The translations under genes and the position numbers were made by a program. This document shows, piece by piece, positions 1-64,000 of a DNA stretch of 64,000 nucleotides (its first letter is position 1; each line of letters begins with the position of its first letter). The DNA comes from a virus (Duplodnaviria; Caudoviricetes). The stretch lies in IMG/VR virus record IMGVR_UViG_3300011008_002721, positions 3,495-67,494 of that record; one strand, 5' to 3'. A model generated the notes under the pieces. That model had not been told where the DNA came from and searched no databases. It saw nothing but the letters and a program-made list of their open reading frames with translations.

Positions 1-1
1 C

Positions 2-412
2 GCGGAACGTGCTGCCGCTGCTGCCCTCAACGATGCACGCATCAAGACGGAGACTTCCCGCCAGTCTGCCAATTACGCCCTTGCAGCCCAGAGACGCAGT
101 GGCGGAGCCTCCGGAACCGGAACCAGCAAAAAGTACACCCTGCAAATCGGTGATGAGACTAAGGAATACGGCTCTGTCACTGACTACAACCGCGATGTTG
201 AGGCGTATGCCGAGTATTACGGCATTGACTTGTACGTGACGGAAGGAACCGGGCGCAGGGCAAAGCAGAAGCGAAAGCCCACTGCACAACTCGCCGCGGA
301 GGTGGAGAAAGCCAGCGGTGTGAGGAAGGACGGGCCGAGGCCCGCCGATGATGACGAATGGGCAGGAGTTGACGGTGGGGATGCCGGCAGCGAATGGGAC
401 GGTGTAAAATAG
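2..412 (+). CDS. 3' end of a 5'-truncated protein, probably an internal virion protein
   Basis: Frame 2 is open from base 2 (AERAAAAALNDARIK...) to TAG at 410-412, 16 nt before the giant gene; function inferred from position only. Confidence 0.6.
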   Translation, partial: AERAAAAALNDARIKTETSRQSANYALAAQRRSGGASGTGTSKKYTLQIGDETKEYGSVTDYNRDVEAYAEYYGIDLYVTEGTGRRAKQKRKPTAQLAAEVEKASGVRKDGPRPADDDEWAGVDGGDAGSEWDGVK

Positions 413-428
413 AGAAGTAGAATAGACT

Positions 429-3400
429 ATGCCAAATCCGAAATACTATCAGATAACCCTTCCTTCTGGCTCAACGCAGATTTGGGATGAGGAAAAGGTA
501 ACACGCAACAAGAAATGGCTTGAGGATAAGAAAGCCACATCAGAGGAAGTGAACCAGTTTGAGGTTACACTTCCTTCCGGTGCTTCCCAGACATGGGACG
601 CTGACAAATACGGACGCAACATTGACTGGATCAATGAGCATCAAGCGTCTGTGCGTGGCAGTTTCCTCAAGGACCAGCAGCCGCAGGCCCAGCCCGCCGC
701 AGAGGTCAAGCCGGAGGAGTCGGCAGTTACTATGCCTCCCGTCTCCGAGCCGACGCAGCCCGTGACTGATGGAAAGAAGGAGACGAGACCCGCCGCTCCT
801 TCCTTCGGATTGAAGTTTGACCCGGAGCATCCGTGGCGTATCCAGAAACCCGGGTATGAGACCTCTCCCATGCCGGAGGAGTACCGTAACAAGCCCGCCG
901 CAGAGGAAGACCCGCTGGATAAGGGCTTCGACGATGAGCCGCAAGGCCCTACATGGGACCAGCGGCAGCAGGCAGGGAATCGCAAACAGGTCGCGCAACT
1001 GTCCGGACGGATTGATACTATGCTCAATGATGCCATCAGTGAATCCATGCGGCTCTATAGGAAGCAGCAGGAGGAAATGAGCAAGCAGGGCAACTGGTTT
1101 GAACGCCTTATCCGTTTCGTCGGAGAGAACTCCGGACGTGGCGGGGATCCAGGCGCACACATGATGCGTGACAACTATCTGGAATTCCACGGAGCCGGAG
1201 ACCGCGAGTTGTCGAGCAACATCAGTGCGCTTCATGCCGCAAAGAAGTCCATGACAACCGCCAAACGGATGATAGCCGAAGCGGACCACAACGCGCAGTC
1301 CGGAACGTTCGGGAAATGGCTTGAACAGTCTTTCGCCGGTGGTGCTGCCCGTGGATTCGGTCAGAAACTCTTTGATGTCAGCACTTGGGACATGGGCATG
1401 TCCGACTTGGAGAATGCCAGAGCGTTCATGGATGCCCTTAACGCCTTTGACAAAGGGCAGGAGTTGACCGAGGCCCAGCAACTCATGCTGGATGCCAAAG
1501 CCGTTGAACTTGCCACCAACGCATATTTCGGTTCTTATGTCGGCAGAGGTTACAAAGCCGGTGCCGTCACTGCCGAATCCATCCCCTTCATGTTGGAGAT
1601 GTGCATCAATCCGGCATCTTCCATAGGCGAAGCGGCCACCAGCAAGATGGCCCGCTATGCTATCAGCCGATTCGGGAAGCAAGCGGCAAAGTCTGCTGCG
1701 CACAAAGCAGCCCGGGCAGTTGGACGTGCCGGGGCTGACTTGGCTGGTGCTGCAATCATGTCCGCTACAACCGGAGCCGTTGGCGTAGCAGCAGACGCAA
1801 TGGAACGGATGAACGGTGAAGTGACCTTCGATGAAGATGTGAACGCACCGGGAGTTAGTGTCTTTGCAGGTCATGAGGAAGGCGAAGCCCCTGCCATTGC
1901 CATTGCCAAGGCATTTGGAAGCCGGACGATTGAGAACTACTCCGAGATGGTGGGTGAATACTTTGCCCCGGTCCTCGGAGCTGCTGGCCATGGTGTGCAG
2001 AAAGGGCTGGAGAAAATCGGGCTTGGCAATGTGTCGCAATTTATTGACGATGTGGCCGCATCTGATGTTGGCCGTCTCGTATCCGACTTTGAGCATAACG
2101 CCAAGTGGAACGGTGTCTTCGGTGAGTATGCCGAGGAAGTCGTGGGCAATATCATGAACGCCCTTACTGTCGGAGACCAGACGCTGGATGCAGCGGAAGG
2201 AACAGGCGTATTCAACCTTGACCAGAACATTGATACCTTCCTTGGTGTCGCTCTGATGGGCGGATTCATGTCCGGAATCAAGACTGCCGGATACCGTACA
2301 CCCAAGTACCGCACCCGCAAAGGACTTGAGCGGGCAGACAATGCCGCCGGCGCAGCCTTTGACGGTACGGACTGGTGGGAGGATATTCGCAACGGGATCC
2401 AGGCGAACCCTGACGTTGCACTGCACGATGTCCTCACGTCCGAGGCTCTCAACCCCGAGCAGCGCCGGGCAGCAATCGAATATGCCAAGGCATACCAAGA
2501 GTATGACGGTGTGTTGAAGGCCGAGGCAAAGCGTCGCACCGATGAGGCTGCGGACCCTCGCATGAATGACCTTGAGACTTCTTTCGACAACGGTTATGAG
2601 CTGGCATCCGAACAGGAGATGAACGATGCCCGGAACATGTACCAAGCCCAGAAGGCGAGACTGCAGCAGGCCCTCGGTGTTGATGACATCGACGAAACGC
2701 AGGCCCTCCAGCAGGATGACTTGCCCTATTCTGCCGAAGAAAAGCAGACCATCATGGACTATTTGAATGCCAAGGCAACGTATGATGGCATGATTCAGCG
2801 TGTCCGCGATGACATAGACAGTCGCATTGAGGCTGCGAACACGCAGATTGACCTCAACACCAACGCAACAACCGGGCGCATCCATTCCGCAGTAACCTCC
2901 GATGACCGCAAGGTGTATATCGTCGGTGGTAACGTGAAACTGTATGAGGACGGCACTATTGACCGCGAGACATCCGATAAGGACATCATCATCCGCGACC
3001 AAGAGACCGGGCAGAAGGAATTCTGGGACATCGGAATGCTCAAGAGCATTGAGGCCCCTATCGACCCCGTGGACGAAAAGAACGCCGCCGCTGCCTCCGT
3101 GCGCGAGCAGGTTGCACGGCAGGCCGCTGACAAGATGGACGGTCGCTTGCATTTCCAGATGGGTGATGTCTATACCCTCACCACTCCGGACGGCAGTTCC
3201 TTCCCTGTGCAGATTACTGCCAACGAGCAGGGCATCATTGACAACGGTGACGGCACTGTGAACGTCATCCTCAACGGCGCGACGGTTGACGGCCAGCCCG
3301 TCATCTCCCAGATGCCGAAGGAGCAGATTCAGCAGATGTCAGACGCGACCAACCTCGGACGGCTTGCCGCCTACCAGCAGCAGAAGGCCGCAGAGGAAGC

Positions 3401-6400
3401 CGCGAAGCCTGCCTACGTCCTTGATGATGTCCTGACCCTTGACGTGGACGGGACCCCGGTAAGAGGCTCCATCACTGCCGATGCCGACGCAGATGGACGT
3501 TATGAGGTTTATACGGAGGCTCCGATTGACGGAAAGAAGGTCAATCTGTTCACCCGTGAGCAGCTTGACGAGATGGTATCCGAGAAGAACGGTGAGACCG
3601 TCATGAGAACAGAAATGCCCGTTTCTGGCACAGAAAACGCCACTTCTGGCACAGTTTCGCCCGAAAATAGCACGGTTCAGCCGGAAAATGGAACACCAGC
3701 CGCCCCTTCCGATGGCACGGCCCTTTCCCGCATCCCCGTGGATGAGAACAATGTGCCGCAATTTGAGCAGGCTCCGCTGAATGATGGCTGGGCCGCTCTC
3801 ATTGAGTTGAACGATGGCAACGAGCAGGACGCCGTGGATATGGCAAACGACATGGTTGCCAATGCCGAGGCGGAACTCCAGAAGGCACAGAAGCAGAAGC
3901 CAAAAGGTACAAACCCTCTTGAGATAAAGGCAAGCCGTGACGAAATCCGCAAGGCCGTTGCTGCTGCCCAGAAGAAAGTCAACTTCTGGAAGCAGATTGC
4001 AGGCTATCCGGAGACGCTCCGCAAGGAGGTGGAAGCCGAGGCCCGCCGACAGAAGCGTGCAAGGCTTGCAGAGGCCCGGAAGATTCAACGCGAGCAGGGT
4101 CGGTTCGGTAAAGAAGACAGAGTTCTGGGAGACGCGCTCTCCTTTGAGGAGTATGTGATGCGCACCATTGCCAACGGTGCTATCCGCTTCAAGTGGGGCA
4201 ACGACCCGAACAATGCCGCTATCAAGGGACTTGGTTCGCACCTTGGCTTTACCGACAACCCTGCGGAGCGTAACCAGCGCATCTGGATGCTGAGCAATGC
4301 CGAAGGTCTGTATCCGGAAGCAGCCGCAGAGGAATTACTCCAGGGCTACGCCGAGCATCTTGGCGTGGATGAAGTGCCCGGCATGGACACGATGGATGCT
4401 TTCAGCACTCTGTTGGATGTTCTGCTCTCCTATGGTTCCTCCCGGGCCATGTTCGATGCCGCGAAGGAACTGCACCAGAAGAATGACCCGAACTTCCTTG
4501 AGGCAAAGCAGGCCGAGATGGCCGCTGCTATGGAAGAGGAGGAGGCGAACTCTTCAAATACTGATACGATTGACAAGGCAATAGCTAATGCTGCGGCTTC
4601 GCTTTCGGAAGATGAGAGCGAGAGCCACGTTGCTGCGATGGAATCTATGGCGGTACAGGCACCCACGGAGGAATTCACCAGAGAGAACTATGATGCTTTA
4701 TTCCCGAATGGTCGGGTTGATACTCCCATCGGAACAATCAAACTTGGTGAAAAACAGTTCGAGAAATTGAACAGTAAAGGCAGGCAGGCACAACTCGGAA
4801 TGATGTCTGAAACGCTTCGCGACCCGGATGTTATTCTCTATGAGGAAGACCTTGCCGCACCAGAGGATGTAGAAAGAAGCGGGGTTCTGTTGTTTATCAA
4901 GACCTTCACGAAAGAAGACGGAAGCAAGTACACCAACTTTGAGAGTGTGACTATAAGACGTGATGGGGAAGAAATCATCATCAGTAATCACATTCTTGGC
5001 AGAAATGCGTACAAAGGGAAGTTGGAAAGCGACCAGATAGTGTACAAAAAAGCATCAGGCAATAGTTCTGAAGGGCACTTAACTAAACAGGACGAACCTG
5101 TGCCGGACCTTGTTCCTACGCAGCCTGATGCTTTCTCTGAGAGCAAAGGTAGCGAAATTTCCGGAGAAAACAATACTCCCGCTGAAAATCCGACAGTTGA
5201 AGCGATCCAGGCGGCACGCGAGGAAGTGAACACCGAACCGACCGATGCCCAGAAGGAAGCAGGCAACTACAAGAAAGGCCATGTAAAGATTGACGGTTAC
5301 GACATATCCATCGAGAACCCGAAAGGCTCCGTCCGGCGCGGTACTTCCCCCGACGGTACGCAGTGGGAGACACAGATGAACAATGACTATGGCTACATCC
5401 GTTCCACCGAGGGCGTTGACGGAGACCATATCGACGTGTACCTGTCCGACAACCCCTCGGAAGGGAACGTGTATGTCATAGACCAGGTGGACCCTAACAC
5501 CGGAGAATTTGATGAGCACAAGGTGATGTACGGTTTCCCGGATGAAGAATCCGCCAGTGCGGCCTATCTCGCCAACTACGAGGACGGCTGGCAGGGACTT
5601 GGAGCCATCACCGGAGTATCGAAGGATGAGTTCAAGAAATGGGTTGACAGCTCCCACCGCAAGACGAAGCCCTTTGCGGAATACAAGAGCGTAAAGCCCG
5701 TTGATGCTGACATCAAATCGGTAGCTGATGAGGATGCCGAGAAGCAGGAATATGTCCGTGCCGTTCTGGCTTTGGATGACAGTGTGAATGCTGGGGACGT
5801 GTTCACGAATGACAACGGTGGGACCATCCGCATCATTGAGAAAAAGCCAAAACACCAGGGATACATGGTAGAAATCAACACGCCTGCTTTCGCTGGGACT
5901 GTTGAGAACACCCCGGCAGAATTGTACCGCCGCATCAATGAGGAAGGGTACAGGAAGCAGGAGAGCACTCCGGAGCCGCCGACAACCCCGAAGGGGCCGA
6001 AACGTATCAACGTGGAAAGTCTTCTCGGTGCTCTGTCGCAGAACGGTGAAGCGAAGCTGTCCGACCATGTGGAGGAGGAGACACCGGAGACCAGCACCGA
6101 TTCCGTAACCATTGAACCTGCACAGTACACCAGAAAGGACGGTAAGACCATTGACATGTTCCGTGTCAATCCCGGCCGAGAACTTTCCCACGAGGAATGG
6201 AGTGCGGTTTCCAAGTTCCTCAAGGAGAAACGAGGCTGGAAAGACCGCGAGAATGGCGGTTTCATGGTACGCAGCGAGGAAGATGCCCGTGCGCTTGCGG
6301 ACCTTGTGAGTGACGATAAGGCCATGAATGAGGCTCGCCCGGTCTCACTGTCCGATATGCAGCAACTTGGCTCCGTCTCCATCGAGACATCCGATGTCGA

Positions 6401-9400
6401 AGCACCGAAGGAAGAACAGAAGGAGCCGGTATGGAAATATGAACTGACCTCGGTTGAGGGAGGGCGCACGTACCTATCCCGCTCGCAGGTCATGCCGGAC
6501 GGTACGGAAATCTATGACGGCCACTTCGATGTCCGCGCAGACAATCCGGAAGAACTGAAAGGCATTCTCCAGAACAACGGGCTGTATGACACGTTGTCAG
6601 ATTTTGACAAACAGATGCTGGAGCGCAAGATTGAGCACTGGCAGTTCCGTCAGCGGGTGCAGAACGAGGGAATCAACGGACTTCGCCTCGGTGATAAGGT
6701 GACATACAAGGGCAAGGAGGCTACCGTGTACGACTTTGAGGAGTACGGAGACAACTGCCCTGTGCTTGATACCGGGCTTGCCCCCGTCATGTACGAGATT
6801 GCAGAGAGTTGGGATGCCGTGCAGAAAGTTGAAGCCCCTGCGGCCACTCCTGCAGCAGAGGAGCAGCCAGGCGAAACCCAGCCTGAGCGTCCCGTGAATC
6901 CTTCCGGCAACAAACTCGTTACGGATGAACGCTATGCCGAACTCCGTCTCAAGATGATGCAGAAACTCAAGGGCCAGATGAATATGGGCATTGACCCGGA
7001 GATTCTTGCCATTGGAACGGAAATGGCCGTTTACCACATCGAGAAGGGCGCACGCAAATTCGTTGAGTATGCCAAGGCCATGATTGCCGACCTCTCCGAC
7101 GCTATCCGGCCTTACCTCAAGGCATTCTACAACGGAGCGCGTGACCTTCCCGAAATGCAGGAATCCGGCCTTGCTGCCGAAATGGATTCCTATGCCGACG
7201 TGCAGGCTGTGGATGTGGCGAACTTCGATAAGGAGAGAGCCAACGTCCTTGACACTGTTGCCGCCATTGAGAAGGAGGTCGAAGTGGCAGAGCAGGCCCA
7301 GCAGGGAGCCGAAAAGCTCCAGAAGGTACGCAACACCGTTGCAAACGATGTTCCGGCATCTGAACTGGAAGCACGCCGGAAATTCTCCCGCAGTGTCGCT
7401 ACTGAAATGATTGAGGCCGTTTCCACCGGGAAGCGTCCGTTTGAAAGCATTGTTGACCTCCGCAAGCTGGCAGAGAAGTGCGGAATGACCCTTGATAAAC
7501 TTGGTTCCTCCGACATTCTGTTACAGGAACTGGTCGAGGACGGTCTTGTGACCGCAGCCCGTGACATCATCGAGAGCAGGCGTTACGGAGGCAACAAATC
7601 CCGCGACGCATACGATGCCATCGTGCAACTCTATGAGATGCAGCCCAGCATCAACCAGCGCAGCTCTAACCGTATCAAGATGCAGCAGTATTCTACGCCG
7701 CTGCCGATGGCCTTTGTGGCTGACATGTTCGCCTTCCATCCCGGCCGCACCGGCTCCGTCCTTGAGCCAACCGCCGGAAATGGGATGCTGGTGTTCGCTA
7801 TCCCGGCAGAGCGTGTCCATGCCAACGAACTGGATGAAACACGCCTTGCCAATCTGCGCGAGCAGGGATTCCGCGAGGTGACTTCGCAGGACGGCGCACT
7901 GCCCTTTGAGGGAGAGTATGACGCAGTGATTGCCAATCCTCCTTTCGGCAGCGCAGAGGCCAAGGAATACGACGGTGTGAGCATATCGGGCCTGGATCCC
8001 CAGATTGCTTTGAACGCCTTGGCCAGCATGAGCGATACCGGAAAGGCCGCAATCATTGTAGGAGGGAACTTGGAATATGCGGCCAACGGCTCCATAAAGG
8101 GTGGTAAGAAAGCATTCTTCTCATACCTGTACGACCACTACAACGTAAAGGGCATCGTGGATATGTCCGGAGACCTGTACAAAAAGCAGGGTACGAAGTT
8201 CCCCACGATGATGATTCTTATTGATGGCCGCAGAAGCGAGGAGGAGCGTGCGCAGACGAAGGTCTATCCTCCTGTCAAAACTGCCGCTATTGCTAAAGTA
8301 AATAATTTTGACGAACTTTACGACACCATTGTAAGTGTCCTCCAATCAAATCAAAAGACAAATGGATACGAAACTGTACGCACCCAAGAATTGGGGTTGT
8401 TTGACAATCACAGACCATCCGGGGAATCTGCGCCGGACGGACATCGTGTGGAATCTCATGAGAATGATTCTGATGTCAGACAACGACCTGAGCGCGGAGG
8501 AAGCGATAGACCTTCTGGACGAAATGGAGGAACAGGAGTTCAGCGCACTTCGCAACAGAGCGGAGGCCGAACTCCAGGAGCCGCAGATGCAGGCGTATCT
8601 GGAACGCAAGCAAATCAGCCCGGGAATGCCCCTGCATCCGACAACGCTGGACGAAGTGACGGAGACACTCAACGAGTGGCCGATGGAAGCGTTTCTTCGT
8701 CTGGAACTCCCGGACGCGGAGTGGGAGTAGCCCAATCGAGCCAGCCCAAAGAAGAAAGAAAACTGACTGATGAGAAGTTGCACTATGTGCAGCACTCATC
8801 TGCATTCAGCCTTGAATCCGTCGCGCCTGCTGCTATGGTAGAAGCGATGGATGCCACCCTCGGCAAGATTGAAACCAAGTATGGCATGTCCATAGACGAA
8901 TTCGTAACCGATGAACTCGGGTATGATTCCGTTGAGGCCATGCACAACGCCCTTGCAGCAGAGCAGGTGGATTCCGTCGCAATGGCAATCGACCAGATGA
9001 AGCAGGGGCAGGCCCTTGTCATCGGTGACCAGACTGGCGTAGGCAAAGGCCGTCAGATGGCGGCACTCATCCGATGGGCAACACGTCAAGGAAAGCAGCC
9101 CATCTTTGTCACCCAGAAAGCGACCCTGTTCACAGACATATACCGTGACCTCGTGGATATAGGCAGCGGGGACCTCAATCCGTTCATCTTCAACGATGAC
9201 GGCGCAATGCTTGATGCCCTTGGCAAGACGGTTTACAAGCCTCTCGGCCACGATAGTGAGAAGTTCAAGGAGATTATGCAGTCCGGCGAACTTCCTCCGG
9301 AGTACGACTTTGCAGTTCTGACCTATTCGCAGGTCAATACTGGTGATGCCGCTTCGGCAGAGATGGCGTACAACGAGAAGAAAAAGAACGGAGCCAGAGC

Positions 9401-12400
9401 GGGCAAGCCAAAGAATATCCGTTCTAATCCAAAGGCGGACTTCCTTCGCGCGATTGCCAAGGATAACTATCTGTTCCTTGATGAGAGCCACACTGCCGCT
9501 GGTGAATCCAAATCCGGATATTATCTCCAGAGCCTTGTGAAAGATGCAGCAGCCGTGACCTTCGCTTCTGCGACCTTTGCAAAGCGTCCGGACACGATGC
9601 CCCTTTATGCCCTGCGCACTGCCATGAGCAAGGCACAACTCGGAGAGGGAAAGAGCCTTATCGGCATCATCAAGCGAGGCGGCGTGACCTTGCAGGAGAT
9701 TATGTCCCGGGCACTGACATCTGCCGGGCAGATGGTAAGACGTGAGCGCGACATGTTCGATGTTCAGACGGACTGGGAGACCGTAACCGACCCGGAGACG
9801 GTACGCAAGGCCCGCGAGAATTACGATAAAACCATTGAAGCGTTCAACGACATCATCAATTTCCAGACGCGGTATGTCACTCCAATGATTGATGCTCTGT
9901 CCGGAGCAATGGCACTCACTGGCAGTTCCGCAAAGCATAAGCAGGGGACGAAGAAAATGGGCATTGACAATGTTCCTTTCGCTTCGAAGACCTACAACTA
10001 CACCAAGCAACTTATGCTGGCGCTCAAGACCGATGCCATTGTTGACCGCGTGGCGAAGGAGATCCAGGAAGGCCGTCACCCCGTCATCGCTCTGGAAAGC
10101 ACGATGGAAGCCTTGCTCAAGGATTATGCGCCCGGCGAAGTGATTGACAATCCTACCTTCGCGGCGAGCCTCCTTCGCGGTCTTGATACCGTCCTCCAGT
10201 ACACTGTGACCGATGAGAACGGCAAGGAGACACACCGCAGGTATTCCCCTGCCGAATTGGGCGAGGAAGGAGAAAGGGCTTACTACGAACTCCGCGACAA
10301 AATCACGGAGGCGACGAGCGGCATCTTCATCAGCCCGCTTGATGCCATCATCCAAGGACTGCAGGCGAAGGGATTCCGCGTGGGTGAACTCACCGGACGA
10401 AGCCTTTGCACTGGCACGGATGCGAAGGGACGCACTGTCGTGAGAAAAAGAACGGACACCGACAAACTGAAACTCCAGATGGACTTCAATAGCGGTGCCT
10501 TGGATGTTCTCATCCTCAACAAATCCGCCTCAACGGGTATTTCACTGCACGCTTCAAAGAAGTTCAAGGACCAGCGTCAGCGGTCAATGATTATTGCCCA
10601 GCCGCTATCCGACATCAACGACTACATGCAGATGATTGGCCGTATTGACCGCACTGGGCAGGTTTCCCGCGGTTACTACATAAATCTCGCATTGCCGGTG
10701 CCGGCAGAGCAACGGTTCAATATGATGCTCTCCACCAAGTTGAAGTCTCTGAATGCGAATACTACCACTTCGCAGGACAATGAGAGCAGTAGCGTTGAGG
10801 CTCCGGACCTCCTCAACAAGTACGGCAGTCAGGTTGTCGTGGAATACCTCCGCGACAATCCGGACATCTACCGCAAACTCGGCTCCCCGCTCAAGGATGC
10901 AAAAGGGAAAGTGACCGCTGCGGAATTGGATGAGTACAAGGCTGGCGAGGAAGATGCCCGCAAGATTACCGGATACGTTGCGTTGCTTTCCACCAAGGAG
11001 CAGCAGGACTTCTACGATGATGTCATTCGCAGGTACAACGACCTCATTAACTACCTCAACGAGACAGGTACGAACGACCTGCGCATCACCGTCATGCCCT
11101 TGCAGGCAAAGACCATTCAGAAGACCGTTTCTTCCGAAGGAACGGAGCCGGACGGAGACAACCCGTTCGCCCAGAACGCCTTTGTAGAGAAGGTGGAAAT
11201 GAACGTATTGAGCAAACCGATGTCTGCCGACGAAATCCGCAAGGCCATCAAGAAACTCAATGGCGACAAATCCGGCTCCGACCGACGGAAGGAAATCCTC
11301 AAGCAGCTCCACGACGAGTCCGAAGCTAAACTCAAGTCCGAGGATGAGCGCTACGAAGCCGCCAAGGCGAAGGCGGAGGAGGATATTGCCAAGCGAACTG
11401 CCCTCGTTATGGCAAAGGATAAGATGACCGATGAGGAAAAGCAGGCGGCTATCGAGAAGTTCTCTGCCAGCATCCGTGAGAAGGCCGAGACGGCCCACGA
11501 TGACAACAAAAAGAAGTACATCGCTTCTGCCAATGCTCTGTATCATCGTATGATGTATTTTGACGTAGGCGGCACCTACCTCATTGCAGACAACCTTGGC
11601 AATGGCGGTCAGTCTCTGTTCTCATCCCCGGCAATCTTCTGCGGCTTCAAGGTGAAGGAATCCAAGATTACGGCCTCAACCACTATCGCGGTCTTCGCTC
11701 CGCTCGACGGGCGCCGGCGCATTGAGGTCAAGTTGTCGGACATGACTTCCTGCAACCAAATCAAGGATTTGACGGACCTGAACTACGATGTGGCCCAGCA
11801 GACCAAACTGGAAAACTGGGATGCCCAGATACCTAATGAGACCCGGAAGGAAGGTTTTATCCTCACCGGAAACATCCTGCAAGCCATTGCGGACACTTCC
11901 GATGAGATGGGCAACTATACCGGACAGCTCGTTTCTTTCACTGACGATGAGGGTAACGTGCGTGACGGCATCCTGATGCCGGACCAGTGGACCCCCGCTC
12001 TCCTTCCGAGTGCAGGTGTTCCCATCAACGCGCGTTCGGCAGAGATTGAACAGGGCCGTTCCTTCACCAGTACAGACGGAAATGTCTCCATCCAGACGGG
12101 GTATTTCCGTTCTGCCGGGCAACCGATGTACTATTACCTTTCCGTTCCCAAGAGCAAGGCGAAGGGTGGCAAATTCTTCCTCAGCGATGAATTGCTTTCG
12201 CTGCTGCATGGAGGAGAATTTACGACCCGCTCCGGAAAGATGCAGGCTACCATCTTCCCGGATAACCTCAAGCCTGTGCTCAATTTCCTTGCACAGATGG
12301 GCGTGAGGGTTGCTGACACCACCGCAAAGGGCAAGGGCGAGGAAACCCGCAGATTCCGCGACGGCGAAGCCTCCGAGGGGATTCGCTTCCGCGATGCTTT

Positions 12401-15400
12401 CCACGGAAGTGCCGCAGACTTTGAGGAATTCGACCTTGCAAACATCCTTACCGGGGAAGGTGCTGCCGTCCACGGCTGGGGACACTATGTGTCGCTGAAT
12501 AAGGATGTCGCTCTCTCCTATGCTTGGAATATGGCAGTTGAGAAAGCCGAGAAAGATGGCCTACTCCAGCCGGATGTCATGGAAATTCTGCGCAACGATG
12601 CTCAGGAGGACTACGACGAAGCGGTGGCAAGATACAACAACCTTCTGAAAACCCGCCAAGGCCAGGCGAAAGCCGAACTTGACGAAGCCCGTGCCGATGG
12701 TGATGCCAAACTCGCAGAGAGGCTTGAGAAGGAATATGAGGAACTGATGTCGTTCCGGCCGATGGATGAGGTGCTCAAGGATATGCGCAACCTCTACACC
12801 GTGGATATTCCGGAGAATGACGGCCACAACTACATTGACGAAATGAAGACGCTCCCGAAGGAAGACAGAAGGAGACTTGCAGCCGTCATCCGTGAACTCC
12901 CCGAAGACCGTCTTAACCGCCAGTTCCACGGGCCGAACTGGCTCCCGGGAGGATTCCAGACCCTCGCCAACGTCATTGAGAGGGAGCGTTACGCCGCCCT
13001 TGAAATCCGTGAACGTCTGGTGGATGCTCTCGGAACCGAAAAGGCCGCATCCGAAGTCATGGCAAAGGCGGGATTCGTCGGCATTACCTACGACGGACGT
13101 GTTGACGGTCCTTGCGCAGTCATCTTCGACAACGCCTCCATGCACATACGCGAGCACGAGAAATTCCGCATCCGCGAGGAGGAACCTCCGACCAAGACCG
13201 GAATCGGCTACAAAGTGTTCGTCCTCAAGAACGGCCAACTCTATCCTCCGATGGTCGCCAACCCGGATGGAGCGGCAACGCCCGTGGGTGTCTGGCTGGA
13301 TGCTGATGCAGCACCTATTGTCGGCGCAAGCAAAACTGGAAGGCCGAAAGTCAAGGCTGGCGGCAAGGGTACGCAGGGAGGAAGCGGCACACTCGCATAT
13401 CGTCCCGGCTGGCATCTTGGGACCATCCCCTATGCACTCCAGTTCAACCGTAAGGGGGAATCCGGAGAGCGCGAGCTGTTCCCGGCAGATTTTGTCTGGG
13501 CAGAGGTTGAGTATGCCAATGATGTGGACTATCAGGAGGAGGCCATGTCCTACGGCCACAACGAGGCCGGGAAGTTCCAGCACTCCCTTGCCGGACTACC
13601 GAGGCTCCCTGAGAATGGCTCCTATACCTATCGGACCAACCCTGACCCGAAGACCGACCCCTGGATCATAACCGGTGCAATGAAGGTGAAGCGTCTGCTT
13701 ACTCCTTCGGAGGTTGATGAGATGGTTAAGGCCGCAGGCCGTGAGCCGCAGAAACGGCAGGATGGGGCCGTCACTGACCGTCAGATAGAGAATCTGAATA
13801 AGAAGATTGCTGCCATGGCCAGCACCTCGTCTGATGACATGCGCGGAGCAGTAACCGAACTTGCCGGGGAACTTGGCGAGAAGGTACGCATCGTTGAGGA
13901 CGTGAACGAGTTGAAGCACACCAATCCCAACATACAGAGACGCATGCGCAATGCCCTCGGTTGGTACGAGACCGAGAGCGGGGAAGTCGTTGTAGTGCTT
14001 CCTAACGCCCGTAGCGTTGCGGATGCCCGAGCGACTATCTTCCATGAGACCGTTGCCCACAAGGGCCTGCGTGAACTCGTTGGCAAAGACCGCTTTAATG
14101 ACTTCCTTGAGCGAGTCTATACCGGAGCAACAAAGAAGACCCGCGAGGCTATCAACGCACTTGCAAAGCGGCACGGATGGGACCTTGCAGAAGGGACAGA
14201 GGAGTATATCGCCCGTCTTGCTGAATCCGGCTTTGATGAGCGCGAGAACGCCTCCTTCTGGGAGAATGTCCGCAGATTCTTTGAGGATATGATAAGTGAA
14301 GCGAAACTCCGTCTTGGATTCCGCATCACTGACAACGACCTGCGTTATGCACTCTGGCGCTCTTATCAGATGCGCAGGAGCAGGGGTGCGCTTGGTGTCG
14401 CAGAGGATGTCGATATGCAGCAGCGGCTGGGTGTCGGCAACTTCCGTGACGGATCCAGGAGATTCCGCGACCCGGATGAAGTGCTGCATGACCGCACACT
14501 CGCCCGCGACCACTACGAGAAGGCCGTGTCCTCCGGACTGTATCAGTTCCGCGAGGCCGTGCAGGATTCCATGTTGGGACTTCGCACCCTCATGCAGTCC
14601 ATCTTGCAGGCCGAAGGCAAAGGCAAGGTGAACATCGAAGATGTGGATGCTTTTGAAAATGCCTACCTCGCAGAGAACGCCATGTCTTCCATGAATAAGG
14701 CCGAACAGGAGGCGTATTACAAACTGGTGATGTCTCCGCTTCTAAAAGCAGTCTCCGACCTCGGTGTGCCTCAGCAGGAAGTGACGGAATACATGATGGC
14801 AAAGCACGGCCTTGAGCGTAACCGCCTCATGGCTGAACGGGCAGCTACGGCAGCGGAGCAGGCCGATGAAGAGCACCGAAGGACCCACGATGAATGGCTT
14901 GAGCACTTCCGCAAGAATGACTATGCCGGACTGATTGGCTTGACCGGAAAGAAGACCGTTCGTGATGCAGAGCGCGAAGCCCTGCGGATGGTGAACGAGT
15001 TTGAGGCCGACCACAAAACGACCGACCTCTGGGCGAAGACCAATGCCGCGACCAAGGCATCCTTACAGAAACTCTATGAATCTGGTTTGATGACGAAGCA
15101 GGGCTTTGACCATATCTCCGACATGTACGAGTATTACATCCCGCTTCGCGGATGGGATGAGACCACCAGCGATGAGCTGTATGGCTATCTCTCCGAAAGA
15201 AGGGGTGTGCTCAACTCCCCTTTGAAGAAAGCGGAAGGCCGTCGCAGCAAGGCAGATGACCCGCTGGCGTATATTGCAAGCATGGCCGATACTGCCATCA
15301 TGCAGGGTAACCGCAACCGGATGAAGCAACGCTTCCTCAACTTTGTACTGAACCACCCGTCAGACCTTGTAAGCGTGAACGACATCTGGCTTTCCTACGA

Positions 15401-17441
15401 TAATACCACCGACGAATGGAAGCCGGTCTTCGCCGACCTTCAGCCGACGGACACCGCAGAGGAGGTTGAGCAGAAAGTGGCAGACTTCGAGGCGAAGATG
15501 CAGGCCCTTTCGGAATCTGACCCGGACCACTACAAGAGTGGAAAGGACGCGAAGAACATTCCGTTCAAGGTCGTTCACGACAACCTCAAGGAACATCAGG
15601 TGCTTGTGAAGCGTGGAGGAAAGACCTACGTGCTTACCATCAACGGCAACCCAAGAGCGGCACAGGCCCTCAACGGCCTTACCAATCCGGATACTGACAT
15701 CAGCGGCTTTGTCGGCTCCCTCATCAAAGGCGGTCAGTTCGTCAACCGCAACCTGTCTGCCTTCTATACTACGCGCAATGTGGAATTTGTCGCGTCCAAC
15801 TTCATGCGCGACATGCTCTACTCCAACTGCATGACATGGGTGAAGGAATCGCCCAGCTATGCGCTGCGCTTCCACAAGAATTTCGGCCGGATGAACCCCG
15901 GGCACATGCTTTCTCTGTTCACTAAGTGGGAAAATGGCACGCTGGATGAATCTGACCGGACCGAGAAGATGTTCAAGCAGTTCATGATGAACGGCGGAGA
16001 GACCGGATACACGACGGTGAAGGACATCGAGAAGCAGAAAAAGGAGATTGCCGCACAGATTAAGAAGTTCGGCAAGACCATGCCCGTCACAAAGGCGTGG
16101 GAGTTCCTTGGGACATCCTTCGACATCCTCAACCGTGCCGTTGAAAACACCGCCCGTTTTGCCGCATTCGTAACCTCGCGTGAAATGGGACGCACCCTTG
16201 AACGCTCTGTCTATGACGCAAAGGAAGTGTCCGTGAACTTCAATAAGAAGGGAGCCGGTGACAAATTTGCAGGGGCCGTCGGACAGACGTTGCTGGGGCA
16301 GATTGGCTCCTATGGCAGTGCAGCAGGCCGTCTCCTGTACGTGTTCTGGAATGCTGGTGTGCAGGGTCTTACCAACTTTGGCCGTGCTGCGAAGCGTCAC
16401 AAGGGCAAAGCCGCGACAGGAATGGCATCCATGTTCGCTCTTGGTATGGCTATCGCGGCCCTTGCCGCAAGCGGCGGTGATGGCGATGATGACGATGCCA
16501 ACGCCTACTACAACCTTCCGGAGTACGTCCGCAGAAGCAACATCTGCTTCCGTGCCGGAAATTCCTGGATCACTATTCCTCTCCCGATTGAATTCCGTGG
16601 TATCTACGGAATGGGAGAGCTGGCCATGGGCACAATCACGGGCAAGGAACACTACTCCGATAAGGAACTTGCCTTCCAGATTGGCTCGCAGGTGTCGCAG
16701 GTGTTCCCGCTTGACATGCTGGAAGGTGGAGGCGGTATCTCCCCGCTCATCCCGAGTGCAGCGAAGCCCGTCGTTGAGGCGTATATCATGAACAAGAGCT
16801 GGACTGGAATGCCCATCTACAAGGATACGTACTTCAACAAGGACCTGCCGAACTGGACGAAGGCATACAAGAGCGCCAATAAGCAGCTCGTTGAACTCGC
16901 GGAGGCCGCTAACCGGATGTCCGGAGGCGATGAGTTCACGAAGGGGGCCGTTGACATCAATCCCGCCCGCGTGGAATACATGCTCAACGGGTATTTCGGA
17001 GGTTATGCCACCCTTGTGAATAAACTCGTGAAGATGGCCGAGACCGCCACCGGGCAGCGTGACTTTGAGTGGAGGAATATGCTCGTTGCCAGCCGTCTTG
17101 TAAAGAGTGGAGATGAGCGCACCCAGCGTCGAAAACTCACCAACGATTTCTTCAACATCAAGGATGAGGCAGAACAGACACAACGCCGGCTCCGTGGTTA
17201 CGAAGACAAGGCAGATGCCGGGCTTGCTGACTACGCAGAAAAGCTGGACTTCCTGATGAATTCGCCGGAATACCTGCGTTATGAGATTTACGATGAGTAT
17301 AGCGCAGACCTCAAGGACATCCGGGAAGACATGAAGGAGGAAACCGACCCCGAGCAGTACAAGGTTCTGGAAGATGAATACTATGGACTGATGCGGGAGA
17401 TGGTTGATAAGGTCAACGAATCCCGTAAGAGTAAGAGATAA
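429..17441 (+). CDS. Giant polyvalent virion protein (DarB-like), 5670 aa
   Basis: Motifs read in the translation: PBECR-like nuclease ~4675-5030; pyrophosphatase-like (IENPKGSVR, GVDGDHIDVY) ~5225-5680; N6-MTase (EPTAGNG, NPPF) ~7680-8230; Strawberry-notch helicase (GDQTGVGKGRQ, DESH, STGISLHA, GRIDRTGQ) ~8770-11100; ART-like (FHGS..GWGHY) ~12395-13160; HETVAH zincin ~14040; LPD38-like C-terminus. Confidence 0.88.
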   Translation: MPNPKYYQITLPSGSTQIWDEEKVTRNKKWLEDKKATSEEVNQFEVTLPSGASQTWDADKYGRNIDWINEHQASVRGSFLKDQQPQAQPAAEVKPEESAVTMPPVSEPTQPVTDGKKETRPAAPSFGLKFDPEHPWRIQKPGYETSPMPEEYRNKPAAEEDPLDKGFDDEPQGPTWDQRQQAGNRKQVAQLSGRIDTMLNDAISESMRLYRKQQEEMSKQGNWFERLIRFVGENSGRGGDPGAHMMRDNYLEFHGAGDRELSSNISALHAAKKSMTTAKRMIAEADHNAQSGTFGKWLEQSFAGGAARGFGQKLFDVSTWDMGMSDLENARAFMDALNAFDKGQELTEAQQLMLDAKAVELATNAYFGSYVGRGYKAGAVTAESIPFMLEMCINPASSIGEAATSKMARYAISRFGKQAAKSAAHKAARAVGRAGADLAGAAIMSATTGAVGVAADAMERMNGEVTFDEDVNAPGVSVFAGHEEGEAPAIAIAKAFGSRTIENYSEMVGEYFAPVLGAAGHGVQKGLEKIGLGNVSQFIDDVAASDVGRLVSDFEHNAKWNGVFGEYAEEVVGNIMNALTVGDQTLDAAEGTGVFNLDQNIDTFLGVALMGGFMSGIKTAGYRTPKYRTRKGLERADNAAGAAFDGTDWWEDIRNGIQANPDVALHDVLTSEALNPEQRRAAIEYAKAYQEYDGVLKAEAKRRTDEAADPRMNDLETSFDNGYELASEQEMNDARNMYQAQKARLQQALGVDDIDETQALQQDDLPYSAEEKQTIMDYLNAKATYDGMIQRVRDDIDSRIEAANTQIDLNTNATTGRIHSAVTSDDRKVYIVGGNVKLYEDGTIDRETSDKDIIIRDQETGQKEFWDIGMLKSIEAPIDPVDEKNAAAASVREQVARQAADKMDGRLHFQMGDVYTLTTPDGSSFPVQITANEQGIIDNGDGTVNVILNGATVDGQPVISQMPKEQIQQMSDATNLGRLAAYQQQKAAEEAAKPAYVLDDVLTLDVDGTPVRGSITADADADGRYEVYTEAPIDGKKVNLFTREQLDEMVSEKNGETVMRTEMPVSGTENATSGTVSPENSTVQPENGTPAAPSDGTALSRIPVDENNVPQFEQAPLNDGWAALIELNDGNEQDAVDMANDMVANAEAELQKAQKQKPKGTNPLEIKASRDEIRKAVAAAQKKVNFWKQIAGYPETLRKEVEAEARRQKRARLAEARKIQREQGRFGKEDRVLGDALSFEEYVMRTIANGAIRFKWGNDPNNAAIKGLGSHLGFTDNPAERNQRIWMLSNAEGLYPEAAAEELLQGYAEHLGVDEVPGMDTMDAFSTLLDVLLSYGSSRAMFDAAKELHQKNDPNFLEAKQAEMAAAMEEEEANSSNTDTIDKAIANAAASLSEDESESHVAAMESMAVQAPTEEFTRENYDALFPNGRVDTPIGTIKLGEKQFEKLNSKGRQAQLGMMSETLRDPDVILYEEDLAAPEDVERSGVLLFIKTFTKEDGSKYTNFESVTIRRDGEEIIISNHILGRNAYKGKLESDQIVYKKASGNSSEGHLTKQDEPVPDLVPTQPDAFSESKGSEISGENNTPAENPTVEAIQAAREEVNTEPTDAQKEAGNYKKGHVKIDGYDISIENPKGSVRRGTSPDGTQWETQMNNDYGYIRSTEGVDGDHIDVYLSDNPSEGNVYVIDQVDPNTGEFDEHKVMYGFPDEESASAAYLANYEDGWQGLGAITGVSKDEFKKWVDSSHRKTKPFAEYKSVKPVDADIKSVADEDAEKQEYVRAVLALDDSVNAGDVFTNDNGGTIRIIEKKPKHQGYMVEINTPAFAGTVENTPAELYRRINEEGYRKQESTPEPPTTPKGPKRINVESLLGALSQNGEAKLSDHVEEETPETSTDSVTIEPAQYTRKDGKTIDMFRVNPGRELSHEEWSAVSKFLKEKRGWKDRENGGFMVRSEEDARALADLVSDDKAMNEARPVSLSDMQQLGSVSIETSDVEAPKEEQKEPVWKYELTSVEGGRTYLSRSQVMPDGTEIYDGHFDVRADNPEELKGILQNNGLYDTLSDFDKQMLERKIEHWQFRQRVQNEGINGLRLGDKVTYKGKEATVYDFEEYGDNCPVLDTGLAPVMYEIAESWDAVQKVEAPAATPAAEEQPGETQPERPVNPSGNKLVTDERYAELRLKMMQKLKGQMNMGIDPEILAIGTEMAVYHIEKGARKFVEYAKAMIADLSDAIRPYLKAFYNGARDLPEMQESGLAAEMDSYADVQAVDVANFDKERANVLDTVAAIEKEVEVAEQAQQGAEKLQKVRNTVANDVPASELEARRKFSRSVATEMIEAVSTGKRPFESIVDLRKLAEKCGMTLDKLGSSDILLQELVEDGLVTAARDIIESRRYGGNKSRDAYDAIVQLYEMQPSINQRSSNRIKMQQYSTPLPMAFVADMFAFHPGRTGSVLEPTAGNGMLVFAIPAERVHANELDETRLANLREQGFREVTSQDGALPFEGEYDAVIANPPFGSAEAKEYDGVSISGLDPQIALNALASMSDTGKAAIIVGGNLEYAANGSIKGGKKAFFSYLYDHYNVKGIVDMSGDLYKKQGTKFPTMMILIDGRRSEEERAQTKVYPPVKTAAIAKVNNFDELYDTIVSVLQSNQKTNGYETVRTQELGLFDNHRPSGESAPDGHRVESHENDSDVRQRPERGGSDRPSGRNGGTGVQRTSQQSGGRTPGAADAGVSGTQANQPGNAPASDNAGRSDGDTQRVADGSVSSSGTPGRGVGVAQSSQPKEERKLTDEKLHYVQHSSAFSLESVAPAAMVEAMDATLGKIETKYGMSIDEFVTDELGYDSVEAMHNALAAEQVDSVAMAIDQMKQGQALVIGDQTGVGKGRQMAALIRWATRQGKQPIFVTQKATLFTDIYRDLVDIGSGDLNPFIFNDDGAMLDALGKTVYKPLGHDSEKFKEIMQSGELPPEYDFAVLTYSQVNTGDAASAEMAYNEKKKNGARAGKPKNIRSNPKADFLRAIAKDNYLFLDESHTAAGESKSGYYLQSLVKDAAAVTFASATFAKRPDTMPLYALRTAMSKAQLGEGKSLIGIIKRGGVTLQEIMSRALTSAGQMVRRERDMFDVQTDWETVTDPETVRKARENYDKTIEAFNDIINFQTRYVTPMIDALSGAMALTGSSAKHKQGTKKMGIDNVPFASKTYNYTKQLMLALKTDAIVDRVAKEIQEGRHPVIALESTMEALLKDYAPGEVIDNPTFAASLLRGLDTVLQYTVTDENGKETHRRYSPAELGEEGERAYYELRDKITEATSGIFISPLDAIIQGLQAKGFRVGELTGRSLCTGTDAKGRTVVRKRTDTDKLKLQMDFNSGALDVLILNKSASTGISLHASKKFKDQRQRSMIIAQPLSDINDYMQMIGRIDRTGQVSRGYYINLALPVPAEQRFNMMLSTKLKSLNANTTTSQDNESSSVEAPDLLNKYGSQVVVEYLRDNPDIYRKLGSPLKDAKGKVTAAELDEYKAGEEDARKITGYVALLSTKEQQDFYDDVIRRYNDLINYLNETGTNDLRITVMPLQAKTIQKTVSSEGTEPDGDNPFAQNAFVEKVEMNVLSKPMSADEIRKAIKKLNGDKSGSDRRKEILKQLHDESEAKLKSEDERYEAAKAKAEEDIAKRTALVMAKDKMTDEEKQAAIEKFSASIREKAETAHDDNKKKYIASANALYHRMMYFDVGGTYLIADNLGNGGQSLFSSPAIFCGFKVKESKITASTTIAVFAPLDGRRRIEVKLSDMTSCNQIKDLTDLNYDVAQQTKLENWDAQIPNETRKEGFILTGNILQAIADTSDEMGNYTGQLVSFTDDEGNVRDGILMPDQWTPALLPSAGVPINARSAEIEQGRSFTSTDGNVSIQTGYFRSAGQPMYYYLSVPKSKAKGGKFFLSDELLSLLHGGEFTTRSGKMQATIFPDNLKPVLNFLAQMGVRVADTTAKGKGEETRRFRDGEASEGIRFRDAFHGSAADFEEFDLANILTGEGAAVHGWGHYVSLNKDVALSYAWNMAVEKAEKDGLLQPDVMEILRNDAQEDYDEAVARYNNLLKTRQGQAKAELDEARADGDAKLAERLEKEYEELMSFRPMDEVLKDMRNLYTVDIPENDGHNYIDEMKTLPKEDRRRLAAVIRELPEDRLNRQFHGPNWLPGGFQTLANVIERERYAALEIRERLVDALGTEKAASEVMAKAGFVGITYDGRVDGPCAVIFDNASMHIREHEKFRIREEEPPTKTGIGYKVFVLKNGQLYPPMVANPDGAATPVGVWLDADAAPIVGASKTGRPKVKAGGKGTQGGSGTLAYRPGWHLGTIPYALQFNRKGESGERELFPADFVWAEVEYANDVDYQEEAMSYGHNEAGKFQHSLAGLPRLPENGSYTYRTNPDPKTDPWIITGAMKVKRLLTPSEVDEMVKAAGREPQKRQDGAVTDRQIENLNKKIAAMASTSSDDMRGAVTELAGELGEKVRIVEDVNELKHTNPNIQRRMRNALGWYETESGEVVVVLPNARSVADARATIFHETVAHKGLRELVGKDRFNDFLERVYTGATKKTREAINALAKRHGWDLAEGTEEYIARLAESGFDERENASFWENVRRFFEDMISEAKLRLGFRITDNDLRYALWRSYQMRRSRGALGVAEDVDMQQRLGVGNFRDGSRRFRDPDEVLHDRTLARDHYEKAVSSGLYQFREAVQDSMLGLRTLMQSILQAEGKGKVNIEDVDAFENAYLAENAMSSMNKAEQEAYYKLVMSPLLKAVSDLGVPQQEVTEYMMAKHGLERNRLMAERAATAAEQADEEHRRTHDEWLEHFRKNDYAGLIGLTGKKTVRDAEREALRMVNEFEADHKTTDLWAKTNAATKASLQKLYESGLMTKQGFDHISDMYEYYIPLRGWDETTSDELYGYLSERRGVLNSPLKKAEGRRSKADDPLAYIASMADTAIMQGNRNRMKQRFLNFVLNHPSDLVSVNDIWLSYDNTTDEWKPVFADLQPTDTAEEVEQKVADFEAKMQALSESDPDHYKSGKDAKNIPFKVVHDNLKEHQVLVKRGGKTYVLTINGNPRAAQALNGLTNPDTDISGFVGSLIKGGQFVNRNLSAFYTTRNVEFVASNFMRDMLYSNCMTWVKESPSYALRFHKNFGRMNPGHMLSLFTKWENGTLDESDRTEKMFKQFMMNGGETGYTTVKDIEKQKKEIAAQIKKFGKTMPVTKAWEFLGTSFDILNRAVENTARFAAFVTSREMGRTLERSVYDAKEVSVNFNKKGAGDKFAGAVGQTLLGQIGSYGSAAGRLLYVFWNAGVQGLTNFGRAAKRHKGKAATGMASMFALGMAIAALAASGGDGDDDDANAYYNLPEYVRRSNICFRAGNSWITIPLPIEFRGIYGMGELAMGTITGKEHYSDKELAFQIGSQVSQVFPLDMLEGGGGISPLIPSAAKPVVEAYIMNKSWTGMPIYKDTYFNKDLPNWTKAYKSANKQLVELAEAANRMSGGDEFTKGAVDINPARVEYMLNGYFGGYATLVNKLVKMAETATGQRDFEWRNMLVASRLVKSGDERTQRRKLTNDFFNIKDEAEQTQRRLRGYEDKADAGLADYAEKLDFLMNSPEYLRYEIYDEYSADLKDIREDMKEETDPEQYKVLEDEYYGLMREMVDKVNESRKSKR
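5046..5140 (-). ncRNA. Candidate ~95-nt antisense small RNA inside the giant gene
   Basis: Perfect 12-bp inverted repeat (5049-5060 AAAGCATCAGGC / 5123-5134 GCCTGATGCTTT) ending in a T6 run on the minus strand, directly downstream of a TAccTTTG element. Confidence 0.38.
5144..5174 (-). promoter_or_regulatory. Bacteroidota-type antisense promoter
   Basis: Minus strand ATTG-N19-TACCTTTG (consensus TTTG-N19-21-TAnnTTTG, one mismatch). Confidence 0.42.
8362..8730 (+). CDS. Nested (overprinted) acidic protein, 122 aa, in the +1 frame of the giant gene
   Basis: ATG after an AT-rich stretch containing TAatTTTG (8303-8310); about 26 D/E versus 10 K/R; the host frame here is a low-complexity G/S/R linker. 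Confidence 0.5.
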   Translation: MDTKLYAPKNWGCLTITDHPGNLRRTDIVWNLMRMILMSDNDLSAEEAIDLLDEMEEQEFSALRNRAEAELQEPQMQAYLERKQISPGMPLHPTTLDEVTETLNEWPMEAFLRLELPDAEWE

Positions 17442-17465
17442 AAAAGCCGGATGCCTGCGGTGATT

Positions 17466-17473
17466 TACCTTTG
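17466..17473 (+). promoter_or_regulatory. -7 promoter element upstream of the portal gene
   Basis: Intergenic TACCTTTG 32 nt before ATG 17506; no clear -33 TTTG. Confidence 0.35.
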
Positions 17474-17505
17474 TGCCATTACAGGCATCCATTAACCTTT
17501 TCAAT

Positions 17506-19485
17506 ATGGCCAAAGAAAGAATCAGACCGTTAAGCCGTGTCCATAAGCCCATAGAAATGGACAGTGTTGCCGCCGCGAAGCAGGAACGCGGTGACAGCAG
17601 GGCTTTCGATATTATCTGGGAGGCCATGCAGCATTACACTGCCTCCCAGCGGTTCCGCGATGACCGCCAACGAAACAAGAATTACACCTACGGGAAGCAG
17701 TGGGAGGACGTAATCATTGATGAGAACGGCCAGAAGATGACAGAGGAGGAATATATCAAGTCGCAAGGCAATGTTCCTCTGAAAAACAACCTCATCCGCA
17801 GGCTCGTTCGCAACGTGCTCGGCGTTTACCGTTCGCAGTCGAAGGAGCCTACGTGCTCTGCACGCACCCTTGAGGAAAAGAAACTCGGTGAGACCATGAG
17901 CGTTGTCTTGCAGTGCAACCTGCAGCAGAACAAGGCGGCAGAACTGAATGCCCGCTCAATGGAAGAGTTCCTTATCTCCGGATATGTTCAGTACAAACTG
18001 TGGTACGGATGGAAGAATGACAAACTGGACTGCTGGATTGACCCGGTGCAGGCAAACAATGCCATCATAGACTGCAATATGCGTGATTTCCGTGGTGGTG
18101 ATGAATCCATCATCGGAGAAATTCACGACATCAGTTTCCTAACCCTCTGCCAGCGGTTTGCCAAAACCCCTCAGGACTACTACCGTCTTGCGGAGATATA
18201 CAAACTGGCAAAGGACCACTCTCGCGTAGCGTCGTACTGTCAAGCGTTCGGTTACAACGAGCGGCAGGCCAATTACAGTTTCTTGTTCCCGAACGACCCT
18301 TCAAGATGCCGTGTCATTGAGGTATGGCGCAAGGAAAGCAAGCCCCGTCTCCGTTGTATTGACTACAACAACGGAGAGATATTCAAGTGCGAACTTGAGG
18401 ACCGGAAGGAACTCGTGGATGACGTGAACGCGAAGCGCATCCAGCTCGGTATGCAGCAGGGAATCGCGCCAAATGACATTCCGCTGATCCAGGCGAAGTG
18501 GTTCATGGACGAATACTGGTATTACTACTACCTCTCTCCGTTCGGAGACATTCTCGGTGAAGGTGAAACCCCCTATGAGCACAAGGGCCACCCTTACGTG
18601 TTCAAGGCGTATCCGTTCATCGACGGCGAGATTCATTCCTTTGTTGCGGACGTCATCGACCAGCAACGTTACACCAACCGTCTTATCACGATGTACGACT
18701 GGATTATGCGTGCAAGCGCGAAGGGTGTGCTTCTGTTCCCGGAGGATGCTATTCCGGAGGGATTCGACATCAACGACATTGCAGATGAATGGAGCCGGTT
18801 CAACGGGGTTATCCTTGTGCGTAAGCGCAAAGACAATTCTGTCATGCCGCAGCAGATTGCCAACAATTCTACGAATATCGGCATATCTGAACTGCTCAAC
18901 CTGCAACTCAAGTTCTTTGAGGATATATCCGGTGTCAACGGTGCTTTGCAAGGAAAACCCGGATTCTCCGGAGAGAGCGGGCAGCACGCCCAGCAGATGC
19001 AGCAGAATGCAACCACCTCGCTGCTTGACCTGCTTGAAACATTCTCCTCGTTTGTGGTGGATGTGGCGTACAAGAGCGTCAAGAACATCCAGCAGTACTA
19101 CGATACCAAGCGCGTGTTCAATATCGCCGGCAAGGCCGCAGGATACATCGTTTACGAGCCTAACAAGATTCGTGACGTTGAGTTTGACCTTTCCATTGTC
19201 GAGAGCACGCAGACCCCGGTCTATCGTCAGATGGCGAACGAGTTCCTTATGCAGATATGGAATGCCGGACAGATTTCCCTCCAGCAGCTCCTTCAGCACG
19301 GAGACTTCCCGTTCTCGGATGAACTTCTCCAGAGCATTCAGAGCCAGCAGGAGCAGCTTGAAAAAGGCGAAATGCCGCAGGGCCTTTCCCCTCAACTTCT
19401 CAATCAGGTGCAGCAGGGAGCCGACATGCAGAATGTCAACCGCGCCCATCAGATGCTCACCGGACAATACAAGATGGTTGCATAA
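17506..19485 (+). CDS. Portal protein (P22-like podoviral type)
   Basis: About 659 aa, mostly helical, next to terminase; ATG 17506 preferred over the GTG at 17473. Confidence 0.75.
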   Translation: MAKERIRPLSRVHKPIEMDSVAAAKQERGDSRAFDIIWEAMQHYTASQRFRDDRQRNKNYTYGKQWEDVIIDENGQKMTEEEYIKSQGNVPLKNNLIRRLVRNVLGVYRSQSKEPTCSARTLEEKKLGETMSVVLQCNLQQNKAAELNARSMEEFLISGYVQYKLWYGWKNDKLDCWIDPVQANNAIIDCNMRDFRGGDESIIGEIHDISFLTLCQRFAKTPQDYYRLAEIYKLAKDHSRVASYCQAFGYNERQANYSFLFPNDPSRCRVIEVWRKESKPRLRCIDYNNGEIFKCELEDRKELVDDVNAKRIQLGMQQGIAPNDIPLIQAKWFMDEYWYYYYLSPFGDILGEGETPYEHKGHPYVFKAYPFIDGEIHSFVADVIDQQRYTNRLITMYDWIMRASAKGVLLFPEDAIPEGFDINDIADEWSRFNGVILVRKRKDNSVMPQQIANNSTNIGISELLNLQLKFFEDISGVNGALQGKPGFSGESGQHAQQMQQNATTSLLDLLETFSSFVVDVAYKSVKNIQQYYDTKRVFNIAGKAAGYIVYEPNKIRDVEFDLSIVESTQTPVYRQMANEFLMQIWNAGQISLQQLLQHGDFPFSDELLQSIQSQQEQLEKGEMPQGLSPQLLNQVQQGADMQNVNRAHQMLTGQYKMVA

Positions 19486-19486
19486 G

Positions 19487-19512
19487 AAAAAGGGGGCTTC
19501 GGCTCCCTTTTT
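19487..19512. terminator. Bidirectional intrinsic terminator
   Basis: AAAAAGGGGGC-TTCG-GCTCCCTTTTT, a C(UUCG)G-capped stem between convergent portal and terminase genes. Confidence 0.85.
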
Positions 19513-19514
19513 TG

Positions 19515-21722
19515 TTACGAAATCGTTGCTGCTGTCATCGGCTTATTCCTTGCCCGCATGACCTTCTGTCCGGGACGCACACGACGAACGACGCGAGGCA
19601 TGTCCATTTCGTAGTAGCAAATCTGCATACCAATGGCGCGTGTCATGAGGAGGTCATCGTGCTTTCCAGTTACCGCACCATAGGCCCCGTTCTGTTTCTT
19701 CTCGTACACCAGGTATTCATCAAGGCAGCGTTTGTCCCTCTCAATGTACAGTTGCTCGCGGATGACTTTCTTGAGGGTGTCAATGAGTTCCGGCTTTGTC
19801 TTCACGTTAGTGTGATAGCCGTACATCTCCGTGTCACCCTCATCCTGCGAATCGCCTGCTTTCTTTCTGGCATAGAGGTTATCGTAGTATCCTTTGATAC
19901 GACGGAGTACCGACGCGCCGTGGTCGGCCTCCACTTCCTGCTTCTCTTTGTCGTGCGTCTCAAGCGTGTTGCTCTCAACGACCAGCAGCGCATCATCGTA
20001 GTATTTGGCAATGCGGGCAGATTCCCACGCCAGTAGGTCTATGTCCATGTGTCCGTACCATTGTGCCACTACCGTCGGCAAGTCGTTATCCAGCAATCCA
20101 AGGCGGTCAAAAACGGCTATGACGGACCAGTCGGACTTCTTTGACATGCCTCCGATGTCAACGACAACCAAATAGCGGTCCGTAATCTTCTCGTATTCGT
20201 CAATCTCCGGAGGAGACCATATCCAGAACTGGCCTTGGTGGTCCTCCATGAAGCGTACATTCTTCAATCCGGATTCGCCCTCAAGCCCCTCCGCATAAAC
20301 ATCGCCAATCATCGCGGGAGCCTTGCAGGTTTTCTTGAATTTGTTGACCTTGTATTTGTCGAAGACCATGTGCCCGGAGTGGACGAAGGCTTCCACATCG
20401 TCGGACGGATACTCGGAGGCCATGTCGGCGTGCGAGTTCTTACCTGCGCGTTCCTGAATGTACCAGTTGATAGCTTCCAGTGTCGCTCCTTGCTCCCAGA
20501 GCCACCAGAGGTACTGCCCCGGCTCCTCACGTTCCGACATGACATTGGGATTGTCGCGGTTGAGGAACAGTTGCCGGGCAAAGTCGTAGATGTTCCCCTC
20601 TATCGGCAGGGAGTACTGGTCAATCTCGTACCATGCAATGAACAGGGCTTCAAACTGTGACTTGCCTTCCTTCGCCGCGTCGTATTCCGTCTGGAAGAAA
20701 TTGCCGGTGCCGTTGGCCGTGGATTCGTACACAATCATCGTGTACGGCTTGAGCAGCACGCCGGAGCACGCCGCCTTGACAATCTGTTCCGGGGTTTTCC
20801 CGTCTGTCTTTTTCCAGATGCCCACCTCGGAGCAGTGAACGAGGTTGTAATCACCGCCTCGGGCAGAATCCGGCCGCTCTGCAGTACCAATCTTGACCTT
20901 GCAGAGACGCTGGGGCACACGGTGTATGCTTCCGGAGTGACCGACCCCGCACCATTTTGGTTCTTTCCCACTGTACGCGTCACCCAGTTTGTGCAGCATG
21001 TTGAGCGGGTAGGACTTAATCATGCGCTCAAACATGTCCTGGATCTCATCGGAGGCGGTGCCCTGGTGAGCCACGATAAGGGAGTTGAGGCCGACACGGT
21101 GGCAGAGCTGGAGCCATGCCATGTAGAGCTGTATGCAGGTTGAACCGCCCCACTGACGTGCTTTCAGCAGTACAAGACGGATTGGCTTTCCGGCCCTGCG
21201 TTTCTTCTCAAGTCGCTCAACGAGCCTCCTTTGCGGACGGCTTAACCGGAACAGGACATCTTCGCCTCCGCCTTTGGGCTTGATGTACACATAGAAAGCC
21301 GCCCAGAAGGCGAAGTCATATCGGCTGCGGAGCCGGCACACCTCATCGGTGATTTCTTGGATGGCCTCATATACATCGTCCTCATCTTCCAAGTCCACGT
21401 CCATCCGGTCAGCCTCGACCTCCGCTTCAATGAACTTGCGGATGCTCCCGTACTTGAGCAGTTCCTTCATAAGAGGAATGCGCAGCATTTCGTTCGGCAC
21501 GAACCACGCATAGGAGAATTCCGGTAGGAAGATTCTGGTGCGGTCTCTCATGCAGATGGACCCTTCGCCGGTGATGGGGTCGAACTTGGCGTTAATCAAG
21601 TCGTTCCTGTGCGAATTCTCGGCGATGATTTCCAGAACCTTCTTGTGTATCTCCTCCTCCGTCATCATAACGGGAGCGACCTTCCTTTGTGCGGTCAGTA
21701 TTTCCAAGGCATCCCGTTCCAT
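19515..21722 (-). CDS. terL: Terminase large subunit
   Basis: LLKARQWGGST (Walker A-like), LVHCSE (Walker B), YESTANG, VVVDIGG and KHDDLLM nuclease motifs. Confidence 0.9.
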   Translation of the reverse strand: MERDALEILTAQRKVAPVMMTEEEIHKKVLEIIAENSHRNDLINAKFDPITGEGSICMRDRTRIFLPEFSYAWFVPNEMLRIPLMKELLKYGSIRKFIEAEVEADRMDVDLEDEDDVYEAIQEITDEVCRLRSRYDFAFWAAFYVYIKPKGGGEDVLFRLSRPQRRLVERLEKKRRAGKPIRLVLLKARQWGGSTCIQLYMAWLQLCHRVGLNSLIVAHQGTASDEIQDMFERMIKSYPLNMLHKLGDAYSGKEPKWCGVGHSGSIHRVPQRLCKVKIGTAERPDSARGGDYNLVHCSEVGIWKKTDGKTPEQIVKAACSGVLLKPYTMIVYESTANGTGNFFQTEYDAAKEGKSQFEALFIAWYEIDQYSLPIEGNIYDFARQLFLNRDNPNVMSEREEPGQYLWWLWEQGATLEAINWYIQERAGKNSHADMASEYPSDDVEAFVHSGHMVFDKYKVNKFKKTCKAPAMIGDVYAEGLEGESGLKNVRFMEDHQGQFWIWSPPEIDEYEKITDRYLVVVDIGGMSKKSDWSVIAVFDRLGLLDNDLPTVVAQWYGHMDIDLLAWESARIAKYYDDALLVVESNTLETHDKEKQEVEADHGASVLRRIKGYYDNLYARKKAGDSQDEGDTEMYGYHTNVKTKPELIDTLKKVIREQLYIERDKRCLDEYLVYEKKQNGAYGAVTGKHDDLLMTRAIGMQICYYEMDMPRVVRRVRPGQKVMRARNKPMTAATIS

Positions 21723-22114
21723 TTCTTCTTTATGTAATGGATTATTATCCTTGCCGATTCGGCAGTGAGGTAGAATTTGGGTGCAGGCTGGCTTACCACT
21801 TCAAAGGTAAGGTCGTACACGGATTCCTCCGGATATTCCCTTTTCAGTTCACAGACGCGGCGGTAGATTTCCTCATACATTTCACGCTTGTTTGTCCGCA
21901 TCTGGGCAATACTCCTCCCCTTGAACATATTTGAGATAACGATGGCGGCTCTCTCCTCGCTCACCCAGAACCGTGCTGCAGGCATTTTTGCAACTTTATT
22001 ATACACGTCTGCAGCGCTATCTCCGTTCGATTGAGACAACGCCTCACGGTATGCACGCATCAAGTCTCTGTCACGTGCATCCTCGTATTCAAACGTGCTA
22101 CCGACATTTTTCAT
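21695..22114 (-). CDS. Phage protein upstream of terL (possible small terminase or DNA-binding regulator)
   Basis: 139 aa, overlaps the terL start; assignment is positional. Confidence 0.55.
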   Translation of the reverse strand: MKNVGSTFEYEDARDRDLMRAYREALSQSNGDSAADVYNKVAKMPAARFWVSEERAAIVISNMFKGRSIAQMRTNKREMYEEIYRRVCELKREYPEESVYDLTFEVVSQPAPKFYLTAESARIIIHYIKKKWNGMPWKY

Positions 22115-22132
22115 CTGCCTGTTACATCGTTA

Positions 22133-22207
22133 CAAAATTAGTTGTTGTGATGTAATAAATAAAATAAACCTTACAAACGCACAATTTATATTTGTGCAGC
22201 AAAGTTA
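22133..22207. promoter_or_regulatory. Divergent AT-rich promoter region
   Basis: TAtaTTTG on + (22187-22194); TAatTTTG (22133-22140) and TAacTTTG (22200-22207) on -. Confidence 0.5.
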
Positions 22208-22226
22208 CAAATAAATCTGAAACGAT

Positions 22227-22952
22227 ATGGCAGAACAAGCTAAGTCAAAGAGAGATGACTTCCTTTCCAAGCGGTACAAAGACCGCCAGTTCGCCGACGA
22301 TGATGAGTTGTTCGGTCAGTTAGGGCAGGACTTCGACAACCTTGAAAACGAGCGCAACGAACTCGCCCAGCGTGAGCAGGACTTCTCCAACTTCCTTTCC
22401 GCAGACCCGAGAAACTCCGGGTTATTTATGCGTATCAAGCGCGGGGAAGACCCTATCCTTTGGCTTATCCGCCAGTACGGACCGGACATCGCCGAGCGTG
22501 TCAATGACCCCGAATTCCAGAAGCAGTTGGAAGAAGCCCGCCAAGACTATCTCGCCCAGTTTGAGGAATCCAAGAAACTGGAAAAGGAATACGCCGACAA
22601 CATCGACGCGACCAATGCGACGATAGATGCCTATGCCGGTGAGCATGGCGAGGAGGCAAAGGAGGCAGTGATGACCGTCCTTTCCACCATCGTACACGAC
22701 TACATCTGTGGCAAGGTTACGCCCGAGACTTTGGACATGGTTTCAAAGGCTCTCAACTACGACAACGACATCAAGAATGCCGGGGATGAAGGCGAGGTGC
22801 GCGGACGTAACGCCAAGATTGAAGAAAAACTGCGCAAAAGCAGCATGGGTGACGGCACTGTACAGCTCGGAGGCTCCGAGGCTACCGCAGGAACTCCCGC
22901 CCGCCGCAAGCGCTCCAACCCCATTTTTGACATTGCCGACCAAGCGAAGTAA
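22227..22952 (+). CDS. Probable capsid scaffolding protein
   Basis: 241 aa, acidic coiled-coil composition, directly upstream of the capsid gene. Confidence 0.6.
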   Translation: MAEQAKSKRDDFLSKRYKDRQFADDDELFGQLGQDFDNLENERNELAQREQDFSNFLSADPRNSGLFMRIKRGEDPILWLIRQYGPDIAERVNDPEFQKQLEEARQDYLAQFEESKKLEKEYADNIDATNATIDAYAGEHGEEAKEAVMTVLSTIVHDYICGKVTPETLDMVSKALNYDNDIKNAGDEGEVRGRNAKIEEKLRKSSMGDGTVQLGGSEATAGTPARRKRSNPIFDIADQAK

Positions 22953-22982
22953 TCCATTAATAACCTATAATTCAGTATTACT

Positions 22983-24554
22983 ATGGCAGAAAATGCAACT
23001 GTTGTACCTGGTGAGGTCGTGCAGCCTACGACTGTGACCCCCACCCCCAGTCCTGGTTCCGCAGGACTTCCTACGCAGGTTCCCGGCCAGCCCACGACCG
23101 TCAGCGGCGCAGCGGCTGCTCTAGGTGGTATTGAGCCCGGTAACCTTATCGTTCCTGACATTGACGAAGACCTCTTTGAATTTGAGAAGGACGATAACCC
23201 TCTTATGCAGCTGATGCTGAAGGCAAAGAAAGTAACCGTCAACTCTCCGGAAGTGGACCACTACATGCTGGATGAGCCTGCCGACGGTTGCGAGACCAAT
23301 GCCGCACTGGCTGCTTCCCAAAGCCAGACCGCAGTCCTCCCCGTCGAGGCCAAGTACCAGAAGTATTTCCATCCTTACGACACCGTTCTGGTGAAGGACG
23401 TGGACGGTTATACCGAGGACGGTCAGACCCTCACCCCGGGCAAGGACCTCATGCTTTTCGTCACTGGCATTGACCCCACCTCGAACAATCCTATTGTCCG
23501 TGCCGTCAATGGCCCTCGCGACAACGCGACCGACGAATTCTGCAAGTGCCCCGCCATCCCTGCCGGCACATATCTGGTGTTCCTCAACAACGCCCTGTAT
23601 GAGACCCAGAAGGAAGTTGAACCCGACCTCATCCTGCCTACTCCGGAGCGTCTGTACCTCCAGAAGTCCGGCATGAATCAGGTTGTGTCTGACTACTTCG
23701 ATTCCCAGAAGAAGCGTATCCCGTTCAACGAGGCCATCATCGCCGAGAAGTCCATCCGCAACTACAAGCGCAAGGGCAACCGCACCCTCTGGGCTTCCCG
23801 CAAGTCCAAGTTCCTCGTGAAAGCCGAAAAGAACATGGGCAACCAGTACGTTTACACCTCCGAAGGTGTACGTTGGCAGTTCAAGCGTGAGCTCCAGCAC
23901 TCCGGCAAGTGGACGGTTGAGGAACTCATCGCCCTCGTCAAGATGTTCAAGAACGGTGAGGACGTTCCCGAAGGTGGCGTATTCCTCGTGGGTACGAACC
24001 TGCTCGAACAGCTCCAGTGCATTGACTACACCGGACATCCGGAGATTACCATCTCCTCCGCGGTCAACCCCGTGGGCTGGAAGGTGACCCGCATCACCAC
24101 CATCTTCGGAGACCTCGACATCAAGCAGGAGCGCACCCTGGATCGTCTCCGCTGGTCCAACTCCGGTGCCGTCCTTGGCTACAACCGCCTCGTTCACTAC
24201 TCCCGTACCGCCGAGCACACTTTCGAAGACCGTATCGAGGGACAGGAAGCCAAGCGTACCGGCATCCTCAAGTGGGATTGCCTCGGTCTGAAGGGCTCCT
24301 GCCATATCTGGGTGGACGGCGAAGGCTCCTCCGCTAACAACGGCGCCGTGAGCATCGTGTACTGGAATTCCGCTTCCGCTCCTACCGGAAACGACCTCGT
24401 GGACGGACGTGTTTACTACCTCCTGCAGGATTGCGCCGGCATCAACTCTGATGCAAAGGCCGGTCAGATGTGGCAGGCGAGCGTAACCACCTCCGGCGGA
24501 ACCACCACTGCAACGTGGGCCGAGTATGCAGGAACCTTCTACGCCAACAACTAA
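22983..24554 (+). CDS. Major capsid protein
   Basis: 523 aa, strong C-ending codon bias, follows the scaffold gene and is followed by a terminator. Confidence 0.72.
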   Translation: MAENATVVPGEVVQPTTVTPTPSPGSAGLPTQVPGQPTTVSGAAAALGGIEPGNLIVPDIDEDLFEFEKDDNPLMQLMLKAKKVTVNSPEVDHYMLDEPADGCETNAALAASQSQTAVLPVEAKYQKYFHPYDTVLVKDVDGYTEDGQTLTPGKDLMLFVTGIDPTSNNPIVRAVNGPRDNATDEFCKCPAIPAGTYLVFLNNALYETQKEVEPDLILPTPERLYLQKSGMNQVVSDYFDSQKKRIPFNEAIIAEKSIRNYKRKGNRTLWASRKSKFLVKAEKNMGNQYVYTSEGVRWQFKRELQHSGKWTVEELIALVKMFKNGEDVPEGGVFLVGTNLLEQLQCIDYTGHPEITISSAVNPVGWKVTRITTIFGDLDIKQERTLDRLRWSNSGAVLGYNRLVHYSRTAEHTFEDRIEGQEAKRTGILKWDCLGLKGSCHIWVDGEGSSANNGAVSIVYWNSASAPTGNDLVDGRVYYLLQDCAGINSDAKAGQMWQASVTTSGGTTTATWAEYAGTFYANN

Positions 24555-24579
24555 TCGGCGTTGAAAGGAGCCGCCCTAT

Positions 24580-24616
24580 GGGGAGGGTGACGCTTTTGTC
24601 TCCCTCCCCTTTTTTA
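24580..24616 (+). terminator. Intrinsic terminator after the capsid gene
   Basis: GGGGAGGG...CCCTCCCC stem followed by T6. Confidence 0.75.
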
Positions 24617-24648
24617 CTAACAGAGAATGTAAACTAAAAACGTACAAG

Positions 24649-25404
24649 ATGAAAATCTACAGAAAGACATACGGTGTCCGCAACCTTGTGGAATGGCAGG
24701 CGAACATTCCCGTTGGAAAGGGTCGGCTCATCGTCCACTTCACCGGCGGCAGCATCACCGCCTACGGTGTAACGCCAGCCGTTTTCAAGACCGAAGACCC
24801 TATCCATCAGGCAATCATCGAGAATAGCGGCTACTTCAAGTCCGGTCGCATCTTCCTCATGAAATCCGACTTCATCAAGGATGTTGCCGACCCCGTTCCC
24901 GCATCTTCCGCCAGCCCGGCCCCGGCCGCTGCTCCGATTGTCAGCGCCCCCGCTCCGACAGTACAGACCCCCGCACCTGCTCCCGCCGAGGAGGAAAAGA
25001 CGGAGACCAAGCAGAAGCCTTCGAAGGAGAAAACACCTGCCGCCTCGGCAGAGACAACCACGCCAGCCGCTCCCGCCGAGGAGGCGAAGCAGGATCCAGG
25101 AACGTCCCCCGCTCCGGAGACTGTCCAGACCCCGGCTCCCGCACCCGCATCTTCCGCCAGCCCGGCCCCGGCCGGAGAGAAGCCCGAAGACGATGAGGAT
25201 GCAGAAAAGGGCGGTGCGGTAGAGATAGGAACTGATGAGGATGGCTTTAAAATCGTCAAGGCATCTTGCTTCGAGGATGTCCGTCAGTACCTCATCAAGA
25301 ATTACGGGTTCACTCCTTCCGCAGTAAGGACAAAGGCTCTGGCCAAGGCGAAAGCCACCGCCAACAAGGTCAAATTCCTGATTGATGGCAAAGAACTCGC
25401 ATAA
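24649..25404 (+). CDS. Hypothetical head-associated protein with a Pro/Ala/Thr-rich linker
   Basis: 251 aa; globular ends joined by a low-complexity repeat linker. Confidence 0.65.
   Translation: MKIYRKTYGVRNLVEWQANIPVGKGRLIVHFTGGSITAYGVTPAVFKTEDPIHQAIIENSGYFKSGRIFLMKSDFIKDVADPVPASSASPAPAAAPIVSAPAPTVQTPAPAPAEEEKTETKQKPSKEKTPAASAETTTPAAPAEEAKQDPGTSPAPETVQTPAPAPASSASPAPAGEKPEDDEDAEKGGAVEIGTDEDGFKIVKASCFEDVRQYLIKNYGFTPSAVRTKALAKAKATANKVKFLIDGKELA
24898..25174 (+). repeat. 31-bp direct repeat (24898-24928 and 25144-25174) encoding PASSASPAPA
   Basis: CCCGCATCTTCCGCCAGCCCGGCCCCGGCCG occurs twice, identical. Confidence 0.85.
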
Positions 25405-25418
25405 GGGAGGATAGCTCT

Positions 25419-26063
25419 ATGTTGTACTCGGTCAGTGAACTGAAAGAGGACATCCGAATAGCCCTCGACCAGAACATGACCAGTGAGCAACTGTTTGAGA
25501 CGGGCGACATTGACACGCTTTCCCTTGAGGAAATCATCGAAAGCAAGATTGTCGATGCCGCTCGGCTTGTTGAAGGGACGGCCCCTTCTTATCTCCTCAA
25601 CGGCGGCAAAGCCTTCGGAGACAGTATCAGTTGGGACAGTGCTCACGGTTATGGCAGCGGGAGGATTCTCCTTCCCGATGACTTCCTGCGGCTCGTTTCC
25701 TTCCAGATGAGCGACTGGGATTATCCAGTCACTTTGCCTATCACGGAGGATGACCCTGCCTATGCCATGCAGCGGAGCCGGTATCCAGGCATCAAGGGGA
25801 ATCCCCAGCGCCCGGTTGTGGCAATCACAATGCAGCCAGCCGGACAGGTGCTGGAGTTCTACTCCTGCATGGCCGGAGAATCCGTTTATATCCGTCGCGC
25901 ACAGTACATCCCCATCCGAACCATTGAGGACGGAATGATTGATTTGTGCGAGAAACTGCGCAGGCCCATCGTGTACCGCGCAGCGCAGCTCGTAGCCACG
26001 AGTATAGGAGACACGGAAGCAGCAACCGCTTTGTTGAACATCAGTAATGAGTTAATGAAATGA
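25419..26063 (+). CDS. Probable head-tail adaptor
   Basis: 214 aa, between head genes and the receptor-binding protein; positional. Confidence 0.5.
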   Translation: MLYSVSELKEDIRIALDQNMTSEQLFETGDIDTLSLEEIIESKIVDAARLVEGTAPSYLLNGGKAFGDSISWDSAHGYGSGRILLPDDFLRLVSFQMSDWDYPVTLPITEDDPAYAMQRSRYPGIKGNPQRPVVAITMQPAGQVLEFYSCMAGESVYIRRAQYIPIRTIEDGMIDLCEKLRRPIVYRAAQLVATSIGDTEAATALLNISNELMK

Positions 26064-29000
26064 GTGATTTAAGAAACCTCGGCGTATTTGAATCCGTTGA
26101 CGCTCTCTGGGCAGCACATCCGGAGGGTGGCAAGGAAGGAGATTACGCCTTTATCGGTGCTTCGGAGCAATCCGGAACGAAGTACCGTTGGAACAAATAC
26201 GACCGCATTTGGGAGGATGCAGACAAGGTTACACAAACCACCGGCAAAGAAAACAAGTTCGTTGACGGCGATGCTACCGTAAACGGCAAGTTAAATGTCG
26301 GTGGCAATGCGACCTTTGAAGGCAACCTCAAAGTGAAGGGCACTCTCGATGCGGCTAAAATTAAGCAGCCCAGCGTCGGCCTTTTCTCCACTCTCGCTGC
26401 TCTGCAGGCCGCCTATCCGAATCCGGAGGAGGGTTGGTGGGCCGTCGTGGGGAACAATATCCCTGGCGAAATCTACGACGTTGTGAACGGAGCCTGGCAC
26501 GACACCGGAAACACAGGCGGCGGCGCGGAGATTGACGTGTCTGAACTGCTGGAACCCATTGAGGATGATGTGGTCCAGTTGCAGGAAGATTTGGGTAATG
26601 CGGAAGATGCGATAGATACACTCCAGTCTGACGTGCACGACCTTGAGACGGCCCTTGACGAACTCCTTAACGGAGATGTGACTTCGGCCATTGAATCGTT
26701 CCAGGAAGTTCTGGACTTCCTCTCCGGCATCACCGACGAGCAATCGTTGACCGTCCTCCTGACGGCCATGAAGAACAACATCAAGAAGGGTTACAAGTTC
26801 ATGGGCGTGGCAACACGCAACACGATACCTGCGACTTCTACTGATGATTGTCCTCTGTTCTATCTTGCCATCACCGAAGGGACGTACACGAACTTCTATT
26901 CCGGTATCCTCCGTCCGGCAGAAGACCCTGAAGAAGAACCGGAGAACGTGCCGCTCAGCCTCGAAGAAGGAGAGATTGCACTGTTCATGCCATATACCAT
27001 TGGGAACAGTATCTGGTGGCGCAAGAGCGTTCTCGACATCGCAAAGAAATCCTACGTGGACGCAAAGGTTGAGGAACTGAACGACCGCATGGACAATATC
27101 GGCGAGGAGATTACGCGACTGGACGTGCCTGCCGCCATCTACAACCCGTCCGTTGAGAATCCCATCACCGGAGGCGGCTTCTACACCCTCGTGGACAATG
27201 AGCATCCGTCGCTCTCTGCGGTCCACGTTGCCAAGGCCAACGAAAAAGCAACCAAGGGCCTTGTGATGTCCTTCGCCATTTCCGCTACTGTGTGGAAGAC
27301 CTATCAGTTCGTGGGCCTCACGACCGATGATGTGGACTGGCTCAATCCCGACAACTGGAAGGACTTCGGTTCCCTCGCTGCCGGAAGTGAGAACTACATC
27401 ATCATCGACAACCTCTGCGGTGCTCCGTCCGTGGGTGATTACTACAACCTCGGTTCTGCCGTGGAACGTCTGATTGCCTACCAGCAGTCTTCGGGCGTTA
27501 CCTACGCCAAGCGCGGTCTTATCATCTCCTACCTCGTGGCAGAGAACACGATGGAGACCAAAATGTTCAACGGTGCAGTCTCGGACTTCTCCGAGATTGG
27601 GCTTTGGAAGGACTTCGGCGGTGGCGGCTCTAACGTGGAGACCTCCGACGAACCGGAGGAAGACGGCGAGGATGCCTTCTCCACCGGAGGTGCATACACG
27701 CACTTGCCTGCAACGCTTAACGTGGATACCGAGACAGACGGCGTTGTGAAAATCAAGATGGTCAATGCCGGAGGCGAAGACGTGGGCGATGAGATTCAGT
27801 TCAACGTCGGAACTGGCGGCGGCGGTGGCGGCGGCGGAACCATCGTTTCGATGGCTTTCCAGACCTCCCCTCTGTACGGAAACGCAGGCGGCTCCTTCAT
27901 CCTCCGTGCTGCCATCAAGTCCGTCACCACTGTGGGAAGCGAAGAACAGCTCAACACCATTGCCAACGTGTCCATCTACGACCGCGACACGAATACCCTG
28001 CTGCGGTCCATCAACGTGAATCAGGCATCCAGTGCGGACCTCAATACGTTCGACTTCATCTTTGACATCTCCGAGTACTTCGCCGCAGCAGGTGTGCGCA
28101 GGCTCCGGCTTGTTGCAACCGACGATGCAGGCAACACCGGATCCAGGAATGTAAACGTCACTGCCGTGGATGTCACCATCACCAGCGTGCAGACGCTCCA
28201 GTACACCGCCTCTACGGCCCTTGCCGTCGGAGGAGCAGCCAAGTCCATTCCTCTCTACAAGTTCGCCAACAATGCTTCCGACCGAGGAATCAACGCCATC
28301 ACGGAGATATTCCTTGACGGTGAGTGGCAGGTGCTTGGGCAGGCAGTCATCACCGACACCTACTCGCACGGCATTTCCATCAATCCGAATAACTGTCTGG
28401 GGCAGGTGCTCTCGCACGGAGCCTATCCTATCCGTGTTCACGGCGTGGACGTGGCATCCGGTGTTGTAGGAAACTACCTGTACTCTGGTATCTTTGTAAT
28501 TGACGAGAGCAGCAGCACTCCGCTTGTGGTTGAAAGTTGGATAAGCAAGACGGTGAACCCCGTCGTGAAACTCTACGAGACCATCGTGCTGCAGTATGCG
28601 GTCTATGACCCTTCAAGCAATTCACCAACGGCGCAGGTCTTTCTGGACGGGCAGCAGGTGCAGTCGCACACGGCTTACCGCAGCACGGTTTATACCTTCA
28701 AGCATCAAGTGACGGGCGTTGCATTTGACGGCTCGGTCTCCCAGATTGTGAAGGTTAAGTGCGGAACGTCCTCCGGACCGGACGCATCCTTCCTTGTGTC
28801 CGGCTCCATCATTGATGCTGTGCTGAAGGATGGTGCAATCTACGCCTTCGACTTCTCCAACCGCTCCAACGATGAGGCGGACCATACCATTGAGAGCGGC
28901 GGTTACACCATCGTTCTGAACGGCTCCAATTGGTCCACGACCGGATTCGGGACTTTCAACGGAGAAAAGGCCGTCCGCATCGCGGAGGACGTGACGGCGG

Positions 29001-32000
29001 TCCACAATCACCGTCCGTTTGCCGATGCATCCATTGAGACCAACGGCCTTGGCATCCAGTTCGCCTTTGCGTCCAAAAACCTCACTGACGATGATGCGGT
29101 GCTTATGGAGTGTCGTGACGGCAACAACGGAGCCGGCTTCTACGTGACCGGACGTGCCGTCGGCATTCAGGTGGGCAACACCAAGGAGGAACGTTTCTAC
29201 AAGCAGGGCGAGAAGGTCACTGTGGCTATTGTCGTGGAACCTGCGGCAGAAGGCATGGGCCAGACCCGTCAAGGAACGACATACTACTTCATGAAACTGT
29301 ATCTGAATGGTGAGGAGGTCGCGGCCATCGGCTACACCGCTGGGCAGTCCAACCTTATCCAGAACAGTCCCATCAAGATGTACGGTACGGAGGGTGACTT
29401 CTATCTGTTCTACGACCTTGCGTGGGAGGATTACTTCCTCTTTGACCAGGCATTCCAGAACTATCTGGTGAAACTCACCGATACGTCCGGCATGGCCGAT
29501 GAGTACGATTACGAGAATGTCATGGCATCGCAGGCCGTCACGGAGCTGGGCATCCTCACGACGAAACTCCGTCCGCAAGCTGCGGCTCTCGCAGAGCGCG
29601 GTATGCCGTATATCATCGAGTGCCCCTACAACGGCTCCAACATTGAGGCCCTTGATGAGACCACGAGCACCAAGACGAACAACTACGTCACGCTCTACTA
29701 CATCGACCCCAACCGTCCGTGGACAAACTTCGTTGCCTACGATGTGCGGCGCAGGAACCAGGGAACGACATCGGCAAAGCGTCCGGTGAAGAATCCCCGT
29801 TACTACCTCGCCCAGAAGAACGGCTCCACGTACAACAAGACCACCAAGACCGGAGGCACGCGCATCCAGCTCCTTTACACCCGTGAGCAGATTGTGGCTA
29901 TGGGCTACGACGGCGCACTGTGGGATAAGGCCGCTGCGCTTGCTGCCATCAACAAGGTACAGATTCACGAGAACTCCATCCCCGTGGACATCATCACCGT
30001 GAAGGTGGACTTCTCTGACAGCTCTAACGCCAACGACTGCGGCGTGTGCGACATGATGAACGCCACGTTCCGTGCTCTGGGCGGTCAGTACCTTACGCCA
30101 GCGCAGCGGGCCTATGACGGCACGTGGAAAAAGGGCAGTGTGGAGTTGGAAGGGCTGGTGATGAACCATTCCACGGCCAATTTCCCCATAGCCGTGTTCC
30201 GTTCCAAGAGCGAGGCAGGCTCCGAGCCGTATTTCCATACCAAGGGCAACTGGAAGGAGGATAAGAATGAGCAAACGGCCCTGGGCTTCATCGACACCCC
30301 CGGATACACCAAGGGATGCTTGAACTACGGTGACTTTATCGAGTTCTACGGGCTTGAGAACGAGACCCTTGCTGCAACAAAGGCGCGGTTCCTCTCAACT
30401 TCAGGACTGGACACCGAATCCACCTACATCCTCACCCAGTACTGCGGCCCGTCCTACATCGTGATGGAGCATAACGGCACGCAATGGGTGGAGCAGACTG
30501 GCTCGATGGTCCAGAACGCCAACGGCAAGTGGACCGTTACGGGCAAGGTGCTCAATCCCACCGACGGCTTTGAACTGCTGAACTATCAGGGAATGGACTG
30601 GTTCAAGGGTGTCGCGTCGCTCTCCGACATGATGGCTCCTTCCACTTCCTTCTCGAAATGGGTTCAGACCCTCATTGATGACGGTGACATTTCCATCCAG
30701 ACTGCCCCGGCGTGGACCTACTACTTTGAATCCCTCGTGGATGATGATGACCTTGCCATCGCTTACGCGCTCGGAAAGAAGGTTCCGTATAACCTCTACC
30801 GCTGGATGCTATTCTGCAATTCCTGCGACTACGACCAGTACGGTGCGTCCGCGCTTGCCCTGTGGCGTACCGACCTTTGGAAGTATGCTTCCCCTCATTC
30901 CTGCCTTGCCTACGACGTATTCACGGACTACGCGGCGGCAGTGGACCAGCGGGCGAAGAATATGCAGCCTATGTGGTTCCTTGAGGACGGTTGTAAGATT
31001 GTGAACGGTGTGTTCTACAATGCAGACAACGAGACCTACGAGGAGACCTCCGGAATGCTTCCAATGAGGATGTATCTTAACAAGGTCTATGACTGCGATA
31101 CCTGCAACGGCAAGGATAACGACGGTGGCCAGACCATTGACGCGGAGGTGGACCCGAACAAGATGCCGGACGGAACGTTCGTCAACCCTTATGCCGGGTA
31201 CAATTCCACTCTGTTCCGCAACATCTTCCTCCAGCAGGAGGTGTATGTCGATGCGGCAGGAACGCTGCTCAACCTCCAGACCGTCGCATCGGCCATGCGG
31301 TCCTGCACGGCCACAGTGGACGGCATCACGCTGCATCCTTTCTCGCCGGAAGGAGCGAAGCACTTCTTCATTGACACCCGCATTGCGAAGTGGCAGAAGA
31401 AAGTATCCTCCTACGACGGCGAGCGCAAGTACATCGACTTCACGTCCACCACTGCGGATACCCTCTACTTCTACGCCTTGCAGGGCCTTGGGCTTACATC
31501 CCTTCCGGCCTTCATCGAGCGCAGGTGGAGATACCGCGACGGATTCTACGGCACGGGAGACTTTTTCTCCGGCGTGCTCGCAGGGCGTGTCAATGCTCCG
31601 GCCGGAGCGACCATCCGCATCCGTGCGGCTAAGTCCGGATACTTCGGCATCGGCAACGATTCCTCCGGCTCCCTATCCGAGAAGGTCTATCTGGAAGCAG
31701 GGCAGGAGCACTCCTTTACCGATTTCTCCCGTGAGGAAGGTGCGCTTCTCTACATCTATCAAGCAGACCGTATGAGCATGATTGACCTTTCGCAAATCTC
31801 ACTGTCGGACAATTTCTCCTTCGGTGTGATGACACTTGCCGAGGAAATCATCCTTGGTAACGTGGGAAAGGCCGACCTTTCCATCCTCTCATACAACAAA
31901 CTGACGAACCTGCAACTGGGTGAACTGCCGTTCCTCAAGATACTCAACATCCGTGGGACCATCATCACGAATGTGGGTGCCGAGAACTGCCCCCGTCTGG

Positions 32001-34102
32001 AATCGCTCTATGCTGCCGGCTCCGCACTGACCCGTGCAGATGTTGCAGACGGTGCGAAGATCCAGACGATGGAACTCCCGTCAACGTACAATTACCTCAA
32101 ACTGCGCTATCTCCCGAACATGACGCTTTCCGGGCTGACACTGGCCAATCCTGCGTCCATCCGCACGCTCATCGTGGAGAATAATACAAAGATTGACAGT
32201 GGTACGTTGCTTCGTCAGATTGCGGGCACAACCGGCTCCGCGCTCAAGGTGGTGCGTGCCAATCCGGTGAACATTTCCGGTAATGGTGACGAACTGACAA
32301 CGTGGGAGGGGCTGGGCATGTCCGGTCTGGATGCGAACCTTACGGCGCAGGCAGACCCTGCCATTGTGGGTTCTTACCAACTCTCACGTTATCAAGAGGA
32401 GAGCGTGATTGCCGGATGGCAGGCGGCATTCCCCGAACTGGCGATTGCCAACACGCCTTGCACGGTGATTGAGTTCGACGATTCGGTGCAGGATGAGAAG
32501 AATATCTCAAACCTCGATAACAACACCGGATACAAGTTCGGCATCGCCTATGTTCCCTCCGGGCACGTAAACACCATCCTTGCCAAGCGTCACCGCGTAC
32601 TGGGCAAACTCCAGAACGATGGAGAGATGCTGCTTTGCCAACTTGACGATGAGGATTCCTCCAAGTACGCACTTGACGGCAGCGCGGCCAACCTCAAGGG
32701 AGACCGTGATGAATCCGCAGCGGATGAGGGTGACGTGTTCATGTTTGAGCCGCACTACTGGTACAAGGGTATCAACGACTACCTGAACAATAAGAAGTAC
32801 CAGGCGTACAGCTCCAACGCCACCACCCCGCAGGATGCCGGAAAGGATTCCGTGAAGGTGCCGCTCTCCTCTCTGACCTACTTCGAGGGGCACGGCTTAG
32901 CCGTATCCAATATGTCCGCCGGAGCAACGGTTGAGGACGGCATGGCATCTTATGTCTCATATAACGTCTATAAGATTGACGTGAGCGGAGTGAAGGTCAT
33001 CCGTTTCCCGGCCTGCGTGTCCGGAACCTACGGTGCGGCCTTCGCCAACTCCGCAGGTGAGTGCGTGAGCACGGTCCGTCTTGGCTCCCTCAACGGCTAC
33101 ACCAATGGTGACTATCTCTTTGCGGATGTCCCGTCCTCTGCGAAGTGGCTCTACTTCACCACGGTGCAGGCCCTCGATGCCAACTGTTTCGCCAACTACT
33201 GCGTCAAGGCGTACTCTACGGACATCACTGCCGTGGAGCCGGACTGGGTGGAACACGATGAGTGCGTCTGTGGCGTGTATGAGGCGAACTGCCAGAATGA
33301 CATCATGCGTTCTATCTCCGGAGTGAATTCAACCAACAACATGCAGTGCGGCCAGTACACCGAACTCGCTGCCGCCCGCAAGAGCGGCTCCGGCTTCCAG
33401 TGTGTTGACTACGAGATGTCCAAGGATGTTGCCAATCTGTTCTACGCCAAGTACGGCAGAAGGAATTCCCAGAAGCAGTGCGGCTACGGTACGGGAACGA
33501 CGGCTTCCGTCACCGGACGGACCAACTTCCTTGGTATGCTGGATACCGTCAATCCGAACGGTACAACCACCTACGGCTATTACTACAACTCCGGTGGCAC
33601 GCTTGTGTCTCTTGTAGCAGTCAACGTGATGGGCTACGAGAACTGGCAGGGAGATTCCGGAGAATGGTGCGACACCCGCAGGGTGGGCCTTGCCAACGGC
33701 GCGAGGGTGACTGATTCCCTCGGGACTGCACGGGCCACCAAGACTGGCGTATGGCAAATCAAGATGAACGACGGCACGACCCGCGAGGTCCAGGGCTGCA
33801 CCAACAGTGGTGCTTGGATTTCCAAGGTACATAACGGTCGCTTCATGGATGTGATTGCCACCTATACCAATGCAACGGAGGATACCAACTACTGCGACTG
33901 GGCTAATTATAGCAGCTCCAGCTCCCGTGTGGTGCTCCGGTCGAGCTACAACGCGTACGCGTATGGCGGCGTTGCGTATGCGAATGCAAACTACGATTCG
34001 TCGAGTGCGTACACGGACTATGGTTCCCGTCTTGCCTTCCGCGGCACATTCCGCTGGGCAAGCAGTGTGGCCGAATACAAGGCGGCACCGATGGCGGCGT
34101 AG
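26060..34102 (+). CDS. Large tail / receptor-binding protein, DGR target 1 (2680 aa)
   Basis: Beta-rich modules, CotH-like region ~29600-31500, LRR-like region ~31740-32280, C-terminal CLec/FGE-like domain ending in the VR (SRVVLRS...GSRLAF). Confidence 0.82.
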   Translation: MSDLRNLGVFESVDALWAAHPEGGKEGDYAFIGASEQSGTKYRWNKYDRIWEDADKVTQTTGKENKFVDGDATVNGKLNVGGNATFEGNLKVKGTLDAAKIKQPSVGLFSTLAALQAAYPNPEEGWWAVVGNNIPGEIYDVVNGAWHDTGNTGGGAEIDVSELLEPIEDDVVQLQEDLGNAEDAIDTLQSDVHDLETALDELLNGDVTSAIESFQEVLDFLSGITDEQSLTVLLTAMKNNIKKGYKFMGVATRNTIPATSTDDCPLFYLAITEGTYTNFYSGILRPAEDPEEEPENVPLSLEEGEIALFMPYTIGNSIWWRKSVLDIAKKSYVDAKVEELNDRMDNIGEEITRLDVPAAIYNPSVENPITGGGFYTLVDNEHPSLSAVHVAKANEKATKGLVMSFAISATVWKTYQFVGLTTDDVDWLNPDNWKDFGSLAAGSENYIIIDNLCGAPSVGDYYNLGSAVERLIAYQQSSGVTYAKRGLIISYLVAENTMETKMFNGAVSDFSEIGLWKDFGGGGSNVETSDEPEEDGEDAFSTGGAYTHLPATLNVDTETDGVVKIKMVNAGGEDVGDEIQFNVGTGGGGGGGGTIVSMAFQTSPLYGNAGGSFILRAAIKSVTTVGSEEQLNTIANVSIYDRDTNTLLRSINVNQASSADLNTFDFIFDISEYFAAAGVRRLRLVATDDAGNTGSRNVNVTAVDVTITSVQTLQYTASTALAVGGAAKSIPLYKFANNASDRGINAITEIFLDGEWQVLGQAVITDTYSHGISINPNNCLGQVLSHGAYPIRVHGVDVASGVVGNYLYSGIFVIDESSSTPLVVESWISKTVNPVVKLYETIVLQYAVYDPSSNSPTAQVFLDGQQVQSHTAYRSTVYTFKHQVTGVAFDGSVSQIVKVKCGTSSGPDASFLVSGSIIDAVLKDGAIYAFDFSNRSNDEADHTIESGGYTIVLNGSNWSTTGFGTFNGEKAVRIAEDVTAVHNHRPFADASIETNGLGIQFAFASKNLTDDDAVLMECRDGNNGAGFYVTGRAVGIQVGNTKEERFYKQGEKVTVAIVVEPAAEGMGQTRQGTTYYFMKLYLNGEEVAAIGYTAGQSNLIQNSPIKMYGTEGDFYLFYDLAWEDYFLFDQAFQNYLVKLTDTSGMADEYDYENVMASQAVTELGILTTKLRPQAAALAERGMPYIIECPYNGSNIEALDETTSTKTNNYVTLYYIDPNRPWTNFVAYDVRRRNQGTTSAKRPVKNPRYYLAQKNGSTYNKTTKTGGTRIQLLYTREQIVAMGYDGALWDKAAALAAINKVQIHENSIPVDIITVKVDFSDSSNANDCGVCDMMNATFRALGGQYLTPAQRAYDGTWKKGSVELEGLVMNHSTANFPIAVFRSKSEAGSEPYFHTKGNWKEDKNEQTALGFIDTPGYTKGCLNYGDFIEFYGLENETLAATKARFLSTSGLDTESTYILTQYCGPSYIVMEHNGTQWVEQTGSMVQNANGKWTVTGKVLNPTDGFELLNYQGMDWFKGVASLSDMMAPSTSFSKWVQTLIDDGDISIQTAPAWTYYFESLVDDDDLAIAYALGKKVPYNLYRWMLFCNSCDYDQYGASALALWRTDLWKYASPHSCLAYDVFTDYAAAVDQRAKNMQPMWFLEDGCKIVNGVFYNADNETYEETSGMLPMRMYLNKVYDCDTCNGKDNDGGQTIDAEVDPNKMPDGTFVNPYAGYNSTLFRNIFLQQEVYVDAAGTLLNLQTVASAMRSCTATVDGITLHPFSPEGAKHFFIDTRIAKWQKKVSSYDGERKYIDFTSTTADTLYFYALQGLGLTSLPAFIERRWRYRDGFYGTGDFFSGVLAGRVNAPAGATIRIRAAKSGYFGIGNDSSGSLSEKVYLEAGQEHSFTDFSREEGALLYIYQADRMSMIDLSQISLSDNFSFGVMTLAEEIILGNVGKADLSILSYNKLTNLQLGELPFLKILNIRGTIITNVGAENCPRLESLYAAGSALTRADVADGAKIQTMELPSTYNYLKLRYLPNMTLSGLTLANPASIRTLIVENNTKIDSGTLLRQIAGTTGSALKVVRANPVNISGNGDELTTWEGLGMSGLDANLTAQADPAIVGSYQLSRYQEESVIAGWQAAFPELAIANTPCTVIEFDDSVQDEKNISNLDNNTGYKFGIAYVPSGHVNTILAKRHRVLGKLQNDGEMLLCQLDDEDSSKYALDGSAANLKGDRDESAADEGDVFMFEPHYWYKGINDYLNNKKYQAYSSNATTPQDAGKDSVKVPLSSLTYFEGHGLAVSNMSAGATVEDGMASYVSYNVYKIDVSGVKVIRFPACVSGTYGAAFANSAGECVSTVRLGSLNGYTNGDYLFADVPSSAKWLYFTTVQALDANCFANYCVKAYSTDITAVEPDWVEHDECVCGVYEANCQNDIMRSISGVNSTNNMQCGQYTELAAARKSGSGFQCVDYEMSKDVANLFYAKYGRRNSQKQCGYGTGTTASVTGRTNFLGMLDTVNPNGTTTYGYYYNSGGTLVSLVAVNVMGYENWQGDSGEWCDTRRVGLANGARVTDSLGTARATKTGVWQIKMNDGTTREVQGCTNSGAWISKVHNGRFMDVIATYTNATEDTNYCDWANYSSSSSRVVLRSSYNAYAYGGVAYANANYDSSSAYTDYGSRLAFRGTFRWASSVAEYKAAPMAA
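33920..34039 (+). repeat. DGR variable repeat VR1
   Basis: 120 nt aligned without gaps to TR; 8 substitutions (5 A>T, 3 A>G) plus the terminal GCAAAC>GCCTTC difference, all at TR adenines. Confidence 0.96.
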
Positions 34103-34113
34103 ATTTGTGGGGA

Positions 34114-34149
34114 ATGCGGGACCGGCCGCTCAAAGTGGCCGTCCCGCAT
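34114..34149 (+). other. GC-rich hairpin between VR1 and TR
   Basis: ATGCGGGAC-C-GGCCGCT-CAA-AGTGGCC-GTCCCGCAT; a TAgaTTTG element at 34100-34107 lies just upstream. Confidence 0.7.
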
Positions 34150-34186
34150 CGGTCCCCGTTAATTGACATACTGGCAGATTCTCCCA

Positions 34187-34306
34187 AGCTCCCGTGTGGT
34201 GCTCCGGTCGAACAACAACGCGAACGCGAATGGCGGCGTTGCGTATGCGAATGCAAACAACGATTCGTCGAATGCGAACACGAACTATGGTTCCCGTCTT
34301 GCAAAC
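34187..34306 (+). repeat. DGR template repeat (TR)
   Basis: AAC/AAT-rich copy of both VRs, upstream of RT, ending GGTTCCCGTCTTGCAAAC (IMH*-like). Confidence 0.96.
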
Positions 34307-34548
34307 ATTGAGTAATAGATAAAAAGTGTTAGACGCTTTCGGGACATATCTTTGTCACAGAAGATTGTCTCTATGTGATGTGCCTACCGAATGGGAGGAC
34401 GTGTCCTCCGGATTGGTGCACAGGGAGATGAGCCACGGCAACAGCGGCATTGGGCCGGAAAGCCGAAACATATACCACGAGGCAGGGTTTAGTAGGGGCC
34501 ACCATGGCCAGCCGAACAAGCTGGGCCTCAAAAAATGAAGGCGTCAAA
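34307..34548 (+). ncRNA. TR-RT spacer, probable structured 3' part of the DGR RNA
   Basis: Probably non-coding; hairpins such as GGAGGA-CGTG-TCCTCC (34394-34409) and GGCCAGC...GCTGGGCC. Confidence 0.5.
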
Positions 34549-35979
34549 TTGAAACGGATAGGTAAGAAAGACAACATCATCGCCGAAATCGTTCAAGAGG
34601 AGCACCTGAACTACGCGATAGACCAGGTGTTGGACACGAAGAAGCGGCGGAATAGCCCGGGAGGGAGGAAGATTCTCCGGAACAGGCAGAAAGTTGTCGA
34701 GCGGCTGAAAAAGGAAATATCCGAAGGCACATTCATGCTGCATGGATACAGTGAGAGAGAAGTAAAGGACGGCCCGAAAATCCGCAAGGTGCAGTGTACC
34801 TGCCTTTATGACCGCATAGGGCTATATGCCATTATGGATGTGGTGGAGCGGCACGTAAAGAAAAAGTACATCACCACAACTGCCGCGAGCATAAAGGGGC
34901 GCGGAATGCACTACCTCTTGAATGCCTTGCGAAAAGACATCCGTGAGGACCCGGAAGGGATGTGGTTCTTTTATAAGAATGACATTAAGAAGTTCTATGA
35001 AAGCACCGACCAAGAAATCATGATGGAGGCTTTGCGGATGATTTTTAAGGACAGAATCCTTCTGACGATGTTGGAACGGTTCGTCCGGATGATGCCGCAA
35101 GGTGTTTCCATCGGCCTGCGCAGTTCGCAGGGGTTCGGAAACATGCTGCTCTCGGTCTTCCTGGATCACAGACTGAAAGACCAGATGGGAGTGAAGCACT
35201 ACTACCGATACTGTGACGATGGGGATTCCCACGCGAAGACTAAGCGTGAATGCTGGAAGATTCGCGACGCACAGCATCAATATGTGGCCGAAGCAAAGTT
35301 GAAGATAAAGGCCAATGAGGCGGTAAGACCTTTATCGGAAGGAGTTGACTTCCTCGGATATGTGATTTATCCGGACCATACGAGGCTGCGGAAACGAAAC
35401 AAGCAGAATGCAGCCCGCAAACTGCACAAGGTCAAGAGCCAGAAGCGTCGCGTTGAGATTGTCGGTTCGCTCTACGGCCAGTGCAAACACGGCGATTGCC
35501 GGAACTTATTCAGAACCTTAACGGGAATGAGTATGGAAGAATATAAAAGACTGAAGGATTACAAACTGAAGCCGCAGTATCCGGACGGAAAGAAGCGCTT
35601 CAACGTCAAGGAAATCAACATGGGGGATTTGCTCCGTGAGGAGTTCCTTGTGGTTGACTTTGAGACGGGCATTGTCACTGCTCCGCAGAAGAAGGATTAC
35701 CAGAAAAAAGTGGATGCGGCCTCCCGTGCCATGCAACGGTACATTGATGACGGTATCTCCATCCCGGCCAACTTCAAGCGCCCGGAGGACATCGAGATGC
35801 CGGAAGGCAAGCACATTGTTCTTATCCAGCGTTCCAACGGGGATTATCGCAAGTTCTACACGGGTGACCGCGAGAACTGGAGCATCCTTGAGCAGATGAG
35901 GAGACTTGGCCTGCCGATGTATTCCAACATCAAGGAAGTCCCGACGAAGTATGGTGTCCGTTATGTCTTCGACTATTAA
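34549..35979 (+). CDS. DGR reverse transcriptase with a C-terminal extension
   Basis: KGRGMH, KNDIKKFYES, SIGLRSSQGFGN and YYRYCDDG motifs; frame open from 34450, TTG 34549 (LKRIG) is the likelier start; about 160 extra aa after the RT domain. Confidence 0.93.
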   Translation: MKRIGKKDNIIAEIVQEEHLNYAIDQVLDTKKRRNSPGGRKILRNRQKVVERLKKEISEGTFMLHGYSEREVKDGPKIRKVQCTCLYDRIGLYAIMDVVERHVKKKYITTTAASIKGRGMHYLLNALRKDIREDPEGMWFFYKNDIKKFYESTDQEIMMEALRMIFKDRILLTMLERFVRMMPQGVSIGLRSSQGFGNMLLSVFLDHRLKDQMGVKHYYRYCDDGDSHAKTKRECWKIRDAQHQYVAEAKLKIKANEAVRPLSEGVDFLGYVIYPDHTRLRKRNKQNAARKLHKVKSQKRRVEIVGSLYGQCKHGDCRNLFRTLTGMSMEEYKRLKDYKLKPQYPDGKKRFNVKEINMGDLLREEFLVVDFETGIVTAPQKKDYQKKVDAASRAMQRYIDDGISIPANFKRPEDIEMPEGKHIVLIQRSNGDYRKFYTGDRENWSILEQMRRLGLPMYSNIKEVPTKYGVRYVFDY

Positions 35980-35991
35980 ACCTTGTATGAT

Positions 35992-36495
35992 ATGAATAGA
36001 GTATCAGGAGCTGAGCCGAAACCTCTCAGCGTTTTTAACAAGGTCAAGGGCACATACTCCGTTGCCGTTGACATCAAGCCGGACGAGCAGCAGGAAGGGC
36101 AGTTCACCTTTGTCCGGTACTTGTTCGACCACCTGCCAACTCTGGACGAAATCCGGCAGACAGTCAATGCTTACTACAATGAGGAGACGGATGCGGCCAT
36201 TGTCTCCGGATTTCGCTATGAGGATGTTCCGGTCTGGCTCTCCAGCGAGAATCAGTTCAACTTCAAGGCGGCATTCGACCTTGCAGTCCAGACGCAGGGC
36301 GCATCGCTTCCGGTGAAATTCAAGTTCGGGACGGTGCAGGTGCCGGTGTACCGGACATTCACGACAGTTGCAGACTTGCAGGCGTTTTACACTGCCGCCC
36401 TCGCCTATATCCAGAGCTGTCTGGAGGCGGGTTGGGCGAAGAAGGATGCCGTTGACTACTCGGTGTATAAACTTGATGAAGGAGAGGAGGAATAA
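35992..36495 (+). CDS. Tail fibre assembly-like protein (DUF4376-like C-terminus)
   Basis: 167 aa; WLSSENQFNFKAAFDL...LPVKFKFG pattern. Confidence 0.55.
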   Translation: MNRVSGAEPKPLSVFNKVKGTYSVAVDIKPDEQQEGQFTFVRYLFDHLPTLDEIRQTVNAYYNEETDAAIVSGFRYEDVPVWLSSENQFNFKAAFDLAVQTQGASLPVKFKFGTVQVPVYRTFTTVADLQAFYTAALAYIQSCLEAGWAKKDAVDYSVYKLDEGEEE

Positions 36496-36498
36496 GCC

Positions 36499-36978
36499 AT
36501 GACAACTTTATCTTCCGTCTCCATAGTAATGTTCAGAATGGTTGTACTTGTGATGCTGCTGGTACTGGCAGCAATGATTATCGACCTTGGCAGCGGACTG
36601 TACAAGGCAAAGCAACGCGGGGAACTCCGCACATCGGAGGCACTGCGGCGCACCCTCTCGAAGTTCATTTCATACGAGGGTGGGCTTGCCATTGCCGCTA
36701 TGGTCGATACGCTCATCAGTATGGCCAAGTTCTTTGAGCTGGTCGGCATCGGGAAACTCACGGAGGTTCCGGTGGTGACAATCCTCGTTGGCATCTTCCT
36801 TCTCATTGTTGAGTTCATGTCCGTCAGGGAGAAGGCCGACGAGAAGACAAAGAAGCAGCAGGCCGACACTGCCGCCATCCTTGCGAAACTCATCACCAAG
36901 GAGAACCTCAAGGAACTTATCGAGGCAATCAAGAACAATAACCTACCAACCCCAGAATCCAATGAAACAGTTGATTGA
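36499..36978 (+). CDS. Holin
   Basis: 159 aa with three hydrophobic segments and a charged C-terminus, heads the lysis cassette. Confidence 0.7.
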   Translation: MTTLSSVSIVMFRMVVLVMLLVLAAMIIDLGSGLYKAKQRGELRTSEALRRTLSKFISYEGGLAIAAMVDTLISMAKFFELVGIGKLTEVPVVTILVGIFLLIVEFMSVREKADEKTKKQQADTAAILAKLITKENLKELIEAIKNNNLPTPESNETVD

Positions 36979-37264
36979 GAAAATTATCGCTCTGCTCACC
37001 AAGCGGACCGACTACACGCTGCACTATCTGTGCTGCTTCCTCATCGTGGCAGTCCTCTACAACATCCTCTCCGGATGTCTGTTCTGGTGGGCCGCTCTCA
37101 TCTATGCCGCCATCATCACTGCCGTGGTGGGCATAGCGAAGGAACTCGTTGACAAATATGTCAGATGGCAGTTCATCGAGAAGGGAGACCTCATCGTCGA
37201 CGGAGCCGGCATCCTCACCTTTGTTGTCACCGTCCTTCTGGGATACCTTATCCGTCTGCTATGA
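36962..37264 (+). CDS. Small multi-pass membrane protein in the lysis cassette
   Basis: 100 aa, about three TM segments, ATGA-coupled to the amidase. Confidence 0.65.
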   Translation: MKQLIEKIIALLTKRTDYTLHYLCCFLIVAVLYNILSGCLFWWAALIYAAIITAVVGIAKELVDKYVRWQFIEKGDLIVDGAGILTFVVTVLLGYLIRLL

Positions 37265-37950
37265 TTAAGTTACCCATTATCCTCATCGACAACGGCCACG
37301 GCTGCAACACGCCTGGCAAATGCTCTCCGGACGCATCGAATGGCCGCAACGATTCTCCGCTCTACTTCAAGGAGTTCTCTTGGACGCGGATGTGCGCATG
37401 CGGTATCGTTGACGTTCTCACTGCGGAGGGATACTCTGCCTTCCTTCTGGTGAAGGAGAAGGAAGACGTGCCGCTCAAGGAGCGCACGGACCGTATCAAG
37501 ACGTTCTGCGCCCACTACGGTACGCAGAACGTCATTGTCGTGTCCATCCACGTGAATGCCGCCGGCAGCGACAAGCAGTGGCACGACGCACGGGGATTCT
37601 CCATCTACACATCCCCAGGCGTAACGAAGTCCGACAAGTTGGCCACCTGCATCTACAAGGCTGCGGAGGAGGAGCTGGTGAACCGTCAGTACGGCACGCC
37701 CTACGGAAACACCTTCGGCAAGGGGAAGCAGAAGCCGCTACGCTCCGACTGGTCGGACGGCGACCCGGACTACGAGGCGAAGTTCTGGATTCTAACGCAG
37801 CATCCGGCCACTGCCGTCCTTGCGGAGTTCATGTTTCAGGACAATAAGGAGGATGTGCGCTTCCTCCGCTCCGACAACGGTCTGGGAGCCTGCATCCAGC
37901 TCACGGTGCAGGGCATCGAGGATTACATCGAAAAGTACTGGAAGAAATGA
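37261..37950 (+). CDS. Endolysin, N-acetylmuramoyl-L-alanine amidase (Amidase_3)
   Basis: IDNGHG, KEF, VSIHVNA and AVLAEFMFQDN zinc-amidase motifs. Confidence 0.88.
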   Translation: MIKLPIILIDNGHGCNTPGKCSPDASNGRNDSPLYFKEFSWTRMCACGIVDVLTAEGYSAFLLVKEKEDVPLKERTDRIKTFCAHYGTQNVIVVSIHVNAAGSDKQWHDARGFSIYTSPGVTKSDKLATCIYKAAEEELVNRQYGTPYGNTFGKGKQKPLRSDWSDGDPDYEAKFWILTQHPATAVLAEFMFQDNKEDVRFLRSDNGLGACIQLTVQGIEDYIEKYWKK

Positions 37951-38285
37951 AGGTGATTGAAAACCATATCATCCCGTTCAAGGGATTCCTCGCCATCAAC
38001 CTTTTCGGCGTGGCATTCGTCCGGAAGGAGGAGTGGCAGTCCACCTCTCCGTGGTATCGGCGCAGGTGCATCATCCACGAGAGCATCCACACCGCGCAGA
38101 TGAGGGAACTGCTCTACGTCTTCTTCTACATTATCTACTTCTTTGAATGGCTCTGGCGGCTCGTTCAGTGTCCGTCTTCCGCCTACCGGAACATCAGTTT
38201 CGAGCAGGAGGCGTACAGGTACGAGAGCGATGAGGATTACCTCCAGAACCGGAAGCACTTTGCACAATGGCGAAAAAACGAATAG
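37947..38285 (+). CDS. Small HExxH protein
   Basis: 112 aa; IIHESIHTAQ and SFEQEAY. Confidence 0.65.
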   Translation: MKVIENHIIPFKGFLAINLFGVAFVRKEEWQSTSPWYRRRCIIHESIHTAQMRELLYVFFYIIYFFEWLWRLVQCPSSAYRNISFEQEAYRYESDEDYLQNRKHFAQWRKNE

Positions 38286-38287
38286 AC

Positions 38288-38815
38288 ATGAAGAAAATGT
38301 ACCTTCGCAGCGGTGCTGCGCTTGAAATCTTCCTCGTAGTGGGCTTGTTCCTCTTTGTTGGCTGCTCGCCGAAGATTACCCAGTATAAGAACACGGAGTA
38401 TCGGGATTCGGTGGTGACGGTGGTGCATGAGCGCATCGTCCACGATACGGTGTCCGTTGAGATTCCGGTGGAGGTGGAGAAGGTCGTGACACGCGACACG
38501 GCTTCACGGCTTGAGAACTCCTTCGCCAAGAGCGAGGCTGTGGTCTCCGGAGGATTCCTGCATCATTCGCTTGAGAGCAAGCCGCAGGTTATCTACGTTC
38601 CCGTCACCGTTCCGGTATCCGACACCACTACGCACCATAGCAGCAGCGCAGTGGAGCAAAAGACCGAGACGAAGTATGTCGAGGTTGAAAAGAAACTCTC
38701 CTGGATCCAAAAGACAGAAATTTATGGATTCTGGTGTATGATGCTTTTTGCCCTGCTTTATTTCGCATGGAAGTACAGGAAGAAAGTGCTGGCCTTGGTG
38801 AGACGATTTATTTGA
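38288..38815 (+). CDS. Probable unimolecular spanin
   Basis: N-terminal lipoprotein signal (FLFVG-C), beta-rich middle, C-terminal TM helix followed by a basic tail. Confidence 0.62.
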   Translation: MKKMYLRSGAALEIFLVVGLFLFVGCSPKITQYKNTEYRDSVVTVVHERIVHDTVSVEIPVEVEKVVTRDTASRLENSFAKSEAVVSGGFLHHSLESKPQVIYVPVTVPVSDTTTHHSSSAVEQKTETKYVEVEKKLSWIQKTEIYGFWCMMLFALLYFAWKYRKKVLALVRRFI

Positions 38816-38867
38816 GATTGTAACTGATAAAAGGCAGGGACCATTAACACACAATAAATTTGTAGCC

Positions 38868-39347
38868 ATGCAAGAGGTTACTTTCACAGTAAGAAAAGCA
38901 AACGTCTATGAGGAGGTTGCCAAGACTTCATCCTACGCCGGCGCAAAGTGGGTGGGGGATGATTCCGCTTATGAGCGTATCTTCACGACGGACGCAGACC
39001 GTATGATGCTTGAGCGGTTCTGGACGGAGGCTTGCAATGCCGTCGCGGACCTGTTTAAGCCTTTCATCGTTGAAATGTCCGACATCTCGGAAAGCCACTG
39101 TGCCGACATTTCCAAGGACTTCCAAGTAAAGCTGGAACTGTCCGGCTCCTATGATACTTCCCTCAACAACACCATTGAGAGTTCCCTTTTCAGTTTCTTC
39201 ACCAATCTGCTTCTGGCGAAGTGGTATGAGTTCACGGCCAAGGGCGAGACCGAGAAGCCGACAAATGCTGCAGCGGCAATGCTTGAAGATGTGAGGGGGA
39301 AGATATACTTCCGAAAGAAACCGCGTAGGGTTGCGCCTACGGAATAA
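38868..39347 (+). CDS. Structural / connector-like hypothetical protein
   Basis: 159 aa; helical, similar in size and ending to the two downstream ORFs. Confidence 0.55.
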   Translation: MQEVTFTVRKANVYEEVAKTSSYAGAKWVGDDSAYERIFTTDADRMMLERFWTEACNAVADLFKPFIVEMSDISESHCADISKDFQVKLELSGSYDTSLNNTIESSLFSFFTNLLLAKWYEFTAKGETEKPTNAAAAMLEDVRGKIYFRKKPRRVAPTE

Positions 39348-39835
39348 TGACATACACTATGGCAAAGGAAAAGAAAACTATCTGCATTGACTTCGACGGT
39401 GTTCTGCATGATTACTCGGAAGGGTATCAGGGCAAGGACAAATTCGGCGAAATGATTCCCGGCGCAGACCTCGGCACGCAGGTGTTGAAGGAGAAAGGCT
39501 GGACCATCATCATCTACACGACGCGTCCGGTCACTGCCGCGCTCAAGAAATGGCTTGAGAAAAACAACATCAAGTATGACTACATCAACGAGAATCCCGA
39601 CCAGCCGGAGGATTCCAAGGCCGGATGCAAACTCGCTGCGGACATCTATCTGGATGACCGGGGCATGACATTCCGGGGACAGTGGTCCGAATGGCTCCTG
39701 CGCGAAATCGCAGAGTTCCAGCCTTGCTCCGCGAAGAAGACCGACCAGAAGAAGGAGATGGAGAAGGCGTATGACGATGGCAAGAACTGGCTCAGGAAGA
39801 CCCGTGCGGTTCTTGCGTGTGATTCTTCCTGCTAA
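39347..39835 (+). CDS. HAD-superfamily phosphatase-like protein
   Basis: CIDFDGVL (motif I), IYTTR (motif II), ADIYLDDRG (motif IV). Confidence 0.78.
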   Translation: MTYTMAKEKKTICIDFDGVLHDYSEGYQGKDKFGEMIPGADLGTQVLKEKGWTIIIYTTRPVTAALKKWLEKNNIKYDYINENPDQPEDSKAGCKLAADIYLDDRGMTFRGQWSEWLLREIAEFQPCSAKKTDQKKEMEKAYDDGKNWLRKTRAVLACDSSC

Positions 39836-39854
39836 TTCTAAAAGTTATCGAGAT

Positions 39855-40352
39855 ATGGCAAAAATTCCTTTAGCAATCACCCTGTACATGTCGGAGATTA
39901 TCTACCGTGTACAGAACAACACCTACCTCACCGGGCGTGCCCGACAGAATGGCAACAACCACGAGGAGGTCGCTCACATGCAGAACAATGACGATGAGGA
40001 AAACGAGAACAAAGTGCTTGTTTCCATCGGCAATGCTTTCGCCACCCTCAAGACCAAGCTGTCGGAGTGGCTGGATGAGAACGGCACCAGTGCGAACAAT
40101 GTCCAGATTAACAAGAGTACCAATCTGACCCTCTCGCTGCAGATGCCGTCCAACTACAACAAGGCCACGAAGGACACCATTTCCACCGCCGCCAGTGAGT
40201 ACATTACGAATTTGGCAATCGGTGAGTGGTTCCAGATTACCAACAAGACCGATGCAAAGGACTACTTCGATGCCGCCGCCGCCAACCTCATGGCTATCCG
40301 CGAGGCTGCAAACAAGCGCGTCCGTCCTACCCGCACCAACATAACCGGATAA
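39855..40352 (+). CDS. Structural / connector-like hypothetical protein
   Basis: 165 aa from ATG 39855. Confidence 0.55.
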   Translation: MAKIPLAITLYMSEIIYRVQNNTYLTGRARQNGNNHEEVAHMQNNDDEENENKVLVSIGNAFATLKTKLSEWLDENGTSANNVQINKSTNLTLSLQMPSNYNKATKDTISTAASEYITNLAIGEWFQITNKTDAKDYFDAAAANLMAIREAANKRVRPTRTNITG

Positions 40353-40357
40353 TCCTC

Positions 40358-40915
40358 ATGGTATATATTCCTCAATACGGACTTCTCTACAATCCGGAAA
40401 TGAATGTCCCAAGGACAAAGACCGTTACGCTTAATTTCAAGCGCACGGAAATCCTTGATGACCTCAAGCAATATTCCTATGTCGAGGGGGACATACTCAA
40501 GACGCAGGATGAACACGAGCGGCATCAGATCCAGGACATCGGAGAGGATGGCAACGTTGACCGCGTTACCCGGGTGATGAATCTCTGCATGGCTGACTGC
40601 CGGGAGATTCTTTACCCGTATACCAAAGCGGACATGGAGGACGCAGAGACGCGGACGGACACTCTGGTGGCCGTGGAGGAATACAACATCGTGATGCTTG
40701 TGCCTGACGATTTCTCAAAGACTACCGAGACCCTGCTGGAATTGCTCATTCATGAATTTGTCGTAGCCAGCATCATGGCCGACTGGATGAGCATCACCAA
40801 CAAACCGAAGGAGGAGACATGGCAGAAGAAAGCAGATGATGCCAGAAGGAGGATTAAGGGCTGCATGAATAACCGTGCCGGTAAGGTGCGGCGTCGGCAG
40901 CATCCGTTTCCGTAA
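40358..40915 (+). CDS. Structural / connector-like hypothetical protein
   Basis: 185 aa from ATG 40358, followed by a terminator. Confidence 0.55.
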   Translation: MVYIPQYGLLYNPEMNVPRTKTVTLNFKRTEILDDLKQYSYVEGDILKTQDEHERHQIQDIGEDGNVDRVTRVMNLCMADCREILYPYTKADMEDAETRTDTLVAVEEYNIVMLVPDDFSKTTETLLELLIHEFVVASIMADWMSITNKPKEETWQKKADDARRRIKGCMNNRAGKVRRRQHPFP

Positions 40916-40959
40916 CAGATACCTGCGAAGGTGATTTGATAGTCATGTGTTTATGGGGA

Positions 40960-41031
40960 GGGAGCCGCCGTGATGGTCGCTCCCTTTTCCGTATAAAAAA
41001 AAGCAGGAGCACATCGCTGCGGTCCTGCTTT
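40960..41031. terminator. Back-to-back terminators for convergent operons
   Basis: GGGAGC/GCTCCC stem plus TTTT on +; AAAGCAGGA/TCCTGCTTT stem plus T-run on -. Confidence 0.75.
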
Positions 41032-41055
41032 ACCAACTAATTATGAAGTCAAATC

Positions 41056-43968
41056 TTACCTTGGTTGATTGGTAAGTTTGGGAGTGTACTGGATGCTGCT
41101 TCCCCAGATGCTCTCGTCATGCGTCAGAGAGCAAATGAGGGCTATCCGGAAGTACTTATATGGCGTGCCGCGGAAGTGCCGCAGGTAGTGGTCCACGCTC
41201 GTGTAGATGGGGAACCAGGAATGAAGGTCCCTGGATCCATAAAGCACCGTCTTCACGTGACCACGTGTGAAGTGGCCCCGGGTGATGATAGTGTCGATGG
41301 TTTTATGCACATCCTTAAGGGAAGGGTCCAGCTTGATAGGACGGGTGATGAGGAATTGCGGAGACTTTACTACGTATGTGCCTGATTCATTCTTCTCTTG
41401 AGAGTAGTCCACCAGTTTGTAGCCGTCGGTCATAGCAAGCGCCTCGGGGTATGATATGACACGTGACACGATGTTGGACTGCATCATTCCCCACTGTTTG
41501 CTTTCCAAAGAGTAACTGTAGGCGTAGGCGTAGGCGGGATTGAAGACAATTATCTGCTGGCGGTTGTAAGAGTAGAGCATCTGACAACCAGAGAGGAATC
41601 CGGCAGTAAATGGCCTTTCCGGGAACACCTGCGTTCCGGTTGTACCGAGGAGTTGCTGCACCTTGTCTGCCAGAGGGAAGTTGGGGAAGATGAACGGCTC
41701 CTCGTTATTATCTACTGTGTCGGTGATGCACTGCGTCTGGGAGCCGGCAATAAGCATGATACCTCGGTCCGTTGCAAAAAGCACGGCACTGTCAATCTGG
41801 GTGATGGAATCCGGATTGATGCAGACATCACGGGTAATTGGTTGACGTGCGGAGAATGCTCCGGTGGCAGCAGACACTTCCAGTGCCCAGACACCATCCG
41901 TAGTGAAGGCGTACAACGGGAACTGACCGAACTGGCCTTGGGAAAGAGCCTTGGCAGCAGTAGATATACCCAGAATCTTCCCTGTGCCAATTGTGTTGAT
42001 GTTGGTGACTGGGAAAAAGAAAGGATTGTTGACTTCTGACGTATATAATTTGTTCGTTACATCAACTTCATTGTCGTATGATTGGTCAATATATCCACTG
42101 GAATTATTTCCTCTGTCGGTGTCAAAATCAAGGAGTGCAAAAGCCCCATTCAGAAACTCATGCTGCTGCAAATCCACATCATACGCCTTGTTTAGAATTT
42201 CTGAAACAATGCGCATCTTGTAAGCATTATTGTTCGGATAGAACAGAAAAGCCCCCTTATCCGGATTCCCTAAAGCATCTGTATCAGAATGCCATCTTCC
42301 CAAACTTTGGGCCCCACTGTAGGCGTTAACCCAGTATGTCTTACCATTCTCTTTGATTGCCACATAGATGTCGATATAATCATACGTAAAAACTGCGGGC
42401 CAAATACTCCTAACAGCACTGGTTCCAACCGTGAAATTGTAATTCCCGCTCGTATAGCAAAACATGCTCGCAGCAGAGAACCCAGAAAAAAGCGTTCTGT
42501 AAACACCGCTCAAATTCAAGCGGTTATTATACATAAAGGACCTCTCTGCACGAATTTTGTCATGGGAGAGGTAATCGTCCGTCATGGCCTCTCTTGTTAC
42601 CAGAGACTGCAAATAATCATCTGGAACCACAATATCTTTTCTGGTCCCACGATAATACGTCGATGTTAATTCGCTTATATCAATTGAGCACAACTTATAA
42701 AAGGTTCCACAAGAACGTAGCGATTCTCCTATCTTATCTTCCCCATATTCCGGCATGTGGAAAGTCTCTGCAGGTACTTGATTCGCTGCTTCTTTGAAGT
42801 ACATGGAATATATCTGGTCGAACTTCCATTCAGAGTATAAAGCAAGAACCCCTGGAATATCAGAATTAATCGTGGTCGAGCCTTGTGTATAAGGGTAGAA
42901 TTGACCAAGCAATGCATCTTCTGTGACTGACGAGGCACAGACATATCTATTCAGAGAAGAATTCCATGTTACTGGCCCACTGTTGTAAAGTTTCCCAACG
43001 AACTTTGACATCATATCATCGGTATCGCGGAGATTCTTAATCTTGCCGTTTTGGTCGTATGTATAGATGGGCTTTGAGATGAAAACATCCACACTCTTAA
43101 CGATGTCCGTCCAATTACCGATACCGCCACCCGATACCAACCCATAGTCAAGAGAAGCCGCCATCAAGAATAAATCACAGTTTGCATCTGTATATGACCC
43201 CCTTCCGGTCACACGGCTCCATAATGCAAGAACCCCATTTTTTGTTGATGGGAGCATCAAGATAGGTGCGCTATGATTCGTAAGTGTTCCATCATAAAGC
43301 CTAAGAGCATAACGAACAAAGAACGGGAAGCAGAAACGGCCTTTGTTTACGGTCTGCTCTGCAACGAATTTATTTACCTTCGCCATTATTTGCTCCGTTA
43401 TCTTGTTCTGGTTAGTTTCGCTGAAATCAGAGCGAAGACTACCCTCGGAAATAGAATCAAACGAGATGGAGAATGTCGAGTGTGAATCGTCCGACACGCT
43501 GAACAAACGCGGATGTCCCACCAATCCAAAGGATATTTCCACATCTGGAATGTGATTCCCGAGGGTTTTATATGTTCCCCCGGAGTAATCGCCCGGCTTC
43601 CAAAGATAATACGTCATTTGTATTCCGTCCAGAACCACAAGTGTATTACCAACGGCAGTTACCTGCACAAGGTCATACACATAAGCAAGTCTTGTCCTTT
43701 CAGCAGCGGTTGATGCAGATGATACAGGAAGCCATGATAGTGCTTGCGTGGAACTGTTATAGATGATGTAATTATCACCTTGTTTGGTCTCGTGAATGAA
43801 TATCACCTTCTCGTTTTCCAAGAAAGTGTTCACTGTTACTGGTTCCGTCACCGGATGCAGCGCACCTTTCTCTGGCATAAGGTTGAGGACTGCGGCGAGG
43901 TCCCCATCCTGGCATTCATAGTCGGACGGCTGCGCGGTATAGCCATTGTATTTCAGTTCGGCATTCAT
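41056..43968 (-). CDS. Probable podoviral tail stabilisation / nozzle-type protein (970 aa)
   Basis: Beta-rich; C-terminal LYAFTTDGVWAL and VLFATDRGIML propeller-like repeats; ATG 43968 (MNAELKY). Confidence 0.55.
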   Translation of the reverse strand: MNAELKYNGYTAQPSDYECQDGDLAAVLNLMPEKGALHPVTEPVTVNTFLENEKVIFIHETKQGDNYIIYNSSTQALSWLPVSSASTAAERTRLAYVYDLVQVTAVGNTLVVLDGIQMTYYLWKPGDYSGGTYKTLGNHIPDVEISFGLVGHPRLFSVSDDSHSTFSISFDSISEGSLRSDFSETNQNKITEQIMAKVNKFVAEQTVNKGRFCFPFFVRYALRLYDGTLTNHSAPILMLPSTKNGVLALWSRVTGRGSYTDANCDLFLMAASLDYGLVSGGGIGNWTDIVKSVDVFISKPIYTYDQNGKIKNLRDTDDMMSKFVGKLYNSGPVTWNSSLNRYVCASSVTEDALLGQFYPYTQGSTTINSDIPGVLALYSEWKFDQIYSMYFKEAANQVPAETFHMPEYGEDKIGESLRSCGTFYKLCSIDISELTSTYYRGTRKDIVVPDDYLQSLVTREAMTDDYLSHDKIRAERSFMYNNRLNLSGVYRTLFSGFSAASMFCYTSGNYNFTVGTSAVRSIWPAVFTYDYIDIYVAIKENGKTYWVNAYSGAQSLGRWHSDTDALGNPDKGAFLFYPNNNAYKMRIVSEILNKAYDVDLQQHEFLNGAFALLDFDTDRGNNSSGYIDQSYDNEVDVTNKLYTSEVNNPFFFPVTNINTIGTGKILGISTAAKALSQGQFGQFPLYAFTTDGVWALEVSAATGAFSARQPITRDVCINPDSITQIDSAVLFATDRGIMLIAGSQTQCITDTVDNNEEPFIFPNFPLADKVQQLLGTTGTQVFPERPFTAGFLSGCQMLYSYNRQQIIVFNPAYAYAYSYSLESKQWGMMQSNIVSRVISYPEALAMTDGYKLVDYSQEKNESGTYVVKSPQFLITRPIKLDPSLKDVHKTIDTIITRGHFTRGHVKTVLYGSRDLHSWFPIYTSVDHYLRHFRGTPYKYFRIALICSLTHDESIWGSSIQYTPKLTNQPR

Positions 43969-43978
43969 GGGTATAAAC

Positions 43979-44018
43979 AAAAAAAACTCCTGCGGCGAAT
44001 ATAAATCTACCGCAGGAG
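43979..44018 (-). terminator. Intrinsic terminator ending the early operon
   Basis: 9-bp stem CTCCTGCGG/CCGCAGGAG followed by T8 on the minus strand. Confidence 0.72.
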
Positions 44019-44034
44019 TCTATCGTTTTATCTG

Positions 44035-44163
44035 TTACTTTCCAGATCCAGGAAGGAAGTCAGGAAATCCGGTAGCAAGGTATTCCGGGTTTTCATACCA
44101 CAGGACGGAAACTGGCGTAAACAGTTTGGGACGTTTGTCAACTTCTCCCATTAGTTTTATCAT
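44035..44163 (-). CDS. Possible 38-42 aa peptide (MIKLMGEVDKRPKLF...)
   Basis: Fills the gap before the terminator; two ATGs (44163, 44151). Confidence 0.3.
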   Translation of the reverse strand: MIKLMGEVDKRPKLFTPVSVLWYENPEYLATGFPDFLPGSGK

Positions 44164-44221
44164 CCAATAATGATAAAATGTGTTTTTCAGCCCGGTCGGC
44201 GGGAAACACAAGATGAAGTCC

Positions 44222-44446
44222 CTAAAAGGGCAAGTCGGAATCTTCGCCGGGTGCCGGCTCCTCCGTGTCTTCAATCTTGAACAGCTCGCACTTGACCGTC
44301 TTGGTGGTCTCAAGGATGTACGCCTCTTTGTCGTAGGTCTGGGCGAGACGCTTCGCCTCCTTCAGCGCACTTTCGTATGACCCGTGCTTGTACTTCGGAG
44401 GTTTCTGGCCTTCCAGATACACCATCCAAAATTTCTTTTCTGCCAT
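44222..44446 (-). CDS. Hypothetical protein
   Basis: 74 aa; KHGSYESALKEAKRLA. Confidence 0.7.
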   Translation of the reverse strand: MAEKKFWMVYLEGQKPPKYKHGSYESALKEAKRLAQTYDKEAYILETTKTVKCELFKIEDTEEPAPGEDSDLPF

Positions 44447-44514
44447 AGTTCAGAATCTTGTATTTGAGTTGTAGTAATGATGAATCCGCAAGCATGTTGC
44501 GGGTAAAGAAGTTG

Positions 44515-44940
44515 TCAGGCTTCATCTTTCGGGATTTTCACGGAGTGCTCCTCGAAATAGATGCCATCTTTGGTTTCCTCCATCTCCTCAAGGCTGACGA
44601 TTAGAACTGGTCCATTTTCGCCATCAAGACATCTGATATAGTGCGCAGGCATCACTTTATACTTTTCTCCGTTGCTCTCAACTTCTTTCGGATACAAGTC
44701 TTTAGGCGTACAGTTGAGAAAGACTAACTTTTCCGTCTTTACTTCGACTTTCTTTTTAGTCGATTTCTCAACGGTGTAGAAGATGCAGGAAAGGCAGAAG
44801 ACGCACCACAAGACTTCAAGTGTGAGGAATAGCCAGTCCGGCAGGACTTTCTTGAGCAGTGCTGCGGCAGTAAAGAAGACGGCCAGCACGACTATTGTGA
44901 TGACCGCCAAAATGATTGCATGAAAGATTCTCTGTTTCAT
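44515..44940 (-). CDS. Hypothetical membrane protein
   Basis: 141 aa with two N-terminal TM segments. Confidence 0.65.
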   Translation of the reverse strand: MKQRIFHAIILAVITIVVLAVFFTAAALLKKVLPDWLFLTLEVLWCVFCLSCIFYTVEKSTKKKVEVKTEKLVFLNCTPKDLYPKEVESNGEKYKVMPAHYIRCLDGENGPVLIVSLEEMEETKDGIYFEEHSVKIPKDEA

Positions 44941-45335
44941 TTCACTTCCTCCTCTGCGAGTTCAATGCGAGCTGTAAGTATGGTCAGGTATGCCGCCATG
45001 CATTCGTCCTGCTTCTGCATGAGTTCCTTGTTGCGGGTGGAGAAGGCATCGAACCAAGGCGTCGTGGTGAAGGCCCGTAGTTTGCTGAGCCGGGCGGACA
45101 CTTCGTCGCGCTCGATGCGCAGACGATCCAGGAAGTCATCGGCAATCTTGTATGCATTCTCAAAGACTGACTTCGGAGAAAAGGACTTGAAGCCGTCCTC
45201 GTACTCAACGAGGTATCCTTTGCCCTTATCCTCCGGATGTTTTGTCATGTCAATCTTGCGGCCCAATACTTTCTCGGCATCCGCGACGGTCATAGGCTCT
45301 GCCTTGACGGTCTTTGTTCCAATGTAGGTTTTCAT
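44937..45335 (-). CDS. Phage protein with a crAss001_48-like C-terminal helical domain
   Basis: MKTYIGTK..GYLVEY.DG..S.SPK.VFE.AY followed by DRLRIERDE...QDECMAAYLTIL. Confidence 0.55.
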   Translation of the reverse strand: MKTYIGTKTVKAEPMTVADAEKVLGRKIDMTKHPEDKGKGYLVEYEDGFKSFSPKSVFENAYKIADDFLDRLRIERDEVSARLSKLRAFTTTPWFDAFSTRNKELMQKQDECMAAYLTILTARIELAEEEVK

Positions 45336-45550
45336 TTTGTTGTTTTTCTAAGATTTTTAATAACATTCCAATGCACTTGTGACAAAAGATTCGGACAATG
45401 CTTCTCTTTAGCATCATACGCGAACAAGGAATCAAGCACCGTGGCTTTTTTCAATCCCTTATTTGTTCTATAACATCGCCAGCACATTTCGTGTGAAAAC
45501 GGGCAATCACTATCTCTGGTGAATCCCGGGCAAGCGTGCATATCCATCAT
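45332..45550 (-). CDS. Small Cys-rich protein
   Basis: 72 aa, ATGA-coupled to the upstream gene. Confidence 0.55.
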   Translation of the reverse strand: MMDMHACPGFTRDSDCPFSHEMCWRCYRTNKGLKKATVLDSLFAYDAKEKHCPNLLSQVHWNVIKNLRKTTK

Positions 45551-45990
45551 AGCTCCTCCACGATGGTGCGCTTGCAAGATACTTCCCAGCCATGGTCACG
45601 GAGCACGGCTACCAACATTTCATCCGGATAATCCGCAATCAGTTCGAGGCTTGGCTCCGGCGCTTTCTTCCCCGGTGTGGCGGGATAGCGGGCTACTTCC
45701 TCAACGTGGACGGTTCTCTTTTCCGTCCGGGCTTTGCTCCGGGCCTTGGAGTTACACTCTTTGCAGACGGAAAGATGTCCGTCCTTGGCTTTCTTGCTGG
45801 TCGGGAATGATTCCAGCGGGAATTCGCGTCCGCAGCGCTTGCATACTTTTGTTTCCATTGTCTTGAATATCGGTTTAATCGGTTCTAATTCTTTGAAGGA
45901 TGTTTGAGCGAAGCAGCCGCAGGCGTTTTCAGTTTCCTCACGGTCCACTCCGGATTTCGGGCAATAGCCGGAGGCGGGGTTTCGCCACAA
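45547..45990 (-). CDS. Zinc-finger protein (CxxC...CxxC); probably starts at ATG 46040 via a G9 slip
   Basis: VCKRCGREF...CKECNS; an upstream Cys-rich frame joins only through the G9 tract. Confidence 0.65.
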   Translation of the reverse strand: MWRNPASGYCPKSGVDREETENACGCFAQTSFKELEPIKPIFKTMETKVCKRCGREFPLESFPTSKKAKDGHLSVCKECNSKARSKARTEKRTVHVEEVARYPATPGKKAPEPSLELIADYPDEMLVAVLRDHGWEVSCKRTIVEEL

Positions 45991-46010
45991 GCACTGGGAG
46001 CAGGTATTTA

Positions 46011-46019
46011 CCCCCCCCC
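46011..46019 (-). other. G9 homopolymer, candidate slippage site
   Basis: ATG AAC ACC CAC AAA TCT GAC GGG GGG GGG TAA; the -1 frame continues into the Zn-finger gene. Confidence 0.5.
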
Positions 46020-46051
46020 GTCAGATTTGTGGGTGTTCATCGTTCTGCTAT

Positions 46052-47245
46052 TTAGTTGCTTGCTTTGAAATTATATACAGGTTTGATAATATCCACCACC
46101 TCAACAGTCGGCTCTATGCAACGGAGTATTTCTTCCATTGGTTTGTAAGCCATAGGAGCCTCATCAATGGTGGACGCATTGACTGAGGTGGTATATATTC
46201 CTTCCATAGAATGTTGGTATTCATCCATAGAAAGATGCTCTTTTGCGGCTGCACGGGACATGATGCGTCCTGCGCCATGTGGCGCAGAACAGTTCCAGTC
46301 TTCATTCCCTTTACCCACACACATTAACGAGCCGTCTCGCATATTCATCGGTATAATCAACCGCTCACCGGCAAGAGCGCGAACAGCTCCTTTCCGGAGA
46401 ATCATTGATTCGGTGTCTATGTAGTTGTGGATAGTCTCAAATTGCTCAAGCGGTCGGAAGTCGTTGTCAAACATAATAATGTGACTAATTTCCTCGCGAT
46501 TCCGAGAGGCATATTTCTGAACAATCTCCATGTCGTGGATATAGTCATCAAAGTCTTGCCCTTCAAGGTATGCGAGTTCCCTATTGAATGCAGGAATGGA
46601 GACCTTCTTTAATTCCGACTGAATATCCTTCTCTCGTCCTTCTGCTTTCAGTTTCCTCACTATTTCATTCTTGACAGAATTCCTGTTCTGCATATTTCTT
46701 ACAGCGATTCCTTGATAGTGCTTGCAGACTTGTACGCCAAGATTCCTGGATCCGGAATGGATAACAAGATAGTACCAGCCCCCATCTTTTTCAGAGTGGG
46801 CCAATTCGATAAAATGATTCCCGCCGCCGAGAGTACCGATTGAACGAGAAGCACGCTCAATATCAACAAAATCTTTACACCTCAAATCATTTACTATCTC
46901 CCAACCCTTTCGGGCCTCATCGTGGATATTAAAACCAGAAGGGACATTTTCACGGATGTCTTTGTCCAAGCGTTTCAAATCTGGCATTATCTGACCTATA
47001 CAAGTCACAAGCATCCCACAACCGATGTCAACGCCAACGAGAGTAGGAGTTACCTTCCCATGTAAAGTCATCGTGGTCCCGATAGTACATCCGGCACCGG
47101 CATGTGCATCCGGCATAATTCTTATCATTGAATCGAGATAGGGTGCAAAGTTTGCCAGGGTTTTCACCTGGTCGAATGCTTCCTGTTCAAAGGTTTCCGC
47201 ATAGATTTTTACGGAATCAGCATTGTTGCGTTTTATTTCAAGCAT
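46052..47245 (-). CDS. rtcB: RtcB family RNA ligase
   Basis: MPDAHAGAGCTIG, GTLGGGNHFIE, HSGSR, HNYID and SAPHGAGR motifs all intact. Confidence 0.93.
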   Translation of the reverse strand: MLEIKRNNADSVKIYAETFEQEAFDQVKTLANFAPYLDSMIRIMPDAHAGAGCTIGTTMTLHGKVTPTLVGVDIGCGMLVTCIGQIMPDLKRLDKDIRENVPSGFNIHDEARKGWEIVNDLRCKDFVDIERASRSIGTLGGGNHFIELAHSEKDGGWYYLVIHSGSRNLGVQVCKHYQGIAVRNMQNRNSVKNEIVRKLKAEGREKDIQSELKKVSIPAFNRELAYLEGQDFDDYIHDMEIVQKYASRNREEISHIIMFDNDFRPLEQFETIHNYIDTESMILRKGAVRALAGERLIIPMNMRDGSLMCVGKGNEDWNCSAPHGAGRIMSRAAAKEHLSMDEYQHSMEGIYTTSVNASTIDEAPMAYKPMEEILRCIEPTVEVVDIIKPVYNFKASN

Positions 47246-47256
47246 CTTGTTAAGTG

Positions 47257-47547
47257 TTAGATACAGTTTTTCATCATGTCAATGGCTTCTTCTATTGAAA
47301 GCCCGGCCGGTATCGCATATATCCAGTCTTTGAGCAACTTAAATGCTTTCTCTACGGTCATGCCATCAGGAAGGGTCTTTAGTATGGGTTCCAACGATTC
47401 TTTTTTCCCTTGATTGTAACCCTTACAAAATTCCCTTCTGGCAACTTTGCGCCAATAGCATTCATTCCGATACTCGCGGGGGTCTTGGAATGCGCCCTGC
47501 TCTACATCTGGTATTGATGCAAGAGCCATTTCTTCTGGTGTTATCAT
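47257..47547 (-). CDS. Hypothetical protein
   Basis: 96 aa, coupled in the operon. Confidence 0.6.
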   Translation of the reverse strand: MITPEEMALASIPDVEQGAFQDPREYRNECYWRKVARREFCKGYNQGKKESLEPILKTLPDGMTVEKAFKLLKDWIYAIPAGLSIEEAIDMMKNCI

Positions 47548-48242
47548 TGCACGAGTTCAAATTCATAAACGAACACGCACGGGTTGTCATCCCATGCTTT
47601 CTTGCCGGAGAGTTTCTTGATGAGCGTGGCGAATGCTTCACGCGGTGTACTTCCATCCAGCCATATTCTTTTCCCGGTTTCATGCCGGAAGCTGATATAG
47701 TATCTTCCATTACAGAAACATATTCCTTCCTTCACGCAGTCCTCGTCGGAGATGTCCTGGATTCGTTCGATGCGGATGTTGGTGAAACGGATGCGATGTG
47801 GCATAAGGTCGGCAAGAACGTACATCTTATTATTGTACCCAGCCGCGTCTTTCATATAATTTGGAGACGGTAGGGTAAATGAATCCGCAAGGTATGCCAT
47901 TATTTCACTATATCGCTGAGCAACGGCAACCACCTCTCCGACCTTGTAAGTGGAATGCTCAAGTATCTTTTTCAAGATTTCTTCTTGGGACGGCGTGAAG
48001 GTCACATGCTCATCCTTGTGGGTAATGATAACTTTGCCGGGATACTTTGCGAACTGCTCTGCAAATTCTTCAATGGATAATCCGTTAGGGATGGCTGATT
48101 TCGGAACCACACAAACGCCCTTCGTGTATGCGTCCAGAAGTTCCTGCGCACACTTTGAAAGTCCCCGGCGCGTCATGGTCTTGCGACCTTCCAGTACGGC
48201 TTGCGTAAGGTCGTACTGGTCGCTAAACATTATCTTTTTCAT
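47544..48242 (-). CDS. ASCH/PUA-like phage protein
   Basis: MKKIMFSD..AVLEGRKTMTRR and WDDNPCVFVYEFE; ATG 48242. Confidence 0.65.
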   Translation of the reverse strand: MKKIMFSDQYDLTQAVLEGRKTMTRRGLSKCAQELLDAYTKGVCVVPKSAIPNGLSIEEFAEQFAKYPGKVIITHKDEHVTFTPSQEEILKKILEHSTYKVGEVVAVAQRYSEIMAYLADSFTLPSPNYMKDAAGYNNKMYVLADLMPHRIRFTNIRIERIQDISDEDCVKEGICFCNGRYYISFRHETGKRIWLDGSTPREAFATLIKKLSGKKAWDDNPCVFVYEFELVQ

Positions 48243-48253
48243 ACTGTCAACAT

Positions 48254-48517
48254 TTAATTGTAATATGCTGCCATCGCTCTGGTGCGTATTTCGTCGCATA
48301 TTTCTGAGCGGATACTTGATGCATAGAAACCCGTGTCGTGATTCTCCGGATTGGTGCAGATAACGTTGCGACGTATGCCGTGAAAGAATTTGCAACCACG
48401 GCAAAAGACACCTACGGTCGTTGTACGGGACTTATCTACATGGCAATTCTCATCTGCCCGAATCACTGCAAACTGGCTGATTTGCCCGGTGGAATATGTG
48501 TAGGTTAACTTGCTCAT
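48254..48517 (-). CDS. Small Cys-containing hypothetical protein
   Basis: 87 aa with CxxC...C. Confidence 0.5.
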   Translation of the reverse strand: MSKLTYTYSTGQISQFAVIRADENCHVDKSRTTTVGVFCRGCKFFHGIRRNVICTNPENHDTGFYASSIRSEICDEIRTRAMAAYYN

Positions 48518-48520
48518 GTC

Positions 48521-49135
48521 TCACCATAATTCTGCGATTCTGCGGAAGTCTTCACCAGCGGGAACCGGGCAATCCTTCATCCACTTCATCTTCTTTACCT
48601 TCCAGAGAGACAAATCAACGCCTGCCGGAAGATACTTTTCTTCTTCCGGGAAGATATTGAGACGCAGAGATAGACGTTGAAAAGCGTCTGGCTCGGAAAG
48701 AATAAAAGCATTCAATGACATAAATGCCTCAATGTCTTTCTTACTATGTGGCGTATATACGAATCCATCTGCTAAAGAATAGACAGTGCGAAACGCGCCT
48801 ATATTGAAGTTAGCAGTGTAGATGTATATTTGGGGCTGTCCTCCACCTATAACATTCGCTGCAATCAACCTGAAAGTCTTCATGATTATATGTGTCCTTT
48901 CTGGGAAAAGTAGAGGCTCACCTCCAGTAATCATGATTTCGTCGTAATCGAAGCGGTCAACGACCGGAATCTTTTCCAAGTCAAAGCGATTGTTGCAGCA
49001 CATGGGACATTTGTTCGGGCACTTGCCCGTCACAAGAAGCCGTAGTTTAGTATTCTTTCCACCTTCCGCAGAATGACCGTGGAAAATCTTGTTGACGGTC
49101 TCTGCCGCCCATTCCTTAATCTCTTGCTTTGTCAT
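48521..49135 (-). CDS. Short radical SAM protein
   Basis: CPNKCPMC (CxxxCxxC), ITGGEP, IYT. Confidence 0.82.
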   Translation of the reverse strand: MTKQEIKEWAAETVNKIFHGHSAEGGKNTKLRLLVTGKCPNKCPMCCNNRFDLEKIPVVDRFDYDEIMITGGEPLLFPERTHIIMKTFRLIAANVIGGGQPQIYIYTANFNIGAFRTVYSLADGFVYTPHSKKDIEAFMSLNAFILSEPDAFQRLSLRLNIFPEEEKYLPAGVDLSLWKVKKMKWMKDCPVPAGEDFRRIAELW

Positions 49136-49458
49136 AGGTCTTCAAAGTGTTTTACAATATGTTCGATGATGGCTTCCGGCGTGTCTTCGTCGGTGGCAAA
49201 GGAAAGCCCCAGAGGGGCCGCGAGCCGCCAGAGAGCGGCAAAAGACCAAGCAGGCAAGTAGTGCTCTGCAAGGCATCCGTTGAAAAGGACATCATGATAG
49301 TTCCCGTCCTCGTCTCTGGCGCAGTGCGTTATCCAGTGCATGTCTGCCGTTTCTCTTTTCACTCCGGCCTTGATTAGCCGTTCTGACTGCTCCGGAGTTG
49401 TGGCAGTAGGGTTCTTTGGTCTGATAGTCATGTTATTCTGTTGAGGACGCATCAGCAT
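49132..49458 (-). CDS. Hypothetical protein
   Basis: 108 aa; LIKAG...ADMHW...PAWS pattern. Confidence 0.65.
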   Translation of the reverse strand: MLMRPQQNNMTIRPKNPTATTPEQSERLIKAGVKRETADMHWITHCARDEDGNYHDVLFNGCLAEHYLPAWSFAALWRLAAPLGLSFATDEDTPEAIIEHIVKHFEDL

Positions 49459-49616
49459 CCGTAAAATTCAATTTGGTCGTAATAGGGTCTGTCATCCGGG
49501 CAGGCGGTAATCAGAATTGGATTATCGTCTTCCTGGATCTGGAGGTCTTTATATCGGCGGCAGGTGTCGCGCAGCTCGCAACCCAGCCCTTCGCAGTATG
49601 TGTATTCGCTGGCCAT
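49452..49616 (-). CDS. 54-aa Cys-rich protein (absent from the ORF track)
   Basis: MASEYTYCEGLGCELRDTCRRY...IEFYGC, translated by hand. Confidence 0.6.
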   Translation of the reverse strand: MASEYTYCEGLGCELRDTCRRYKDLQIQEDDNPILITACPDDRPYYDQIEFYGC

Positions 49617-49627
49617 GGTAAACAATT

Positions 49628-49789
49628 CTAAAGCATTCCGGCTCTATATTCGTCGTAGTGGTACTTCCGGACGGCAATGTCGTGAAGGGCCTGCTTGCCT
49701 TCCGGAGTCTCTGCCTCATCCTCGTTGATGTCCTCCCAGCACTTATGCCGGGAGGATTCAACAAGTTGCTTATCGTGCTCGGACATCAT
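49628..49789 (-). CDS. 53-aa protein (absent from the ORF track)
   Basis: MMSEHDKQLVES...RKYHYDEYRAGML, translated by hand; starts 2 nt after the upstream stop. Confidence 0.65.
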   Translation of the reverse strand: MMSEHDKQLVESSRHKCWEDINEDEAETPEGKQALHDIAVRKYHYDEYRAGML

Positions 49790-49791
49790 GG

Positions 49792-50262
49792 CTACTTGGT
49801 AGTCTTGCTGCCGCCGACACGGACGGTGCGTTTCTTGGGAGCGGGTTTCTCCGGCTGCGCTGCCTCTGCAGGAATGGCCGTCTGTTCTCCGTCCGGAGCC
49901 TCCGGTGCGGGTTGCGCCGCGTCTGGGGCAGTGGCCTCCGGCTTCGGAGCATCGGAAATCTTGCGAACATTGTGCAGACGGCGCAGGAGTACGTCGGCAT
50001 AGACGCAGGCCGTATTCACGTTCTCCTCGACCTTGGACACATCGGTGGCAGGGTTCTGGAGGATGGAGCCGAGAGTGGTCATTACGTAGTCCTCGCGCTT
50101 ATCGGTGACGAACTGGCGGAACTGGGCTTCCTCCGCTTTCTTGCGGGCCTCCTCAAGTTCCTTTTCCTTTGCTTGCTGGGCTTCCATCTTCATACGCTGG
50201 CGGTAAGCCTTGGTGTTCTCGTTGGCATCGCGTGCCGGGATGACTTTGTTTTGCTTTGTCAT
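49792..50262 (-). CDS. Hypothetical protein
   Basis: 156 aa with a Pro/Ala-rich tail. Confidence 0.65.
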   Translation of the reverse strand: MTKQNKVIPARDANENTKAYRQRMKMEAQQAKEKELEEARKKAEEAQFRQFVTDKREDYVMTTLGSILQNPATDVSKVEENVNTACVYADVLLRRLHNVRKISDAPKPEATAPDAAQPAPEAPDGEQTAIPAEAAQPEKPAPKKRTVRVGGSKTTK

Positions 50263-50289
50263 AATGATTGTGAATTAAAGTGTGAATGA

Positions 50290-50589
50290 TTATGAATTGA
50301 AAAGTGTTGGCTGGTCGGAGAGCTGCTCATCCACCTTCTTTTCCAGTGCCCGGGACTGGCCAAGGAGGGAAGATGCTTCCTGAGTGTATCCGTGGGCCTT
50401 GCGCTCCGTGAAGTAGGCATTCTGCTTCTCACGCATGGCCTTCACGTCCTTTCGGAACTGGTTATGCTGGACTTCCAGTTTCCCGGCGAACTCCGTGAGG
50501 AGTTGCTCCAGTTCCCCGCAGTCCATCCAACGGAATCCGGCGTGCTGCTCTACGTAGTAGTCAATGAGAGTTTGTGTGCTCTGGTTCAT
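50290..50589 (-). CDS. Hypothetical helical protein
   Basis: 99 aa. Confidence 0.65.
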   Translation of the reverse strand: MNQSTQTLIDYYVEQHAGFRWMDCGELEQLLTEFAGKLEVQHNQFRKDVKAMREKQNAYFTERKAHGYTQEASSLLGQSRALEKKVDEQLSDQPTLFNS

Positions 50590-51308
50590 GGTATGTCAAA
50601 TAATGAGGGTTGTTGGATAATGCGGTCCCCGTAACGCTCTATACCGAGGCATTCTTGCTCAAATCTCGTGTTCTGTGCATCGAAGTACCCTTTGTCTATC
50701 TCGCACCCGTAGAAGTCGAATCCGAGGCCGTAGGCGGCAATTCTGCTGCTTCCGGAGCCAAGGTGCGTGTCCAGTATCTTCCAGCCGGACTTTGCGAATT
50801 TCTGGAGCGTCCAGACGTATAGGGCAACGGGCTTCTGTGTCGGATGGATACGTTTCTCGTTGAGGGCCTTGTTTCCTTGCATGACCCGGCCTTCCGTGAT
50901 TGAACGTCCCTGCAGCATCCCGTTCCACATAAAGGGGAACAGACGGACTGAATCTATGAGGTCGGTCGCTGCTATCTCGCAGTCGGAATAGGTGGAGCCG
51001 GCATTGCATTTGTCCCAGATGATGCGCCCGGGTGCGAAGTGGAAGTTGTAGTAGTTGCAGCCCCACACGATGTAGTGCTTGCTCACGCGCAGCAGCTCCT
51101 TGAAGTATGGCCGCTTCGGCACTTCCCACTTGCATGTCACACGGTAGTCCACCCGGTCAACGCCACTCCGGCTGACGGCTGCGCCATAGTAGCGTCTCCT
51201 CTCAGGACCGCTGAAGTACGGCGGGTCCACCACGGCAAGGTCGAAGAAACCGTCCGGGATGTCCCGCATGTACTTCATGCAGTCCATATTGAAGACTTCG
51301 CTTATCAT
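50586..51308 (-). CDS. DNA amino-methyltransferase (beta class, N6A/N4C)
   Basis: DPPY precedes HPTQKP and LDTHLGSGSS. Confidence 0.9.
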   Translation of the reverse strand: MISEVFNMDCMKYMRDIPDGFFDLAVVDPPYFSGPERRRYYGAAVSRSGVDRVDYRVTCKWEVPKRPYFKELLRVSKHYIVWGCNYYNFHFAPGRIIWDKCNAGSTYSDCEIAATDLIDSVRLFPFMWNGMLQGRSITEGRVMQGNKALNEKRIHPTQKPVALYVWTLQKFAKSGWKILDTHLGSGSSRIAAYGLGFDFYGCEIDKGYFDAQNTRFEQECLGIERYGDRIIQQPSLFDIP

Positions 51309-51904
51309 TTTTCAGCGCCCGCGGATTTTGTGTTTGCGCGGAACACAAAATCCGCCCAGATGTCCGTGAACTGCTTTCCTGCATAAACGGCCAGTTCCTC
51401 CGATTTGAAGGCAAGACGGGAACCACAGTTCGTGTACGCATACGACGAATCGTAGTTCGCATACGCATACGCAACGCCGCCATTCGCGAACGCGTTGCTG
51501 TCCGACCGGAGCACCACACGGGAGCGTTTCTCCAGGGTCATCTTGTCTATCTCCTCCTGCGTATAGAGGTAGAACCAAGGGAACCAGCGCCACTCACCCT
51601 TGACGAACTTCGGGGTCCATCCTTCGTTGAGGACAGTGGCAATCGCCTTGAGCTTGATATAAGCGATTTCGTCCAGCTCAATCTGGAAGCCGTCCCCCTG
51701 TTCTGTATGGTCGAGTAACCGTTCCACCGGGTCATAGCCCAGTTCACGGACCACATCGTCCCATGTCTTTACTCGCTCCATGACGGGGAGGGACTTGTGG
51801 AAGTCCATTTCCGGGAAAAGGTTTACCAGAACGTTTCTTCCTTCGTTACCTGCATTGCGATAGGCATCGAGCAGGCTTTCTTTGTTGACTTTGATTGTCT
51901 CCAT
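51305..51904 (-). CDS. Small early protein carrying a second DGR variable repeat (target 2)
   Basis: 199 aa, no signal peptide or TM segment; C-terminal SRVVLRSDSNAFANGGVAYAYANYDSSYAYTNCGSRLAF. Confidence 0.88.
   Translation of the reverse strand: METIKVNKESLLDAYRNAGNEGRNVLVNLFPEMDFHKSLPVMERVKTWDDVVRELGYDPVERLLDHTEQGDGFQIELDEIAYIKLKAIATVLNEGWTPKFVKGEWRWFPWFYLYTQEEIDKMTLEKRSRVVLRSDSNAFANGGVAYAYANYDSSYAYTNCGSRLAFKSEELAVYAGKQFTDIWADFVFRANTKSAGAEK
51321..51355. repeat. Perfect 14-bp inverted repeat downstream of VR2
   Basis: GCGGATTTTGTGTT-N7-AACACAAAATCCGC. Confidence 0.85.
51407..51525 (-). repeat. DGR variable repeat VR2 (remote)
   Basis: 119 nt ungapped match to TR 34188-34306; 10 substitutions (6 A>T, 4 A>G) plus GCAAAC>GCCTTC, all at TR adenines. 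Confidence 0.94.
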
Positions 51905-51923
51905 AGTGATTTGAATTTATGTG

Positions 51924-52196
51924 TTAAACATGAATGAGATTCTTCGCTTCCTCGCAGATTTCCTCAAGACGTTCCTTGAGATTGCAGATGCAGTTAGTGT
52001 ATGCCTGACCATCTTTAGCCCAGAAGTCATCGCCGTAGTGCTTTGCGATGATTCCTTCCAACTCATGATTGAACTTCACTTCTATGAAGTCGCACATTTC
52101 ACGTGCGTTCTTCTTGATGGTCCGAACTCCAAAGCGGTCAAGCCACCATTGTTTGATGTCCGACCACTGGATTATCTTGATTGTGATTGTTTTCAT
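51924..52196 (-). CDS. Hypothetical protein
   Basis: 90 aa. Confidence 0.6.
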   Translation of the reverse strand: MKTITIKIIQWSDIKQWWLDRFGVRTIKKNAREMCDFIEVKFNHELEGIIAKHYGDDFWAKDGQAYTNCICNLKERLEEICEEAKNLIHV

Positions 52197-52453
52197 TTTG
52201 CGGTGCCGGTATATTGAACTTGAACTTCAACGGTATGATGGTACACCCGTACCCGGGTGACAACGAACAGGGCAAAGCCCTCATCGTCATAGCTGGGAGC
52301 ATAGCTCATCTTGACGTGGGCATTCTCATCGCACTGTAAGTCGGCTTCGACTTCCTTCTGGAGATTTCCCATGACGTAGAAGGCATCTACGTCATCGTGG
52401 AATGTGCTCCGGAACTCCCGGTAATTGGTGATAAATACTTTCTTAACTTCCAT
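52193..52453 (-). CDS. Hypothetical protein
   Basis: 86 aa, coupled in the operon. Confidence 0.6.
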   Translation of the reverse strand: MEVKKVFITNYREFRSTFHDDVDAFYVMGNLQKEVEADLQCDENAHVKMSYAPSYDDEGFALFVVTRVRVYHHTVEVQVQYTGTAK

Positions 52454-53744
52454 TTTGGATTGATTCTATTGCTTGAAAGATTCTGAACATAACCTGCGGC
52501 ACGATGGCATTGCCGTAGGCTTTTATGGCTTCGTTTCTCCACTTGTGGAAACCAAGGGGAGTTCCGTCCATAATCTGGGAAAGCCCATCATCTCTTGTGT
52601 GAACAGGGGAGACAGTCGGAAAGTGATTCCACCACGTTCCTTCAGACCAAGCATCGTCGGCAGCGTACTCAACTGGTCGTTGCGCATCATACCATTCTTG
52701 CGAACCATAGCATCCGGATTGTACGGCGGCTGATAGTCTCTCGCAGAAGGCGTTGGAAGCAGGCCCATAGAGGCAAGGTCGGACAGCTCGATTGTGTATC
52801 CTTCCTCCTGCTTCCGGGCTATCCGCTTCCCGTCCGGTGTGCTGGGATTCTTGTAGTCCCGTGCCGTGGGTGTCGGCAGAAGTCCGCTCCCAGCCAAGGC
52901 GGAAAGGCTCTGCCCCATCTGCGAGTTCGGATTGTAGGTGTTTGTCCATTTGTCTCCTTCGCGTGCAGTTGGAGTTGGCAGCAGATCCAGACGAATGAAC
53001 TTCTGCTTCCCTCTTTCGTTGACCTTGAGACCCTGCGTCTCCGGAGTGGGGAGCATCAGTCCCCGTTTCTGTGCGTAGCCGTTGGCTATCTCTTGAGCGA
53101 GCGTCCCGGTGCTGCTGGTCTTGCCTGCCGATGCCGGAAGTGCCGTCTTTCCGTCGAAGGCCGTCGGGGTCTTCAGCATTATAGGCGAGGAAAAACACTC
53201 TGTCTCGTCTATGGGGAGCCCCACAAGCCGCAGCCGGAATAAGAATCGGCTGGACTTCGTATCCGATGGCTTCGAAGTCTTTGCAGATGCGTTCGATGGT
53301 GAAGGACTGTCGCAGTTCGTATCTGTGAAGATTATCTTCCTCTCCGAACAGAGTCGCTTCACATCCCATTTCAGTGAGAATCCCTCCTTCGACCATAGTG
53401 GTGATTCCAGCAACGTTCTCACCAACGACCCAAGTGGGCCGGATTTCTGATACCGCTCGGAACATTTCCGGCCAGAGATAACGTGCATCTTTTTGCCCCC
53501 CCCGTTTTCCAGCATAGGAAAAAGGCTGGCAGGGAAAGCCTCCGGTGAGGACATCGATTTGTCCTCGCCAGCAGCGGAAGTCCGTTTTCGTGATGTCTTC
53601 ATAACTGACAGATTCTGGGAACCAGTATTCAAGCACTCTGCGGCCAAAGGGGTTTATCTCGCAGTGGAAGACATTCTCCCATCCGAGCATGGCAGCGGCC
53701 ACTTCCGGCCCGCCAATCCCGCTAAAAAGGCTTGCGTGTTTCAT
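52443..53744 (-). CDS. C5 cytosine DNA methyltransferase, alpha-type polypeptide
   Basis: SLFSGIGG (I), GGFPCQPFS (IV), ENV (VI), PHRRDRVF (VIII), YGNAIVP (X); no recognisable motif IX, long disordered insert. Confidence 0.9.
   Translation of the reverse strand: MKHASLFSGIGGPEVAAAMLGWENVFHCEINPFGRRVLEYWFPESVSYEDITKTDFRCWRGQIDVLTGGFPCQPFSYAGKRGGQKDARYLWPEMFRAVSEIRPTWVVGENVAGITTMVEGGILTEMGCEATLFGEEDNLHRYELRQSFTIERICKDFEAIGYEVQPILIPAAACGAPHRRDRVFFLAYNAEDPDGLRRKDGTSGIGRQDQQHRDARSRDSQRLRTETGTDAPHSGDAGSQGQRKREAEVHSSGSAANSNCTRRRQMDKHLQSELADGAEPFRLGWERTSADTHGTGLQESQHTGREADSPEAGGRIHNRAVRPCLYGPASNAFCERLSAAVQSGCYGSQEWYDAQRPVEYAADDAWSEGTWWNHFPTVSPVHTRDDGLSQIMDGTPLGFHKWRNEAIKAYGNAIVPQVMFRIFQAIESIQNGS
52523..53647 (-). 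CDS. Nested overlapping ORF, probable beta subunit of the C5 MTase
   Basis: Same strand, shifted frame; five (L/K)PTP-type repeats and a terminal RLSPLFTQEMMGFP motif IX-like segment. Confidence 0.68.
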   Translation of the reverse strand: MAAECLNTGSQNLSVMKTSRKRTSAAGEDKSMSSPEAFPASLFPMLENGGGKKMHVISGRKCSERYQKSGPLGSLVRTLLESPLWSKEGFSLKWDVKRLCSERKIIFTDTNCDSPSPSNASAKTSKPSDTKSSRFLFRLRLVGLPIDETECFSSPIMLKTPTAFDGKTALPASAGKTSSTGTLAQEIANGYAQKRGLMLPTPETQGLKVNERGKQKFIRLDLLPTPTAREGDKWTNTYNPNSQMGQSLSALAGSGLLPTPTARDYKNPSTPDGKRIARKQEEGYTIELSDLASMGLLPTPSARDYQPPYNPDAMVRKNGMMRNDQLSTLPTMLGLKERGGITFRLSPLFTQEMMGFPRLWTELPLVSTSGETKP

Positions 53745-53950
53745 TGTTCCGTGAGTTGATAATACGTTGAATTGAGTGTAGGGCCTACCTTTATCTTGCC
53801 GGCTCCTGCAAGCATCCGTGCCTGCGTAGCGAGCTGTTCGCGCGTCAAGCCCTTCTGGCGTGCAAGGATTTCATTCTCCATAGCGTGAGACGGCACGATG
53901 TGCTTTTCTGTTTTCTCCGAGGTGATTTCCCGGATGGTATCTATTAGCAT
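53741..53950 (-). CDS. Small winged-helix-like protein
   Basis: 69 aa. Confidence 0.55.
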   Translation of the reverse strand: MLIDTIREITSEKTEKHIVPSHAMENEILARQKGLTREQLATQARMLAGAGKIKVGPTLNSTYYQLTEQ

Positions 53951-53953
53951 AGG

Positions 53954-55051
53954 CTATTTCGTTTCTATGGGCAATGGGACAAAATCAACGGGATGTCCAT
54001 TGGTGATGTCCTTGAAATGCTGGTCAAAGATTTTTCGGTTCTCTTGAAGGAACGTAATGAGCCGTTCTGATGCACCGAGCTGGAAATTGTTCTTTACCTC
54101 GTTGAAATAAACCAAGCGGTTTACCCACTTCACATTATCCCTCACCATATCGGTGAGGATGTCTTCAGATGTGTCATACTGATAGGCAAGAGTGTTGAAC
54201 AGTTTCTGCCAAGCATCAAGGAAAGGCTTCTTATCCGAAGGAAAACGGACATCCGTGATGACTTTCTTGTTGTCATCCATCTGTTTCCACTCCATGCAGG
54301 CGGCAAGGCGTGTTGTTGATGCCATCTTCGCCCAGCCGCCCTTGCTGGCGTGCATCAGTTCATTGTTCCGGATGAATTTGTCAAGCTGTTTCTCCGGAGA
54401 CACGAAATTAGAAAAGAAGAAATGTGATAGGATTTTCAGTTCATCACTGATTTTACGTGCGGACTGCTTCTTTCCTCTCCGCGTGATAGTGGCTCCCGGG
54501 AATCCGTCAGCCGGGCCGGGATGCTCGTTCCCGGCCGGAGCGGGCGTGCTGCGCCGTGCCGGTTCCCTCTGCTGCGGTGCTGATCCAGGCGAACCGCTGT
54601 TAGCTGGTGTTGGCTCTGGGACGGCTTCATTGAGGGAGACAAACTTGACGTTGCCATACTTCGCTGCCGCTTCCGGAACAAGCAGGTACTCGCGGTAAAC
54701 CTGCGTCTGCCTACGGGAGACGGCCTCAAGGAAACGCTTCTGAATGCCCCGGGATGTCAAGACGCCATACTTCTGGTAGATGGTCCGGTCAAAGAAATCA
54801 CGGTTGAAGCCGCTCTCTACTATGGCATCAAGTTTCGCAAGGTCAAAATCGCGCCCGCCTATCCGTTTCACGAATAGTTTGCGTTCATCCTCACCCCAAT
54901 GGCAGTAATACCCCTCCGAATCATAAATCTTGCTCATGATGCGGATGAGCACGTAGGAGCCGAGATACCCGTGGTCCACTTCAATGAGGGCTATTTTGTC
55001 ATCATCGAAAAAATTCGTGTTCAGCGGGAAGTATTCTATTCCATTCTTCAT
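53954..55051 (-). CDS. Replication initiator-like protein (DUF4373-type N-terminus)
   Basis: IEYFPLNTNFFDDDKI...GYY...LTSRGIQKRF. Confidence 0.7.
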   Translation of the reverse strand: MKNGIEYFPLNTNFFDDDKIALIEVDHGYLGSYVLIRIMSKIYDSEGYYCHWGEDERKLFVKRIGGRDFDLAKLDAIVESGFNRDFFDRTIYQKYGVLTSRGIQKRFLEAVSRRQTQVYREYLLVPEAAAKYGNVKFVSLNEAVPEPTPANSGSPGSAPQQREPARRSTPAPAGNEHPGPADGFPGATITRRGKKQSARKISDELKILSHFFFSNFVSPEKQLDKFIRNNELMHASKGGWAKMASTTRLAACMEWKQMDDNKKVITDVRFPSDKKPFLDAWQKLFNTLAYQYDTSEDILTDMVRDNVKWVNRLVYFNEVKNNFQLGASERLITFLQENRKIFDQHFKDITNGHPVDFVPLPIETK

Positions 55052-55473
55052 ATCTGTTCCTGTTTGAGATAGTCGTTGACGGCTTTCTGGAATTCTTCCA
55101 GCGAGTGACAGACAACGTATTTATACCCGAATTGTTCTATATGGGATTGCCATTCCTTCTGGGATTCACTCTGCTTACCCTTGGCGGTTTTCATTTCGAT
55201 AAGGAGACCACCATAGCCGCCCCTCTGGACCAGAAGGATGAGGTCGGACACCCCGGCCAGCACTCCTTCTGCCTTGAGTTTTCCAGCCTGCGATTTGCTC
55301 CTTCCGCCACCGTTCGGTACGGCAAAGAGATTATTCGTGAGACGCGGATACTGCCAGCGGAACCACTCGATGCAAGCGCACTGGATGTCGTGCTCCTCCT
55401 CCGATGGTGTCTTCCTCGGCTTATCCTTGGAATTCATTTCCGCGAGAATGCGTTCATAGATTGATTGTGCCAT
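55048..55473 (-). CDS. VRR-NUC nuclease
   Basis: EHDIQ, VPNGG, GVSDL, IEMKT, QSESQKEW. Confidence 0.85.
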   Translation of the reverse strand: MAQSIYERILAEMNSKDKPRKTPSEEEHDIQCACIEWFRWQYPRLTNNLFAVPNGGGRSKSQAGKLKAEGVLAGVSDLILLVQRGGYGGLLIEMKTAKGKQSESQKEWQSHIEQFGYKYVVCHSLEEFQKAVNDYLKQEQI

Positions 55474-56891
55474 AGTAGTCTATTCGCACCGTACTCCTCC
55501 AAGAAGGCTTGCACAAGTTCATTGAAGTAAGCCTCATCTGTCGGGATGTCATCGTCGGCATTCATTATCTGGTTTGCAATTGATTTCTTTTTGTGGATGA
55601 TTGCGTATAGCCGTGTGTCTATGGTGCGTGTCCCCAGCAGGTAATAGCAGGTTACGTTATCCTTTTGGCCGATGCGGTGCGCACGGTCTTCGCACTGGCA
55701 GCAGTCGGCATAAGTCCAGGGAAGCTCTATGAAAGCTACGTTGGAAGATGCGGTCAGGGTAAGCCCGACACCAGCGGCCTTGATGCCACAGATGATTAGC
55801 TTGGTCTGCCCGTTCTGGAAGGAATCAACCGCCCACTGTTTCTGCAGCAGGCTTTCCCTTCCGGTGATGGAGACTGATTTCGGAAAGGCTTTCTTTAACT
55901 CATCCACTATCTCGTGATGGGCGCAGAACAGGATGAGCGCTTTTCCGGTCTCAAGAAAAACGCGGATGAAGTCAATGGTTTGCTTGACCTTCCCTTTCCC
56001 GGATAGGGAACGGAGCGTCATGAACATCACAAGGGCCTTCATCCTCATCTTGCGACGTATCTCCCGGTCAGAGCAATTTTTATAATCCCGGAGATACTGT
56101 GCAAGGTCAGAGGCCGCAAGGTCGTATTCCTCGCGGTTGGAGATTTCGACGTGGAGGTCAACGCGGGTTTTGTCTGGAAGTTGTGTGAGCACCTTCGCTT
56201 TCTCCCTGCGTATCATGCAACGCTGGTACAGTTCCCGGGAGAGCCGGTCGAGGTTCTCTCCGTCACCATAGTCGGACATGAACTGCCCCATGCCTCCGAA
56301 CTCACGCAGTCTATCCATGATGGAGAGCTGCGACACGAGGTCTGCAGGACGGTTCACGACCGGAGTACCGGACAGAAGGATGATGTATTCCTTACCGCTG
56401 GCAATTCCCTTGGCGAATTTCGTCTGCTGCGCCCCTGGATCCTTGACACGGTGGCTTTCGTCTATAATGACGGCCTTGAACTGTTGTATATAGGAACTGA
56501 ACACCACATCCTTCACGCGGAAGGAGGATTTGTCACCGTTGATGTCGAGGACAAAGAATTTTCGCAGGCTCTCATAGTTCACAATGGCGGCACTGAACAA
56601 CTTCATCTGGAGGAGATACGGCCAAGTGGTACGGGTGGAATCGTCCAGAACGAGTGCCTTTTTGTCAGTAAACTTCTCAAACTCGCGCTGCCAGTTTATC
56701 TTCAGCGATGAAGGGCAAATCACAAGACACGGGTATGCGTCTGCAATATCAACAATGCCGATACTCTGCAATGTCTTACCAAGGCCAGGTTCGTCCCCGA
56801 TGAAGAGACGCTTCCAAGCCAAGCCTTGCATTATACCCTCGCACTGGTATTCGTATGGCTGAACCTTGAGGTTGTGTTTCAGTTCTTTCAT
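55434..56891 (-). CDS. SNF2-family helicase
   Basis: GDEPGLGKT, DESHR, LSGTP, GVGLTLTA, EDRAHRIGQ. Confidence 0.9.
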   Translation of the reverse strand: MKELKHNLKVQPYEYQCEGIMQGLAWKRLFIGDEPGLGKTLQSIGIVDIADAYPCLVICPSSLKINWQREFEKFTDKKALVLDDSTRTTWPYLLQMKLFSAAIVNYESLRKFFVLDINGDKSSFRVKDVVFSSYIQQFKAVIIDESHRVKDPGAQQTKFAKGIASGKEYIILLSGTPVVNRPADLVSQLSIMDRLREFGGMGQFMSDYGDGENLDRLSRELYQRCMIRREKAKVLTQLPDKTRVDLHVEISNREEYDLAASDLAQYLRDYKNCSDREIRRKMRMKALVMFMTLRSLSGKGKVKQTIDFIRVFLETGKALILFCAHHEIVDELKKAFPKSVSITGRESLLQKQWAVDSFQNGQTKLIICGIKAAGVGLTLTASSNVAFIELPWTYADCCQCEDRAHRIGQKDNVTCYYLLGTRTIDTRLYAIIHKKKSIANQIMNADDDIPTDEAYFNELVQAFLEEYGANRLLWHNQSMNAFSRK

Positions 56892-57322
56892 TTGAAACTT
56901 GCTATTTCGTCCAACAAATCCTGCCGGGATGTTCCCCGCAGGTACTTTTCCAGAATGACATCTATGCAACGCTGGTAGAACCGCTCGAATTCCGTGTTAT
57001 CCATAGCGGCGAAGGAAATGCTTCCGGCCCTCACAACCTGCCGGCTCCCATGCCATACGGTAGAGGAAAGACCGAGGTCGAGTTTGAGGCAGGTAAGCAT
57101 GTCCTCCTCGCTATAAATGTCAAGCATCCGGTGGAGCCGTTCCGGCAGGTTCTGATAGGTCAGACGGATGAGCGCCCAGAATTTCTTGTGAAACTCATAG
57201 TTGCGCGGCTTGCTGATTTTGCACAGGACGGTCTCGCCGACCTTCAGCCGCTGCTTCTCATCGTAGTCACTGTCATACATCGGGATAAGTCCCTGCTCGG
57301 TTACAAGGCAGTAGATTTCCAT
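56888..57322 (-). CDS. DUF1367 / NinB-like protein
   Basis: PRNYEFHKKF...SISFAAMDNTEFERFY. Confidence 0.72.
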   Translation of the reverse strand: MEIYCLVTEQGLIPMYDSDYDEKQRLKVGETVLCKISKPRNYEFHKKFWALIRLTYQNLPERLHRMLDIYSEEDMLTCLKLDLGLSSTVWHGSRQVVRAGSISFAAMDNTEFERFYQRCIDVILEKYLRGTSRQDLLDEIASFK

Positions 57323-57323
57323 C

Positions 57324-58010
57324 TTATTGTTGGCTCGGATTATCTGTGTTGAGGTTGAGGCACCAGTACCAGAAAGCCAGCTCCTCGTACTTCTCGCGGC
57401 CACGTGTGTAGATTTCGTCTCCGCGATAGATTAGTTTCTTGAAAACGAGGTTGTTTTTCTTGCTGATGGCATAGATGAAGTCCTTTTCTGTTCCTTCGAT
57501 GTCCATGTACCAAGCCCGGCTCCGGTCCCAGTCAAAGAAGTCTATGGATTCCTCAAACTCCTGCTGCGATGCCGCAGAGGTTGTTTTCAAGTCCCCGCCG
57601 AAGTTTGCGCCGGGAATCCACCAGTCCCATTTGCACCGCGTGTCGAGCGTGAAGGGAAAGCAACCATACTCAAACGGCTGGCCATGGCGAACGGAAACGC
57701 GCTGGGTGTCCGCTTGCTCAAGGACGTAGGCAAGGAACCTATCCCGCTTCGCTTCCATCCGCAGGGCTTTGTGCATTTCTTGAGCGTGCCTGAACTCCTC
57801 GCCGGAGTACAGGACATCATCAACGGTGTGCTGGTAGTAGTTCACTCTGTCCGGCTCGGTGATGATGGCATCCACGAGCGTACCGAAACGGAAAGCGGCC
57901 TCCCGGTCCCCGAACTGGAGCCGGGGATGCAGGAGGTCGCGCAGTGCCGTCAGGTCGGAGTTGCTGACTTCCGTCCGGTTGTAGTATGCGTCCGGATTGT
58001 GGTTGGCCAT
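57324..58010 (-). CDS. PD-(D/E)XK exonuclease (RecE / ExoVIII-like)
   Basis: VSNSDL, FGTLVD, RCKWD, DLKTT; next to recT. Confidence 0.7.
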   Translation of the reverse strand: MANHNPDAYYNRTEVSNSDLTALRDLLHPRLQFGDREAAFRFGTLVDAIITEPDRVNYYQHTVDDVLYSGEEFRHAQEMHKALRMEAKRDRFLAYVLEQADTQRVSVRHGQPFEYGCFPFTLDTRCKWDWWIPGANFGGDLKTTSAASQQEFEESIDFFDWDRSRAWYMDIEGTEKDFIYAISKKNNLVFKKLIYRGDEIYTRGREKYEELAFWYWCLNLNTDNPSQQ

Positions 58011-58011
58011 G

Positions 58012-59229
58012 CTACTTCGCCTTTACTTCGTCAACGTATTCCACGTGTTCGCTCTGGATGAACTTCGGGCTGGTGGCATCATTAGCCAGTTTGTTGCATA
58101 GGGTGAGCTGCTTGCTGAACTCCTTGTTCAGTTGCTCAACAGTCATTGTCTTGCCGGCGTATTCCCACCAGAAGCCGATGACCTCAAGGAACCCTTCCGG
58201 ATTGAGGACATTGACTTTCTTTTTCACAACGGTCTTTGTCTGAACACCCACAACTGCGGTGGCGGCGGTACTGTCGAACAGACCGCCGACGGCCTCAGCC
58301 GCTTTTGCTGCCTCTGCTGCTCTGCGGGCCTCCTCCTCTTTCTTCCGGCGTTCCTCCTCACGAGCCTGGGCCTCCGCTCGTTCCTTGGCTTCCTGCTCGG
58401 CTTTCAGTCTCGCGGCCTCGGCTGCATTCGCGGCCTCGGCTGCGGCAATCTTCTCAAGCTCCTTCTTTTTGGAAGGGAGTTTGGTCAGCAGCTCATCACG
58501 CTCGTTCTCAAGGGAGAACTTGTATTCCTCGCGTATGCGTGTATCCATAAGGTGCTTGCGGACATCCTGCCGGATGGCGGCGCATTCCTCACGGGAAATC
58601 TGCGACGGCAGACGCACGGAGGAGACAAACTGGGAATCCCAGTCCTCGGGAATGGTAACCTGATAACCGCGTATCACTTTCTCTGTCTCGGCATAGTTTT
58701 CCAAGAGGGTTTGAGAGAATATGTCATTCAGATGGTTGATGCGATTGTTGATTACCGAGTTGTTCCATACGAGGTATTCTTCCTCGCAGTCGGTGCGGTA
58801 CTGCTTGCGGGCCTGCTCCATCTGTTGGCGGCGCAGTTCCTCCTGCCTGCGGCGTTCCTCCTCCTCGCGCTTCTTTGCCGCATACTGGTTGCGATATGCC
58901 TGGATCTGGAAGACAACGGAGCCTTGTTTGGTCACGTCAATGTCATTCTCCATCGTAGTGAAGACTTTCTTGAACTGGTCGAACAGCTTCGTTGCCGGGG
59001 AGCGGAGGTCGTTGATTTTCACGACGGTCTTCTTTGCCTTGGTGATAAAGAGGGCTGCTTCCGCTTCAAGGGCATCCGACATACCTTCCCTCTGAATCTT
59101 TTCCAGAAGGGCCTGCCCTGCGTTGAGGCAGGCATCATGTGAGGTTCGGCTTGTCTCATAAGCCTGTGGAACTTGCGTTGCCACAAGTTCCACATCGCTT
59201 TTGTTAATAACGATTAAATCATTTGCCAT
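58012..59229 (-). CDS. Coiled-coil protein in the recombination module
   Basis: 405 aa, E/A/K/R rich. Confidence 0.7.
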   Translation of the reverse strand: MANDLIVINKSDVELVATQVPQAYETSRTSHDACLNAGQALLEKIQREGMSDALEAEAALFITKAKKTVVKINDLRSPATKLFDQFKKVFTTMENDIDVTKQGSVVFQIQAYRNQYAAKKREEEERRRQEELRRQQMEQARKQYRTDCEEEYLVWNNSVINNRINHLNDIFSQTLLENYAETEKVIRGYQVTIPEDWDSQFVSSVRLPSQISREECAAIRQDVRKHLMDTRIREEYKFSLENERDELLTKLPSKKKELEKIAAAEAANAAEAARLKAEQEAKERAEAQAREEERRKKEEEARRAAEAAKAAEAVGGLFDSTAATAVVGVQTKTVVKKKVNVLNPEGFLEVIGFWWEYAGKTMTVEQLNKEFSKQLTLCNKLANDATSPKFIQSEHVEYVDEVKAK

Positions 59230-59256
59230 AAGTTGAGAATTTGAATGGTTCAAGGA

Positions 59257-60213
59257 TTAGAAGGCATCATCGTTGGCTGGATGCACGGTGATTCCGGCAG
59301 ATGCCTCCGGAGCCGGACCAAACGGCTGCGGCTGGGGTTCCGGCTGGGGCGCTGCCGCACCGCCCGGAGTGAGGTTGTAGAAGTCCGGCTCCTCCGGTTT
59401 CGGGTCTTCCTGCTGGGTTTGCAGCTCCGTGCCACGTCCGATGCGTACCTTAGGGTAGGTCTTGAAGGCGTGCTTGATTACCTTGGCGATAAGGAAGCCG
59501 GTATCAATGCCGCCGTTCACGCCGGAGGTGTACAGCGCATTGGGGTCTCCTTTCACGTACTGCTGGGACTGTCTGTCCCATTTCTTGTTCTGGTTGGCAG
59601 AGAAGTCGGCGAGGCGCAGCCAGTCTTCCTCAAACATCACGGCATAGTCGATGCTGCCGTCATTGCGGGTAATCCTCATGAATGCGGCAACGATATGCCC
59701 GGTCGTATGAGGAAGGTTGCAGGTGTAGTGTACGGACTTCCTTCCGTCAGTGTCGGAGAAAGAGAAGTTGTCTTCCTGATACACCAGCACCGGGTTATCG
59801 GCATGGCGAATCTGTCCGGAGCGGGCACGCAGAACGAGTTCGCCGTAGCCGGAGATAACGAGGACGCACCGTCCCTCATAGATTTTCCGGCCATCTTGGC
59901 CGGTGCCCATCAGATAGTTCCTGCCCATCAAGTAGGCAAGAGCGCGGACACCAGGCTCCACGGACAGTCCGCAGACGGCAAGGTCGATGAAGGCAGTGAA
60001 CACCGAGAAAGGGGTGCTCTTGGTGCGGAGGGCTTCGTTGTCTCCGATAAGGATGTCGAAGTAACGGCTCTCACGCTCGTAGGCTGCTTCGCCACCTTCC
60101 TTCCAGATGGTGTTGTACAGGTAGATGAAGCGTTCCTTGACGGCTTCATCGTGGACTACTTCCGTAGTCTTGAGTTTGTTGATTTGCTCAACGGTCAATT
60201 GTAAGTTTGCCAT
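59257..60213 (-). CDS. recT: RecT-like single-strand annealing protein
   Basis: DLAVCGLS, AYL, ISGYGEL...R.G, AKVIKHAFK. Confidence 0.75.
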   Translation of the reverse strand: MANLQLTVEQINKLKTTEVVHDEAVKERFIYLYNTIWKEGGEAAYERESRYFDILIGDNEALRTKSTPFSVFTAFIDLAVCGLSVEPGVRALAYLMGRNYLMGTGQDGRKIYEGRCVLVISGYGELVLRARSGQIRHADNPVLVYQEDNFSFSDTDGRKSVHYTCNLPHTTGHIVAAFMRITRNDGSIDYAVMFEEDWLRLADFSANQNKKWDRQSQQYVKGDPNALYTSGVNGGIDTGFLIAKVIKHAFKTYPKVRIGRGTELQTQQEDPKPEEPDFYNLTPGGAAAPQPEPQPQPFGPAPEASAGITVHPANDDAF

Positions 60214-60562
60214 AAGCGATTTGAATTAGAAATGTGTTTGTAATGTCTGGTGGCTCGCCGTGTTCCGGTGGGAACGGTTAACTGTCCGGGGTTATTTCAA
60301 TGGCGTTTGGACCGAGCCAGTTCTCAATATGTAGTCATGCGGCCTTACCCGCATATTAAAAGTCATACTTGCTACTCATGTCAGCATAGTGTTCACAATC
60401 CGCGCTACCAGATTGCTTATCGGCCTTTCCCTTTTGCGGGGCGAATTACGGTGTTTGCCGCAGTGTCCTCCGGTTCGCTATGTATCCGACCTTTTAGCCT
60501 TGGGAGTGGCCGGGGCTTGCGCTAACGGTGCCATAAAGCAGCGATGCTGCACTTTTATCGAG

Positions 60563-60653
60563 TGGTGGGGAGGGAAGGAATCGAACCTTGCCTAATGCAT
60601 GGGCCGCAAATTCTCCGAAACGGCCGGCGACTTACCTTACGCCCTATCTCCCC
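60563..60653 (-). tRNA. tRNA-like element (atypical or pseudo-tRNA), isotype undetermined
   Basis: 91 nt; acceptor stem 6/7 paired, D-loop GG, T-arm AAGG-TTCGATT-CCTT, encoded 3' CCA; anticodon arm closes a 12-nt loop. Confidence 0.55.
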
Positions 60654-60705
60654 AGTGCGGGAGGCCGGGCAGAAGCCTCCCGTGTGTACTAAAACCTAAA
60701 CCATT

Positions 60706-60867
60706 TTATGGCGTCCTCTTGACGGTGTACTGCCCGACTGTCCCTTCCAGTACCATAGTTCCTTTGAAGACATCATCGAAGTCTCTGGTTACCCAGCCTC
60801 GCTTCATCTTCTCGCGGTACTGGCGGTAGTCTTCGTGTAGTTTCTCTTTGTCGTAACTTGCTTCCAT
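60706..60867 (-). CDS. 53-aa protein (absent from the ORF track)
   Basis: MEASYDKEKLHEDY...YTVKRTP, translated by hand. Confidence 0.55.
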   Translation of the reverse strand: MEASYDKEKLHEDYRQYREKMKRGWVTRDFDDVFKGTMVLEGTVGQYTVKRTP

Positions 60868-61069
60868 CGTTCATCCATGTTTGCTCTGTTGAAGTAGTCT
60901 TGCAGTGCGAGGGCGATGTCGTGACGGAGTTTCCGGATGTCCCGGATGCTCATGTCGAAAGTCAGCATGATGTCTCCGTAATCGTCGTATTTACCCCCCC
61001 CACAGTGATTTTCAGTGTCTTGGCATCCTTGATGTCTTCGACCATCCTTCTTTGATATTGGTTCAGCAT
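60804..61069 (-). pseudogene. Gene interrupted at a G8 tract (60994-61001): frameshifted, slippage-dependent or phase-variable
   Basis: ATG 61069 lies 2 nt after the upstream TAG; frame 0 stops after 35 aa, the -1 frame continues as GKYDDYGDIMLTFDMSIRDIRKLRHDIALALQDYF. Confidence 0.45.
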
Positions 61070-61071
61070 GG

Positions 61072-61344
61072 CTATAAATAGTCTTGTTCTCTCCTTTGAA
61101 GTTTGCGCAGCTTTGCAGTCTCGTATTCCAGTTTCCCGGGACGGACGCACGGGGCAATGTCCCCATGCCTGCGCCAGCGTTCCACATTGGCCCGTCCAAA
61201 TACCTTGAATGCCTTGGACTGGCTGATGTAAAGAGGGTCGGCCTCCTGAATCCGGATGTGCGAGGCAAGGCGTGCCGCCACATCGCTGACGAACTGGTCA
61301 TAAGTGACCATCCGGTCGGGGAACTGAATCTGGACTACTTGCAT
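61072..61344 (-). CDS. Excisionase-like / HTH DNA-binding protein
   Basis: YISQSKAFKVFGRANVERWRRHG...GKLEY; 90 aa from ATG 61344. Confidence 0.65.
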   Translation of the reverse strand: MQVVQIQFPDRMVTYDQFVSDVAARLASHIRIQEADPLYISQSKAFKVFGRANVERWRRHGDIAPCVRPGKLEYETAKLRKLQRREQDYL

Positions 61345-61652
61345 AACTGTTCGTCGATGTTGATGGTGCGGAAAATCATGGCGAGGATGACAGCTCCGAT
61401 GCTGCCGATGATGCAGGCAGGCTTGAATAGCCAGAAGGGAACAAGAGAGAAGGCGAGGACCCAGCAGAGGAGCCAGATGCCCTCGTTTGTCATCCGGACG
61501 ATTGCCCGGAGCGTTTCTTCTTCGTCTTTGTGGTGGATGCCCAGCAGAATGCGGAGCCAGAGAGCGCGTGTATTGCGGCAGATGCGGATGCACATTTGCT
61601 GGAAAGCAATGCCGATTTCGCGGAGGATTGATTTGAGTTCTTTTGTGTTCAT
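61335..61652 (-). CDS. Membrane protein
   Basis: 105 aa with two C-terminal TM segments. Confidence 0.6.
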   Translation of the reverse strand: MNTKELKSILREIGIAFQQMCIRICRNTRALWLRILLGIHHKDEEETLRAIVRMTNEGIWLLCWVLAFSLVPFWLFKPACIIGSIGAVILAMIFRTINIDEQLCK

Positions 61653-61743
61653 GGCGTGTTGAGGAAAGAAGGGAGGGCTGGGAACTATGACTTACAAGTG
61701 TTTCGGATGTACCCAAGCGTGAAAGTGCCCTCCCTATGATTTG

Positions 61744-62076
61744 TCATTCTGTTACTTTTTCGATTGTTGAGACGATGACTTCTGGAATCATCCGGTCGTT
61801 GTGCTCAATGGATGTGTAGTACTTGAAGTGGAGGCTTCCGGTGACGTGGATGAAGTCACCCCGGGTTATGTTGTCGAACAAGTCACGCGGCAGATCCAGG
61901 GCACCTTCGCAGACAGACATCTGGAACCAGTCGGTCTCAATCTGGGTTGTACCGTCAAGATTGTTCCAGACCCTTTCAGTCTTGAGTGAGATATTTGCGA
62001 GGCGGTCTCCTTCCCAGTCCGTTACACGGATTTGGCCTACCTGCCCCTGCAATTCGATGTAATTGATGTATTCCAT
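61744..62076 (-). CDS. ssb: Single-stranded DNA-binding protein (short, no acidic tail)
   Basis: NYIELQGQVG, SLKT, ETDWF, GDFIHVTGSL. Confidence 0.75.
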   Translation of the reverse strand: MEYINYIELQGQVGQIRVTDWEGDRLANISLKTERVWNNLDGTTQIETDWFQMSVCEGALDLPRDLFDNITRGDFIHVTGSLHFKYYTSIEHNDRMIPEVIVSTIEKVTE

Positions 62077-62080
62077 AGGG

Positions 62081-62302
62081 CTAACGGTATTGGTAACGGT
62101 TCACGGGATTGGAGATGTAGTGGCGGCAACGCTCTTGAAGGGATTGCACGCGAAGGCGCAGGACATCCGGAGTGATGTTGTACGGGAAGACGTAACGGGT
62201 CCAGCTAACAGGGCCTTGGATGGTAATGAAGCGGGTTCCTCTGCCGTTCTTGTGGTCGGTTACCTTGTAACCTGCTGCCACGACTTTCTCAAGGAGTTTC
62301 AT
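62081..62302 (-). CDS. Hypothetical protein
   Basis: 73 aa. Confidence 0.55.
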   Translation of the reverse strand: MKLLEKVVAAGYKVTDHKNGRGTRFITIQGPVSWTRYVFPYNITPDVLRLRVQSLQERCRHYISNPVNRYQYR

Positions 62303-62313
62303 ACGGCAGCGGA

Positions 62314-62661
62314 TTAGCGTACAACCTTGATGTAGATGCGCTCCTGCAGGACTGCATCCATAGAGAACCAGAAGTCTTCGCGCAGGTAGATGTCCCAGAC
62401 CTCCACATTGTCCTCGCCCTGTTCCTCGGAGGGGACGTGACAGTGCATGAGCTGGGGATAGTGGTCGGCGGCGGTCTTGCCCCTCATGGCGAGGGAGTTC
62501 GCTGCATCGAGGATGCGGAAATAGTTCTGGACGCCAGCTTTCGCTGCCGCGATGGTGGTTTCGTCCATCAAGAACTCGGAGCGGTCAATGAGTTGTCCTC
62601 CTTCGGCCGGGATACGGATTACCAGCACTTTCTTGATTCGGGAGAGATTTGTTTTTTCCAT
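62314..62661 (-). CDS. Hypothetical protein
   Basis: 115 aa. Confidence 0.65.
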   Translation of the reverse strand: MEKTNLSRIKKVLVIRIPAEGGQLIDRSEFLMDETTIAAAKAGVQNYFRILDAANSLAMRGKTAADHYPQLMHCHVPSEEQGEDNVEVWDIYLREDFWFSMDAVLQERIYIKVVR

Positions 62662-62682
62662 GATTGATATTGTTTTGTTGGG

Positions 62683-62874
62683 TTATCTCGTGCGTGTCAC
62701 GGTTACTGTCCTGTTCTCGCGGTGAGATTCCGTGAGGAATTTCTTGTCCCACTGGAGACCGTAGTTGGAGCAGGCGGCGCGGACGGAAGTCAGGTTGTCA
62801 AGAGGGCAGGTCAGCACGTCTCCAACCTCCATTTCCATCAACTGCTGCCGCAGGGATTTCACTTTTTCAGCCAT
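62683..62874 (-). CDS. Cro-like small DNA-binding protein
   Basis: 63 aa from ATG 62874, divergent from the repressor; SVRAACSNYG. Confidence 0.6.
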   Translation of the reverse strand: MAEKVKSLRQQLMEMEVGDVLTCPLDNLTSVRAACSNYGLQWDKKFLTESHRENRTVTVTRTR

Positions 62875-62911
62875 AATTTTTCCGATTTGAATACTTTTTA
62901 TTAACTTTATG

Positions 62912-62973
62912 TTGCGAAGGTAAGCATTTTGCGAATATAATCCAAACATTTCGCTAATTATTTTCGCAAAATG
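62912..62973. promoter_or_regulatory. Lysis/lysogeny switch: leftward promoter and operator repeats
   Basis: Minus strand TTTG-N20-TAccTTcG (62946 to 62915); 11-bp inverted repeat CATTTTGCGAA (62925-62935) / TTCGCAAAATG (62963-62973); extra TTGCGAA at 62912. Confidence 0.6.
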
Positions 62974-62994
62974 AGTAAAGATAATTTTTAAGCT

Positions 62995-63339
62995 ATGGAC
63001 CGGGTAACTATGTTAGAGGAACTTATTAGCCACTTCACGAGTGGCAATAAGTCGCAGTTTGCCAATATGTTAGGCATAAAACCGCAAACTATCAACACAT
63101 GGGAGAACCGCAACACGTTTGATGCGGAGTTGATATACTCGAAGTGCGAAACAATCTCTGGGGACTGGCTTCTGTCTGGCCAAGGGGAAATGTTGAAAAG
63201 TTCGCGGGATGCGAAGGCCGCTCTTGCCAACCCGGAAAACAAGCTGTTGGAGTTATGCAAAATGCTTGTTGCGGTCTATGACCAGAAGGACTATGTGATG
63301 GGCGAACTTGCCCAGACGATTAAAGCGATGGAGCAATGA
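62995..63339 (+). CDS. CI-like HTH repressor (no S24 peptidase domain)
   Basis: KSQFANMLGIKPQTINTW...SGDWLLSGQGEM. Confidence 0.78.
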   Translation: MDRVTMLEELISHFTSGNKSQFANMLGIKPQTINTWENRNTFDAELIYSKCETISGDWLLSGQGEMLKSSRDAKAALANPENKLLELCKMLVAVYDQKDYVMGELAQTIKAMEQ

Positions 63340-63647
63340 AACACCTGCTAACGATTTCCGCATTGCTCTTGGTCTTCTCATGCACCAGCAATGCACCGAC
63401 TAAAACGGATGAAGTGACACGACACATCGGGAAATATCTGTATGTGGATGCAAAGGACTGTCTGCATACGAGGTTGAGGTGTCAAGCCATGCGCTCAGAG
63501 TATGGAACGTACCGTGTTGATTTCCTCGATACGCTTACCATCAAGGCAAATGACTTTGTCTGGTTCTGTTCACAATGTGTTGATAACGATGGTTATGAGC
63601 AGATAATCGAAATGACCGGACGTAATGAATGGGAGGGCGTGAAATGA
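63336..63647 (+). CDS. Putative lipoprotein
   Basis: Signal-like N-terminus LLVFSC; H..C...C...C..C residues. Confidence 0.55.
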   Translation: MKHLLTISALLLVFSCTSNAPTKTDEVTRHIGKYLYVDAKDCLHTRLRCQAMRSEYGTYRVDFLDTLTIKANDFVWFCSQCVDNDGYEQIIEMTGRNEWEGVK

Positions 63648-64000
63648 ACACACAGAGATTACAGGCACTGATCCAGGCAAGCAGACTGAATAAGTCCCAG
63701 ATTGCGGAGCGGTGTGGGATTTCCCGGGCCACTCTGGACAATGTGCTTGCAGGCGGTGACGCGAAGATGAGCACCGCCGAGAGTATTGCCCGCGTCCTCG
63801 GAGTCCGCGTCGGATACCTGTTCGATGAGAGCGACAGTCAGACAGACCAACTGCTGGCAGAGGTGCAGGAGCTGCGCAGCCAGCTTGCCGCTACGAATAA
63901 TGCCCGGGCGGCAAGAATAACCGTTGAGGTGGAACTTACTCCCGAGGAACTGAAAGCCGCCGGTATTACAGACAAGATGATGAAGAAACTACGACAATGA
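63644..64000 (+). CDS. XRE-family HTH regulator
   Basis: LNKSQIAERCGISRATLDNVL...IARVLGVRVGYLF. Confidence 0.8.
   Translation: MNTQRLQALIQASRLNKSQIAERCGISRATLDNVLAGGDAKMSTAESIARVLGVRVGYLFDESDSQTDQLLAEVQELRSQLAATNNARAARITVEVELTPEELKAAGITDKMMKKLRQ

Follow-up and report, generated by a model that had tools for sequence, protein, structure and literature searches.

What does a diversity-generating retroelement (DGR) do with a copy of its variable cassette in a small gene that lies 17 kb from the reverse transcriptase (RT), on the opposite strand and far from any tail gene? The question is raised by a gut prophage of which we analysed a 64,000-nucleotide stretch, hereafter the window, corresponding to bases 3495–67494 of a 67,494-nt IMG/VR provirus record rated complete by CheckV. 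The segment concerned, 51407–51525, is very probably a second variable repeat (VR2), addressed in trans and on the opposite strand by the single DGR of this prophage, and this is overall the best explanation of the data presented below.

Repeats and machinery of the DGR

The template repeat (TR; 34188–34306, plus strand) lies after target gene 1 and ahead of the RT gene, and is recognized as the copy that has an A wherever VR1 or VR2 differs from it. The reverse complement of VR2 (51407–51525, minus strand), which encodes residues ~127–166 of a 199-aa protein, aligns to the TR without gaps over 119 nt. The alignment contains 13 differences, 10 internal and 3 terminal, and all 13 fall on TR adenines. 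The internal differences are four A>G changes (TR positions 34211, 34215, 34255 and 34287) and six A>T changes (34223, 34224, 34250, 34259, 34271 and 34277). Given that the TR comprises 30 A in 119 nt, the probability that 13 of 13 differences would fall on adenines by chance is about (30/119)^13, i.e. about 2e-8. VR1 (33921–34039, plus strand), at the C-terminus of the giant product of target gene 1, differs from the TR at 11 positions, again all at adenines, so that for both VRs the TR/VR pair differs exclusively at TR adenines. As for the two VRs, they differ from each other at 12 positions, each at a TR adenine, which shows that neither was copied from the other. Finally, the 3' terminus reads GCCTTC in both VR1 and VR2 and GCAAAC in the TR, i.e. 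the VRs have an end of their own (IMH) that is unlike the TR end (IMH*); this VR-specific GCCTTC end presumably directs homing. The repeat occurs exactly three times in the 67,494-nt record, as TR, VR1 and VR2.

Realignment thus exactly confirmed the description given in an earlier note on this DNA (a gapless VR2/TR alignment, ten internal differences at TR adenines split into 6 A>T and 4 A>G, and the GCCTTC end), and its statements that VR2 is not a plain copy of VR1 and that a single DGR serves two targets both hold.

The RT gene (34450–35979, plus strand) adjoins the TR. Its product matches phrog_1423 'Reverse transcriptase' (E 3.4e-78) and scores 29.0 bits against Pfam RVT_1, slightly below the 29.6 cut-off. 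The translation carries the motifs IGLRSSQ and YCDD, and it is motifs of the [LIV]GxxxSQ and YCDD types that mark DGR RTs. Target gene 1 (26060–34102, plus strand) is an ORF encoding a 2,680-aa tail-side protein, the C-terminal 700 aa of which match phrog_14959 (E 7e-182) and phrog_5302 'tail protein'. An Avd-like accessory gene was not found: the ORFs flanking the TR and the RT gene have no NCBIfam match, and the sole match of the ORF 35983–36495, near the RT gene, is a PHROG family of unknown function. Many DGRs have no recognizable Avd, so the missing gene does not exclude this element from the DGRs; it does leave room for machinery unlike that of BPP-1.

In the mechanism that we favor, TR RNA would be copied by the RT with adenine-specific errors, and the resulting cDNA would replace one of two segments: VR1, which encodes the tip of the 2,680-aa protein, or the remote VR2, at a distance of 17 kb. 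Homing would probably depend on the GCCTTC-type 3' end that is common to the VRs and missing from the TR, and might be aided by a hairpin downstream of the VR. On the VR2 side, folding points to an inverted repeat of 14 perfectly paired bp around a 7-nt loop (51321–51355, minus strand), which could form a homing hairpin or a cruciform and is situated 51 nt past VR2, within the coding 3' end of the gene. In close relatives the outer 10 bp of the stem are retained, and both arms of its inner part are altered (GTGTT/AACAC to CTTC/GAAG). A comparable inverted repeat at the same codons was found in only ~10 of 58 more distant relatives, for which reason we list 51321–51355 as a candidate homing hairpin and nothing firmer.

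Variation of VR2 among homologues and metagenomes

A single genome cannot separate past from present activity, and VR2 might be a relic, that is, a VR that once homed or recombined into the gene and whose diversification has since ended. The homologues of the 199-aa protein bear on this question. In the 37 closest ones (76–90% identity), the scaffold is nearly constant and the VR is different in each. The mean column entropy amounts to 2.06 bits at the VR codons with a TR adenine (n = 17), as against 0.01 bits at the VR codons without one (n = 21) and 0.32 bits across the rest of the protein. Moreover, the residues present at the variable positions are those expected from mutagenesis of AAC/AAT codons, namely Y, S, N, D, F, H, C, V and G.

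Metagenomes gave the same picture. We scanned metagenome contigs for a pattern in which two A-free anchors were prescribed and any sequence was allowed over the 78 nt in between, and obtained six independent VR2 alleles with diverged flanks. Compared with the TR of the window, these alleles show 119 differences, 113 of which are at TR adenines; the one recurrent exception corresponds to a TR difference that is present in a relative's own TR. VR2 is therefore actively diversified by adenine-specific rewriting from the shared TR. The earlier note had proposed to look for adenine-specific variation in VR2 and to compare VR2 across related phages. The former is borne out by the homologues and by the metagenomic alleles, in both cases as variation between samples, so that at this level VR2 withstands the refutation set out in the note, and, as regards the latter, the TR/VR2 pairing is kept in LoVEphage and in the RT-encoding IMG/VR relatives.

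The 22 runs that were found, all of DNA and none of RNA, consisted of Logan contigs. When the contigs of four runs were mapped to the window, short extra contigs piled up on the VR (depth 52 versus 11 in the source sample), a difference to be read in the light of the fact that TR, VR1 and VR2 cross-map and that contigs drop rare variants. Contig data of this kind are unable to reveal variation within a sample, and this, together with the reliance on single genomes, is what can be said in favor of a relic. By contrast, a relic is hardly compatible with dozens of near-identical scaffolds that come from different samples and carry a different VR2 allele each time, with changes almost exclusively at adenine-templated codons. 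Nor would one expect of it that the TR/VR2 pairing persists across lineages whose RTs are 27–83% identical to that of the window and whose TRs are different, or that both the reading frame and the VR's own 3' end have been preserved. We consider a relic highly improbable.

Target gene 2 and the phrog_11581 family

Target gene 2 (51305–51904, minus strand), identified as an ORF with its translation, encodes an acidic, soluble protein of 199 aa that is a full-length match to phrog_11581 (E 5.8e-54, residues 1–191), a PHROG family of unknown function; it belongs to no Pfam or NCBIfam family. In keeping with the earlier note, the protein has neither a signal-peptide-like N-terminus nor a TM segment: its N-terminus is hydrophilic, its pI is 5.1 and it contains no hydrophobic segment (maximum KD19 0.8).

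The gene is part of a module for replication, recombination and modification of DNA. An N6/N4 DNA methyltransferase gene (50586–51308, minus strand; PF01555 and phrog_23224) has a start that overlaps the stop of target gene 2, and two small ORFs separate target gene 2 from a C5 cytosine DNA methyltransferase gene upstream (52443–53744, minus strand; PF00145, E 1.7e-39). A Lin1244-type replication initiator is also encoded upstream, a helicase and an exonuclease VIII homologue are encoded farther upstream on the same strand, and an RtcB gene is found downstream, likewise on the same strand.

This family of gut-phage proteins is large. The 199-aa protein has 958 homologues in a collection of 5.8 billion proteins, and an exhaustive HMMER search gave 1,597 clusters at 50% identity (E ≤ 1e-3); a locus scan with the 199-aa protein as single query returned four related loci. 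Among named or cultured phages, matches were found in LoVEphage, BI-TP1, PV4-TP1, BT-TP2 and Versailles. We examined 49 IMG/VR records that carry a family member, and 29 of them encode a relative of the window's RT. When only the records that are at least 90% complete are considered, a related RT is found in 23 of 27, with no detectable RT in the other four. Each of the 29 records with an RT has, next to the RT gene, sequence that is matched by the 3' part of its family gene, and in 25 of the 29 both a TR copy and a VR1 copy could be resolved, a copy being called TR when at least 85% of the mismatches fall on its own adenines, and VR1 when they are mixed. In these relatives the TR matches end 3–5 nt earlier than the VR1 matches, a sign that the VRs have an end of their own in common. 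We conclude from these counts that family members routinely serve a DGR of the tail-protein type as its remote second target.

We surveyed the immediate neighbors of family genes (113 neighbors at ~57 loci), which are mostly on the same strand as the family gene. The commonest are DnaD-like helicase loaders (12), MBL-fold hydrolases (9) and crAss001_48-like proteins (6), followed by YqaJ/RecE exonucleases (4), NinB (4) and DNA methylases (3–4); PNK3P, VRR-NUC and a sliding clamp are also represented. Not one of the 113 is a virion gene. The placement of the family gene is thus reliably non-structural, in a replication, recombination or modification module. The position reported in the earlier note, 17 kb from the TR and RT gene, on the opposite strand and between DNA methyltransferase genes, is correct for this window, but its last element does not extend to the family: we rejected the idea that family genes always lie next to methylases, since DnaD-like loaders, MBL-fold hydrolases and recombination genes are all commoner neighbors. 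As methylase adjacency is not general, the argument that the gene is part of a counter-defence island is weakened.

How the variable cassette is presented was addressed by profile and structure comparisons. Aligned profile to profile, the family and the C-terminal domains of VR1 proteins match with a probability of 98%, over no more than the 41-residue VR; homology being limited to this segment, one and the same cassette is presented on two unrelated scaffolds. AF2 gave a model with a pLDDT of 63.2 from 32 sequences and a better one from 103 sequences (pLDDT 82.8, pTM 0.76), in which a helical N-terminal part and a C-terminal helix are confidently predicted and the VR is poorly defined (pLDDT ~50). 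With this model, Foldseek against the PDB retrieved no solved fold at E ≤ 0.001 and the best VIA-align hit had a Z of 4.3. The matches in BFVD are exclusively uncharacterized gut-phage proteins, some of them from crAss-like viruses, and those in the ESM Atlas are unnamed viral clusters. Sequence profiles of the PDB gave insignificant matches only and Pfam profiles none, and the ten longer or fused family members that were inspected contain no Pfam domain hinting at a function. Benler et al. reported a CLec domain, detected by HHpred, for the Quimbyvirus orthologue (PMC8008677); for the window's protein, a C-type lectin fold was not recovered by AF2, Foldseek, VIA-align or sequence profiles, the VR being modeled at a pLDDT of ~50, a result compatible with their assignment as well as with another fold. 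The phrog_11581 scaffold might, with less than even odds, be a new, non-lectin frame for a DGR variable loop.

What, then, is diversified? Judging solely from the position of the gene, the 199-aa protein would be cytoplasmic and expressed early, with host defence or host takeover as its aim, as the earlier note had suggested. In the mechanism outlined above, the product of VR2 rewriting would be a binding protein that is soluble, stays out of the virion and is expressed along with the replication and modification genes. We give about even odds to the proposal that the protein acts inside the cell, and not in the virion, as a diversified binder in phage–host conflict. A more specific version, according to which phrog_11581 proteins are antibody-like intracellular binders whose diversified surface neutralizes variable host defence proteins or recognizes variable host factors during replication, is conceivable but, in our view, rather less likely than its converse. 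Were it true, gut phages would use hypermutation not only for adsorption but also for counter-defence.

Alternatively, the protein could belong to the virion or act in adsorption, for instance as an additional receptor-binding protein or a decoration of the tail whose gene happens to lie away from the structural genes, in which case both targets would serve host recognition. The 41-residue cassette that it shares with the tail-side protein is in line with this possibility, and so is the fact that the orthologue in phage Versailles is annotated as 'tail protein'. Yet the Versailles gene is located between NinB and a replisome organizer, and this replication-module position, together with the confinement of the homology to tail proteins to the VR, makes it very likely that the label derives from VR similarity alone. 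A virion protein would also be at odds with the gene being on the opposite strand, inside replication and recombination operons and devoid of an adjacent virion gene at ~57 loci, and, in the window, with the overlap between its stop and the methylase gene.

The alleles themselves bear on the same point. VR1 and VR2 have similar site-specific substitution preferences, as a common role in adsorption might suggest: at sites mutated in both, the same base is found in 57% of cases versus ~40% expected. If the specificities of the two proteins had to match, however, VR1 and VR2 should be coupled within a genome, and such coupling was rejected, the score being 40/70 for pairs from the same genome versus 100/185 for cross-genome pairs with the same TR. 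Because cross-genome pairs are equally alike, the excess of identical bases is attributable to shared preferences at particular sites, and alleles that are no more alike within than between genomes argue against a virion role. Altogether, we regard a virion or adsorption function as quite improbable.

A third possibility is that the lysogen produces the diversified protein as a sensor or blocker directed against other phages or mobile elements that enter the cell, in a form of superinfection exclusion or immunity, and not for the phage's own lytic growth. The element is indeed a provirus, cellular DGRs have been linked to defence (work cited in PMC12629997 and PMC8008677), and the variable surface of a soluble protein could well recognize foreign proteins. 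We nevertheless find this unlikely in view of the location of target gene 2, which is mid-way in a long same-strand replication and recombination operon, is not beside a repressor or integrase gene and is not in a moron-like position.

Related systems

Large DGR surveys search only near the RT, as Roux et al. 2021 (PMC8144416) themselves point out. Remote targets are consequently missed, so that what is known of phage DGR function concerns tail fibers almost exclusively. Benler et al. 2021 (Microbiome 9:78; PMC8008677) described a Quimbyvirus DGR that targets two proteins, and inferred a role in phage–host conflict, stated in their abstract. Dahlman et al. 2025 (Nature 647:698; PMC12629997) reported that in four species of inducible gut prophage a second VR is found distal to the RT and near methyltransferases; the distal VR is treated there in one sentence and a figure, without family-level or functional analysis. 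The novelty that the earlier note implied must accordingly be given up, for a distal, non-structural, opposite-strand second target near methylases and a tRNA ligase, as well as its interpretation in terms of phage–host conflict, were already contained in these two papers. The window is another case of this published arrangement, in a different phage lineage.

The correspondence is close. LoVEphage (MW660583) has a TR beside the RT and a tail collar fiber gene that carries VR1. Its second VR, ~15 kb away on the other strand, is in QVQ57199.1, differs from the LoVEphage TR at 19–20 adenines and belongs to a gene that lies near those for a C5 methylase, Dam and RtcB. One B. dorei prophage (CP011531.1) aligns at ~95% identity to both Quimbyvirus and LoVEphage. 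QVQ57199.1, a distal target of the Quimbyvirus 'ORF 80/84' type, is of the same family as the 199-aa protein (tblastn: 36% identity over 94% of the length, E 9e-24), both being full-length phrog_11581 matches. Like the window, these phages have the TR and the RT next to a tail-side VR1, and a distant VR2 on the opposite strand, in a non-structural gene near C5/N6 methylases and RtcB, and, like it, they show adenine-specific variation. They differ from it as follows: the LoVEphage TR has another sequence; target 1 is a tail collar fiber of ~440 aa instead of a giant of 2,680 aa; and the RT is encoded by three overlapping frames, whereas a single open frame is found here.

Comparison with BPP-1, the Bordetella phage whose Mtd, Avd, TR and Brt form the prototype, shows what is common to DGRs and what is not. 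An RT, adenine mutagenesis between TR and VR, a tail-side target and a VR 3' end unlike that of the TR (IMH versus IMH*) are found in both, as is a hairpin downstream of the VR, which is a candidate only in the window. However, BPP-1 has a single, adjacent target and requires Avd, while the prophage studied here has two targets, one of them non-structural, 17 kb off and on the other strand, and no Avd-like gene that we could find. According to Baykov et al. 2023 (PMC10743442), one phage DGR likewise diversifies two proteins of different topology. Tentaclins, proposed there to bind receptors, carry a C-type lectin domain at the N-terminus and Ig domains after it, and are unrelated to the phrog_11581 family.

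Our data show that a non-structural second target is a stable and widespread part of such DGRs. To the brief published accounts they add the extent of the family (~1,600 clusters at 50% identity), its association with an RT (23/27) and with a resolved TR and VR1 (25/29), homology to target 1 that is restricted to the VR, the replication-module context and the absence of VR1–VR2 coupling. Since cultured, inducible relatives exist (BI-TP1 and PV4-TP1, of the LoVEphage type), the question of which ligand a hypervariable soluble protein binds can now be put to experiment.

Note that BI-TP1, PV4-TP1 and BT-TP2, the phages of Dahlman et al. that encode a homologous protein (36–58% identity to that of the window), were cultured from human gut isolates, unlike the phage studied here. 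A megablast search with 20 kb of the window against the INPHARED phages gave no nucleotide match. Leaving aside the probable source sample, the runs that share words with the window are animal gut metagenomes, many of them from sheep or goat, and the phage probably comes from a ruminant gut.

A sheep-gut VR1 copy identical to VR2 of the window

Among the metagenome contigs compared with the window (run X3), one of 10.7 kb, assembled from a sheep-gut sample unrelated to the window, has a VR1–TR pair whose VR1 copy does not differ by a single letter from VR2 of the window (51407-51525, minus strand); the window's own VR1 and VR2 differ from each other at 12 sites. Either one and the same allele is present in VR1 of one phage and in VR2 of another, or the allele was threaded through the wrong repeat during assembly.

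Surroundings of VR1 and the reverse transcriptase frame

A GC-rich hairpin (34117-34146, plus strand; of the type CGGGAC CGGCCGC ... GCGGCCG GTCCCG) is found about 83 nt 3' of VR1, directly beyond the target gene 1 stop codon. This element, which has no sequence in common with the VR2 hairpin (51321-51355, minus strand), could be a terminator or the homing hairpin of VR1.

In many of the related RT matches the reading frame is interrupted by one to three stop codons (e.g. the IMG/VR records G003, G005, G013, G019, G028, G031, G032 and G043), a feature that recalls the Quimbyvirus RT, which is encoded by three overlapping frames (Benler et al., PMC8008677). By contrast, the RT of the window (34450-35979) is a single open frame.

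Family members in other phages

In the related 81-kb phage IMGVR_UViG_3300045988_093531 (locus L014), two VR-like copies (3256-3382 and 10337-10474) are 75% identical and lie about 7 kb apart, which suggests that the small target family has two paralogues in this single genome. The family member of Bacteroides phage Versailles (WAK79127.1; ON453897.1, 5001-5582; locus L129) is flanked by NinB and a replisome organiser despite its annotation as 'tail protein', a label that was probably prompted by the resemblance of its VR to tail proteins.

An unusually large ORF

A single ORF of 5,670 aa (429-17441, plus strand), very large given a 67-kb phage, adjoins the portal gene (17473-19485); the earlier note, from sequence alone, called it a polyvalent protein.
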